A stretch of 64,000 nt of DNA from Eledone cirrhosa (Eukaryota): contig OZ024741.1 in the NCBI GenBank assembly GCA_964016885.1, positions 228,036,001-228,100,000 of the forward strand. Reading direction: 5' to 3'. A program made the position numbers and the translations under genes. Below, in pieces: positions 1 to 64,000 of this stretch. The notes beneath the pieces are model-generated. The model did no database searches and was not told the DNA's origin. It worked only from the letters and a program-made list of their open reading frames with translations. The first letter of the stretch is position 1. Each line of letters begins with the position of its first letter.

Positions 1-133
1 TTTATGGTTACATTTTGAAAGTCGCTTGGCTCAAAGAATAACTGTTATGTATTTACATACATATGTATGTGTGTGTGTTTCTTTCTCTGTTTCTTGTGGT
101 TTTACATAAACGTGTAGATATATGCAATACTGC

Positions 134-195
<62 letters not shown>
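134..195. repeat. (TAC)n microsatellite
   Basis: Direct trinucleotide run; explains the poly-Y/poly-S ORFs. Confidence 0.95.
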
Positions 196-196
<1 letters not shown>

Positions 197-349
197 GGGT
201 TTGATTTCGGCTTTTGATACTTTCGGAGTCCGTAAAGTATCGAATCAGATAAAGTGATGAGATTTTTTCGACTACTCACTTACCTTCCCTACATTTCATG
301 CCTTTGAGACAGAACTAGAAATAATGATTATAATTGTTATTATTATTAT

Positions 350-620
350 TTTGCCATATAGAGTTATGGCCCTTTATGATCTGAGTTCAAATCCCGTCGG
401 GGTTAGCTTAGCCTTTCATCCTTACGGGGTCGATAAAATATAGCATTAGTAAGGTCGATTTAATCCACTTTCCCTTCCTCCCAAAGTGCTGGCCTTGTGC
501 TTAAAGTAGAAACAATTATTATTATTGTAAAGTACCAGTAATGCATTGGCGTCTATTTAATACACTTCCCTCCGCAAAAAAATTGTTGGCCTTGTGCCTA
601 AATTCGAAACCATTATTATT
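350..620 (+). mobile_element. tRNA-derived SINE (Meta/MESC-like core), one 5'-truncated copy plus a 3' fragment
   Basis: B-box GAGTTCAAATCC, core GCCTTTCATCCTTACGGGGTCGATAAAA, 3' GGCCTTGTGC..AGAAAC(ATT)n. Confidence 0.8.
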
Positions 621-1051
621 TTAATTACTTTTGGGTTAACCAGTTTAGTATCAGTAATATATGGAGTTTGATTAAGTTGCGCTTCATCTTCTTTGATGCA
701 ACACGTAAATTATGTTGACAAGGGAGCATTAAGTTTATTGTTGTTATTATTAAGTAAAATGGCAGTAACAGTGCTGCGGAGATATCTGTCCTGGCATGAT
801 GGTGAGGTGAAGTTCAAATCCCACTGTGTCCGATTTTCATTTTTTTTTTCCAATGGTAGATAAAACATATTAGTTAAATTCATGAACCTATACAATCTAC
901 AAAACCCTTCACTCTAGTAGACATTTGTCGATGTTGCATATACTTAGGGCGTTAGGTTGGCAGAGTCATTAGACCGCCGGACACAGAGGCTTAGCAGTAT
1001 TAGTTACGGCTTTTACTCAAATGCCATCAAGGTCAATTTTGTTCTGGATCT

Positions 1052-1052
<1 letters not shown>

Positions 1053-1092
<40 letters not shown>

Positions 1093-1326
1093 CGTGTGTG
1101 TGTGTTAGTGTATATTCTATGTATATATACTTATACATATATATCTATATGTATATATATACATATATATTTATGTACATATATAATTATATGTGTATAT
1201 ATATATATATATAAAAATATATATGTATATGTATGTATATGTGTATATGTGTATATATATATGTATATGTGTATCTATAATTACATATATATATATATAT
1301 ATGTATATATATGAATATGTATGTAT

Positions 1327-1361
<35 letters not shown>

Positions 1362-1456
1362 CATATATGTACATATATATATATGTGTGTGTGTGTATAT
1401 ATGTATATATATATTTGGGGCACCGCGGTCAGGTTTTTACCTCTCTCTCTCTTTCC

Positions 1457-1518
<62 letters not shown>
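1053..1518. repeat. (TA)n/(TG)n/(CT)n compound microsatellite
   Basis: Direct reading. Confidence 0.95.
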
Positions 1519-1520
<2 letters not shown>

Positions 1521-2426
1521 GTAAAACTTAGAAAGAGAAACGAAAAAGGTAGAAAAGTAATGTTGAAACATTTAAAAAAAAATATTAAAAGTTATGTAGT
1601 AGTGAAATGTAAAAGCCGTTTGAAACGATATACCTTTACTCTCTTTATAATTATTATTGCTATAATTTTAATGTTGTGACAATAAAATCCGGAGTAAGTT
1701 AGGCTGGGGGAACACAAATGACTAAAAGAAAATAAATAAGTTTAAAGCTATAGAGAGCAAAATCGAGTGGGGCTGATCGCTATTAGTAAGAGCTGGCAGA
1801 GAATCAGCTGTAGATATTGAGCAAAAATAGTATTCAAATTGTAAATAAAAATAACAACTTTATTAAAATATATAAAAATTATGTTTTTATGATTTTACTA
1901 TCATTTCACATTTATTTATAAATGTTTTCTAAAGTTTTAGTTACATATATAGATATACTTACATTACACTTTCATGGGATTGTTACTGCATTACCACGTA
2001 TGCAGTGTCTTTTGGGGATGTAGAATTGTGCTTGTATACTAAATAATCGACTGTTCCCTCCCACAGAAGTTCCTTAAGTGGTTTTTTGGAGGGGTGGGAG
2101 GCTATTGTATTAAAAGAATTATGTATAAGAGGCGAACATTACCTAGTTGTAGTATATTCTGCATGTTGGGTGTATGTGTATAATTCTTGAGACATCCTAA
2201 GAAATATGTGTGTGATATGTTCCTGTATGTTGTGTATATATGCAAGTTCTGTGGTTTAAGGTTATGTGTTTGTCTGAATGCCTTTCTTTAATTATTCAAA
2301 AGCCAATATTATGAGGTTTATAGGGAATGTGTTTATTTTCAGTTCCAATATTTGGATTATCTCTGTTTCCAAATTTCTGTTTGGATAATTTCCTTGAGAG
2401 ATACATCATCGTCTATTGGGAATGAT

Positions 2427-2625
<199 letters not shown>

Positions 2626-3204
2626 CCATGTGTACCGTCATAATATTTTCCTACCTACCTAACTGTCTTACATACCTTTCAACACTGAAAAGACGGGATA
2701 GCGTTGGTGGGCAGGAGAAAACCCTCCCAAACCTGCCCTGTTACATTACTTCCAATGCAATAAACTGGGCTGTTCGGATGGGTAATTACTGTGAGGCCCT
2801 CCAACATATACGTAGGTGTGTATCTGACTGAAATGGTCAACTGATTACATGCGTGTAACAGATCGGTTCAATGAGATCTAACCAGAGATTACACCACGAA
2901 CAACAAACAAAATGTAATCAACAACAGCTATCTCTTCAGTGTGGTTAACTACCCCATGATTCCAATCAATATCCAGAATTTTCTGCCAATCTGGCCATCA
3001 TTTATACTTGTCTATAAAAGTTACTAACGACAATCTCATGTGTGTGAGTCTGTATAGGCCAGTTCTATATATAAATATATCTATATACACATATGTATTC
3101 ATATACATGTATATACGCATATATATACGTTCATATGAATACACACACACACCACACACATATATATGTATATATATATGTATGTATATATATGTATATA
3201 TACA

Positions 3205-3307
<103 letters not shown>

Positions 3308-3343
3308 GTATATATATGCGTGTGTGTTTGTGTATGTGTCAGG

Positions 3344-3443
3344 TAGAAATGACTTCTACAAGCCTAAAACTCTTTCGTTCATTTGAAATCATCAGGAATC
3401 ATGATGATTCAAACGAATGAAACAGTTCTAGAAATCATTTCTA
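3344..3443. mobile_element. Mini fold-back PLE relic with degenerate hammerhead cores, related to 27850-27972
   Basis: TAGAAATGA...TCATTTCTA inverted ends; centre TCATCAGG-AAT-CATGATGA; shares GAATGAAACAGTTCTAG and the downstream ATGTATTGAGTAC with the 27.9 kb copy. Confidence 0.55.
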
Positions 3444-3595
3444 TATGAAATAAAAATGTATTTTCTTTACTAATGTATTGAGTACTTTATTTAATTATTT
3501 TTTCTTCCCTATCTCCTTCGGAAAATCAATCAATACATATATATACATATATACATATACACATATATACAAGTATATAGCTAATAAATATATAT

Positions 3596-3671
<76 letters not shown>

Positions 3672-3824
3672 AAGTTCTAATGAGTTGATAATTCAACAGT
3701 ATAAAGGCTAAGAAAATTTAAAGCTCAATATAATTTTATAGTCCACAACAAGATAGGTAATAAACAGTCCAAAGTTTAATCGAATCACAGTGGTATTATA
3801 ATTTGACTGAGCATATCTGTAAAA

Positions 3825-5172
3825 AACGAAAGTTTAGTCTATGACGTTATTAAAACAACTCGCTAGACTAACGGGAACGAAGAGTTCAGGCCTGTAAAAT
3901 TCAGAGTCAATTAAATACAAATAATTTACCTTACGTATATATATATACCTGTGGGAGAAATAAGCGAAATTGTATATAATATCGTTTAAATATAGTAGGG
4001 AAGACGTTAAAATTATGGAAGCCTAACATAGTAATTATAAAATATAAATAATAAAATGTTTACGTTCAGTAACTCTAAATATTTCAATAACAATTATAAA
4101 TCGTTACAAAAAGGATAACATACACTAAAATAAATCTAGATTTATATAATGGGAATTATAAAGTCTATTATCACTTCATAAATGAAATTCTGAAAAAATA
4201 ATTTAGAATATTCTAAAAGAAGGTTAAAAATTATGGAAGCATAAAACAGTAATAAGAATATCTTTAATTAAAATAAATGTTTAATGACTAAGAAATTTCA
4301 CTGACTAAATAATATCAGTACTAAGGAGATAATCTACATTAAAAATAAGGGTCGGAATATAACCTAGATGCGATTTCAATTATGTGATAAATAGGAGTGT
4401 GTGCATGAATTAAAAATTAGGGTTCATTAAAATTTGTAGTTAAAAAGGGGGTAACAGATGTAAATTTTACAAGATAATATAAATGTAGGGCGTAAATGAT
4501 ACAACTTTTCTAAATGTTAATAAAAAAAAAATACTAAAAGAAAGGTTTAATGGATATAATTAATCTGGCTCGAAACTTGTATACAAGAAAGAATAAAACG
4601 GATTATTTTATTTCTTTTAAATTGACGAAGATAACTTTTGAAATCTTCGGGTAGACAAAGATTGCATATAGTTCCACCCTTTCCATGGGAGAATTTTATG
4701 CTATCGCTTTTTAAACGCCAAATTAATATAGTTAAAGAAGTCGACTTATTTGTTAATTTTTCATTCTTAAACGAATTTAAATAGAAATAAAAGCGAACTT
4801 TGTTAGCCGAAACTCTAGATATTCTACGAGATATATTATTAATAATAGATTTGGAATGGTTCGAATTCTTATGTACATAATATAGAAATCCTCCAAGTTT
4901 ATGATATGGTCTAAATATTTCAGTACCCAAATCTAGTGTGATATCCAAGAAATTGACATAACTTACTATTAGTGCCAATGGTTATAACTAAGTTATAGAT
5001 TTTAAAGAATTTTTTACAAGTGTTTCCTAACGTTCTCAAGCTCAGAATTATTAAGATCTCTCTGATGAGCTATTCTTAATAGAATGACCTCCTCATTCTA
5101 TTAACCTAGCGAAGCATTCGTAAGTCCAATAAATGTTTTAATAAGTATCCTTATCTAAACTTTCGTTCTGTA
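3825..5172 (-). pseudogene. Degraded Penelope-like element (RT thumb remnant) with an inverted short 3' copy at its 5' side
   Basis: ORF 4547-4978 has VNFLDITLDL..FRPYHK..YVHKNSNH..SIINNISRRIS and CNLCL, typical PLE RT/C-terminal motifs. 5135-5170 is the reverse complement of ~3825-3860. Confidence 0.65.
5060..5124 (+). ncRNA. Type I hammerhead ribozyme motif (A15.1>G, probably inactivated)
   Basis: CTGATGA-GCTA..TTAATAGAATGA/TCATTCTATTAA..TAGC-GAAGC-ATTC-GTA. Confidence 0.55.
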
Positions 5173-5954
5173 TATATATATATATATATTTACGCGTCTC
5201 AAAATTTTCCCTCCTATATTTTCTCTCAAAACATATTATAAGCCTATATTCATTCCATATTTCTTTCACAATTGGATCCATTTGGACACTAAAGTCTTAT
5301 TATATTGAAGCTTGTTTATCTGTTTTTGTTCTTTCTACCCTTAATTGCAAATAAAATTTAAAATTAATTGATGTATATTTTACTATTGACAATTACATAT
5401 TAAGGATATTAAAATTTCAAAACCAGATATAAATTTTAATTGTATATACATATATATATATATATATAAATATATATATGTATATATATACATATATATA
5501 TATACTTATATATATATATATGTATATATATATATGTATATATATATGCATTTTATATATATATGTGTGTTTGCGTGTATGTGTACGTGTGTATATGTGT
5601 ATGCATATATGTATTTGTAATTATATATGTGTGTGTGTATATATATGCATATACCAGCGTGTCTGTTGGTGTATCTGTGTGTCTGTGCCTCTATATGTAT
5701 ATGGTAATTTCTCATAAAACTATCTTTTATCCGGAAGTACGATACCATACATAATCTGTTTCTCTTTACTAACCGCCTTAAACACATTTATCTCCCCTTT
5801 CCTCTCTACCTGCATATTACAATTTCTTCTTTCCAATATATTTCATATATTTATTTCTTACATTTTCCAGGGCAATTTTATTAATATTTCTCTCCATTGA
5901 TTTTTTTTTCAAAATAAAGCATATTTATTATAATTAATTTTATTTATTGATCGA

Positions 5955-6800
5955 TCAAGGTTAACTTTGCCTTTCATCCTTCCGGGGACGATAAAATGAA
6001 GTACCAGTCAGGTAGTGAGACTCTGGTTTTATGACTGTAAAACTTCCCCTGCATAAATGTGTGGCTTAAGTTGTGCCTATCTTATTAATAGTTATTGTTA
6101 ATATTATCATGGTGTTGAGTGACGGAATGTAAAGAGTGTCGGACTAGATATCTTACGATATATTAGTTACGTTACTTTGCATTCTGAATTTGTAAAAAAA
6201 AACACTCTGGACTCCACTTCGTTTTTATCCATCTGCATGATCGATAAATAAATTATCAATCAAGTACTTGTTCCGTATAATGGACTAAACTCCTCTCCCA
6301 ACATTTCTGGCTTTGTGCCTATGTTAGAAATTATTAAGGGTTTTAGATCAGCAGAATCGTCAGTGTTGCACAACATGCTTTGCGGCGTTTAATTACAACC
6401 CTTTGCATTTTGAGTTAAAAACACACTGGAGTCGACTTTGCCTTTTATCCATCCGGGGAATCGATAAATAAAGTACCAGTTAAGTACTGGGGTCGATATA
6501 ATCGACTGTTCTCTACCCCCCCCCCCCCTCAAAAAACATTTCTGGTCTTGTGACTACTTAAGATATCAGATAGGGTGGTAGACCGGCAGATTCGTTAGAG
6601 CGCTTGACAAAATACGTTGCGGTATTTTGTTTGAGCCTTATATATTCTGAGATCAAATCCCGCCAAGGTCAACTTTGCCTTTCATCCTTCTGTGGTTGAT
6701 AAAATAAAGTACCTGTCAAATACTGGGTCGATATAATCGATTGTTGCCTAGCCCCAATATTTCTGGCCTTGTACCTACGTACGAAATTATTATTATTTTT
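5955..6800 (+). mobile_element. Cluster of ~4 diverged SINE copies
   Basis: Repeated ACTTTGCCTTTCATCC..GATAAA..AAGTACCAGT..GGCCTTGTGC motifs. Confidence 0.8.
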
Positions 6801-6802
6801 TT

Positions 6803-6838
6803 TTTTTTCTTAATGTCAGCCCTTGTGGCCAATAAAGA

Positions 6839-6910
<72 letters not shown>
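6803..6910 (+). mobile_element. Extreme 3' stub of Tx1-like family B with (TTA)n tail
   Basis: CTTAATGTCAGCCCTTGTGGCCAATAAAGAA matches the reverse complement of 34635-34670, followed by (TTA)n. Confidence 0.75.
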
Positions 6911-7740
6911 CTTCGATAATATTCCTCTATATTACAAAACTGGCAATCTATTTCAAATGATGTCATTTTTAAGCGGAAAAAAATTTTTTTTCGTGTTTTG
7001 TTTGTGATTTTTTTTTTTAATTTTCCCTTTTTTATGGAATTATCTTTTCTCAATCAAGTACAAATTAAAATTTCTAATTAAAGACAAAAAATTCAAAATA
7101 AATAAACAAACAAATGAACATCAAAACTCCGTATTCAAATATTTATTGTTATTTTATGTCTTTTTTTCTATTCTATTCTATTCTACTTGCATTTTGATAT
7201 TACAAAAGGTTATTTATTGTGTTGTTGGTTTATATATATATACCAGGAGAAACACTCTCCTCGGTGTCATCTAGTTTATATATCATCTCATCTTTTTATA
7301 TGTAGGACGACATTGTCTAGTGTGTGGTTTTCTAACATTTAAAAATCAACGCAATTTTTTAATAGTGAAATATGAAAGGTAAACTAAAATAATTAATTAG
7401 AAAACTTTTAGACATTCATAAGAAACACCGAAATAAATAGTGAAACTACTTCAAAACACATGATAACTTTTAAATATTCATAAGAAAAATTGTGAGCAAT
7501 ATTTTCTTCCGTTTCTTTAAAAGAAATTCCTTTAAAATATTGCCATGACAACGAAACTTATACTGGCGAACGGAAGTGATAATGCAGAAATTAAAAGTTT
7601 AAAGATGGAAACAAGAATTAAAAGATATGATATAATATGTGGTGCAAAATGTACATCAAAAGCAATATTTTATTCAAATACATTAAATTTAGATAGAGTT
7701 TTAAGATTATCGTTTTTTGATTGGTCCAATAGGTTACAAA

Positions 7741-7810
<70 letters not shown>

Positions 7811-7879
7811 ATATATATATATATATGTATGTATGTATATATGCATATATATGTATATATATATATATGTATATATATA

Positions 7880-7967
<88 letters not shown>

Positions 7968-7974
<7 letters not shown>

Positions 7975-8533
7975 CGTAGTTTAGAAAGCCACAACAATGC
8001 AGAGGGAAATCTCGAGGTAGGAAGTGAATGATAGATAGGAGAAATAGGAGAAAGTGAAAATTGAGAGAGACAAAGATGAAAACAAAACAAAGGTAGAAGG
8101 GTTACCGTAGTGGAGATTTAATCCCAATATTTCGGGCTCACGCCCATCAACGGGGGAAAGTTCCAAAGGGGGGGGGGGGGAACAGGCTAAGCCGGAGAAA
8201 GTTGTGATGTCGTTAAAACAGGAATGCCGTTATAATAACGGCATTCCTGTTTTAACGACATCACAACTTTCTCCGGCTTAGCCTGTTCCCCTCCTTTTGG
8301 AACTTTCCCCCGTTGATGGGCGTGAGCCCGAAATATTGGGATTAAATCTCCACTACGGTAACCCTTCTACCTTTGTTTTGTTTTCATCTTTGTCTCTCTC
8401 AATTTTCACTTTCTCCTATTTCTCCTATCTATCATTCACTTCCTACCTCGAGATTTCCCTCTGCATTGTTGTGGCTTTCTAAACTACGTATTTTACACAT
8501 TTCACAATGCTTCAAGCAAACTTTAACACCCTC
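7968..8533 (+). mobile_element. Fold-back solo 3' end (pLTR) of the PLE family at 9906-15918
   Basis: Palindrome centred on 8234 with ~265 bp arms, plus unpaired 38-nt tail 8496-8533, embedded in (TA)n; homologous to 15615-15918. Confidence 0.9.
8306..8341 (+). ncRNA. Minimal type I hammerhead-like motif, variant core (mirror copy 8122-8157 on minus)
   Basis: TCCC-CCGTTGA-T-GGGC GTGA GCCC-GAAA-TA-TT-GGGA. Confidence 0.6.
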
Positions 8534-8760
8534 ATATATATATATATATATTTATATATATATGTAGATAAATCTACCAAGAGTTTACGGTAGTGTCCAA
8601 TCCGTATGAAGAACTCAATGTAATCCGGATATCATGGAAAGAAGAGATGCAATGAAAAATCACTTTCGGTGAAAGATAAACGGAATACAGAGTCAAGATA
8701 AAATATTAAAAAAATAATGAATAAAACAATGAAACAGTTCCTTATATTAAACAAAAAAAG

Positions 8761-8914
8761 TTCATTATTTAACGATCGTTTCTAAGATATATATGTGTTA
8801 GAATTGGCATGCATATTCAACAGATCTATGTACAAAATTATACAAAATTATACAAACTATCAAAATTAAATATACATACCAACACATATATATGCCGTCT
8901 TCAGAAATAATGAA
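8761..8914 (-). ncRNA. Type I hammerhead ribozyme with long stem II
   Basis: Minus strand: TTCATTATTT-CTGAAGA-...ATATATATGTGTTG/TAACACATATATAT...-GAAAC-GATC-GTT-AAATAATGAA; 10-bp stem I and canonical core. Confidence 0.7.
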
Positions 8915-9505
8915 ATATATTTATTGATAATAACAACAATTCAAAATTACAGGTCTGTTTGGGAACAGAGTTCAAATTGACCAATGAAAATACGAAAAGT
9001 TTATACAGTTAGGTGTGTGTATATATGTAAGTAACTTCGTTCACAGATATGCATAAAAATATATGTTCACATGCATACGCATGCCGAAAAGATGTATGTA
9101 AATACAAAAATTCAAGGCTAATGTCTCTGTATGTCTATAATCTACAGATAAAATACGTATACGCATATAAACATATAAATATAAAAAAATCTAAAAAAAT
9201 AAATATATACACACACATTCATATACTCACACATATACGTACATTCACACACACACGCGCGTATACGCATAAACATACACACAACCACGAACATACATAC
9301 ACACATATATGTGTATATACTATTATCATAAGCATATGGACATTAATGCGCGCACATAAACACTGCCACACATATTTAGATCCAGATACAGAAAGTAGGT
9401 GGGGGGAGAAGAGGTCAGTATTTAGCGGTGTCAGCAAACTGCCTATTTATAAATGTATCTATAAATTTAGAAATAAAAAGAAAAAGAAAAAAGAAGTATA
9501 TTAAG

Positions 9506-9573
<68 letters not shown>

Positions 9574-9610
9574 AACAAGTAAAATATAAAATATACATCG
9601 ATATACATAC

Positions 9611-9669
<59 letters not shown>

Positions 9670-9845
9670 CATATACATACATATACATACACATATACAT
9701 AAACACATACATACACATACATATACATACACACACCATATAAATACACATACACATACACACACGCATACATATAGAGACACATACATATACACATATA
9801 AATACATAGACATATACACATATACACACATATATATATATAAAC

Positions 9846-9879
<34 letters not shown>

Positions 9880-10705
9880 TCACAACACACATATATATAT
9901 ATATATAAAAATACGTATTTAAGAAAGCCACAACAATGCAAAGGGAAATCTCGAGGTAGGAAGTGAAATATAGATAGGAAAAACAGGTGAAAGTGAAAGT
10001 TGAGAGAGACAAAGATGAAAACAAAACAAAGGTAGAAAGGGTTACCGTAGTAGAGATTTTAATCCCAATATTTCGGGCTCACGCCCATCAACGGGGGAAA
10101 AGTTCCAAAAGGGGGGAAAACAGGCCAAGCGGAGAAAGTGTTGGTGTCGTTAAGACAGGAATGCCGTTATGGGGAGAAAATATTTAAAATTTAAACGAGG
10201 GAGAGAATGCGCGTGCGCGTGATAAGCTGTGGCAAAAGCTACTGACCAAATGGGTTAAATCAAGAGGGTGCGTTAGCGTGTGAAAGCCTTAAGATATGTG
10301 TATGTAAATATATATGTGTGTGTGACTGTGTGTGTATAGGTGTAAGTGTGTATATGTGTGAGTGTGTGTGTGTGTGAAAGATAGTGGGCTGTAGAAGTTG
10401 GAAATCAAAGGGTGTGAAAGGTGGTAGGTTGTAAAATATGTGTGCGTGTATAAATATAGAAGTGTGTGTGTGTAAGCGTATGGGTATACATGTGTGTGTG
10501 TAACTGTGTATGTATATGTGTGAGTGCGTTTGTGTGTGAAAGATAGTGGGCTGTAGAAGCTGGAAATCAAAGGGTGTGAAAGGTGGTAGGTTGTAAAAAC
10601 ATGTGTGCGTGTAAAATATAGAAGTGTGTGTGCATGCGTATGGGTATGCATATACGTGCGTGTGTGTGAATATAACAGGCCGTAGGCTGTGAATGGTCAT
10701 TATGG

Positions 10706-12866
10706 TTAAATTAGCCATGTCAGCTCATTTCTCTCAGCCCGGTTGTTAAGTGGGGGTCTGAGGTTCTTAATAACAAGTGCTTCCTTTATCCTTAAGGATC
10801 CGATGCTGCGTTCAGTCGCTAGGACTGTGACCAAGGGTCTACCCTGTGGGTTTCCGCATTTGAGGATATGTTTACGGAAGGAAGATGCGTTGGTGTTGAT
10901 ATGTTCCTTGATACGAACATGTAGGGGTCGGATGGTGCTACCTATGTAAAACTTGTTACATTTATCGCATTGAATCTTATATACGACATAGGTGCGTAGG
11001 CAATCTGCCCCCCGTATCGGGCAGTTGCTGAGGGAACAAGTCCTATCTGCCTCGTAGGGTTTGTTGGAGAGGCATCTTCGCAGCGAAGGTCCTGTGTGGG
11101 CCAAATGTATGTCAAGTCCCTCCGTACGTATGGCCCTGCGGATGGCGTTCGTGGTACATTCACTCAGGTGGGGGATTTTAAAGAAGCACCTGCTAATATT
11201 AAGTTTTCTAGTGGGTGTCGGTCTACTGGGTCTGGGGTCTCTAATTCCGTTAATCAGTCGCTTGGGATAACCATTAGATCTGAGTAGATTACGGAATTGC
11301 GTGGTATGGGTGAGACCACCCATCGGGTCGCTGCATCTGTTAGTGATCCGTGTCAGTTCATTTAGGACATAGCCTCTCTTAGCGTTGTTGGGGAGGGCTG
11401 AGTTATAATGCACAAATAGGTCCTTGCACGCTGCTTTGCGGTAGAAAGTGGTGTTTATGTCTCCATGTTCCGAGATGTTGATACGGAAGTCGAGGAGGGC
11501 GAGTGACCCGTCTTCTCCCGGGTGTTCGATGGTGAAATCGATGTGTTGGTCCGTATCGTTGAAGATTTGGTGAATTTCATTCGCCATCTCCCGGGAAGAA
11601 GTAAGTATCAGGATATCATCAACGTATCTGGAGTAGAAGGCGACGGCGTTGGGTTGGCAGGTATTGAGTGCCTTGCGCTCCAGGTGGTCCATGTACGAGA
11701 TCGCAAGTATGCCGGACAGACTAGAGCCCATAGGTAGCCCAGAGATTTGTTTGTACGTGTGGCCAAGGAAATTGAAGAGTGCATTATCCACAACGAAGGA
11801 GAGGAGTTGGTGGATGTCCGTGTGTGTGAGTCCGAAGCAGTGTAGGTTAGATGCTCGGACTCGTTCGGTCAACAGGTCGACAGCTGGGGATGCTGGTACG
11901 GAGGTATAAAGGGAGACCACATCAAGACTGAAGGCATAACCGTTGTCCTTTCTGGTGTTGGGCGCCAGATGGTGTAGTCGCTCCAAGACTTCCATTGAGC
12001 TGCAGACGTGGGCTGGTAGTGTGTGTAGAATAGGTTTCAGTAGTGTGGAGAGCAGCCACGATATTTTATAGAGTGGGCCCTCCACGCTAGAGACAATGGG
12101 CCTGATTTTCAAATCGGGTCCTTGTTTATGTGTTTTGACCAGGTGGTAGAAGGTGGGTAATTTGCTGTTTCGAGTCATTATGTTGTTTTTTACCTTCTTT
12201 GGCAGTTTTCGTTGGACACAGATGTTAGTCCATATGGTGTTAATGCCTTCCTCGATTAGAGTCGAGGAGGTCCCTGTGACTTTGGAGTAGAGGCTGTGGT
12301 CATTAAGATGTTGGAGAGCTAAGTTGTTGTAGGTCTCTCTCGAGATGACACAGAATTCTTTCCCCTTGTCAGAGGGAAGGTACACAAGGTTCCTGGATCT
12401 TAGGTTGGTGAGAGTATTAAATTGTGCATTGGTGAGGTTGCGTTTGTTGTGTGTGTGTGTGTGTTGGGAAAGGATGTTAGAGATAGAATGTTTCAACCTG
12501 AGTAGTTTAGTGTCAAGTTCGTGGTTGGTGGGTGGGGGGTGGAGTGGGTTGTCGAGGTGATACGTGGGGAGTGTGGGGTGGGTTGTGGGGTTGTAATCGA
12601 TCTCGGTGTTGTTTTGGATGGCGGTTAGCCATTTCAGTTGATAAGCTGTCCGACAGAAATTGGTTTCGATGTCGAGTTTCAGTCTATCATCGAGACGCTG
12701 TGTAATGATGAACTTGGGTCCGAGGCGCAGAAGTTCGAGTTCGTCGTTGGTGAGGGTACCGGTTAAGTCGGTAACGAGGTGTGAAGTATCGTTGGTAGGT
12801 AGATCGATGTTGGGGGGTGTAGCGGAGGGTGTTGTACAGCTGTTGCCCCTGGTGTGGTTGTAGTCG
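10706..12866 (-). CDS. PLE reverse transcriptase-GIY-YIG ORF, inverted arm (the N-terminal ~21 aa of the 741-aa call come from the spacer and opposite arm)
   Basis: Identical to the plus-strand ORF from DYNHTRG onward. Confidence 0.85.
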
Positions 12867-15079
12867 AATGGACTGTAAACAAATACTACATTGACAACAT
12901 CCGCTCCCACAGACGGACCGACTACAACCACACCAGGGGCAACAGCTGTACAACACCCTCCGCTACACCCCCCAACATCGATCTACCTACCAACGATACT
13001 TCACACCTCGTTACCGACTTAACCGGTACCCTCACCAACGACGAACTCGAACTTCTGCGCCTCGGACCCAAGTTCATCATTACACAGCGTCTCGATGATA
13101 GACTGAAACTCGACATCGAAACCAATTTCTGTCGGACAGCTTATCAACTGAAATGGCTAACCGCCATCCAAAACAACACCGAGATCGATTACAACCCCAC
13201 AACCCACCCCACACTCCCCACGTATCACCTCGACAACCCACTCCACCCCCCACCCACCAACCACGAACTTGACACTAAACTACTCAGGTTGAAACATTCT
13301 ATCTCTAACATCCTTTCCCAACACACACACACACACAACAAACGCAACCTCACCAATGCACAATTTAATACTCTCACCAACCTAAGATCCAGGAACCTTG
13401 TGTACCTTCCCTCTGACAAGGGGAAAGAATTCTGTGTCATCTCGAGAGAGACCTACAACAACTTAGCTCTCCAACATCTTAATGACCACAGCCTCTACTC
13501 CAAAGTCACAGGGACCTCCTCGACTCTAATCGAGGAAGGCATTAACACCATATGGACTAACATCTGTGTCCAACGAAAACTGCCAAAGAAGGTAAAAAAC
13601 AACATAATGACTCGAAACAGCAAATTACCCACCTTCTACCACCTGGTCAAAACACATAAACAAGGACCCGATTTGAAAATCAGGCCCATTGTCTCTAGCG
13701 TGGAGGGCCCACTCTATAAAATATCGTGGCTGCTCTCCACACTACTGAAACCTATTCTACACACACTACCAGCCCACGTCTGCAGCTCAATGGAAGTCTT
13801 GGAGCGACTACACCATCTGGCGCCCAACACCAGAAAGGACAACGGTTATGCCTTCAGTCTTGATGTGGTCTCCCTTTATACCTCCGTACCAGCATCCCCA
13901 GCTGTCGACCTGTTGACCGAACGAGTCCGAGCATCTAACCTACACTGCTTCGGACTCACACACACGGACATCCACCAACTCCTCTCCTTCGTTGTGGATA
14001 ATGCACTCTTCAATTTCCTTGGCCACACGTACAAACAAATCTCTGGGCTACCTATGGGCTCTAGTCTGTCCGGCATACTTGCGATCTCGTACATGGACCA
14101 CCTGGAGCGCAAGGCACTCAATACCTGCCAACCCAACGCCGTCGCCTTCTACTCCAGATACGTTGATGATATCCTGATACTTACTTCTTCCCGGGAGATG
14201 GCGAATGAAATTCACCAAATCTTCAACGATACGGACCAACACATCGATTTCACCATCGAACACCCGGGAGAAGACGGGTCACTCGCCCTCCTCGACTTCC
14301 GTATCAACATCTCGGAACATGGAGACATAAACACCACTTTCTACCGCAAAGCAGCGTGCAAGGACCTATTTGTGCATTATAACTCAGCCCTCCCCAACAA
14401 CGCTAAGAGAGGCTATGTCCTAAATGAACTGACACGGATCACTAACAGATGCAGCGACCCGATGGGTGGTCTCACCCATACCACGCAATTCCGTAATCTA
14501 CTCAGATCTAATGGTTATCCCAAGCGACTGATTAACGGAATTAGAGACCCCAGACCCAGTAGACCGACACCCACTAGAAAACTTAATATTAGCAGGTGCT
14601 TCTTTAAAATCCCCCACCTGAGTGAATGTACCACGAACGCCATCCGCAGGGCCATACGTACGGAGGGACTTGACATACATTTGGCCCACACAGGACCTTC
14701 GCTGCGAAGATGCCTCTCCAACAAACCCTACGAGGCAGATAGGACTTGTTCCCTCAGCAACTGCCCGATACGGGGGGCAGATTGCCTACGCACCTATGTC
14801 GTATATAAGATTCAATGCGATAAATGTAACAAGTTTTACATAGGTAGCACCATCCGACCCCTACATGTTCGTATCAAGGAACATATCAACACCAACGCAT
14901 CTTCCTTCCGTAAACATATCCTCAAATGCGGAAACCCACAGGGTAGACCCTTGGTCACAGTCCTAGCGACTGAACGCAGCATCGGATCCTTAAGGATAAA
15001 GGAAGCACTTGTTATTAAGAACCTCAGACCCCCACTTAACAACCGGGCTGAGAGAAATGAGCTGACATGGCTAATTTAA
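12854..15079 (+). CDS. PLE reverse transcriptase + GIY-YIG endonuclease (C-terminal EN, Cys-rich linker; Neptune/Nematis-like), N-terminally truncated
   Basis: SDKG, IRPIVS, SLDVVSLYT, GLPMGSSLS, RYVDD, LDF; linker CxxxxC..C; VVYKIQCDKCNKFYIGST..R.KEH..EAL..LN. The GTG start lies in the inverted arm, so it is not the native start. Confidence 0.92.
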   Translation: MVVVEWTVNKYYIDNIRSHRRTDYNHTRGNSCTTPSATPPNIDLPTNDTSHLVTDLTGTLTNDELELLRLGPKFIITQRLDDRLKLDIETNFCRTAYQLKWLTAIQNNTEIDYNPTTHPTLPTYHLDNPLHPPPTNHELDTKLLRLKHSISNILSQHTHTHNKRNLTNAQFNTLTNLRSRNLVYLPSDKGKEFCVISRETYNNLALQHLNDHSLYSKVTGTSSTLIEEGINTIWTNICVQRKLPKKVKNNIMTRNSKLPTFYHLVKTHKQGPDLKIRPIVSSVEGPLYKISWLLSTLLKPILHTLPAHVCSSMEVLERLHHLAPNTRKDNGYAFSLDVVSLYTSVPASPAVDLLTERVRASNLHCFGLTHTDIHQLLSFVVDNALFNFLGHTYKQISGLPMGSSLSGILAISYMDHLERKALNTCQPNAVAFYSRYVDDILILTSSREMANEIHQIFNDTDQHIDFTIEHPGEDGSLALLDFRINISEHGDINTTFYRKAACKDLFVHYNSALPNNAKRGYVLNELTRITNRCSDPMGGLTHTTQFRNLLRSNGYPKRLINGIRDPRPSRPTPTRKLNISRCFFKIPHLSECTTNAIRRAIRTEGLDIHLAHTGPSLRRCLSNKPYEADRTCSLSNCPIRGADCLRTYVVYKIQCDKCNKFYIGSTIRPLHVRIKEHINTNASSFRKHILKCGNPQGRPLVTVLATERSIGSLRIKEALVIKNLRPPLNNRAERNELTWLI

Positions 15080-15139
15080 CCATAATGACCATTCACAGCC
15101 TACGGCCTGTTATATTCACACACACGCACGTATATGCAT

Positions 15140-15414
15140 ACCCATACGCATGCACACACACTTCTATATTTTACACGCACACATGTTTTTACAACCTACC
15201 ACCTTTCACACCCTTTGATTTCCAGCTTCTACAGCCCACTATCTTTCACACACAAACGCACTCACACATATACATACACAGTTACACACACACATGTATA
15301 CCCATACGCTTACACACACACACTTCTATATTTATACACGCACACATATTTTACAACCTACCACCTTTCACACCCTTTGATTTCCAACTTCTACAGCCCA
15401 CTATCTTTCACACA
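15140..15414 (+). repeat. ~160-bp tandem duplication in the PLE 3' UTR (mirrored at ~10371-10645)
   Basis: ACCCATACGC...TTTTACAACCTACCACCTTTCACACCCTTTGATTTCC..CTACAGCCCACTATCTTTCAC occurs twice. Confidence 0.85.
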
Positions 15415-15686
15415 CACACACACTCACACATATACACACTTACACCTATACACACACAGTCACACACACATATATATTTACATACACATATCTTAAGGCT
15501 TTCACACGCTAACGCACCCTCTTGATTTAACCCATTTGGTCAGTAGCTTTTGCCACAGCTTATCACGCGCACGCGCATTCTCTCCCTCGTTTAAATTTTA
15601 AATATTTTCTCCCCATAACGGCATTCCTGTCTTAACGACACCAACACTTTCTCCGCTTGGCCTGTTTTCCCCCCTTTTGGAACTTT

Positions 15687-15722
15687 TCCCCCGTTGATGG
15701 GCGTGAGCCCGAAATATTGGGA
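15687..15722 (+). ncRNA. Minimal type I hammerhead-like motif in the PLE 3' UTR (mirror copy 10063-10098 on minus)
   Basis: Stem I TCCC/GGGA, core CCGTTGA+T, stem II GGGC-GTGA-GCCC, GAAA, palindromic stem III ATAT, predicted cleavage after AUU. Confidence 0.6.
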
Positions 15723-15918
15723 TTAAAATCTCTACTACGGTAACCCTTTCTACCTTTGTTTTGTTTTCATCTTTGTCTCTCTCAACTTTCACTTTCACCT
15801 GTTTTTCCTATCTATATTTCACTTCCTACCTCGAGATTTCCCTTTGCATTGTTGTGGCTTTCTTAAATACGTATTTTTACACATTTCACAATGCTTCAAG
15901 CAAACTTTAACACCCTCT

Positions 15919-16043
15919 TATATATATATATATATATACATATATGTATATATATACACATATCTACACACATATATAAACACACTCATGTATATACACA
16001 CATACACATACATACCCACACATATATATATATATATACATAT

Positions 16044-16119
<76 letters not shown>

Positions 16120-16178
16120 ATACACACATATACACATACACATATACAAAGATATATATACATACACACACACATATA

Positions 16179-16231
<53 letters not shown>

Positions 16232-16517
16232 TATACATACATACACACACATACATACTCATACATAGACATACATATATACACACATACATACACACAT
16301 ACATATACGCATATATACACATACATACACATCCATGTATGCGTATATACATACAAACACCACCACACGCTCACACAACTCAGACATACATAAATAAAGG
16401 GATATACATACACATATATACATATATAAATAGAGATACATATACACATATAAATATATACACACGTACACACACACACACACATACATACACATACATA
16501 CATACATACATATATAT

Positions 16518-16566
<49 letters not shown>

Positions 16567-16727
16567 TATATATATATATACATATATATAAAAAAATAAA
16601 GAAATAAAAGAAATAAATAAATAAATTAATTAATACACACAGTCAGACAAATATGCACACACATACATATACATATATATATACATACATATACATACAT
16701 ATATATATATACATACACACATCAACT

Positions 16728-16767
<40 letters not shown>

Positions 16768-16881
16768 GCACTCACATATACATGCGCACATACGTACATA
16801 TATACACATACACACATATACACATAGACGTATACATGTGCATACATATACATACACACATATACCCACATAAATACATAG

Positions 16882-16920
<39 letters not shown>

Positions 16921-17050
16921 TATATACACATATATATATATATATACACACAATCATACACCCTTATTTACATGCGCACATATGTATTTTTATATTCACA
17001 TACAAACACCCAAACATACATACCTACCTACATATACATACATACATCCA
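15919..17050. repeat. (TA)n/(CA)n microsatellite field
   Basis: Direct reading. Confidence 0.95.
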
Positions 17051-17434
17051 CGCTTACAAATACAAATAATAATAGGGGGCGGAGGGGGGGGGGATTATAG
17101 TAAATATAGGTTTCAAGAAACATAGAATATTAATCTGCATTTAGATCATATGTGTTTACATAGTAGTTTCAGTATTAGGAAATGTAAGAAAGAAGGCAAA
17201 ATTATGCATTTTAATATAAGTAGACTATTAATTATAGGTTAACTAAATTAAAGATAGTTAATATATTGATTTCTAAGGTGTATACTACTTAGGTTTATAA
17301 TATTTGAAGCGGAATTTTGAAGTTAAATAGTAGTAGAGTATTAATTATAGTTATATATATATATATATATAAAGGGTATTTATATATATATAGAGTATAT
17401 ATATATAGAGCATATGTAGAGTATTAATTATAGT

Positions 17435-17465
<31 letters not shown>

Positions 17466-17704
17466 GGTATTTATATATATATATATATATATATAAAAGG
17501 TGACCACAAAAACACTCCTTGATTTCAAATACTTATAAACTGGACCGAGCTTGATTATCCCTTTGAGGTTTGCTGAACATTAAAAGCAGCACACATCGAG
17601 TGTCTATTATATCAACCAATACCACATAAAACTTTGTTAGTGTATGTAACTGTATCCACCAATATTGTAAGAATATTCATTTACGTTTTCATATTATAAG
17701 TATA

Positions 17705-17852
17705 TCTATATATATATATATAATTATTTGTCTCTCTGTCTGTCTGTTTCTATGCATTCTCAAACGCCTGGACCAAATCAAATCAAATTTTACTGTTTAC
17801 TAATCTCAATAAGAACAGAAGTAACCCGGGCAACGCCGGGTAATTCAGTTAG
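17705..17852 (+). mobile_element. Non-autonomous Helitron-like element
   Basis: A|TC 5' end, (CTGT)n, subterminal hairpin ACCCGG-GCAACG-CCGGGT, ends TTAG|T (CTAG-like). Confidence 0.6.
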
Positions 17853-18035
17853 TATAACTATATATATTCACAACAAATTAGCAAACCATTCTCGAGTATG
17901 GTTTGCTAATTTTCTATGAAACCAACTTTATACCGGACTCGTCCTATGGACTGAATGCACTACTTACTATGGATATAACCTCCCGGTGTTTTACCTCTCT
18001 ATATATACATACATACATACATACATACATAAATG

Positions 18036-18077
<42 letters not shown>

Positions 18078-18088
<11 letters not shown>

Positions 18089-18503
18089 GTGTGTATGATT
18101 GTGTATAGAAGATTATATTAATAAAAGGAATTCCAACTTTGTCTGATTTACTCGTTTTATTTACAATCCTTTAAAATTTATAATGGTATTAGAACGAAAT
18201 AGTATGGTAGAATATTAAATGTTAAGTGTTATTTGAACAAGTACTTTCATGCTTTCGAAATCTTCAGGTTCATATTGTGTGGTGACAGTCAAGATTGCAA
18301 TTTTCAACTGTCAGTTGAAAATTGCAATCTTGACTGTCACCACACATTATGAACCTGAAGATTGCGAAAGCATCAAAGTGCTTGTTCAATTAACACTTAA
18401 CATTTAATATTCTACCATACTATTTCATTCTAATACCATTATAAATTTTAAAGGATTGTAAATAAAACGAGTAAATCAGACAAAGTTGGAATTCCTTTTA
18501 TTA

Positions 18504-18508
<5 letters not shown>
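18078..18508 (-). mobile_element. Fold-back PLE 3'-end relic (palindrome 18114-18508 centred on 18311, ~35-nt tail on left)
   Basis: ~197-bp near-perfect inverted arms in (TA)n, with a hammerhead motif in each arm. Confidence 0.8.
18350..18388 (+). ncRNA. Type I hammerhead motif (mirror copy 18234-18272 on minus)
   Basis: Consensus of arms: TGAAC-CTGAAGA-T TGC GAAA GCA T-GAAA-GTAC-TT-GTTCA. The plus copy has G12>C; the minus copy has a stem II mismatch. Confidence 0.7.
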
Positions 18509-18540
<32 letters not shown>

Positions 18541-18740
18541 TAATGATATGGTATCATATGATATTCTCGATCAAATGGTCAAAAAGGCGACACTTCCGAA
18601 ACATCTCAACTCAATGTATATTAAATACATATATTAATTAAGATTTCGTCCTTACACCTGACTCACTATTTCGCTGTGGTACCTAAGTAACATCGGATGT
18701 GAAAATATTCAACTTAACATGTTTCATTTCATTTATACAG

Positions 18741-18852
18741 GTCATCTATAAAAACAATGAAAATAATTATCACTTTAAAAACCAAACACCACTGGGAGAA
18801 AAGTTGGAACAATCAATAAAACAACCTAAAATTGGGATAACGGAAATCGCAG
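18741..18852 (+). CDS. Candidate host exon (unverified)
   Basis: Pyrimidine-rich TTTCATTTCATTTATACAG acceptor, CAG|GTATGA donor, 112 nt open in phase 0 (VIYKNNENNYHF..ITEIA); no recognisable homology. Confidence 0.25.
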
Positions 18853-19089
18853 GTATGACCATATTTGGAATCTAAATGTAGTACCCGTTTACAATAGAAG
18901 GAATGAACGACCGAAATATCTTTTATATTGAAGTAATACGTATGACAGGTGGGGGTTGTATTGGTGTTGGTAGGAATCAATATCTCAGTCTAAATGTGGG
19001 CTGAGCTTATGGATGTTATCCAACTATCTCACTTTTTAGTTGCCCTTTATTTAAAACCTCCTTACTTAAATACACAGAGGAACATATAT

Positions 19090-19380
19090 ATATACCAGGT
19101 CCGAATGCAAATGAACCAAACTCTCACTGTCATTGCCTCCGTCTCTCTCGTTCTCCCGATCACTTCTGAACAAATGGGGCCCACGCGCTGGCCGCCTCAC
19201 GGTCCAGGCGGACAGAATGGAGAAGGCGTTTCCCCGGAGGATGGTGAGGGAAACGCATTGGAAGAGCAATTCCATCTCGCCAGGCTCACACCTGCGGGTA
19301 GTCAACTTTGTGCCAATTGTGGTGAGCAGGGAGGTGGCCCTAGGGCCAAGGGCACCATACCTCTTAGGTTTAAAGAAGCC
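19090..19380 (-). mobile_element. CRE-clade non-LTR retrotransposon 3' fragment (RLE C-terminus)
   Basis: GALGPRATSLLTTIG..LLFQCVSLTILRGNAFSIL matches the CRE motif G.WG..A...L.QR.S.AI.RGNA.SI. Confidence 0.7.
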
Positions 19381-20199
19381 TTAATATCTCTAAACCTCGT
19401 TACCCTTCACAGAATGTATTTGAACATATTTTAATGAGAAAGAAATATAGATATATTCATTATTGAAAGGACAATATACAAGTTTCGAATAAATTAGTTT
19501 AGTTAATTTCCAGTTGTTCAAGTGTGTTACCTCGATCTGGTATCATAAGTTTTATGTAAATAATAGTAATACAGTTATACATACATATACATTATACGTG
19601 TCTGTAAGAGATAGAATGCGTATGTGTGTGTGTAAGCGCGCGCGCGCGCGCGCGTGTGTGTACGGATGTATGAAAGTGCGTGGTTAGATTAGTGTGATTG
19701 ACTCATATCTAATGGTCTTGAGTTTGATTCCCAGCGGCCCTTATTCCATGAGCAAGACATTTTATTTTACATTTTCCCAATCTATTCAGCCGGCAAAAAA
19801 AGAGTTGTACCTGCAATGCAAATGACCAGCTGTGTTATGCACAAAATTCCCTTGAGTACTACGTTAAGAGCGCACATGTCTATAGAATGTTCAGCCACTT
19901 ACATCTATATATATTGTGAATCGTATACTCAAAACGTTATAACTCTATCATGGGCTCGTTGCCAAAGAGAGAAGAGGCACTGGATGGCATCCACCTTATT
20001 TCCCTATTTTTCAATAGTGCACCTGAAGAAGGGAATTTTAAGTCCCGAAATATTAGGACGAAAGAAATAACAGCAAAAAAACAACAAAAAAAAAAACAAC
20101 AACAAAGATTACCAGGTAACTAACTTTTTCGTTACCTTCATCTTGTCGTCCATTTTGCATTATACTACTTTGCCTTATATCACTTTCCACATTAAAAAA

Positions 20200-20640
20200 C
20201 ATAAAACTCGTACTGAAATATATTCTTTGAATTAAAATGCCCGTCCAGAATATCCTGAAGCCCACAACCTTCCGATCACCTAAGCCGGGCTATATTTCTG
20301 CTCAGCCAGTCTACACATTGTAAACTAGAATGAAATTGCAAGCTGTTGAAGTATCGGCCTCTTTCCAATAGGTTTACCGTTAAATCCGAAGCAGTGGAGA
20401 CTTCTGGCGTTTTTTGGTTCCCACACCACTCCCCTACACATTGCTATCGGAGCGGTATTGGTCACTAACAAGAGTGATGCTTGCGATTTGGGATGGTTAT
20501 TTTAACACAACTCCTTCGCTATCCTCCGGAGTAACGCTTCCTCCATACTGTGCGCTGGTTCCACAAGGCAGCTCGTGTCTGATGCTCTCCACGCCAAGAA
20601 ACGTCTCCACACTGTCCCGGTTCGTATCATTCGGGTTACG
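20200..20640 (+). mobile_element. Degraded CRE-clade 3' fragment
   Basis: Frameshifted AVETSGVF(G) and SFAILRSNASSIL motifs. Confidence 0.6.
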
Positions 20641-21555
20641 ATGATATACAGGCATACATACACAACAATTTTTGTGGACATTCATCAGTCTTATACATTT
20701 TATAGTAAAGGAATAATTCTAAATACATACTTTAATAAATGTCTCCTTTTTAGAGGTGGCCACTTCCCAAATCATTGAGCCATAAATAAATTATATTGGC
20801 CAATATGTTTATGCCTCCAATCATACTTACTTAGACATGAAATATTTTACAAACACTGAAACAAATAAATGTTATTATTCAAAGTTAAAAAAATCGCCCA
20901 TATTTCTGTTATATGTTAATTTGATTTGTGTTCGTGTGTTTGAGTGTATGCGTGTATGTGTGTATGTGTGTGTGTGTGTGGTGCATGTATGTGTGTTTGT
21001 GTGTGTTTGTTGTATAAAAATATGGAGGTATAGTGTGGTTGTATATATTCTACAATACACCGTTTTTGTTGTTTTTAATGATACCTTGTTTTAATGGCGA
21101 TAAAAATTGGAAAATGATGCTTCGATTTAGTAGAGTGGTACCTAGCCAAAATGATAGTAGTGAGGGTTCATGAGTTACGTTTGCAAGTACTCGCAATACA
21201 GCTGTTATAAATTAAATCATTTAGAAATTTACAGGAATATTCTAATATTTTTAGTCTTTTTTTACAATTTAATCTACGCTTAAAATTGTCTGCCATTAAA
21301 CTTGAAATTTTGAACATAGTATCAACAAAGTAGCATCATCCATCTCATTGAACGAGTAAGACTTGTTTTGTTTTTAAACATTCACCAATTCTTCAATTAC
21401 ATTCACCAATTTTTCTCGGCTCATCAGCAATGATTATTTCATCCGCTTTATGGAGAGAGAGGGAGGGAGAGGGAGGGAGAGGGGAGAGGGAGGGAGAGGG
21501 GAGAGAGAGAGGGCAGAGAGAAGGAGAGAGATAGGGGGAGCTTATATCTACTTGT

Positions 21556-21720
21556 TAATAATTGTTTCTAGTTTTGGCACAAGGCCAGCAATTATCCCAG
21601 TGCATTACTTTATTTTATCGACCCCGTAAGGATGAAATGCAAAGTTATCCTTGGCGGCATTTGAACTCAGAACGTAAAGGGCCGTAACTCTATGCTGTAA
21701 AGCATGGCGTCCGACACTTG
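21556..21720 (-). mobile_element. SINE copy
   Basis: Reverse complement of SINE core and tail. Confidence 0.8.
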
Positions 21721-22118
21721 TTAATAATGCTACACTGTTTTTGTTCATTTGCGTATAGGTACATATCTATAGTTTCGTCGGTGACTTGCGTTAATTAAAA
21801 ACAAACAAAAAAAAAATGTTTATGCAAATGAGTAAGATCAACACAAGTTCCTCATAGAATATTCATAAGTGGCTTTAAGCTATTCTATCCGCACCCATAT
21901 CTCTGTAGATTGAATTACGCAAACACTAGTGATGAACAGATAACAATCTGGGAAACCAGTCAAGCTGCCCTATCTTTATCCTGGTCTGCAGAGAGAACCA
22001 TCTAGTTCAAGGCACTATGTCAATTTACACTGCTTGGCTAAAAAAATGTGTTTATTAAAGGTACAACTGTAAACTTACTTACGTGTTATACACTTACACT
22101 CTATGTATTTTAGTTAAT

Positions 22119-22149
<31 letters not shown>

Positions 22150-22325
22150 GGCATGCATGCACGCACACACACATACACACAAACACGCACACACACGCAC
22201 ACACATATATATATATGCTGACCCAGTATGTGACACACGGACACTGCTTTCGCTCATTTGCATATAAATACATTAATTACACACACACACACACACACAC
22301 TCACACATATGTAAATATATATATA

Positions 22326-23350
22326 AGAGGGTCGACTGAAAAGTTCATAGGCTGACCAAGATATTCTTTAAAAGCTCCATGCTTCCTGAAATTCGCCAAC
22401 ACTACACCTGATACCCCCCCCCCCCCCTCCATACACACGCACATGTGAATATCATGGCTCATACACTGTTCACTTTCCTGACATTTGCACATTATTCTAT
22501 GTACTATACATGCACCTTTGATGAGTTGTAGTGCAACTGAGCACTGTACACAATACTTTCATTATTATTAATAGGGCGGTGGATTGGCAGTATCGGTAGA
22601 GGGTCGGACGCCATGCTTTGAAGAATAGAGTTACCTCCCTTTATGATCTGAGTTCAAATCCCGCCGAGGTTAATTTTGCCTTTCATCCTTACGGGGTCGA
22701 TAAAATAAAGTACCAGTAATGCACTGGGTATTTGCTGGCCTTGTGCCAAAAGTAGAAACAATTATTATTAATAATATTGGATGGTGGATTGGCAGTATCG
22801 GTAGAGAGTCGGACGCCATGCTTTGACGCATAGAGTTACGGCCCTTGCCATTCTGAGTTCAAATCCCGCCGAGGTTAACTTTGCCTTTCATCCTTACGGG
22901 GTCGATAAAATAAAGTACCAGTAATGCACTGAGTAATTGCTGGCCTTGTGCCAAAAGTAGAAACAATTATTATTAATAATATTGGATGGTGGATTGGCAG
23001 TATCGGTAGAGAGTCGGACGCCATGCTTTGACGCATAGAGTTACGGCCCTTGCCATTCTGAGTTCAAATCCCGCCGAGGTTAACTTTGCCTTTCATCCTT
23101 ACGGGGTCGATAAAATAAAGTACCAGTAATGCACTGAGTAATTGCTGGCCTTGTGCCAAAAGTAGAAACAATTATTATTAATATTATTATCATGAAATTA
23201 CCAAATGTGGTTTATTTTTCAACATAGTCCGTGGAAAGAAACAATGTAGTTAGTAATGAGAAGAGTTTTAATGAATGCATGCAAGATTTCACAAGTCTAG
23301 TATCACTCCTTCATAGTCAGCCTATGAACTTTCTGCAAAGAAAGCCCCGT
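22326..23350. mobile_element. Tc1/mariner-like MITE interrupted by a SINE trimer
   Basis: TIR remnants AAAGTTCATAGGCTGAC (22340-22356) and GTCAGCCTATGAACTTT (23316-23332). Confidence 0.5.
22573..23190 (+). mobile_element. Three head-to-tail full-length SINEs (~200 bp); copies 2 and 3 appear identical
   Basis: A-box TGGCAGTATCGG, B-box GAGTTCAAATCC, Meta-like core, (ATT)n junctions. Confidence 0.9.
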
Positions 23351-23489
23351 GATTTATCAAACAAACGTTTGTAACTTTGTTTACATCTTATTTGTGTATG
23401 TGTATGTGTTTGTATGTATATGCGTACATGTGTGTGTGTATGCGTGTGTGTGTGTGTGTACACTCGTATTATAAATTATCTCTTGTTAT

Positions 23490-24070
23490 GAATAATTGTT
23501 TCTACTTTTGACACAAGGCCAGCAATTATTCCAGTGCATTACGGGTACTTTATTTTATCGACCCCCCTAGGATGAAAGGCAAAGTTAACCTCGGCGGGAT
23601 TTGAACTCAGATCATAAAGGGAGGTAACTCTATGCTTCAAAGCATGGCGTCCGACTCTCTACCGATACTGCCAATCCACCACTAATTTATCGGACATGCT
23701 TTCCGGCATAGTTACGTCCCTTTACAGTCTGAGTTCAAATCCCGCCGAGGTTAACTTTGCCTTTCATCCTTACGAGGTCGATAAAATAAAGTACCAGTAA
23801 TGTACTGGGTATGTGCTGGCCTTGTGCCAAAAGTAGAAACAATTATAATTGACCTATTATAAGGGCGATGGATTGGCAGAATCGGTAGAGGGTCGGACAC
23901 CATGCTTTGCAGCATAGAGTTACGCTGATTTACGATTTGAGTTCAAATGTCACCGATGTTAACTTTGCCTTTCATCTTTACGGGGTCGATAAAATAAAGC
24001 ACCATAACGTACTGGGATAATTGCTGGCCTTGTGCCAAAAGTAGCAACAATTATAATTGAACTATTATTA
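23490..24070. mobile_element. SINE cluster: one minus copy (23490-23681) and two plus copies (23690-23850, 23862-24070)
   Basis: Same head, core and tail motifs. Confidence 0.85.
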
Positions 24071-24320
24071 AACTGGTCAACACACTTTCTGCTGACTTAG
24101 GTTTTGGTGTAGTTTATAGCATTATTTTGAGGTGCTGATTTTAAATATGACATCCATTTTTTCCTAACACATCAAGTTTCCATATCTTTGATCAAGTGTA
24201 AACTTGACGTGACAAAAAAAAAGTATTGTTATTTTAAAATTCAGCGGTCCCAAATTAGGAAAGAACATGTCTCAAACGTAGGTCAGCAGAAAATGAGCAA
24301 AATTTTGTTGACCAGTGTTA
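24070..24320. mobile_element. MITE with terminal inverted repeats
   Basis: ACTGGTCAACA..TTTCTGCTGAC and GTCAGCAGAAA..TGTTGACCAGT. Confidence 0.55.
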
Positions 24321-24489
24321 TTGGTAACTGACAAAATCGATGGTGTGTCATACAAAATGTGTTTTATTGTTTATTTAATATCTGATGGTTTTGTGTTTAA
24401 ATCCTAATGTGGCTAACAAAGTAGATTGTATCAACTAAGACCCCATTCCCAAGATGTGTGCTCTTATGCCTAATTTATAGATCATTATT

Positions 24490-24628
24490 ACTACGTCCCT
24501 TTACGATCTGAGTTCAAATCCTGCCGAGGTTAACTTTGCCTTTCATCCTTACGGGGTCGATAAAATAAAGTACCAGTAATGCACTGGGTAATTGCTGGCC
24601 TTGTGCCTAAAGTAGAAACAATTATTAC
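24490..24628 (+). mobile_element. 5'-truncated SINE
   Basis: B-box, core and tail. Confidence 0.85.
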
Positions 24629-25090
24629 TACTAGCAGAAAACCCCCGAAGGGTGGTTTTCTGCTAGCATGTGTAGTGTGCATATTGATATTATACGCAAA
24701 TATATATGCATGTAGATATGATACGTCAAATAAAATTGTAATTGACAATATGCACAGAAATTGAAATGAGACTGTGTTACACTCTCTTCCGTAATCAATA
24801 AAATAATCCATCATACATTTAAAAAAGACGATATTATATATAAACTGCATTACGGTGAAATCTAATGAAAACGGCAAAGGAGAAAATTACCGACAGAAAT
24901 ATATGAACGTTTATATAAGCGATGTAATAAGTGTTATGATATAACGGACGCTAACCGGAAGTGTAGACATTTGAAAATTTTAAAAGAAGTAAAACTTAAA
25001 ATAAGCAATAATTATATATAAGAATATTTATGTTTAATCAACAGCTACGAAATTTAGTACAAAAATTATGTAATATTCATTCATTATTTA

Positions 25091-25470
25091 TTCGGTGGAT
25101 TGGCAGTATCAGTAGAGGGTCGGACGCCATGCTTTCCAGCATAGTTACGTCCCTTTACGATCTGAGTTCAAATCCCGCCGAGGTTGACTTTGCCTTTCAT
25201 CCTTACGGGGTCGATAAAATAAAGTACCAGTAATGCACTGGCTAATTGCTGGCCTTGTGCCTAAAGTAGAAACAATTATTTATTCGGTGGATTGGTAGTA
25301 TCGGTAGAGAGTCGGACGCCATGCTTTCCAGCAGAGTTACGTCCCTTTACGGTCTGAGTTCAAATCCCGCCGAGGTTTACTTTGCCTTTCATCCTTACGG
25401 AGTCGATAAAATAAAGTACCAGTAATGCACTGGGTAACTGCTGGCCTTGTGCCTAAAGTAGAAACAATTA
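25091..25470 (+). mobile_element. Two tandem SINEs
   Basis: Near-identical ~190-bp units. Confidence 0.9.
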
Positions 25471-26781
25471 TTTATTCAAAGTAATCTAACTTATTTTAGT
25501 AACGGGATAAAAAATATATATTCAGGACACAGTCCCGCACTCCCCACTTTATTATATTATGATTGGCATCGTACTAAGCTAGAAAGGCGGTCAATTTGAC
25601 GGAGTCGTGGGATATTCGTTTCAAGACTCTGCCTTTAAAGCCCACTGAAGTCCAATTTGCCTTTCATCCTGGTGTCCCCTTTCGCTTTTCAGCTGTTACA
25701 TCCTGGATGTTCCTGGGTAAAGAGAGGGTGTGGCGTGATGGTGTCTGTATCTTCTCGTGATTGTATGGTCACCTAAAACTCTAAGCGAAAGTGTGCTGCA
25801 TACTATCAAGTCATACTTAATTGTCGTTGATGGCTGTAGCTCTTTTGGGTGGGCTAATAGATTAGGATGATGAACACTAGGAGAACTCTACCACCAACAG
25901 ACTGTTTCTATACCAAGCTGGCGTCGCTAAACCTTTAAGTACCATTCCCTTTCATAAAAGTCGCGGATCTCAAATATTCCGGGTTCCATGTGTGTAAAAG
26001 AACAAAAAACAATAGTAATTATCTAAATGAAATTATCATTATTGTTGGGGTTTTTAATTCTCAAATGAAAATCTAATTTCAGATACAAATTGCGACAGTT
26101 AAACAAATCAAGAAAAAAGCGGATATTAGATGAATAATTTCAACTATATAAAAATTACTTTCTACCTAATTATTTATACTATTTTGTAAAGCTAGGGAAG
26201 AACCTCCACGTGGTTTCCCGACCTGCTGGAAATAGAAGTCAAATCTCCCATGACCGCATCCTAGCATCTTTGAAAAATGGGCTGATTGGAGAGTGTTGTT
26301 CGAGGTTTAATATTCAAGAAAACAAAGTGACAGGATAGTTATGGTTTGAATGCCTTTGATCTCAAATATGCTCATTCAGTATTGCCCTGGTGCTAAACCT
26401 CAACAATAGCATCCTCTTCATTGGAACGACCGATTCACAGTTAACTAATTTTGTAAACCCACAGATTATTTCCAAATAGAGAAAGTAATGAAACACAGAG
26501 ATCTGTGTGGTTTTTTGACTTGCTCTATTTTATAGTCACAGCTAAACCGAACAAAACTTCTCTAATTTTGTCATTAAAACAGAAAAACATTTTCTCGTCC
26601 CAAGTATGTCTAAACTTCTATCTACAAAATATTAATAATATATATATATATATGCTAACATACTCTCATACATATTTATTCACACAACCATATATATCTA
26701 TACATACATATAAGTATAGATATATGATACAGGGGTTTGGTTCTATGAAAGATTTGATAAAATTAACAGATACAGATAATA

Positions 26782-27013
26782 ATATCAAATATGGAAAAAG
26801 CAAATAAGTTAAGAAAAAAATCTTTACTTACTCACTTTAATGTCCTTACTGCAGTTTCATTATGAAAATAACGAAACTCCCAGTAGAGTATCGCGAGAAA
26901 TCCAATGATTTGGGATTTCTCGTGATACTCTACTCAGTTTCGCCATTTTCCTAATGAAAGTGAATAAGTAAGGATTTTTTCCTTAACTTGTTTGCTTTTT
27001 CCATATTTGATAT
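26782..27013. mobile_element. Older fold-back palindrome, probable PLE 3'-end relic
   Basis: ATATCAAATATGGAAAAAGCAAA...TTTGCTTTTTCCATATTTGATAT arms near (TA)n; only the GAAAC-TGCA-GTA half of a hammerhead is recognisable. Confidence 0.55.
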
Positions 27014-27242
27014 ATATATATTCCAATTGAGTTCTAGCACGTGGCTTGAATTCCTTTTAGAATTCATTGTCCTGCGCATGTATTGTTTTTTGGCGGTAAT
27101 TCTCCTTCCTCTTTTTTTGAGACAGTATGAGAATTTCTTTAGAACTGCTGGGCTAGCAACCTAGCAGCTACCTCAAGCACTGATGGTGATTATCGCTAAA
27201 TATTGATGTTGATTTGACTATCAATATTAATGTTATTGGGCA

Positions 27243-27369
27243 CCCACTGAAGAATTATAAGAGCCCACTTGAATAAGTATCTCTTGATCTTATACAAGCT
27301 TCTACATAAATTGGTATAATTTCACCCAATTTGTAGGAATCTTATAATGAAACGAGACGTCCGTCTGGG
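27243..27369 (+). ncRNA. Type I hammerhead ribozyme with long stem II
   Basis: CCCA-CTGAAGA-ATTATAAGA...TCTTATAAT-GAAAC..GTC-TGGG; a CGTC duplication lies next to the cleavage triplet. Confidence 0.65.
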
Positions 27370-27552
27370 AAGAGATATATTTGATATATCTCATATGAAA
27401 TAATACAGCCAATTTTCCACACAATACAATTAGTTAGCACCCCGAACGTTTAATTAGGAATATACTCACTTATTTCCTAATGTTTGTTGAGTGAGTTGGG
27501 ATTTGGCCGGAGTATCGCTATTAGCTTCCTCCGATAATGTATTTATATATAT

Positions 27553-28045
<493 letters not shown>

Positions 28046-28059
28046 TATATATATATATG

Positions 28060-28801
<742 letters not shown>

Positions 28802-29235
28802 CATATATATTATATGTAATATGTGATGAGCTTAGCCTGAGGGTGAGGTCAATGACTTCGAATATGCCGAGCTTGTTCTCGGCTAGTTTCATCAAGGGTG
28901 ATGAAACTAGCCGAGAACTCAGTAAAACCTTTTTCACATAAACGAAAACGTAGCGGCGCTGGACATAACATCGAATGTTACTGTATATAAATCTGAAATT
29001 ATTAATTGCTTAGTAAACGGGGATTACAAAACGTCGAGCAAAGTGTGTAAACTTACACACACATATCGCTTGCAAGCATGTATAGGCGCGTACGTAAGCA
29101 AGGGCAGCGATAAATACTGGCACCCAAATTCTGTAGAAAAGTAAAATTCGTGTGACCCCTTGTGGTTGATGCGAATGTAATATGGGTTGCTTATATACAT
29201 ATCGAGTAGCGGTAAAAAAAAACGATTGAATTAAT

Positions 29236-29238
<3 letters not shown>

Positions 29239-29298
<60 letters not shown>

Positions 29299-29338
29299 CA
29301 CTACTACCACTACTACCACCACCACCACCACCCCCACA

Positions 29339-29397
<59 letters not shown>

Positions 29398-29441
29398 AAT
29401 AATAATAATAATAATAATAATAATGTTTTAATAATAATAAT
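29239..29441. repeat. (CTA)n/(CCA)n/(AAT)n microsatellite
   Basis: Direct reading. Confidence 0.95.
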
Positions 29442-29691
29442 ACTTTCTTTATTAACCAAAAGGGTTTACATAAAGTAGACATTAAGGACAGTACAGGACA
29501 ATACAGGACGGTACAAATGGGCATTTCTGCGTGTAAGAAACAAAAAGAGAGGATGTAACAAAAAAATAACAATGAAAAATTCCCCAATACGGGGGAGACT
29601 TCCGAGGGACATTCGGGGAGAAAACCCATTAAAAGCCACAGTGACCCTGACCAGCAGGTCAAGGGCCCTCTCCCAGTTTTCCACCTTTAAT

Positions 29692-32551
29692 TTACAGACA
29701 CATACTCAGAGAAGGCCCATTCACTCGGGCCATTGTTGCCTCTCTCACCCATCTTTCAACAAAATGCTGGGAAGAGAGCACTTCCCTCTCTACTCTGATT
29801 TTTCTTTTCAAATGAAATTTGAAAAGGTTAATCAGGGCATCACCGAAGAGGTAAGTGCTCGTCTTCAGCCCTTTCAAACGTGTCCACCATACTATCTCTT
29901 TGGCCATGGCCACCAGACAGATAAAAACTGCCTGCCCCTCCCGGCTAAAGGAAGAGGGCGGGGAAATCCTCACGATGAGCTCAGCTGATAGCTGGATCCG
30001 TCTTACACGCGACAGCAGGTGTTCGACATAAACCCACAAGCAATGCTCGGACACTGGACGAGTGCGTGCAGGACGGTTTCGTCGCCCTGCGCGCATCTCG
30101 GACATGCCCGGTTGACGGCACTTCCATGCCTGTAGAGTTTATCCCGAACTGGCAAAGCTCCTCTGTAGCACTGCCAGCCAGGGATTTCTGGAAGTTGTCC
30201 ATAGGCCCCGGCCCGAAAGTTCTTCCGAAGAGATTGGCTAGTTGATTTTCGTCGACGCCTAGAGTTTCCCCAAGTACGTCGACGCTCTTCCCCTCCACTA
30301 ATTCTCTATAGAATGCCAAGGTGGAGTTTCCACCGATCACATTGCCCGATTGGTCGAGGGATGTGAGCGCCTGAAGACATTCCAGTCTCCAAACGCTCCC
30401 TCTCGGTCTTCGCTTGACCCAGGACTGGAGCTCCGTCAAGGAGACGAGCTGGGGAAAGACGTGTCTAGCAAACGGCGACCACACCTGATCACCGTCGAGG
30501 AAGAGGTGGAGATGTCGTAGCCTGAGCGTAATGTCTGCGCATCATCAGCCACGGCATGCCCAGCCCTCCACGTAGCGGGTGTTGACAGCAGATGGACCGC
30601 CTGACCATCGGAGCGCGTCCTTTCCACAAAAAGCGAAAGAGCAAACGATCCAGCGCAGTCAGGCGGGGCTTAGGACAAGGTACGACGGTCAGGCGGTAGT
30701 AGATGACGGACGCGATGTACGCGTTAGCCACCTCCGCTCGACCTTTCAGGGATAGCTTCCTCTCCGTCCATTTCTGGGTGAGAGAAGCCACCCTGCTCGT
30801 CACCACGACCCAATTTTTGTCCGTCTAGAGGTCCGGACCGAACCAGACCCCTAGCAATTTAACCGGTCCGTCCGTCCAGCGCCTGACGACGCTATTGGAC
30901 AGCATGGACCTGCCTCTCCAGGTGCCGAGCTGCAGGCCCACTGACTTTTCCTGGTTGATCATTGCTCCTGTCACCGCTTCGTATTCTCTTAGTGTAGTGC
31001 CGATCGCCTCGATGTGTTTGGCGTTCGACACCACTACGATGACATCGTCCGCATATGCTGACACGGATCTTCCGCATCCTAGTTCGCGCGGGACGCCCCT
31101 CAACGTCTCCAGTTTGTGCAGTAATGGCTCGAGAGTCAATACGTACAAGAGGGACGAGAGGGGACATCCTTGGCGGACCGAGCGCATGATGTTGAACGGT
31201 TCTGAAAGGTGACCGTTCGCCCTCACCACAGAGCAGATGTCGCTGTGCATGGCAGCGATCCAGCTTCTGAAGACGGGCCCAAAGCCAGCCGCCCTCAGGA
31301 CTGCCGCTAGGTAACGATGGTCGACCCTATCGAAAGCCTTCGACTGATCTAAATTGATCAAGGACCCACCCGTGCAAGGTTCCCTAGCTACCCTCTCTAC
31401 GATGTATCGCATGAGGTGGCGGTTGTCGTGGATGGATCTGTCGGGAATGGCGCACATCTGCGCCTCTCCCACGAGACCACCAACGACAAGCACCTACCTC
31501 TTTGCTAGCACCTTGGCCAAAATCTTGAACTCTGTGTTTAGCAGAGTTATGGGCCTGAAATTATCTATGTTATCCTCTTTGTTCGGATCCTTTCTCAGCA
31601 GCGTCACAGCTCCTCGGCTCACAGAGCTGGGAATTCTCCCGGTCTGTTGCCAGTTGCAGTAGACGTCCGCCAAGAAGCCTCCGAACAAGTCTGGCATCTG
31701 TACGTAAAGTTCATAAGGCACACCATCTAAACCAGGCGATTTACGCCTTGTGCAGCCAGTCATTGCCTCCCGTACTTCAGCGGCTGTTATCGGCTTTTCA
31801 GTGGGCGAGAGCCGTGGCAGTTCGTCAAGGTAGACACTAAAGTCCATCCCTCGATCCGGCCCGCCGCTGCCTCCGAACAGCTGAGTGAAGTGTCGCTGAA
31901 AAGCTTTACACATTTGCCCGGGATCGAGTAGCATGCGCCCGTCCACCAAAGACCGGATCGTGGCTTTGTTGCCACGACGCGCCTCCGCCACTCGGGCCCA
32001 TTGAACGGCTTTCGTCCCCTCGTGTCTGAGAGCACGCACCCTAGTTCTGACAACGCAACCTCTTGCACCCTCCTCCCCTATCCGCTAATCCCACACAGTC
32101 CCAGCGTGCATCTAAGATCCCGTTCCAGTCGCCCACTAACACTAAAGAGCGGGACGTTCCAAGAAAGGTCTCCAGACGCCGGAAGATATCAGGCCGCCCT
32201 GCTCCTGTCAGGGCATAGACGGCTACTAGCCCGAAAGCTTGCCCGTCTCCGCTGGTCACGTCTAGCACCACCAACTTACCTTCTGGGTCCAGGAAGATGG
32301 CCCGTATGGCGAAATCCAAACCTCTCCGAAAAATCACAGGCAACTCCTCCCCCCGATCCAGGACGGCTGGGAGATGCGTACACATCGTAGCCGCCGGATA
32401 TCGGTGCGAAGGCCCGTGCTTCGGAGATTCTGGTCTCGCTGATGGCCACTACATCTATGTTTAGTGACCTAAAATCGTTGAGAAGGTGGCTCTGCTTCCA
32501 TGACGACCCCAAGCCACGCGCATTTATGCTGCCTATTCTGAGTGAGGTCAT
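29692..32551 (-). pseudogene. LINE A ORF2 (APE-RT-zinc finger), disrupted
   Basis: SINARGL, GDWN, KSPGLDG, FRPITLLN, DQSKAFDRVDH, VRQGCPLS, YADD split across frames; homologous to 54826-58245. Confidence 0.9.
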
Positions 32552-32585
32552 GTTGAAATGGAGTGGAAAAGATTGGAAAGACCAC

Positions 32586-34397
32586 TTACCTTACTTCTCG
32601 TAGAGTAAGGATGGTTTGTCCATCCTTTTCACTGCTTGTGGCCTCCTCCGGAAGGATGTCCTTATAAATCCTCCTGGAGAGTGCTTGTCGGAAGTCTCCG
32701 ATGTCTTTGAGGAATTTTTGTTTAAGTGTCGTGTACGTTTTCTGCGTGATGCGAGTGATTTGTATGTGTGGAGGGGGTGTGAACTTTTGGGGTGTTGTGT
32801 AGTCTTTTTCTGTGATTCTGGTGTTGTGTTGGATGTAGTGTAATAGTTGGTTGTTGTTCAAATTTAATGCTGTGTAGTGTGTATCGTTTTGGTTGTTTTG
32901 TTTTGTTTGCGTTTGTTGTGGGTTTATATCTGTTTCGCTTTTTGGTGACTTTTGTGGTTTTGGTGATGGTGGTGTTGGGGTTAATGATGGTGATGGTGTT
33001 GGTGTTTGTGGTGATGGGGTTGGTGATGCTGGTGTGGATGGTGGCATAGCTGTCCTAACTTTTTTGTTTGAAAGTTTATTTGTTTCCTTCTGTATTTTGT
33101 CTTTGGAGGGGGAAGGAAGAGAATTTTTTTCTCTTTTGGCTTCTTTTTCTTTTTTCTTTTTTCCTGATACCGTTTCCCACTCCTCCTCGTCACAATCTGT
33201 CTCCAGTTGCGATAGGTCGGGGAGTGGAAAATCCTCCACTGGCGTTAGTTTTGGTTGTGGTGTGGTGGATGGTGTAGGCGCTGGTGCTAGTTCTGGCGCG
33301 GTGGGTGGTGGTGGTGTTGGTTTTGCTACTGTTGCTGGGGTTATTGCTGCTACAGTTGCTTCTGTTGTTGCTGCTACAGTTGTTGCTGCCATTTCTGGTG
33401 CTGGTGGTTGAGTCACTGGGGTGGGTAAGAGAGGTGGCCTCAACTTTTTAGCCTGAGGGCAGAAAGCCCTTAGGTGGGTTCCTTCACCACAAACGACACA
33501 CCTAGGCCTTCTGCCCTCGACGATTACGGTGAGGTGGCTGCCGACAGTGAGGTCTATTACCTCTGGTATCTCCTCAATGCTTTTTTGGTCCGCTTGGATC
33601 AGAAGCTCCATCCCAGATCCGGACCAGTTCTGCTTTTCTTTCGCTATTTCGATTATCTTGGTGTTGGCGAGGACGGCAGCCATTAGCCAGGGAATTTCGA
33701 TGGCCGGTGAAACATGGGTCACCCTTATCTTCACGAGTCTCTGGCCACAATAGCTTGGGACGAGTGTGAAATCTTCACTTCTTAATGGGGCCATGGAGTG
33801 TTCTCTGACCTTCTGTGGTGTTCCAAAGGACACGTCCACGGTTCCATATTTCTGCCCACGTCTGATGTGGGATTTTTTTGCCCACACATGTACCAAAGCT
33901 TTTTGGATTTGGGACTCGGATGCCCGTCCCACTCTTTACCATTCTCTTGGCTTCATCTAATTCCTCCTGGGTTATCTGGATTGTTTCGCACCTTTTGGCT
34001 GCTTTGGCAAAAGACACGGTGGTTTTGTTATTCTCATTGTTGTTGTTGCTGTTGTTGTTATCGTTATTTTTGTTATTGTTATTTTTAATTTCAGTTGTGT
34101 TGGAGGTGGCATCAGTGGTGTTCGGTGTGGAAGAGTCCATTCTGGGTGAATCCATTTCGATGTCACGAGATAATTTATTTTTTCTTTTGTTTCTGTTGTC
34201 GCTGTGGATGTGGTGGGGGTGGCGGCTTCAACACCTGCAGTCATTGGTAATGGCGGGAAATGAATGTCTGCATGAGACAAATTTAAATTATTACTATTGC
34301 TTATATTTTTAGTGTTGGCAAACGTAGTAATATTTACAATGGTGGTGTCGGTGTGAGGTCTTAGTTTGTGAGGAAGGTGTGGCTGTGAGTAGTCCAT
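32586..34397 (-). pseudogene. LINE A ORF1 (gag-like, single CCHC), frameshifted near the 5' end
   Basis: CVVCGEGTHLRAFC; RGQKYGTV and SFAKAAKR match ORF1 of element C. Confidence 0.8.
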
Positions 34398-34634
34398 GAT
34401 TGTTAAAGGAAATTTTTTTTTTGTTTGATAATTATAAAAGTTTAAATTTTGGGCTCAAGGCCCCTCGTGTTTTTGAGTGTTCTTTTCCGAAAGCAAATTT
34501 TGTGACCTTATAAACAGTTAACAACAAAGATTTTCCATAAATGGCAATTTTAAACAAACGAAAACAACATACGTTGCGGAGCTCACGATGATGCGATTTC
34601 GTACGTAGGTCGCCAATAATATAATAATAATAAT

Positions 34635-37600
34635 GATTTCGTTATTGGCCACGAGGGCTGACATTAAGAAAAACATTACAGACGGCACAGGACGGTACGA
34701 TGTGGGTTTTGTGCGTGTAAATATTTTTATTATTTATATAAGAAAAGAAAAAAAAGTCATAGAAACATATATATATATATAAACGATAAAAATCAAAATT
34801 GAAACAATGAAAAATTCCCCAATAGGGGTGAAACCTCCGAGAGTTACTCGTGGTGAAAACCACACATAAGACCACGGCCATCCTGACCACCAGGGCAATG
34901 CCCTCTCTCAATTTTTCCATCTCTCAAACTACAGACGTATATTCACAGCGGTCCCGTTCACTCGGACCATTCTCGCTACATTCACCCAACTTTCAACAAA
35001 CTTTCTAGAAGGCAGCACTTGCCTCTCCATCCTGATTTTCCTCTTCAAGTGAAACTTGAAAAAGTTAATTAGGGATTCGCCGAAGAGGAAAGTGTCTGTC
35101 TTTAACCCTTTCAACCTTGTCCACCACACAATCTCTTACGCAATGGCCACCAGGCAGATGAAAACCGCCTGCCCTTCCTCCTCGAAGGAAGACGGCGAGA
35201 CCATCTGCACAATGGACACAGTCGATAACCGGATCAGTCCTACACGCGACAGCAACTGTTCAACATAGCTCCATAAGTCAGCAATGTTCGGGCACTGAAC
35301 GAGTGCGTGCACGACGGTTACGTCGCTATGCGCGCATCTCGGACAGGCTTGGCTGACGGCACTTCCGTGCCTGTAGAGCTTATCTCGAACCGGCAGCGCT
35401 CCCCGGTAGCACTGCCAGGCCAGTGATTTTTGGAAGTTATCCATAGGCCCTGGGCTGAAAGTTCTCCGGAAGAGAGCAAACAGCTGATCTTCTTCGACGC
35501 CCAGGATCTCTCCGAGAACGTCGACGCTCCCCCCCCCCACTACTTCTCTATAGAACGTCGTGGTGGATGTTCCACCGATACTGGTGCCCAGCTGGCAGAG
35601 GGCCGTGAGCGCCTGGAGAAATTCCAGTTTCCAAGCGCTATACCTCGGTCTTTTTCTGACCCAAGACTGCAGCTCCGTCAAGGAGACGAGCTGTGGGAAA
35701 ACGTGCCTGGTGAACGGCGACCACACCTGTTCACCGTCGAGGAAGCACCAGAGATGTCACAGCCTCAACGCATGTTTTCGCATCATCAGCCATGGCATGC
35801 CAAGTCCTCCACGCAACGGGTGTTGCCAGCAGATGGATCGTCTAAACATGGGAGCGCGTCCCCTCCACAAAAAGCGGAAGAGGAGGCGCTCCATTTTGGT
35901 GAGAGTTCGGCCGGGGCAAGGGACGACGGTAAGGAGGTATCAGATAACGGATGCGATGTACGCATTCGCCACCTCCGCCCGGCTTTTCAGTGACGTCTTC
36001 CTCTCGGCCCATTTCTGGGTGAGGGAAGCCACCTTGCTCGTCACCTCGTTCCAGTTTTTCTCCATCTGGAGGTCCGGTCCGAACCAGTCCTCGAGCAATT
36101 TAACCGGTCGGTCCGTCCAACGCCCCACGACGCTGTCGGACGGCATGGACTTGCCTCTCCAGGTGCCGAGCTGCAACCCCACTGACTTTTCCTGGTTTAT
36201 CTTTGCTCTTGTCACCGCTTCGTATTCCATGAGAGCGGTGCCGAGCATCTGGACGTGTCTGGTGCTCGACACCACCACGGTGACGTCGTCGGCGGAAGCT
36301 GACTCGGATTTCCGTATCCTAGTTCGCGTGGGACGCCCCTCAATTCCCCCAGTTTGTTCAGTAACGGCTCGAGAGCCAATACGTACAAGAGGGACGAGAG
36401 GGGACAACCCTGGCGGACTGAGCACATGATGCTGAACGGCTGCGACAGGTGACCATTGACCCTCACAACTGAGCAGATGTCGCTGTACATCGCAGCAATC
36501 CAACCCCTGAAAACGGGCTCGAAACCGGCTGCCTCGAGGACCGCCGCCAGGTACCGATAGTCGACCCTATCAAATGCTTTGGATTGATCCAAGTTGATCA
36601 GGGCCCCACCCGTGCCAGGTTCCTTAACTGCCCTCTCTATGATGTATTGCATGAGGTGGAGGTTGTCGTGTATGGATCTGTCCGGAATGGCGCATGTATG
36701 CGCCTCTCCCACCAGACCCTTGACGACAAGCGCCAACCTCGTTGCTAAGACCTTGGCCCAAATCTTCAATTCTGCGTTTAGCAGGGTTATGGGCCTGGAA
36801 TTATCGATAACGTCCCCCTTGTTCGGGTCTTTTTTCAGCAGCGCCACCGTTCCCCGGCTCACAAAACGTGGAATGCTCCCGTTCTGCTGCCAGTTGCAGT
36901 AGACGTCTGCCAAGAGGTCACCGAACAAGTCTGTCATAAATGCATAAAGCTCGTAGGGCAAACCATCCAAAGCTGGTGATTTACCCCTCGTGCAGTTAGC
37001 CATCGCTTCCCGTATTTTACCGGCTGTTATTGGCTTTTCGCAACACTGTGCTGCGGTCGTCGAGAGCCAAGGCAGTCCGTCGAGGAATGCACTGAAGTCC
37101 ATGCTCCAATCCGGGCCGCCGCCGCTCCCGAACAGTTCAGCAAAGTGCTGCTGAAACGCTTCATACATCTGCTCGGGTTCGAGCAACACGCACCCGTTTT
37201 GGTCAGACAAAGACCGAATTGTGGCTTTGTTGCCACATCGCGCCTCCGCCACCCGGGCCCATTGGACGGCTTTTGTCCCCTCGTGTTACAGAGCACGCGC
37301 TCTAGCTCTGACAACGCAGCCTTCGTGTTTTGCGTTGAAGAATTGGTCGAGTGCCAATCTCGCCGCAAGCACCTCGGTTGCGATGCCTATCCTAAACGCC
37401 TCTTCTAGCTTTCTGACTAGCTCTCCCTCTACTCTATTTTCCTCTATCACTACTCCTTTGCTAAACCTAATCGACTCTACTGTAATTTCCCTTTTCAGGG
37501 CGAACCACCACCTGTTGTTGACGACCCCTCCCGTCAACGCCCGCTTAACTAATACGCTAATCCGGTCTCTGTAGGCTTTGCGCGCCGGGAAAGACGCGTT

Positions 37601-39897
37601 CAGCTTCCAGTAACCAGGCTCTTGTCTATGAAGTCTGTCTATGTCGATCTCACAGATCACAAATTTGTGGTCTGTGTAGTCGACTATTTTAAATTGTGGA
37701 CAACTTATACTAGCCTTATCTAGTTCTCTGCAGAATACCCTATCGAGATATGATCTGGATGACCCGATGCGGTTTGCCCATGTCCACATTAGCACATTCG
37801 GGTGATCCAGTCGATACGTGTCAGACAGTTCAAAACGTCTGAGCAGGTTGGTGAGGCTCTTGCACCCTCCTACCTTATCCACTAGCCCCACACAATCCCA
37901 GCGTGCATCCAAGATACCGTTCCAGTCGCCCACTAACACTAAAGAGCGGGACGTTCCAAGAAAGGTTTCTAGACGTCTGAAGAAATCTGGCCGTCCTGCC
38001 CCTGTTGTGGCGTAGACGGCTACTAGCCTGAAAGCACTGCCTTTTCTGCCGGTCACGTCCAGCACCACCGAATTACCTTCTGGGTCTAGGAAGATGGCCC
38101 GTATGGCGAGATCCAAGCCTCTCCAAAAAAGGACGGCAACCCCTTCCCCCGATCCTGGACGTCTGGGAGATGCGTGTACATTGTAGCCGCCGAAGATCGG
38201 TGCGAAGGCCTGTGCTTCGGAGATTCTGGTCTCACTGATGGCCACCACATCTATGTTTAGTGACCATCTATGTTTAGTGTTCTATGTCGTTGAGCAGGTG
38301 ACCATGCTTCCAAGATGACCCCAGGCCATTTATACTGCCTATTCTGAGTACGGCCAAGTTGGATGAGAAATGGGGCAGGTGAGAAAGAGTCACTTACCTT
38401 GATCGTGTGGTGAAGGGACAGTAGAACCGTCCCTTTCGCTGGTCATGGGTGTTTCTAAGAGGATGTCAGTGTATATCCTCTTGGTAACCGACCCTCTGAA
38501 GTCTCCAACTGCGTCGGGGAATTTTTGTTTTAAAGTTTTGTACTGTTCTATTGAGATTTGAATGATGCTTATGATTGTCGGGAGAGTTCCTGGTGTTGGT
38601 GGGGTGTAGTAGTTTTTTTCTGTGATGTCTGTGTGCTGCTTTATATATTGTATGAGTTCTTTTTTTGCCATGTTTATGGCTGTGTACCTTTTGGTGGGAG
38701 GAGTGATTTTGTTGCTGTTTTCTTCTTGATGCTGTTTGGTGTGTGTTTTGTTTTGTTTGCGCTGTTGGTGTTTTTGGTGATGCTGGTGGTGGTGTGGTTG
38801 TTGTTGTCAGTGGTGCTTGTGGTGGTGTTGCTGCAAGTTTCCTTGCTGCCTTTACCCCTCTTTGTATGCCTTCGCTTTTGGAGGGTGAATCTAAAGGGTT
38901 TTTTGTTTTTTGTTTTTTGTGGCAGACCGTTTGTCACTTCACTCCCGCCTCAAACTCCATGTCGGATTCTGTGGCGTCTGGGAGGGGTTTGTGCTCCACG
39001 GCTGTTGGTGGTGGTAGTGGAGCCCTCTTCGGCAATTTTGTTGCTGGTGTAGCTACTTCAAATGTAGCTATTGGTGTTGCCGCCACTGATGATGTTGCTT
39101 TAGTTGTCCGTGGCCTTGGTACGGGTGCTACGGACGTTGCCCTCCTACTCACCGTGGAAGGGGCTTCTGCGTTTGTTGCCTGCCCTTCTCTTGGTAGAAA
39201 CAGACCAGGTATTGGAAGGAGAGGGGCCTTCTTCCTCGCTGTCTTCTGTGGGCAAAAGGCCCTGAGGTGACCCTTCGACCCACAGAGATAACATTTTGGC
39301 CGTCTTCCTTCTACACTTATAGGGAGTTTGAGTCCTTCCTCGATGTATATGATATCGGGGATAGCGTCGATATATTCCTGGTTAGTTTGTATAATCATTT
39401 GCATGCCTATACCTGAGCAGTTCTCTCTCCCTATTTTTTCTATTTGCAGCATGGTCGTCCTGTTCTCGATTCCAACAAGGACAGCCGTGGCCAGCCAAGA
39501 TATGGGCACGTCGGGTGGGACCTGGGTCACTTTGACACTCACAATTTTCTGCCCGCAGTAGGAGGGCACCAAGACTATCTCCTCACTCTTTAGGGTTTCC
39601 AAAGTGTGAGACATTGCTTCCTGGGGTGGCGAAAAGTACGTCTACTGTGGCGTACCTTCTGTTGTTATTATTGTTGTTTTTGTTGATACTGTTCCTACTA
39701 TTATTGTTGTTGTGGCTGTTGTTATTGTCATTGTTATTGTCGTTCTCGACCTTACCGCTGTTATTATTGTTATTGTCGTTCTCGACTTTACCGCTGTTAT
39801 TTGTGTTGTTTCTGTTGTTATTGATGGTGTTGTTGTTGGTGTTGTTGGTGTTATTGTTGGTGTTGTTTGTGTTAGAAATATTTGTTAATTTTAAATC
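34635..39897 (-). mobile_element. Tx1/L1-clade LINE B, 5'-truncated and defective
   Basis: ORF1 pieces (CYLCGSKGHLRAFC) and ORF2 pieces 34929-38356 with stops and frameshifts; (TTA)n tail. Confidence 0.9.
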
Positions 39898-39898
39898 T

Positions 39899-39970
39899 GT
39901 AGTGGCTTGATATTCATTTCAACAAACTTTCCAGTTAAATAACATCAATGACTGAGACTCAAAGAACAAC

Positions 39971-40022
<52 letters not shown>
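39899..40022 (+). mobile_element. R4/Dong 3'-UTR stub plus (TAA)n
   Basis: GTAGTGGCTTGATATTCATTTCAACAAACTTTCCAG..GAGACTCAAAGAAC matches the 3' ends at 49540-49608 and 54058-54118. Confidence 0.85.
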
Positions 40023-40027
<5 letters not shown>

Positions 40028-40126
40028 TTTAAATCATTTGTGAAATAACAACTCTTAGTACAAATGCTACGTAAAGCACCCGGCTTGAGCCCCAAAAAAA
40101 TTCGGACCCAAAACATATTGTTATAA

Positions 40127-40766
40127 GGCTCAAATATTCAAATATTCAACTTTGTATTGTACACTGTATATCCCAAAAAAAATGGCTATAAATGGAAGAA
40201 GAAGAACCCCCCCCCCTCCTCTCCTCTGGCTACACTATATAGGACAGCTAAACTCACCAACACCAGAAACTAGATACACCACCCACCCCATCATCTGTGT
40301 ACACTAAACACAACAGCATTTTCACCTTCACCGCCACCGCTCACTACGGCCATCATTACCACCACTATCCCATCACCACCGCCACCACCCCTTGACTCCT
40401 TCACTGCTGCTGCCACCGCTACAGCACCATCACTACAGTAATACGGCTCAAATATTCAAATATTCAACTTTGTATTGTACACTGTATATCCAAAAAAAAT
40501 AAAATGGCTATAAATGGAAGAAGAAGAACCCCCCCCCCCTCCTCTCCTCTGGCTACACTATATAGGACAGCGAAACTCACCAACACCAGAAACTAGATAC
40601 ACCACCCACCCCATCATCTGTGTACACTAAACACAACAGCATTTTCACCTTCACCGCCACCGCTCACTACGGCCATCATTACCACCACTATCCCATCACC
40701 GCCGCCACCACCCCTTGACTCCTTCACTGCTGCTGCCGCCGCTACAGCACCATCACTACAGTAATA
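40127..40766 (+). repeat. ~320-bp tandem duplication in the 5' UTR of Dong copy 1
   Basis: Units start GGCTCAAATATTCAAATATTC at 40127 and 40445; single-copy in Dong copies 2 and 4. Confidence 0.9.
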
Positions 40767-41342
40767 CAGTCGCATCACCGCCACCACTGCCTCGGTATCG
40801 ACATCACCACCACCACTGTCTCAGTATCGCCAACGCCGCCAGTCTCTGCTGGCTGCCACTTCCACATTATAGAATTCCTACTACTAACAAAGAGGAAGGC
40901 ATCAAAATATATAGATAGACTCAAAAGAAAAAAGAAAAAACAAACAACAAAAGCAGCACAGCAACAACAGCAAAAAACGAGAAAAACAAACAGAGAAAAA
41001 CAAAAACAAAAAAAGACACCCCAAAAACGTAAAGAAAATAAGAATGAAGAGAGAAGCAGGCGGACGGACAGAGAAGAGGGGGGAAAAAGTAAAACTTAAA
41101 AAACAAAAACTAAGTCAGACATTCGAATACTACATTACAATGAAACTTATGCTTATTCATTTTTGGGGCCCTTTCTGCCCGTGTGTTTGTTTGTTTATGT
41201 GTGTCCGTATACAGCGTGGTGATAATGCCACACAAGGGCCAAGTGGGATGGCGGATCCACAGATGGCTATGTAAACATACATTCGCCAATCCTCGATAAG
41301 AGTGTTTAAATATCGAACATAAACAGTTCGAATAACGGTGAA

Positions 41343-44300
41343 ATGGAGACTAGAACGTCATGTGACAGACTCTCACCCAACAGGTGCCCCCTGGCTCAGC
41401 AGCAGGAACCTGACTGTCAACCAAATACTGCTGATGTTGGAGGAAGAAGAAGAAGGAAAGGGGCCAGAACCAACTGGACGAAAGAATTGAATAGAACTGT
41501 TATGCAATGCTACCTGAAAAGTAACCCCAAGGAGAGGGGCTACAGGAGACGGATGCATAACATCTGGAACGAGATTGGTTTATTTAAATTAGATGAACAA
41601 AAATTGGCCGGGCAGGCTCGGGTAATAAGAACTAATGGGTGGATAAGCGAGCTGGAACTGGAGGAACTGAGCAGAGAGAATGGCTTGGAGATGGCGGGTG
41701 TAGTATGCCAGACAAGCGAGCCGGCGGGAAATGAAGGTGAGGAGGTCCTGAGAACGGAGGAACCACCCGAAGCAGACAATGATCTGAATACTGAGATAAA
41801 TAATACCTGGAACAGAGATACGGCCACTGAGGAGATGAATGCTGACGGGCTAGGACAAGATTCGGTTGACATCCTAAATTTAGTGGTAGATGAGTTGAAC
41901 AATGATAGTGGGAGACCTATGAACCTAAGATTTGTAGACAGGAAAAAGTTAAAAGAAACAACAGCTAAGGTAAACAAAGTCATCCCATACCTTGAGGCGA
42001 GGAGTCTTCACCAGTGCAACAATATCCTCAAAGCAACAGCAAATACGGTGAGGAAACTACTTGGTATAAAAGCGAGAGGAAACAACAGACAAGAAAGAGC
42101 AGAGCCGTGGTGGAAGAAGCGACTGAGTGGGCAAATCGAGGAAATGAGAAATGACATAGGAAAGCTTGAGTCACTACTGAATGGGACACTAAAAAACATA
42201 GGCACTAAAAATAGACTGGAAATAAAATACAAAACTAGGAGTAAAAAGCTAAATATTATCATAGAGGAATTGAAGCAACGCATTGTAGCAAAGAGTGCCA
42301 AAATCAGGCGATACGAGAACAGAGTCAGTCAGTATAAACAGAACCGCATGTTCGACAACAACCAGAATATGCTGTTTGGACAGCTTGAGGGGAAAGAAAG
42401 AGGCAACGACTTGATCCCTGGGGCGGAACAAGCTAAAACATTCTGGAGAGGAATATGGGAGCAGGATGTTAGACACAATGCCCAGGCAGGGTGGATTGAG
42501 ACAGTACAGAGGGAGATCGGTGAGCAGGCACAGCAACAGACTGATTTGAGTATCACAGTTGAAACTCTTAAGGGGCAAGCCAAAAAACTAACCAACTGGA
42601 AATCACCAGGCCCAGATGGTGTGCAGGGGTATTGGATTAAACATTTAACATCCCTCCACCCGAAGCTGACGGCCATGTTCAATGACTGCTTGGTGTCGGG
42701 TGAGGTGCCAGAGTGGTTGACAAAAGGTACCACAGTTCTGATAATGAAAGACCGAATCAAGGGTAATGATGTTACCAACTATAGACCTATCACATGTCTG
42801 CCCGTAATGTGGAAACTGTTGACGAGCATTGTGTCTGAGGAAATCTACCATCACCTCCACACAAACAACTTGTTGCCGGACGAACAGAAAGGATGCCGAA
42901 AGAAGTCACGTGGTACAAAGGACCAGTTGCTTATTGATAAGATGGTAATGGGGAATTGCAGGAGGAGACACACTGATCTTGCCATGGGGTGGATAGACTA
43001 CAGAAAGGCATTTGACATGGTGCCTCATTCCTGGATCACCAAAAGCCTGGAGATCTTCAGGGTGGCAGATAACAGCAGACAGTTGCTGGGCAGGAGTATG
43101 GGGTCCTGGGAGACAGAGTTGACATCAACTGGAGTATCCTTGGGAAGCGTGAAGATCAAGAGAGGTATCTTCCAGGGAGATAGCCTGTCCCCTCTGTTGT
43201 TTGTCCTTGCCCTGATGCCCTTGACCATTATGCTGCGAAAAGTGAGAGCAGGATACAAGTTGGGAAGGGGAGAGCTTACCATCAATCACCTCCTCTTCAT
43301 GGACGATCTTAAGCTCTTCGGGAAAAGTGAGAAGGAGTTGGATGTGCTTGTTGACACTGTCCGTATTTTCAGCAGTGATATATGTATGCAGTTTGGTATT
43401 GGTAAATGTGGAGTCATTGTGATGAGGAGGGGTAGGTTGAGCAGAAGTAACGGGATCCAGATACCAACAGGTGAGATTATAAAGGAAATTGACTCTGAGG
43501 AAGGATACAAGTATTTGGGCGTTCTGGAGGCTGATGGCATAAAGAACAAAAAAATGAAGGAATTGTTAAGAACTGAATACATTCGGAGAGTAAGGAGCGT
43601 ATTGAAGTCACATCTGAACAGCAGAAATGCCATAAGCGCAGTAAATTCCCGAGCTGTGTCTATTATTAGGTACAGTGCGGGAATTCTGAGATGGAATGTT
43701 GCTGAACAAAAAGAAATGGATAGGAAGACTAGGAAGCTATTGACTATCTACAATATGTTCCACAAGAGGAGTGATGTCGATAGACTCTACCTAAGGAGAT
43801 CTGAGGGTGGAAGAGGTCTTATCAGCATAGAGGACTGTGTTCAGATGGAGAAAAACAACCTATACAAATACGTGACCTATAGTAAGGAGCCAATGCTCAA
43901 AACTGTACTGAAGGAGGGGACAGTAGGCCAGGGGATATCCAAGGAGGAAATAACATCAAGGAGGAAGAGCAGCCTTAAGGAAAAATCCCTTCATAGTACC
44001 TTCTTTGAGAAAACTGAATTTAGAGATCCACAGACATGGAACTGGTTGAGAAGAGGAGACCTCAAAAAGGCTACAGAAGGAATGCTAATGGCTGCGCAGG
44101 AGCAGGCCCTCAAAACGAAGTGGTTGAAGCACCATATCTACAAGGAGGAGGCTAGCCCACTGTGCAGGATCTGTGGAGAGAGAGAGGAGACTGTGGCTCA
44201 CATTGTGTCCGAGTGTAAACACCTAGCCCAGACCCACTATAAGGGCTGGAGACACGATGTGATGGGCAGGGTGATCCACTGGCACCTGTGCAAAGTAAAC

Positions 44301-44735
44301 AATCTACCACATTCTGAGAAATGGTATGAGCATAGGCCAGAGGCGGTGATGGAGAACAGTCAGGTGAAGGTGCTGTGGGATTTTAGGATACAGACGGACA
44401 AAAAACTGGAACACAATAGACCTGACCTGGTGGTTGTGGACAAAGAAAAAAGATCGTGCCTGATTGTGGATGTGGCCTGCCCGTTCGACACGAGAGTGCA
44501 AGAGAAGGAGAGGGAGAAAATTAACCGATACCAGGACCTAAAGTGGGAGGTGAAAAGGATTTGGAACTGCCATGAAGTCAAAGTGATCCCGATTGTCATA
44601 GGCGCACTGGGGACTATCTCCAAAGGTTTCCAGGGATGGTTAAAGAAAATCGGCCCCTTCACGCTTTTTGGAACGCTTCAAAAGGCATGCTTGCTTGGAA
44701 CGGCAAGAACCCTCCGATACGTCCTGAATATCTGA
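41343..44735 (+). CDS. R4/Dong polyprotein, 1130 aa: RT + CCHC + PD-(D/E)xK restriction-like endonuclease
   Basis: NWKSPGPDG, NYRPITCL, DYRKAFD, GIFQGDSLSP, FMDD, CRICGEREETVAHIVSEC, RHD, RPDLVV..IVDVACP..EK..RY. Confidence 0.95.
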   Translation: METRTSCDRLSPNRCPLAQQQEPDCQPNTADVGGRRRRKGARTNWTKELNRTVMQCYLKSNPKERGYRRRMHNIWNEIGLFKLDEQKLAGQARVIRTNGWISELELEELSRENGLEMAGVVCQTSEPAGNEGEEVLRTEEPPEADNDLNTEINNTWNRDTATEEMNADGLGQDSVDILNLVVDELNNDSGRPMNLRFVDRKKLKETTAKVNKVIPYLEARSLHQCNNILKATANTVRKLLGIKARGNNRQERAEPWWKKRLSGQIEEMRNDIGKLESLLNGTLKNIGTKNRLEIKYKTRSKKLNIIIEELKQRIVAKSAKIRRYENRVSQYKQNRMFDNNQNMLFGQLEGKERGNDLIPGAEQAKTFWRGIWEQDVRHNAQAGWIETVQREIGEQAQQQTDLSITVETLKGQAKKLTNWKSPGPDGVQGYWIKHLTSLHPKLTAMFNDCLVSGEVPEWLTKGTTVLIMKDRIKGNDVTNYRPITCLPVMWKLLTSIVSEEIYHHLHTNNLLPDEQKGCRKKSRGTKDQLLIDKMVMGNCRRRHTDLAMGWIDYRKAFDMVPHSWITKSLEIFRVADNSRQLLGRSMGSWETELTSTGVSLGSVKIKRGIFQGDSLSPLLFVLALMPLTIMLRKVRAGYKLGRGELTINHLLFMDDLKLFGKSEKELDVLVDTVRIFSSDICMQFGIGKCGVIVMRRGRLSRSNGIQIPTGEIIKEIDSEEGYKYLGVLEADGIKNKKMKELLRTEYIRRVRSVLKSHLNSRNAISAVNSRAVSIIRYSAGILRWNVAEQKEMDRKTRKLLTIYNMFHKRSDVDRLYLRRSEGGRGLISIEDCVQMEKNNLYKYVTYSKEPMLKTVLKEGTVGQGISKEEITSRRKSSLKEKSLHSTFFEKTEFRDPQTWNWLRRGDLKKATEGMLMAAQEQALKTKWLKHHIYKEEASPLCRICGEREETVAHIVSECKHLAQTHYKGWRHDVMGRVIHWHLCKVNNLPHSEKWYEHRPEAVMENSQVKVLWDFRIQTDKKLEHNRPDLVVVDKEKRSCLIVDVACPFDTRVQEKEREKINRYQDLKWEVKRIWNCHEVKVIPIVIGALGTISKGFQGWLKKIGPFTLFGTLQKACLLGTARTLRYVLNI

Positions 44736-44838
44736 GGCTGCAGGTAGTGGCTTGATATTCAATCCAACGGACTTTCCAGTTAACCAACATCAATGACTGA
44801 GATTCAAGGAATAACAATAACAATAATAATAATAATAA

Positions 44839-44980
44839 TGGAACGCTTCAAAAGGCATGCTTGCTTGGAACAGCAAGAACCCTCCGATACGTCCTGAATA
44901 TCTGAGGCTGCAGGTAGTGGCTTGATATTCAATCCAACGGACTTTCCAGTTAACCAACATCAATGACTGAGATTCAAGGA
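44839..44980 (+). mobile_element. 142-bp 3' stub of the Dong copy-1 type
   Basis: Repeats 44669-44810 with one substitution and has its own (TAA)n tail. Confidence 0.9.
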
Positions 44981-44991
44981 ATAACAATAAC

Positions 44992-45055
<64 letters not shown>

Positions 45056-45063
45056 GTAATAAA

Positions 45064-48000
45064 GGGAAGAAGACGCACGAGGTGACGGAGGTCATGAAAT
45101 CGCTCCCGTAAGTTTTGAATTTTTAACATATTTAAATCATGTGTGAAATAACAACTCTTAGTACAAATGCTACGTAAAGCACCCGGCTTGAGCCCCAAAA
45201 AATTCGGACCCAAAATATATTGTTATAAGGCTCAAATATTCAAATATTCAACTTTGTATTGTACACTGTATATCCAAAAAAGAAAATGGCTATAAATGGA
45301 AGAAGAACCCCCCCCCCCCCTCCTCTCCTCTGTCTACACTATATAGGACAGCCAAACTCACCAACACCACAAACTAGATACACCACCCACCCCATCATCT
45401 GTGTACACTAAACACAACAGCCAGATAACGGCATTTTCACCTTCACCACCACCGCTCACTACGGCCATCATTACCACCACTATCCCATCACCGCCGCCAC
45501 CACCCCTTCACTCCTTCACTGCTGCCACCGCTACAGCACCATCACTACAGTAATACGGTCACATTACCGCCACCACTGCCTCGGTATCGACATCACCACC
45601 ACCACTGTCTCAGTATCGCTACCGCCGCCAGTCTCCCACTTCTCCCTGCTGGCTGCTACTTCCACATTATAGAATTCCTACTACTAACAAAGAGGAAGGC
45701 ATCAAAATATATAGATAGACTCAAAAGAAAAAAGAAAAAACAAACAACAAAACCAAAGCAGCACAGCAACAACAGCAAAAACGAGAAAAACAAACAGAGA
45801 AAAACAAAAACAAAAAAAGAAACCCCAAAAACGTAAAGAAAATAAGAATGAAGAGAGAAGCAGGCGGACGGACAGAGAAGAGGGGGGAAAAACTAAAACT
45901 TAAAAAACAAAAACTAAGTCAGACATTCGAACACTACATTACAATGAAACTTATGCTTATTCATTTGTGGGGCCCTTTCTGCCTGTGTGTTTGTTTGTTT
46001 ATGTGTGTTCGTATACAGCGTGGTGATAATGCCACACAAGGGCCAAGTGGGATGGCGGATCCACAGATGGCTATGTAACCATACATTCGCCAATCCTCGA
46101 TAAGAGTGTTTAAGTATCGAACATAAACAGTTCGAATAACGGTGAAATGGAGACTAGAACGTCATGTGACAGACTCTCACCCAACAGGTGCCCCCTGGCT
46201 CAGCAGCAGGAACCTGACTGTCAACCAAATACTGCTGATGTTGGAGGAAGAAGAAGAAGGAAAGGGGCCAGAACCAACTGGACGAAAGAATTGAATAGAA
46301 CTGTTATGCAATGCTACCTGAAAAGTAACCCCAAGGAGAGGGGCTACAGGAGACGGATGCATAACATCTGGAACGAGATTGGTTTATTTAAATTAGATGA
46401 ACAAAAATTGGCCGGGCAGGCTCGGGTAATAAGAACTAACGGGTGGATAAGTGAGCTGGAACTGGAGGAACTGAGCAGAGAGAATGGCTTGGAGATGGCG
46501 GATGTAGTATGCCAGACAAGCGAGCCAGTGGGAAATGAAGGTGAAGAGGTCCTGAGAACGGAGGAACCACCCGAAGCAGACAATGATCTGAATACTGAGA
46601 TAAATAATACCTGGAACAGAGATACGGCCACTGAGGAGATGAATGCTGACGGGCTAGGACAAGATTCGGTTGACATCCTAAATTTAGTGGTAGATGAATT
46701 GAACAATGATAGTGGGAGACCTATGAACCTAAGATTTGTAGACAGGAAAAAGTTAAAAGAAACAACAGCTAAGGTAAACAAAGTCATCCCATACCTTGAG
46801 GCGAGGAGCCTTCACCAGTGCAACAATATCCTCAAAGCAACAGCAAATACGGTGAGGAAACTACTTGGTATAAAAGCGAGAGGAAACAACAGACAAGAAA
46901 GAGCAGAGCCGTGGTGGAAGAAGCGACTGAGTGGGCAAATCGGGGAAATGAGAAATGACATAGGAAAGCTTGAGTCACTACTGAATGGGACACTAACAAA
47001 GATAGGCACTAAAAATAGACTGGAAATAAAATACAAAACTAGGAGTAAAAAGCTAAATATTATCATAGAGGAATTGAAGCAACGCATTGTAGCAAAGAGT
47101 GCAAAAATCAGGCGATACGAGAACAGAGTCAGTCAGTATAAACAGAACCGCATGTTCGACAACAACCAGAAGATGCTGTTTGGACAGCTTGAGGGGAAAG
47201 AAAGAGGCAACGACTTGATCCCTGGGGCGGAACAAACTAAAACATTCTGGAGAGGAATATGGGAGCAGGATGTTAGACATAATGCCCAGGCAGGGTGGAT
47301 TGAGACAGTACAGAGGGAGATCGGTGAGCAGGCACAACAACAAACTGATTTGAGTATCACAGTTGAAACTCTTAAGGGGCAGGCCAAAAAACTAACCAAC
47401 TGGAAATCACCAGGCCCAGATGGTGTGCAGGGGTATTGGATTAAACATTTAACATCCCTCCACCCGAAGCTGACGGCCACGTTCAATGACTGCTTGGTGT
47501 CGGGTGAGGTGCCAGAGTGGTTGACAAAAGGTACCACAGTTCTGATAATGAAAGACCGAATCAAGGGTAATGATGTTACCAACTATAGACCTATCACATG
47601 TCTGTCCGTAATGTGGAAACTGTTGACGAGCATTGTGTCTGAGGAAATCTACCTTCACCTCCACACAAACAACTTGTTACCGGACGAACAGAAAGGATGC
47701 CGAAAGAAGTCACGTGGTACAAAGGACCAGTTACTTATTGATAAGATAGTAATGGGGAATTGCAGGAGGAGACACACTGATCTTGCCATGGGATGGATAG
47801 ACTACAGAAAGGCATTTGACATGGTGCCTCATTCTTGGATCACCAAAAGCCTGGAGATCTTCAGGGTGGCAGATAACATCAGGCAGCTGCTGGGCAGGAG
47901 TATGGGGTCCTGGGAGACAGAGTTGACATCAACTGGAGTATCCTTGGGAAGCGTGAAGATCAAGAGAGGTATCTTCCAGGGAGATAGCCTGTCCCCTCTG

Positions 48001-49608
48001 TTGTTTGTCCTTGCCCTAATGCCCTTGACCATTATGCTGCGAAAAGTGAGAGCAGGATACAAGTTGGGAAGGGGAGAGCTTACCATCAATCACCTCCTCT
48101 TCATGGACGATCTTAAGCTCTTCGGGAAAAGTGAGAAGGAGTTGGATGTGCTTGTTGACACTGTCCGTATTTTCAGCAGTGATATATGTATGCAGTTTGG
48201 TATTGGTAAATGTGGAGTCATTGTGATGAGGAGGGGTAGGTTGAGCAGAAGTAGCGGGATCCAGATACCAACAGGTGAGATGATAAAGCAAATTGACTCT
48301 GAGGAAGGATACAAGTATTTGGGCGTTCTGGAGGCTGATGGCATAAAGAACAAAAAAATGAAGGAATTGTTAAGAACTGAATACATTCGGAGAGTAAGGA
48401 GCGTATTGAAGTCACATCTGAACAGCAGAAATGCCATAAGCGCAGTAAATTCCCGAGCTGTGTCTATTATTAGGTACAGTGCGGGAATTCTGAGATGGAA
48501 TGTTGCTGAACAAAAAGAAATGGATAGGAAGACTAGGAAGCTATTGACTATCTACAACATGTTCCACAAGAGGAGTGATGTCGATAGACTCTACCTAAGG
48601 AGATCTGAGGGTGGAAGAGGTCTTATCAGCATAGAGGACTGTGTTCAGATGGAGAAAAACAACCTATACAAATACGTGACCTATAGTAAGGAGCCAATGC
48701 TCAAAACTGTACTGAAGGAGGGGACAGTAGGCCAGGGGATGTCCAAGGAGGAAATAAAATCAAGGAGGAAGAGCAGCCTTAAGGGAAAATCCCTTCATAG
48801 TACCTTCTTTGAGAAAACTGAATTTAGAGATCCACAGACATGGAACTGGTTGAGAAGAGGAGACCTCAAAAAGGCTACAGAAGGAATGATAATGGCTGCG
48901 CAGGAGCAGGCCCTCAAAACGAAGTGGTTGAAGCACCATATTTACAAGGAGGAGGCTAGCCCACTGTGCAGGATCTGTGGAGAGAGAGAGGAGACTGTGG
49001 CTCACATTGTGTCCGAGTGTAAACACCTAGCCCAGACCCACTATAAGGGCTGGAGACACGATGTGATGGGCAGGGTGATCCACCGGCACCTATGCAAAGT
49101 AAACAGTTTACCACATTCTGAGAAGTGGTATGGCCAGAGTCGGTGATAGAAAACGATCAGGTGAAGGTGCTGTGGGATTTTAGGATGCAGACGAACAAGA
49201 AACTGGAACACAATAGACCTGACCTGGTGGTTTTGGACAAGGAAAAAAGATCGTGCCTGATTGTGGATGTGGCCTGCCCATTCGACACGAGAGTGCAAGA
49301 GAAGGAGAGGAGAAAATTAACCGATACCAGGACTTAAAGTGGGAGGTAAAAAGGATTTGGAACTGCCATGAAGTCAAAGTGGTCCCGATTGTCATAGGCG
49401 CATTAGATACTATCTCAAACATTTTCCAGGGATGGTTAAAGAAAATTGGCCCCACCACGCTTTTTGGAACGCTTCAAAAGGCATGCTTGCTGGGAACAGC
49501 AAGAACCCTCCGATACGTCCTGAATATCTGAGGCTGCAGGTAGTGGCTTGATATTCATTTCAACAAATTTTCCAGTTAACTAACATCAATGACTGAGACT
49601 CAAAGAAC
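45064..49608 (+). mobile_element. R4/Dong copy 2, full length with frameshifted endonuclease
   Basis: ORF 46147-49146 is nearly identical to copy 1 until a 7-bp deletion near 49131 and a 1-bp deletion near 49310. Confidence 0.92.
46147..49531 (+). pseudogene. Dong polyprotein, RT intact, RLE disrupted
   Basis: Three frames (999, 70 and 92 aa) tile the copy-1 protein. Confidence 0.9.
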
Positions 49609-49619
49609 AATAATAATAA

Positions 49620-52600
49620 GTTTGATAGAGTGTTATGGAATCGCTCCCGTAAGTTTTTGATTTTTTTACATATTTAAAACAATTGTGATAGAATAATTCT
49701 TATTACAAATGGGACATAAGGCACCAGTCAAAATTCTCAGGAAGTGACAACACATAACACTCTGGCATATGGCTCAAATATTTAATTTTGTATCAGAAAT
49801 TTTATAGTAAAAAAAAAGATGGTTACAAATGGTCACAAATGGAAGAAAACAACAGCGAAATCAGTTCAACACCAACACCACCACCGCCTCCGCCACCACC
49901 ACCACTACCACAAACTTTAGCTAGAGACAAACCAACAGCAGCAACAACACCATCACTACAGTACTCCTACCCCATCTCCACCATCACCACTCCATCATTG
50001 CTACCACCACTATTCCCTCACTACCTCCTGGAGAGGGAAGGTAGTAGTAGTGCCTAGAAAGAGGATAGCTACCAAAAGATATAAATAGACTGATTTAGTG
50101 ACCCGGTCAAACATAGCCATAATAATAATTATTATTGTCGTTGTACCTCTAAACTCTCTCAAAATGTTTAGTTTAATCGATGTCAAATAATAATAATTGT
50201 ATCTACTTTTGGCACAAGCCCAGTAATTACCCAGTACATTACTGGTACTTTATTTTATCAACCCCGTAAGGATGAAAGGCAAAGTTAACCTCGGCTGGAT
50301 TTGAACTCAGATCATAAAGGGCCATAACTCTTTGCTGCAAAGCATGGCGTGCGACCTTTTACTGATACTGCCAATCCACCGATAAGCAACAAGTCAAAAA
50401 ATTACAGAACAAAACACAGACAAAAACAATCGCAACATCAAAAGAAAAACAAATTTCAAAAGTTTTGAACGCAACACCCCCTACCTCCCCCGTTGCTATG
50501 ACTACGAGCTTAGCGTAGTTAATATCAAAAACAGCAGCAGCAGCAACAATACTAGTAATCAATGTTACTGGCCTTGAAAAACAAAAAGAAAAAAAAGTCA
50601 GACATTCAAACATTACAATGAAAGTTATGTTTATTTTTTATGTTTTTATTTATTTCTTTGTTTATTTATTTATTTTCGTCTACAGCGTGATGGTGCCCCG
50701 CTAAAATCACCGGTGGTGATGAAATCACCGGTGGTTATGTAACTATACATTCACCAATCCTCGATATGAGTGTTTAAATGTCGAACCTAAACAGTTCGAA
50801 TAACGGTGAAAAGGAGACTGGAACTTCATGTGAAAGACTCTCACCCAGCAAGTGGACAAGAACCAACTGGACGAAAGAATTGAATAGAACTGTCATGGAA
50901 TGTTACCCGAAGAGTAACCCCATCGAAAAAGGCTATAGGAAACGGGTGTATAACATCTGGAACGAGATTGGTCTATTTAAATTAGATGGACAAAAATTGG
51001 TCGGACAGGCTCGGGTAATAAGAACTAATGGATGGATAAGCGAGCTGAAACTGGAGGAACTGAGCAGAGAGATTAAGTTGGAAATGGAGAGTGGAGTATG
51101 TCAGGAAAACGAGCCAGGGGGAAATGAAGGTGAAGAGGTTGAGAGACCTGAGGAAGCATCCGAAGCAGACAATGATCTGAATACTGAAATAAATAACATC
51201 TGGAACAAAGATACGGCGATTGTGGAAATGAATGCAAGATTTGGTTGATATCCTGAACTTAGTGGCAGATGAATTGAACAATGATAGTGGGAAACCTATG
51301 AACCTAAGATTTGTAGACAGGAAAAAGTTAAAAGAAACAACAGCTAAGGTAAACAAAGTCATCCCATACCTTGAGGCGAGGAACCTTGACATATGCAACA
51401 ATATCCTCAATGCAACAGCAAATGCGGTGAGGAAATTACGTGGCATAAAATCGAGAAGAAACAACAGACAAAAAAGGTCAGAAGCGTGGTGGAAGAAACG
51501 ACTGAATGGTCAAATCAAGTAAATGAGAAAAGACATTGGAAAGCTTGAGTCCTTACTGAATGGGACATTCCAAAACATAGACACTAAAGATAGATTGAAA
51601 ATAAAATACAAAACTAGGGGGAAAAAGCTAAATATTTTCATTGAGGAACTGAAGCAACGCATTGTAGCAAAGAGTGCAAAGATTAGGCGGTATGAGAACA
51701 GAATTAGTCAGTGTAGACAGAACCGCATGTTTGACAAAAACCAGAAGATGTTGTTTGGGCAGCTTGAAGGGAAAGAAAGAGGCAACGACTTGATCCCTGA
51801 GGCGGAACAGACTAAGACATTCTGGAGAGGAATATGGGAGCAGAATGTTGAACATAATAGTTAGGCAGTGTAAATTGAGACAGTTCAAAAGGAGATTAGT
51901 GAACAAGCACACTAGCAACCTTATTTGAGTATCACAGTTGAAACTCTTAAAGGGCAGGCCAAAAACTAACCAACTGGAAATCACCAGGCCCAGATGGTGT
52001 GCAAGGGTATTGAATTAAAAATATAACATCGCTCGACCCGAAACTGACAACCATGTTCAATGACTCACTCAGGTGAGGTTCTAGAGTGGTTGACAAAAGG
52101 TACCACAGTTCTGGTAATGAAAGACCGAATCAAGGGTAATGATGTTAGGCCTATCACATTTCTGTCCGTAATGTAGAAACTGTTAACAAGCATTGTGTCT
52201 GAGGAAATCTACCACCACCTCCACATAAACAATTTCTTACCGGACGAACAGAAAGGATGCCGAAAGAAGTCCCATGGTACAAAAGACCAGTTACTTATTG
52301 ATAAGATGGTAATGAGGAATTGCAAGAGGAGCCACACTCCTGGGATGGATAGATTACAAAAAGGCATTCGACAAGGTACCTCATTCTTAGATAACCAAAA
52401 GCCTAGAGATCTTCAAGGTGGCAGATAACATCAGACAGTTGTTGAGCAAAAGTATGAAGTACTGGGAAACAGAGTTAACATCAGGGGGAGAATACTTGAA
52501 AGGTATGAAGATCAAGAGAGGTATCTTCCAGGGAGATAGTTTGTCCCCTCTGCTGTTTGTCCTTACTCTGATACCCATGTCCGTTATATTGCGAAAAGTG

Positions 52601-54118
52601 AGAGCAGGATACAAGTTGGGAAGAGGAGAGCTTACCATCAACCACCTCCTCTTCATGGACGACCTTAAACTCTTTGCGAAGAGTGAGGAATTGGATGCAC
52701 TTGTTGACACTGTCCGTATTTTCAGCAATGATATATGTATGGAATTTGGTATTAATAAGTGTGGAGTCCTAGTGATGAAGAGGGGTTAATTGAGCAGAAG
52801 CAACGGAATCCAGGTACCAACAGGTGAGATGATAAAAGAAATTGACACTGAAGAAGGATACAAATATTTAGGTGTTCTGGAAGCAGATGACATCAAGAAC
52901 AAAAAAAATGTAGGAATTGATAAGATCTGAGTACACAAGGAGAGTAAGGAGCGTATTAAAATCACATCTAAATAGTAGGAATGTCATGAGTGCAGTAAAT
53001 TCCCGAGCTTTGTCTATTATTAGGTACAGTGCGGGAATTCTGAAATGGAATGTTGCTGAACAAAAAGAAATGGATAGGAAGACTAGGAAGCTATTGACTA
53101 TCTATAACATGTTCCATAAGAGGAGTGATGTCGATAGATTCTACTTAAAGAGATCTGAAGGTGGAAAAAGTCTGTGTTCAGATGGAGAAAAACAACCTGC
53201 ACAAATATGTGACTGACAGTAGGGAGCCAATGCTCAAAATTGTACTGAAGGAGAAGACAATAGACCAGGGGATGTCCAAGGCGGAAGAGCAACCTTCATG
53301 AAAAATCCCTTAATAGCACCTTCTTTAAGAAAACGGAATTTAGAGATCCACAGACATGGAATTGGTTAAAAAGAGGAAACCTTAAAAAGGCTACAGAAGG
53401 AATGCTAATGGCTGCGCAAGAGCAGGCCCTCCAAACGAAGTGGGTGAAACACCATATTGACAAGGAGGAGGCTAGCTCACTGTGTAGGATCTGTTGAGAG
53501 AGGAGACTGTGGCTCACATTGTATCCGAGAGTAAACACCTAGCCCAGACTCACTATAAAGGCTGGAGACATGATGTGATGGGCAGGGTGATCCACTGGCA
53601 TCTATGCAAAGTAAACAATTTACCACATTCTGAAAAGTGGTATGAGCATAAGCCAGAGTCGGTGATAGAAAACGATCAGGTGAAGGTGCTACAGGATTTT
53701 AGGATACAGACAGACAAGAAATTAAAACAATAGGCCTAACCTGGTGGTTTTTGACAAGGAAAAAAGATCGTGCCTGATTGTAGATGTAGCCTGCCCATTT
53801 GACACGAGAGTGAAAGAAAAGGAGAGGGAGAAAATTAACCGATACCAGGATTTAAAGTGGGAGTTAAAAAGGATTTGGAACTGTCATGATTTCAAGGTCG
53901 TCCCGATTGTCATAGGAGCATTAGATACTATCTCAAAGAGTTTCCGAGGATGGTTAAAGAAGATTAGTCCAGCTCCCTTCTTTGGAACACTTCAAAAGGC
54001 ATGCTTGCTGGGAACAGCAAGAACCCTCCGATACGTCCTGAATGGCTGAGGCTGCAGGTAGCGGCTTGGTATTCATTTCAACAAACTTTCTAGTTAAATA
54101 ACATCAATGACAGACTCA
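49620..54118 (+). mobile_element. R4/Dong copy 3, older divergent subfamily, decayed
   Basis: Fragmented ORFs 50778-54049 homologous to copy 1, with many stops. Confidence 0.9.
50187..50380 (-). mobile_element. SINE inserted in the 5' UTR of Dong copy 3
   Basis: Reverse complement of the full SINE; tail at (AAT)n. Confidence 0.85.
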
Positions 54119-54137
54119 TATACACTGAGACTTATAT

Positions 54138-54552
54138 AGGCACAAGGCCAGCAATTTTGGGGGAGGGGAAACTCGATTAAATCGACCCAGTGTGTGACTG
54201 GTATTTTATTTTATCAACGCCGTAAGGATGAAAGGCAAAGTTAACCTCGTTGGGATTTCAACTCAGACCGTAAAGGGACGTAACTCTATGCTACAAAGCA
54301 TGACATCCGACTCTCTACCGATACTGTCAATCCACCGCCCTTATAATAATAATAATAATAATTGTTTCTACTTTTGGCACAAGGCCAGCAATTATCCCAG
54401 TGTATTACTGGTACTTTATTTTATCGACCCCTTAAGGATGAAAGGCAAAGTTAACCTCGTTGGGATTGCAACTCAGACCGTAAAGGGACGTAACTCTATG
54501 CTACAAAGCATGGCATCCGACTCTCTACCGATACTGTCAATCCACCGCCCTT
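54138..54552 (-). mobile_element. Two tandem SINEs
   Basis: Reverse complement head, core and tail, separated by (AAT)n. Confidence 0.88.
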
Positions 54553-54825
54553 ATAATAATAATAATAATAATGATTTCATTTATTGGCCACAAGGGCCGA
54601 CATATAGGGGACAACACAATAGACAGGGACAGTGGGGGTTTACATAGAGATCGAGTAAGTATAAATAACAAAAAAACAAAATAACAATAAAAATACAACA
54701 ATGAAAGTTCCCCAATAAGAGGGATCACCACCCAGGGTTGACTCAAGCACCCCACCAGTCCTGAGCCACCCGACGCTCCTAGGGCACCCTGGAAGGGCAC
54801 CCCTCTCCTTCTCGAATTCACCAGC

Positions 54826-57800
54826 CTACAGGCGCATGATCAGAGTAGGCCCACTCACGCGGGCCATTCTCGCCACATTCACCCACCTTTCAGTAAATGT
54901 ACTGGGGGGCAGCACTTCTCTCTCCACCCTCACCTTCCTTTCCAAGTGAAACTTGAAGAAGTTGATGAGGGATTGGCCGAAGAGAAAAGTGTCTGTCTTC
55001 AGTCCTTTCAACCTGGTCCACCATGCAACCTCTTTCGCTACTGCCACCAGGCAGAGGAAAATTGCCTGCCCTTCCTGACCAAAAGAAGGCGGCGGGTCAA
55101 TCTTCACTATGGACTCGGACGATAGCCGGATCCGTTCTACACGCGACAATAGCTGTTCGACATAACCCCACAAGTCAGCAATGCACGGACACTGGACGAG
55201 TGCGTGCAGAACGGTTTCGTCGCTCTGCGCGCATCTCGGGCAGGTTCGTCTGACAGCACTTCCGTGCCTGTAGAGTTTATCCCGAACCGGCAGCGCCCCC
55301 CGGTAGCACTGCCAAGCGAGGGATTTCTGGAAGTTATCCATCGTCCCCGGCTCGAAAGTCCTCCGGAACATACTGGTCAGTTCTACTTCGTTGACGCCCA
55401 GAGCCTCTCCTAGTACGTCATCGCACTTGCCCTCCACTAATCCTCTATAGAAATCTTGAGTGGAAGTTCCACTGACCGCATTGCCCACCTTGCAGAGTGC
55501 AGTGAGCGCCTGGCAACATTCCAGATGCCAGTCGCCCAGTCTCGGTCTCTTCTTGACCCAGGACTGCAGCTCAGTCAAAGAGATGAGCTGCGGAAAGGCC
55601 CGTCTAACAAACGGCGACCACACCTGTTCACCGTTTAGGCAAAATATCTGGAGATGTCGCAGCCTCAGCGCATCTCTGCGCATCATTAGCCACGGCATGC
55701 CCAGCCCTCCACGAAGAGGGTGCTGGCAGCAGATGGACCGCCTCACCAACGGGACCCGTCCCCTCCACAAAAATTTGAAAAGGAGCCGTTCCAAATTGGC
55801 GAGGCGTGGACGGGGGCAAGGCACGACGGTCAGGCGGTAGTAGATGACGGACGCGATGTACGCGTTCGCCACCTCCGCCCGCCCTTTCAGTGATAGCTTT
55901 CTCTCAGCCCATTTCTGGGTGAGGTTGGCTATCCTGCTCGTCACCTCGTCCCAATTCTTATCCACCTGGAGGTCTGGTCCGAACCAAACCCCGAGCAACT
56001 TTACCGGTCCGTCTGTCCAGCGCCCAACGACGCTGTTGGACGGCATGGACTTGCCTCTCCAGGTGCCGAGCTGCAAGCCCACCGACTTTTCCGGGTTAAG
56101 TTTTGCTCCCGTCAACCTTTCATATTCCTCCAAATGGGTGCGGATCACCTCGATTTCCGAGGTGTCCGACACCATCACGGTGATGTCGTCCGCATAAGCG
56201 GACGCAGCCTTTCTACGTCCCGGTTCGAGCGGGATGCCCTGCAACAACTCCAGCTTCCGCAGTAGAGGCTCAAGAGTCAATACGTACAGAAGTGAGGAGA
56301 GAGGGCACCCTTGACGGACCGATCGAGAGATCTGAAACGGTTCCGAGAGGTGGCCATTAACTTTGACCACCGAGCGGATGCCGCTGTACATTGCAGCGAT
56401 CCAGCTTCTGAAGACGGGGCCGAAGCCAGCCGCCTCGAGGACAGCCTCCAAGTACCGATGGTCGACCCTATCGAATGCTTTCGATTGATCTAAATTGATC
56501 AGAGCCCCACCGAAGCCAGGTTTGCACCCAACCCTCTCTATGATGTATCGCATGAGGTGGAGGTTGTCGTGTATGGACCTGGTCGGGATTGCGCAAGTTT
56601 GCGCCTCCCCAACCAAATCTTTGACGACAAGCGCCAACCTTTTCGCTAACACCTTGGCCAAAATCTTAAACTCTGTGTTGAGCAGGGTTATGGGCCTGAA
56701 ATTATCTAGTGTGTCCCTCTTGTTCTCGTCTTTCCTTATCAGCGTCACTACGCCACGGCTCACAGAACTGGGAATGCTCCCGTTCTGCTGCCAGTTGCAG
56801 TAGAGCGCTTCGAGGAGATCGGAGAACAAGTCTGGCATATTTACGTAAAGCTCGTAGGGCAGACCATCCAAACCGGGTGACTTGCGACTCGAGCAGCCGA
56901 CAAGGGCGTCCTGAATTTCGGCTGATGTTATCGGCTCTTCGCAGCGCTCAGCGTCGGCCGTCGAGAGGCGTGGCAAGCCGTCGAGGTAGGGACTGAAGTC
57001 CGCCGCCGTCTCCGACTCACCCATCCTCCCGAACAATCGAGCAAAGTGCTGGCGAAAGGCCTCACACATCTGCTTGGAATCGCTCAGTTCGTGTCCATCT
57101 CGATCCGTCAAAGACCGAATTGTGGTTTTATTTCCACGCTGCGTCTCTGCAAAGCGAGCCCATCGGGCAGCTTTGGTTCCCTCGTTCCTCAGAGCACGCG
57201 CCTTAGCTCTGACAATGCAACCTTCGTGTTTCGCATTGAAGAAATGGTCTAGTGCCATTCTCGCCGCTAGCACGTCTGTTGCAATGCCACTACAAATAGC
57301 CTCGTCTAACTTAGCTATCAGCCCCTCCTCCTTTCTATTTTTCTCTATTGCTACTTCTTTGCTAAATCCTATCGAGGTTGCTCTAATCTCTCTTTTGAGT
57401 GCCCCCCACCACCTGTTGTTGACAACCCCCCCTGTCAACATTTGCTTAACTAAGTTGTTGACCCGGTCCCTGTAAGCTTTACGTGCCGGAAACGACATGT
57501 TTAGCTTCCAGTAGCTAGGTCCTAACCTACGTGTCTTATCTAGGTCGACCATACAGATCACAAGCTTGTGATCTGAATAGGCAACCGTTTTAAAATGTGG
57601 ACATCCTACACTATTTCTATCTCTTTTCCTAATGAAAATCCTATCTATGTACGATCTAGATGACCCTATGCGATTGGTCCAGGTCCATACTGGCGCATTA
57701 GGGAAATCTAGTCGGTACCTGTCAGACAGTTGAAACTGGCTGATCAGGTACTTGAGGCTTTTGCGCCCCCCGCTCCTATCAGATACTCCCACACAATCCC

Positions 57801-58245
57801 AGCGTGCTTCTAAGATGCCATTCCAATCCCCTATTAACAGTAAAGGGCGAGACGTAAGCAGAAAGTTTTCCAGGCGCCTAAAGAAGTCCGGCCGACCGGC
57901 CCCAGTAGGGGCGTAGACGGCCACCAGTCTAAAGGCACCACCTTCGCTATTGCTCACGTCCAGGACCACCAACTTTCCGTCAGGATCCCGGAAGATTGAC
58001 CTTACCTCGAGATCCAGACATTTCCTAAACAGCACAGCCACTCCACCTCCCATTCCCGGCCGACTAACAGATGCAAAGATCTGATAATCGTCGAAAATCG
58101 GCGCCAGTGCGCGTGTGTCGGAAATTCTGGTCTCGCTGATGGCAATTACATCCATTCCTAGTGACCTGAGGTCGTTGAGCAAGTGACCTTGCTTCCAGGG
58201 CGACCCCAGGCCACGAACATTTAAACTTCCTACTCTTATGGCCAT
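54826..58245 (-). CDS. ORF2, 1139 aa: AP-like endonuclease, reverse transcriptase, C-terminal CCHC
   Basis: SLNVRGL, SET, VYAP, GDWN, SYIDRI, SDH; DQSKAFD, RQGCPLS, YADD; CPRCAQSDETVLHALVQC. Confidence 0.95.
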   Translation of the reverse strand: MAIRVGSLNVRGLGSPWKQGHLLNDLRSLGMDVIAISETRISDTRALAPIFDDYQIFASVSRPGMGGGVAVLFRKCLDLEVRSIFRDPDGKLVVLDVSNSEGGAFRLVAVYAPTGAGRPDFFRRLENFLLTSRPLLLIGDWNGILEARWDCVGVSDRSGGRKSLKYLISQFQLSDRYRLDFPNAPVWTWTNRIGSSRSYIDRIFIRKRDRNSVGCPHFKTVAYSDHKLVICMVDLDKTRRLGPSYWKLNMSFPARKAYRDRVNNLVKQMLTGGVVNNRWWGALKREIRATSIGFSKEVAIEKNRKEEGLIAKLDEAICSGIATDVLAARMALDHFFNAKHEGCIVRAKARALRNEGTKAARWARFAETQRGNKTTIRSLTDRDGHELSDSKQMCEAFRQHFARLFGRMGESETAADFSPYLDGLPRLSTADAERCEEPITSAEIQDALVGCSSRKSPGLDGLPYELYVNMPDLFSDLLEALYCNWQQNGSIPSSVSRGVVTLIRKDENKRDTLDNFRPITLLNTEFKILAKVLAKRLALVVKDLVGEAQTCAIPTRSIHDNLHLMRYIIERVGCKPGFGGALINLDQSKAFDRVDHRYLEAVLEAAGFGPVFRSWIAAMYSGIRSVVKVNGHLSEPFQISRSVRQGCPLSSLLYVLTLEPLLRKLELLQGIPLEPGRRKAASAYADDITVMVSDTSEIEVIRTHLEEYERLTGAKLNPEKSVGLQLGTWRGKSMPSNSVVGRWTDGPVKLLGVWFGPDLQVDKNWDEVTSRIANLTQKWAERKLSLKGRAEVANAYIASVIYYRLTVVPCPRPRLANLERLLFKFLWRGRVPLVRRSICCQHPLRGGLGMPWLMMRRDALRLRHLQIFCLNGEQVWSPFVRRAFPQLISLTELQSWVKKRPRLGDWHLECCQALTALCKVGNAVSGTSTQDFYRGLVEGKCDDVLGEALGVNEVELTSMFRRTFEPGTMDNFQKSLAWQCYRGALPVRDKLYRHGSAVRRTCPRCAQSDETVLHALVQCPCIADLWGYVEQLLSRVERIRLSSESIVKIDPPPSFGQEGQAIFLCLVAVAKEVAWWTRLKGLKTDTFLFGQSLINFFKFHLERKVRVEREVLPPSTFTERWVNVARMARVSGPTLIMRL

Positions 58246-58274
58246 GCTGGCAGGATGAATGGGAGAGGAAAGGT

Positions 58275-60185
58275 TTACTTACCTTCCGGGGTCTTGTGAA
58301 GGTCGGGTGGTTCGACCTCCATGGTTTGTGGGGTTTCTTTTGGGAACCCCTTTAATAGTCTTGACGTGGGTTTTACGTTCGGGGTTCCCACATCCCGAGG
58401 AAAGCTCTTTCGAATTTCTTTGTATGAAGCGAGCGACATTCGCATCAGAAGCAAATTATCTGGTACGCGAAATGTGCTCGCTTCAAATGTTTCCCCGTCT
58501 TTTTCGATGTTTGTGCTTCGTGCTACATGGGCCATCAATTCCTTGTTGGCCCTTCTGGCAAGCACGAAGTTTTTAATGTTTTGTTGCTCGGGTTTTATTT
58601 GTTCGTGTGATTGTGGTGGTGATAGCTTTGTTAGTGTTGTTTCTATTGTGTCTGCGTTTGTTGTGGGTGGGGTGTCTGTAGTTTCTGATGTTTGTGTGTC
58701 TATTTGTTCTTGTGTCTGTTTAGCTTGTTTGCGTTTGGGGGATTTTGGTGGTTGTGTTGGTGATGCTGTGGGGAAAATGTTTGTGTGGGTGGTGTGTGTA
58801 TTTTTTTTTGTGGGGGTGTTTGTGCTTTGTGGATTTCTTTTTTTTTTGTGTTTTGTTTTTTGTATTTTGGGGGACTTTGGTTTTCCCTCATCTTCACTGC
58901 TGGAGGATGAGGGGTCTGTGGCTGTGAGCGTGTTTGTGTCTGAGTGAGTGTTTATGTTCTTGTTCGTGTGTGTATTTTGGGGGGGAGGGGGAATGGGAGA
59001 GCTTTCCTCGTTTCCCCCCTGGGTGTGCAATTTTGGTGGTTCCATTGTTGACGGTGTTGCTGGTGGTCCTTGTCCCGGCGTCGCCAGCAGTGGAATCTTT
59101 CGACCCCTTGCGCTTTTCGGCAGTTGAGGGCAGAAGGCTCGCAAGTGTGTCGTTTCCCCACAAAGGAAACAATGCGGCCTTTTGCCCTCAGTCATTATAT
59201 GCAACACCCTCCCGTTTTGGAGGCGGATGTGGTCCGGGATTGTTTTTACGTTTTCGGGTCTGATTTGGAGCAGTATCTCCAGATCAACCCCGGACCAGTC
59301 GTCCCTGGCAGTTCTCGTTGCCTCTACCGGGACTGTATCCGTTCCTTCCACGATTACGCAACCCAGGAGCCACCACATATCAAGTCCTGGTGGAATCCTG
59401 GGAATGCGCACACGTGCTATTCGTTTTCCCATGTGGGAGGGGTACATTATGACCTTGCTGGTTTTGCAAGGGGTCATTGAATGCTTCACAGCGAGGGCTT
59501 CAGACTTGAACAGCACCGAAACGGTGCCGTATTGCCTGCCCCTCTCTATGAAGTCTGTGTCCTCTCTGATGTATTTCAGTGCGGCTTCTATGTCAGCTTG
59601 GGCGATTATCGCTGCCCTCTTTGTCTCTACTGAGATGCATCTGAAATGCACCGTTCTTTTTTCCACTGCCTCAATGGCTTCTGCCGGGACAGTTAAGTTT
59701 GCCCAGGTCTGCTCTTGATTTATGATTTTCCAGGCCTGGGCCAACTTTTCCTCTCTGTTGGTTAAGTCGATGCTGTAGCATGGTCTCCTTTTAGCCGCTG
59801 CCACAGCAGCGAAAGTGTTCTTGTTGGTGTTGTCACTGTTGTTGTTCTTGTTGGTGTTGCTGCTGCTATTGCTGTTGTTGTTCTCCCCTGTGTCGTGGTT
59901 ACCTTCTGTGCTGTTGGCCTTGTTGGTGCTGCTGCTGTCGCTACTATTACTCTCTGTGCTGTTCGTTTTGTTGGTGCTCTCGCTATTACCACCTTCTGCG
60001 CTGTTCGGCTTGTTGGTGTTGGTGTTGTCGCTGTTACCACCTTCCGCGCCGCTCGGCCCGTTGGTGCTGGCACTGTCGCTGCTCACATTCGTGCTGGTGG
60101 CGCTCCTCGCCTCACCTCTCCTCTCAACGCTCAAGTCGCCGTTGCACGACAGCAGACCCGCCTCTAGGGGGCGTGGCTCCGCCAT
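58275..60185 (-). CDS. ORF1, 636 aa: gag-like nucleic-acid-binding protein with a CCHC knuckle
   Basis: CFLCGETTHLRAFC; N/S/T-rich N-terminus and P/T/K-rich linker; homologous to ORF1 of A and B. Confidence 0.9.
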   Translation of the reverse strand: MAEPRPLEAGLLSCNGDLSVERRGEARSATSTNVSSDSASTNGPSGAEGGNSDNTNTNKPNSAEGGNSESTNKTNSTESNSSDSSSTNKANSTEGNHDTGENNNSNSSSNTNKNNNSDNTNKNTFAAVAAAKRRPCYSIDLTNREEKLAQAWKIINQEQTWANLTVPAEAIEAVEKRTVHFRCISVETKRAAIIAQADIEAALKYIREDTDFIERGRQYGTVSVLFKSEALAVKHSMTPCKTSKVIMYPSHMGKRIARVRIPRIPPGLDMWWLLGCVIVEGTDTVPVEATRTARDDWSGVDLEILLQIRPENVKTIPDHIRLQNGRVLHIMTEGKRPHCFLCGETTHLRAFCPQLPKSARGRKIPLLATPGQGPPATPSTMEPPKLHTQGGNEESSPIPPPPQNTHTNKNINTHSDTNTLTATDPSSSSSEDEGKPKSPKIQKTKHKKKRNPQSTNTPTKKNTHTTHTNIFPTASPTQPPKSPKRKQAKQTQEQIDTQTSETTDTPPTTNADTIETTLTKLSPPQSHEQIKPEQQNIKNFVLARRANKELMAHVARSTNIEKDGETFEASTFRVPDNLLLMRMSLASYKEIRKSFPRDVGTPNVKPTSRLLKGFPKETPQTMEVEPPDLHKTPEGK

Positions 60186-60395
60186 GTTTTTTTGAGAAAA
60201 AAATTATTATTTTTTTCAAAATAAAGTTCAAATATTTGGGCCAAAAGGCCCAAATATTATGAGTTATTCCTTCACAGTATACAAATTAATGTCTTATAAT
60301 GCTTCAGCGGTACAAAAAATAAACAATTCTCTACAATTAATCCTCAAAAAATTGCTTACTCACGGAGCTTCAAAAAACGTACATCCACTTTCGTC

Positions 60396-60433
<38 letters not shown>

Positions 60434-63400
60434 GGGAAGAAGACGCACGAGGTGACGGAGGTCATGAAATCGCTCCCGTAAGTTTTGAATTTTTAACATA
60501 TTTAAACCATTTGTGAAATAACAACTCTTAGTACAAATGCTACGTAAAGCACCCGGCTTGAGCCCCAAAAAATTCGGACCCAAAATATATTGTTATAAGG
60601 CTCAAATATTCAAATATTCAACTTTGTATTGTACACTGTATATCCCCCCCCCCAAAAAAAATGGCTATAAATGGAAGAAGAACCCCTCCCCTCCTCTCCT
60701 CTGGCTACACTATATAGGACAGCTAAACTCACCAACACCAGAAACTAGATACACCACCCACCCCATCATCTGTGTACACTAAACACAACAGCCAGATAAC
60801 GACACATTTTCACCTTCACCGCCACCGCTCACTACGGCCATCATTACCACCACTATCCCATCACCGCCGCCACCACCCCTTGACTCCGCTACAGCACCAT
60901 CACTACAGTAATACGGTCACATCACCGCCACCACTGCCTCGGTATCGACATCACCACCACCACTGTCTCAGTATCGCTAACGCCGCCAGTCTCCCACTTC
61001 CCTGCTGGCTGCTACTTCCACATTATAGAATTCCTACTACTAACAAAGAGGAAGGCATCAAAATATATAGATAGACCCAAAGGAAAAAAGAAAAAACAAA
61101 CAACAAAACCAAAGCAGCACAGCAACAACAGCAAAAAACGAGAAAAACAAACAGAGAAAAACAAAAACAAAAAAAAGAAACCCCAAAAACGTAAAGAAAA
61201 TAAGAATGAAGAGAGAAGCAGGCGGACGGACAGAGAAGAGGGGGGAAAAAGTAAAACTTAAAAAACTAAAACTAAGTCAGACATTCGAACACTACATTAC
61301 AATGAAACTTATGCTTATTCATTTTTGGGGCCCTTTCTGCCTGTGTGTTTGTTTGTTTATGTGTGTTCGTATACAGCGTGGTGATAATGCCACACAAGGG
61401 CCAAGTGGGATGGCGGATCCACAGATGGCTATGTAAACATACATTCGCCAATCCTCGATAAGAGTGTTTAAATATCGAACATAAACAGTTCGAATAACGG
61501 TGAAATGGAGACTAGAACGTCATGTGACAGACTCTCACCCAACAGGTGCCCCCTGGCTCAGCAGCAGGAACCTGACTGTCAACCAAATACTGCTGATGTT
61601 GGAGGAAGGAGAAGAAGGAAAGGGGCCAGAACCAACTGGACGAAAGAATTGAATAGAACTGTTATGCAATGCTACCTGAAAAGTAACCCCAAGGAGAGGG
61701 GCTACAGGAGACGGATGCATAACATCTGGAACGAGATTGGTTTATTTAAATTAGATGAACAAAAATTGGCCGGGCAGGCTCGGGTAATAAGAACTAATGG
61801 GTGGATAAGCGAGCTGGAACTGGAGGAACTGAGCAGAGAGAATGGCTTGGAGATGGCGGGTGTAGTATGCCAGACAAGCGAGCCGGTGGGAAATGAAGGT
61901 GAGGAGGTCCTGAGAACGGAGGAACCACCCGAAGCAGACAATGATCTGAGTACTGAGATAAATAATACCTGGAACAGAGATACGGCCACTGAGGAGATGA
62001 ATGCTGACGGGCTAGGACAAGATTCGGTTGACATCCTAAATTTAGTGGTAGATGAATTGAACAATGATAGTGGGAGACCTATGAACCTAAGATTTGTAGA
62101 CAGGAAAAAGTTAAAAGAAACAACAGCTAAGGTAAACAAAGTCATCCCATACCTTGAGGCGAGGAGCCTTCACCAGTGCAATAATATCCTCAGAGCAACA
62201 GCAAATACGGTGAGGAAACTACTTGGTATAAAAGCGAGAGGAAACAACAGACAAGAAAGAGCAGAGCCGTGGTGGAAGAAGCGACTGAGTGGGCAAATCG
62301 GGGAAATGAGAAATGACATAGGAAAGCTTGAGTCACTACTGAATGGGACACTAAAAAACATAGGCACTAAAAATAGACTGGAAATAAAATACAAAACTAG
62401 GAGTAAAAAGCTAAATATTATCATAGAGGAATTGAAGCAACGCATTGTAGCAAAGAGTGCAAAAATCAGGCGATACGAGAACAGAGTCAGTCAGTATAAA
62501 CAGAACCGCATGTTCGACAACAACCAGAAGATGCTGTTTGGACAGCTTGAGGGCAAAGAAAGAGGCAACGACTTGATCCCTGGGGCGGAGCAAACTAAAA
62601 CATTCTGGAGAGGAATATGGGAGCAGGATGTTAGACACAATGCCCAGGCAGGGTGGATTGAGACAGTACAGAGGGAGATCGGTGAGCAGGCACAGCAACA
62701 GACTGATTTGAGTATCACAGTTGAAACTCTTAAGGGGCAAGCCAAAAAACTAACCAACTGGAAATCACCAGGCCCAGATGGTGTGCAGGGGTATTGGATT
62801 AAACATCTAACATCCCTCCACCCGAAGCTGACGGCCATGTTCAATGACTGCTTGGTGTCGGGTGAGGTGCCAGAGTGGTTGACAAAAGGTACCACAGTTC
62901 TGATAATGAAAGACCGAATCAAGGGTAATGATGCTACCAACTATAGACCTATCACATGTCTGCCCGTAATGTGGAAACTGTTGACGAGCATTGTGTCTGA
63001 GGAAATCTACCATCACCTCCACACAAACAACTTGTTACCGGACGAACAGAAAGGATGCCGAAAGAAGTCACGTGGTACAAAGGACCAGTTGCTTATTGAT
63101 AAGATGGTAATGGGGAATTGCAGGAGGAGACACACTGATCTTGCCATGGGATGGATAGACTACAGAAAGGCATTTGACATGGTGCCTCATTCATGGATCA
63201 CCAAAAGCCTGGAGATCTTCAGGGTGGCGGATAACATCAGACAGTTGCTAGGCAGGAGTATGGGGTCCTGGGAGACAGAGTTGACATCAACTGGAGTATC
63301 CTTGGGAAGCGTGAAGATCAAGAGAGGTATCTTCCAGGGAGATAGCCTGTCCCCTCTGTTGTTTGTCCTTGCCCTGATGCCCTTGACCATTATGCTGCGA

Positions 63401-64000
63401 AAAGTGAGAGCAGGATACAAGTTGGGAAGGGGAGAGCTTACCATCAATCACCTCCTCTTCATGGACGATCTTAAGCTCTTCGGGAAAAGTGAGAAGGAGT
63501 TGGATGTGCTTGTTGACACTGTCCGTATTTTCAGCAGTGATATATGTATGCAGTTTGGTATTGGTAAATGTGGAGTCATTGTGATGAGGAGGGGTAGGTT
63601 GAGCAGAAGTAACGGGATCCAGATACCAACAGGTGAGATGATAAAGGAAATTGACTCTGAGGAAGGATACAAGTATTTGGGCGTTCTGGAGGCTGATGGC
63701 ATAAAGAACAAAAAAATGAAGGAATTGTTAAGAACTGAATACATTCGGAGAGTAAGGAGCGTATTGAAGTCACATCTGAACAGCAGAAATGCCATAAGCG
63801 CAGTAAATTCCCGAGCTGTGTCTATTATTAGGTACAGTGCGGGAATTCTGAGATGGAATGTTGCTGAACAGAAAGAAATGGATAGGAAGACTAGGAAGCT
63901 ATTGACTATCTACAACATGTTCCACAAGAGGAGTGATGTCGATAGACTCTACCTAAGGAGATCTGAGGGTGGAAGAGGTCTTATCAGCATAGAGGACTGT
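60434..64000 (+). mobile_element. R4/Dong copy 4, runs off the window end
   Basis: Same 5' end as copy 2 (GGGAAGAAGACGCACGAGG) directly after (AAT)n. Confidence 0.92.
61505..64000 (+). CDS. Dong polyprotein, partial (appears open to the window end)
   Basis: ATGGAGACTAGAACG at 61505, colinear with 41343 onward; absent from the ORF track, consistent with no stop being reached. Confidence 0.85.
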   Translation, partial: METRTSCDRLSPNRCPLAQQQEPDCQPNTADVGGRRRRKGARTNWTKELNRTVMQCYLKSNPKERGYRRRMHNIWNEIGLFKLDEQKLAGQARVIRTNGWISELELEELSRENGLEMAGVVCQTSEPVGNEGEEVLRTEEPPEADNDLSTEINNTWNRDTATEEMNADGLGQDSVDILNLVVDELNNDSGRPMNLRFVDRKKLKETTAKVNKVIPYLEARSLHQCNNILRATANTVRKLLGIKARGNNRQERAEPWWKKRLSGQIGEMRNDIGKLESLLNGTLKNIGTKNRLEIKYKTRSKKLNIIIEELKQRIVAKSAKIRRYENRVSQYKQNRMFDNNQKMLFGQLEGKERGNDLIPGAEQTKTFWRGIWEQDVRHNAQAGWIETVQREIGEQAQQQTDLSITVETLKGQAKKLTNWKSPGPDGVQGYWIKHLTSLHPKLTAMFNDCLVSGEVPEWLTKGTTVLIMKDRIKGNDATNYRPITCLPVMWKLLTSIVSEEIYHHLHTNNLLPDEQKGCRKKSRGTKDQLLIDKMVMGNCRRRHTDLAMGWIDYRKAFDMVPHSWITKSLEIFRVADNIRQLLGRSMGSWETELTSTGVSLGSVKIKRGIFQGDSLSPLLFVLALMPLTIMLRKVRAGYKLGRGELTINHLLFMDDLKLFGKSEKELDVLVDTVRIFSSDICMQFGIGKCGVIVMRRGRLSRSNGIQIPTGEMIKEIDSEEGYKYLGVLEADGIKNKKMKELLRTEYIRRVRSVLKSHLNSRNAISAVNSRAVSIIRYSAGILRWNVAEQKEMDRKTRKLLTIYNMFHKRSDVDRLYLRRSEGGRGLISIEDC

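What the first reader, a model, noticed from the sequence alone, without database searches (positions are those of the whole stretch)
9906..15918. 6-kb palindrome: a Penelope-like element copied back on itself
Seen: two ~2960-bp arms with identical translations in the paired ORFs. The 52-nt spacer continues the plus-strand reading frame (EWTVNKYYIDNIRSHRRT), and a 39-nt 3' tail is present only on the right arm. Both flanks are (TA)n. Known: PLEs form inverted pLTRs with short tail extensions. Unusual here: the inversion duplicates the whole RT+GIY-YIG coding region rather than a terminal repeat only. Inference: the RT snaps back onto its own cDNA. Read-through transcription would give ~3 kb of dsRNA, a substrate for ADAR or small-RNA pathways.
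Basis: partly seen in the sequence, partly recalled or inferred. Interest (0 to 1): 0.78.

Follow-up and report, generated by a model that had tools for sequence, protein, structure and literature searches.

The report
Two-armed Penelope insertion, tail one side
This 6-kb palindrome is a young, start-less double copy of an abundant Penelope-like jumping gene, laid out head to head as this family often inserts, and likely built by two copying starts rather than by one strand folding back; the layout is already known.

Summary
Confirmed: two 2961-bp arms with no mismatch, a 52-nt spacer of element sequence, a 39-nt tail on the right only, and (TA)n flanks. The flanks are the two halves of another repeat, which argues against an artefact. 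The structure is not unusual. Of 71 position-sampled loci of the family, 43 are head-to-head, and five other loci also duplicate RT core plus endonuclease. One of them is 8.4 kb long with two intact 879-aa ORFs. Both arms here lack the start codon. Of 51 junction records with both ends readable, 50 carry exactly one tail, 1 none and 0 two. The tail sits on the shorter arm in 26 of 49 loci, and in 22 of those the other arm has no tail to copy. Simple snap-back cannot make these. The likely mechanism: both target strands prime at two RNA start sites 39 nt apart, and the two cDNAs join end to end. This fits published in-vitro work on an anole element. The dsRNA/ADAR idea is untested. The layout is in print, and this scan noted it before in other genomes.

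The parts
9906..12866 (-). Left arm: 5'-truncated element copy, family unit 452-3412, without tail
10706..12866 (-). Left open frame, 719 aa, RT plus GIY-YIG, N-terminal 160 aa and start codon missing
12865..12866 (.). 2-nt microhomology (CG) at the head-to-head junction; junction unique in the genome
12867..12918 (+). 52-nt spacer: single-copy element sequence (unit 400-451) belonging to the right arm
12919..15879 (+). Right arm, duplicated part, unit 452-3412
12866..15079 (+). Right open frame, 737 aa: GPKF, DKG, RT core (YVDD at 14159), Cys linker, GIY-YIG with CCHH; N-terminal 142 aa missing
15080..15879 (+). 3' untranslated part with a 162-bp tandem repeat (15134-15436) and the pseudo-LTR
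15615..15616 (+). Unit 3149-3150, where 18 of 159 family 5' ends stop; likely RNA 5' end (start site), pointing out of the palindrome
   Evidence: start-site reading is inference
15694..15735 (+). Hammerhead-like core (TTGATGG, stem II, GAAA) seen by eye; no Rfam hammerhead match
   Evidence: inconclusive
15880..15918 (+). 39-nt tail (unit 3413-3451), right arm only; holds the family ATG at 15891
8534..9905 (.). Left half of a different high-copy repeat, ending in the (TA)n target
15919..16760 (.). Right half of the same host repeat (outer end approximate)
7969..8533 (.). Older mini-palindrome of the same family: both arms stop at unit 3149, tail on the right only

Best explanation
This is a young head-to-head insertion of two 5'-truncated copies of an abundant (TA)n-targeting Penelope-like retrotransposon, likely made when both cut strands of the target primed reverse transcription at two start sites 39 nt apart and the two cDNAs were then joined at their inner ends. 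Shown: the geometry, the one-tail rule, strict (TA)n targeting, one shared haplotype in both arms, the split host repeat, and the missing start codon. Inferred: the endonuclease nicks both strands of (TA)n. One 3'-OH starts at unit ~3412 and the other at ~3451, on one RNA (or two RNAs from one source). Each cDNA runs its own distance, here to 452 and to 398. The ends anneal by a few bases and repair fills the rest. The copy is likely dead on arrival.
For: Exactly one tail in 50 of 51 readable junction records, none with two. Tail on the shorter arm in 26, the longer in 17, equal in 6 of 49 loci; in 22 of the 26 the other arm has no tail copy. In L033 the arm without the spacer is 3.4 kb longer than the arm with it. 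Several insertions have both arms stopping at unit 3149-3150 with almost no loop (L071, L081, L088, L094, L100, the window's mini copy), and L052 joins at a self-complementary GTAC. This suits two ends meeting. Arm lengths are coupled (Spearman 0.68, n=34). Arms differ at 0-1 shared polymorphic sites, against medians of 6-31 to other copies, in 14 of 14 loci. Six of 6 testable locus-private variants shared by the arms are in every tandem unit, so they came from the template. 98 of 98 outer ends lie in (TA)n. The flanks are contiguous in 14 of 24 other copies of the host repeat. In vitro, the anole element PAc cuts and extends both strands, starts RT at the two tail borders, and is predicted to be a dimer (PMC11167929).
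Against: This copy alone does not discriminate: its tail is on the longer arm and its 52-nt loop suits a fold-back. Tight junctions are in excess among long insertions (3 of 14 within 60 nt against 0.64 expected, p=0.018); coupling within short insertions is also strong (rho 0.75, n=20). Independent truncation does not predict either. Zero differences in 2501 scored bp has Poisson p~0.003 at the family mean rate, so youth, conversion or polishing must be invoked. 28 of 71 loci have one arm only. One junction record (L051) has no tail.
Confidence: 0.65

Rival explanations
1. Hybrid: both nicks prime, but the second cDNA is short; most of the short arm is copied from the first cDNA after a fold-back and then joined to the short second cDNA, which supplies or omits the tail.
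For: Keeps the one-tail rule; explains identical arms and the excess of tight junctions.
Against: Six of 6 testable shared private variants are template-derived, not first-strand errors (a small sample). Zero-loop junctions are hard to make by fold-back, and in L033 the arm without the spacer is the longer one.
Confidence: 0.14
2. Self-priming on an antisense RNA gives a long hairpin, which the endonuclease trims at the tail borders and integrates (Arkhipova et al. 2013; the tail as endonuclease resolution in Craig et al. 2021).
For: Proposed in PMC3846280 and PMC8557442. It can give arms of either length. Inherited variants show a T>C over A>G excess in sense notation (10:2 shared, 30:16 single-copy, 5:5 arm-specific).
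Against: The same two sites would have to be cut with either polarity at about equal rates (26 vs 17, p=0.22). PAc starts RT at these borders on sense RNA. The pile of 5' ends at 3149-3150 fits RT running off a sense RNA. The T>C excess also fits dG-opposite-U misreading by RT (own knowledge).
Confidence: 0.1
3. One reading: one primer; the RT snaps back on its own cDNA and copies it to the start.
For: In this copy the spacer and tail are on one arm, the loop is 52 nt, there is 2-nt microhomology, and the arms are identical.
Against: 22 of 49 loci have tail sequence on the shorter arm with no template in the longer arm. The copy would have to stop exactly at the second family start site each time.
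Confidence: 0.08
4. Fold-back read or assembly artefact.
For: Perfect identity over 2961 bp; no spanning reads were available, and no listed contig of 4 other runs spans the stretch.
Against: The mirror stops at the element's own tail-less end and does not enter the flank. The flanks are collinear halves of a host repeat. The one-tail rule holds across many contigs, and older palindromes have diverged arms (73 differences in 31,391 bp).
Confidence: 0.03

Closest known systems
Insertion unit of endonuclease-bearing Penelope-like elements (PMC3846280; PMC8557442)
   Same: Partial tandems forming pseudo-LTRs, an adjacent inverted 5'-truncated copy, head-to-head order, and a 30-40-bp tail often on one end only that overlaps the ORF start.
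   Different: Here the inverted copy is nearly a full unit long. The passages I read give no counts of which arm bears the tail, and they favour self-priming or endonuclease resolution.
PAc (Poseidon of Anolis carolinensis) in vitro (PMC11167929)
   Same: Two RT start sites bordering the tail, AT-rich cleavage, both strands cut and extended.
   Different: PAc is Penelope/Poseidon clade and its start sites lie 111-118 nt into the ORF; here the tail holds the ATG. The main text does not derive inverted insertions from the two-strand priming.
Nematis / PNL2_SM-type C-terminal-EN elements (PMC8557442 Fig. S2)
   Same: Short cysteine linker before a GIY-YIG with CCHH.
   Different: The linker here is C-x4-C-P-x5-C, lacking the first C of CxxC; no tree was built.
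LINE-1 twin priming (recalled, not read)
   Same: Both target strands prime and the products join by microhomology.
   Different: LINE-1 gives a 5' inversion without duplication; here the same sequence is copied twice.

Membership tests
EN+ Penelope-like element | Single ORF with RT and C-terminal GIY-YIG | tested here: met
   RVT_1 E=1.5e-11; GIY-YIG E=2.5e-4 at 21.7 bits, just under the 22.6 cut-off; many homologs carry PF01541; 879-aa intact ORFs in family copies
EN+ Penelope-like element | GxKF and DKG motifs; CCHH within the endonuclease | tested here: met
   GPKF, PSDKG, CDKC, KEH and RKH are conserved in alignment A1; motif names from PMC8557442
EN+ Penelope-like element | Partial tandems forming pseudo-LTRs | tested here: met
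   3451-bp unit in tandem in L032-L035, L042, L046 and others; not in this copy
EN+ Penelope-like element | Adjacent inverted 5'-truncated copy and 30-40-bp one-sided tail | tested here: met
EN+ Penelope-like element | Hammerhead ribozyme in the pseudo-LTR | tested here: inconclusive
   No Rfam hammerhead among 18 weak matches; a variant core with stem II is seen by eye and by folding, z=-0.97
EN+ Penelope-like element | Target-site duplication | tested here: inconclusive
   Empty-site spans are 34-72 nt against 60 nt summed here; (TA)n variation hides any duplication
EN+ Penelope-like element | RT groups with PLE/telomerase RTs in a tree | not tested
EN+ Penelope-like element | Intron retention | not testable with these tools
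   No RNA run
Nematis clade | Short linker with C..CxxC..C | tested here: inconclusive
   Length fits, motif reduced to three cysteines (one search compared by eye)
Neptune clade | Long linker with CxxC | tested here: not met
   Linker lacks the long insert of the Neptune rows (by eye)
Penelope/Poseidon clade | No cysteine linker | tested here: not met
   Three conserved linker cysteines
Hydra clade | CCHH absent, DKT, CxCX5C | tested here: not met
   CCHH and DKG present
Naiad/Chlamys | N-terminal endonuclease | tested here: not met
   The endonuclease is C-terminal

The most novel reading that the evidence does not exclude
The one-tail rule and the free choice of tail-bearing arm are the genomic footprint of a dimeric Penelope enzyme that primes both target strands at two fixed sites of one RNA and copies it twice, a duplicating form of twin priming. 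It would explain tails, head-to-head order and long perfect palindromes in one step, and would make this family a steady source of multi-kb palindromes.
Probability: 0.5. Interest if true: 0.55.

Novelty: new member of a known kind. Interest (0 to 1): 0.3.

Why it matters
The locus itself is ordinary. How Penelope-like elements build inverted insertions is still open in the papers read. The counts from this young family give a sharp constraint (exactly one tail, on either arm, one source haplotype) that rules out simple snap-back and can be tested in the published PAc system. If transcribed, such palindromes would supply long dsRNA, but nothing here shows transcription.

Tried and rejected
Run search: no RNA holder listed, so no statement on expression, editing or small RNA. 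Contigs of 4 runs (one study, at most 2 samples) carry the family, but none listed spans the stretch; this says nothing on this locus. No raw-read check of junctions was obtained. Rfam gave no hammerhead. Hammerhead cleavage as the cause of the 3149 pile was considered. Junctions in L065, L088, L100 and the mini copy keep bases up to 3149-3150, about 80 nt before the core, so a start site is preferred (inference). A-to-I editing of a sense template was tested: A>G is 2 of 39 shared private variants, so it is not supported. Large-scale conversion between arms is not needed: the private rate in duplicated parts, (56/2+39)/31,391 = 0.21%, matches 0.24% in single-copy parts. An inherited junction was rejected. 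The target-site duplication was unresolvable. Searches listed no paper whose title or abstract start proposes two-strand priming for Penelope inversions; the library lacks most subscription journals. bioRxiv 10.64898/2026.07.22.740005 (passages only) added nothing; its supplements are closed. The place look-up in the scan's notes was empty.

Full report
Observation. The palindrome is real in the assembly: arms 9906-12866 and 12919-15879, 2961 bp, no mismatch, a 52-nt spacer and a 39-nt tail on the right only. The plus-strand frame runs through the spacer. [quoted passage not shown] 277 unnamed relatives were found among 8000 candidates scored, the best at about 40-50% identity. An alignment of 12 of them conserves GPKF, DKG, YVDD, a three-cysteine linker and CCHH.

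The family. The window is G000:C2:228036001-228100000 in a 3.0-Gb genome; its SINE-like repeats recall octopus ones (recalled, not tested). The spacer plus ORF start has 663 candidate matches; all 40 scored are 98-100% identical. A natural tandem (L034) gives a 3451-bp unit. Intact ORFs are 879 aa with the ATG inside the tail. This copy starts at unit 398 (right) and 452 (left), so neither arm has the start codon or an upstream pseudo-LTR. A 28-nt 3'-end pattern has 464 exact matches, of which the first 100 were listed. They form 71 loci, all of which I mapped, together with 29 further stretches chosen for holding the 5' ORF. By eye, every close opposite-strand pair in the list is head-to-head.

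How unusual. 43 of the 71 position-sampled loci have an inverted arm; 28 have one arm, 16 without and 12 with tail. The shorter arm ranges from 18 to 2961 bp in 34 one-tail loci of that sample; this window is the longest, and the next is 2745. RT core plus endonuclease is also duplicated in L037, L040, L042, L046 and L050; four of these five come from the set chosen for length. L042 is 8.4 kb with an intact 879-aa ORF in each arm. A mini-palindrome of the same family lies at 7969-8533.

Rules of the structure. Of 63 junction records, 12 had an arm that ended early or ran off the stretch and were dropped. Of the other 51, 50 have one tail, 1 has none and 0 have two. One dropped record, L034, was later resolved as one-tail. 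After removing one local duplicate, 49 loci remain: the tail is on the shorter arm in 26, on the longer in 17, and the arms are equal in 6. In 22 of the 26 the other arm has no tail copy. All 98 outer ends lie in (TA)n. Junctions show 1-6 nt overlap in 27, longer overlap in 4, blunt ends in 6 and inserted bases in 12. Arm lengths are coupled (rho 0.68; 21 of 34 within 100 nt against 9.4 by permutation), and 18 of 159 5' ends stop at unit 3149-3150. Arms differ at 73 of 31,391 duplicated positions and share 234 minority alleles. They are each other's nearest or tied-nearest copy in 14 of 14 long cases.

Artefact test. The mirror ends at the element's own tail-less end, not in the flank. The left flank belongs to another repeat with 1726 candidate copies. 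In 14 of 24 other copies examined, the left and right flank sequences are contiguous across one (TA)n run; in the other 10 the exact anchor was not found. The centre junction is unique. Older palindromes have diverged arms, and several others have none, so identity here most likely means youth. Conversion or polishing cannot be excluded (Poisson p~0.003 at the mean rate). No spanning read was available.

Mechanism. In snap-back, the arm with the spacer is made first and is the only template for the other. A tail found only on the other arm (22 loci), or a second arm longer than the first (L033), cannot arise that way. Two primed cDNAs, one starting at each tail border, give exactly one tail on either arm. 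Frangieh et al. show that a Penelope-like protein cuts and extends both strands of AT-rich DNA and starts at the two tail borders (PMC11167929, parts 1-2 of 4 read: main text and start of methods). The shared haplotype and coupled lengths point to one RNA or one source. Six of 6 testable private variants are in all tandem units. Against this: tight junctions are in excess (3 of 14, p=0.018), and this copy alone fits a fold-back. A hybrid with a short second primer and antisense self-priming remain open. A T>C excess among inherited variants is unexplained. A hairpin RNA would need read-through or an antisense promoter, since the likely sense start sites at both ends point outward; this is untested.

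Known. Arkhipova et al. 2013 (PMC3846280; passages and the whole Discussion read) describe inverted pseudo-LTRs, an optional tail on one of them, long tandem/inverted structures and head-to-head order, and propose self-priming on antisense RNA. Craig et al. 2021 (PMC8557442; passages, and part 54 of 59 of the supplement plus two term hits) describe an inverted 5'-truncated copy next to the 5' end and a 30-40-bp tail often at one end. The element passes the Penelope-like tests that could be run. Its linker is closest to Nematis/PNL2_SM by eye; no tree was built. Earlier notes of this scan report the same layout in other genomes, including whole-ORF palindromes and an asymmetric-end rule (unchecked).

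Verdict. A new member of a known kind, real with high probability, and ordinary in layout. The useful addition is the family-wide count that argues against simple snap-back. Interest 0.3.

Noticed in passing
window 7969-8533: Older 565-bp head-to-head mini-insertion of the same family, about 91-93% identical to the unit; both arms stop at unit 3149.
   Followed up: yes
window 8534-9905 and 15919-~16760: A young high-copy repeat of about 2.2 kb (1726 candidates, 99% over the 501 bp searched), rich in TA/CA runs, with no coding frame seen; it is the insertion target. Class unknown.
   Followed up: partly
window 18114-18508: 197-bp-arm palindrome of another family with a 1-nt spacer; relatives in L107 (both arms), L084, L078 and L059. 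Possibly a MITE or the end of another Penelope-like family.
   Followed up: partly
L039 (C671) and L070 (C1:266.40 Mb): Same insertion with matching flanks, but L039 has one more full unit: allelic unit-number variation or an assembly collapse.
   Followed up: partly
L034/L115 (C363:14.1-24.0 kb): About 2.4 tandem units plus an inverted arm, differing at only three single positions; compatible with a tandem source or a circular RNA template.
   Followed up: partly
family-wide: T>C exceeds A>G in sense notation among inherited variants (10:2 and 30:16) but not among arm-specific ones (5:5).
   Followed up: partly
window 15740-15835: GT start, long pyrimidine tract and AG just before the tail resemble a retained 5' intron (by eye).
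   Followed up: no
window 41310-49146: Two near-identical non-LTR elements in tandem (1141 and 1010 aa frames; RT by Pfam for the first; C-terminal restriction-like motif seen by eye).
   Followed up: partly
window 54826-60203 (-) and 32586-38281 (-): An L1/Tx1-like element with intact two-frame layout (endonuclease, RT, zf-RVT) and a broken relative.
   Followed up: partly
window 22578-23188, 25083-25477, 54186-54595: Tandem arrays of a ~200-bp SINE-like unit.
   Followed up: no
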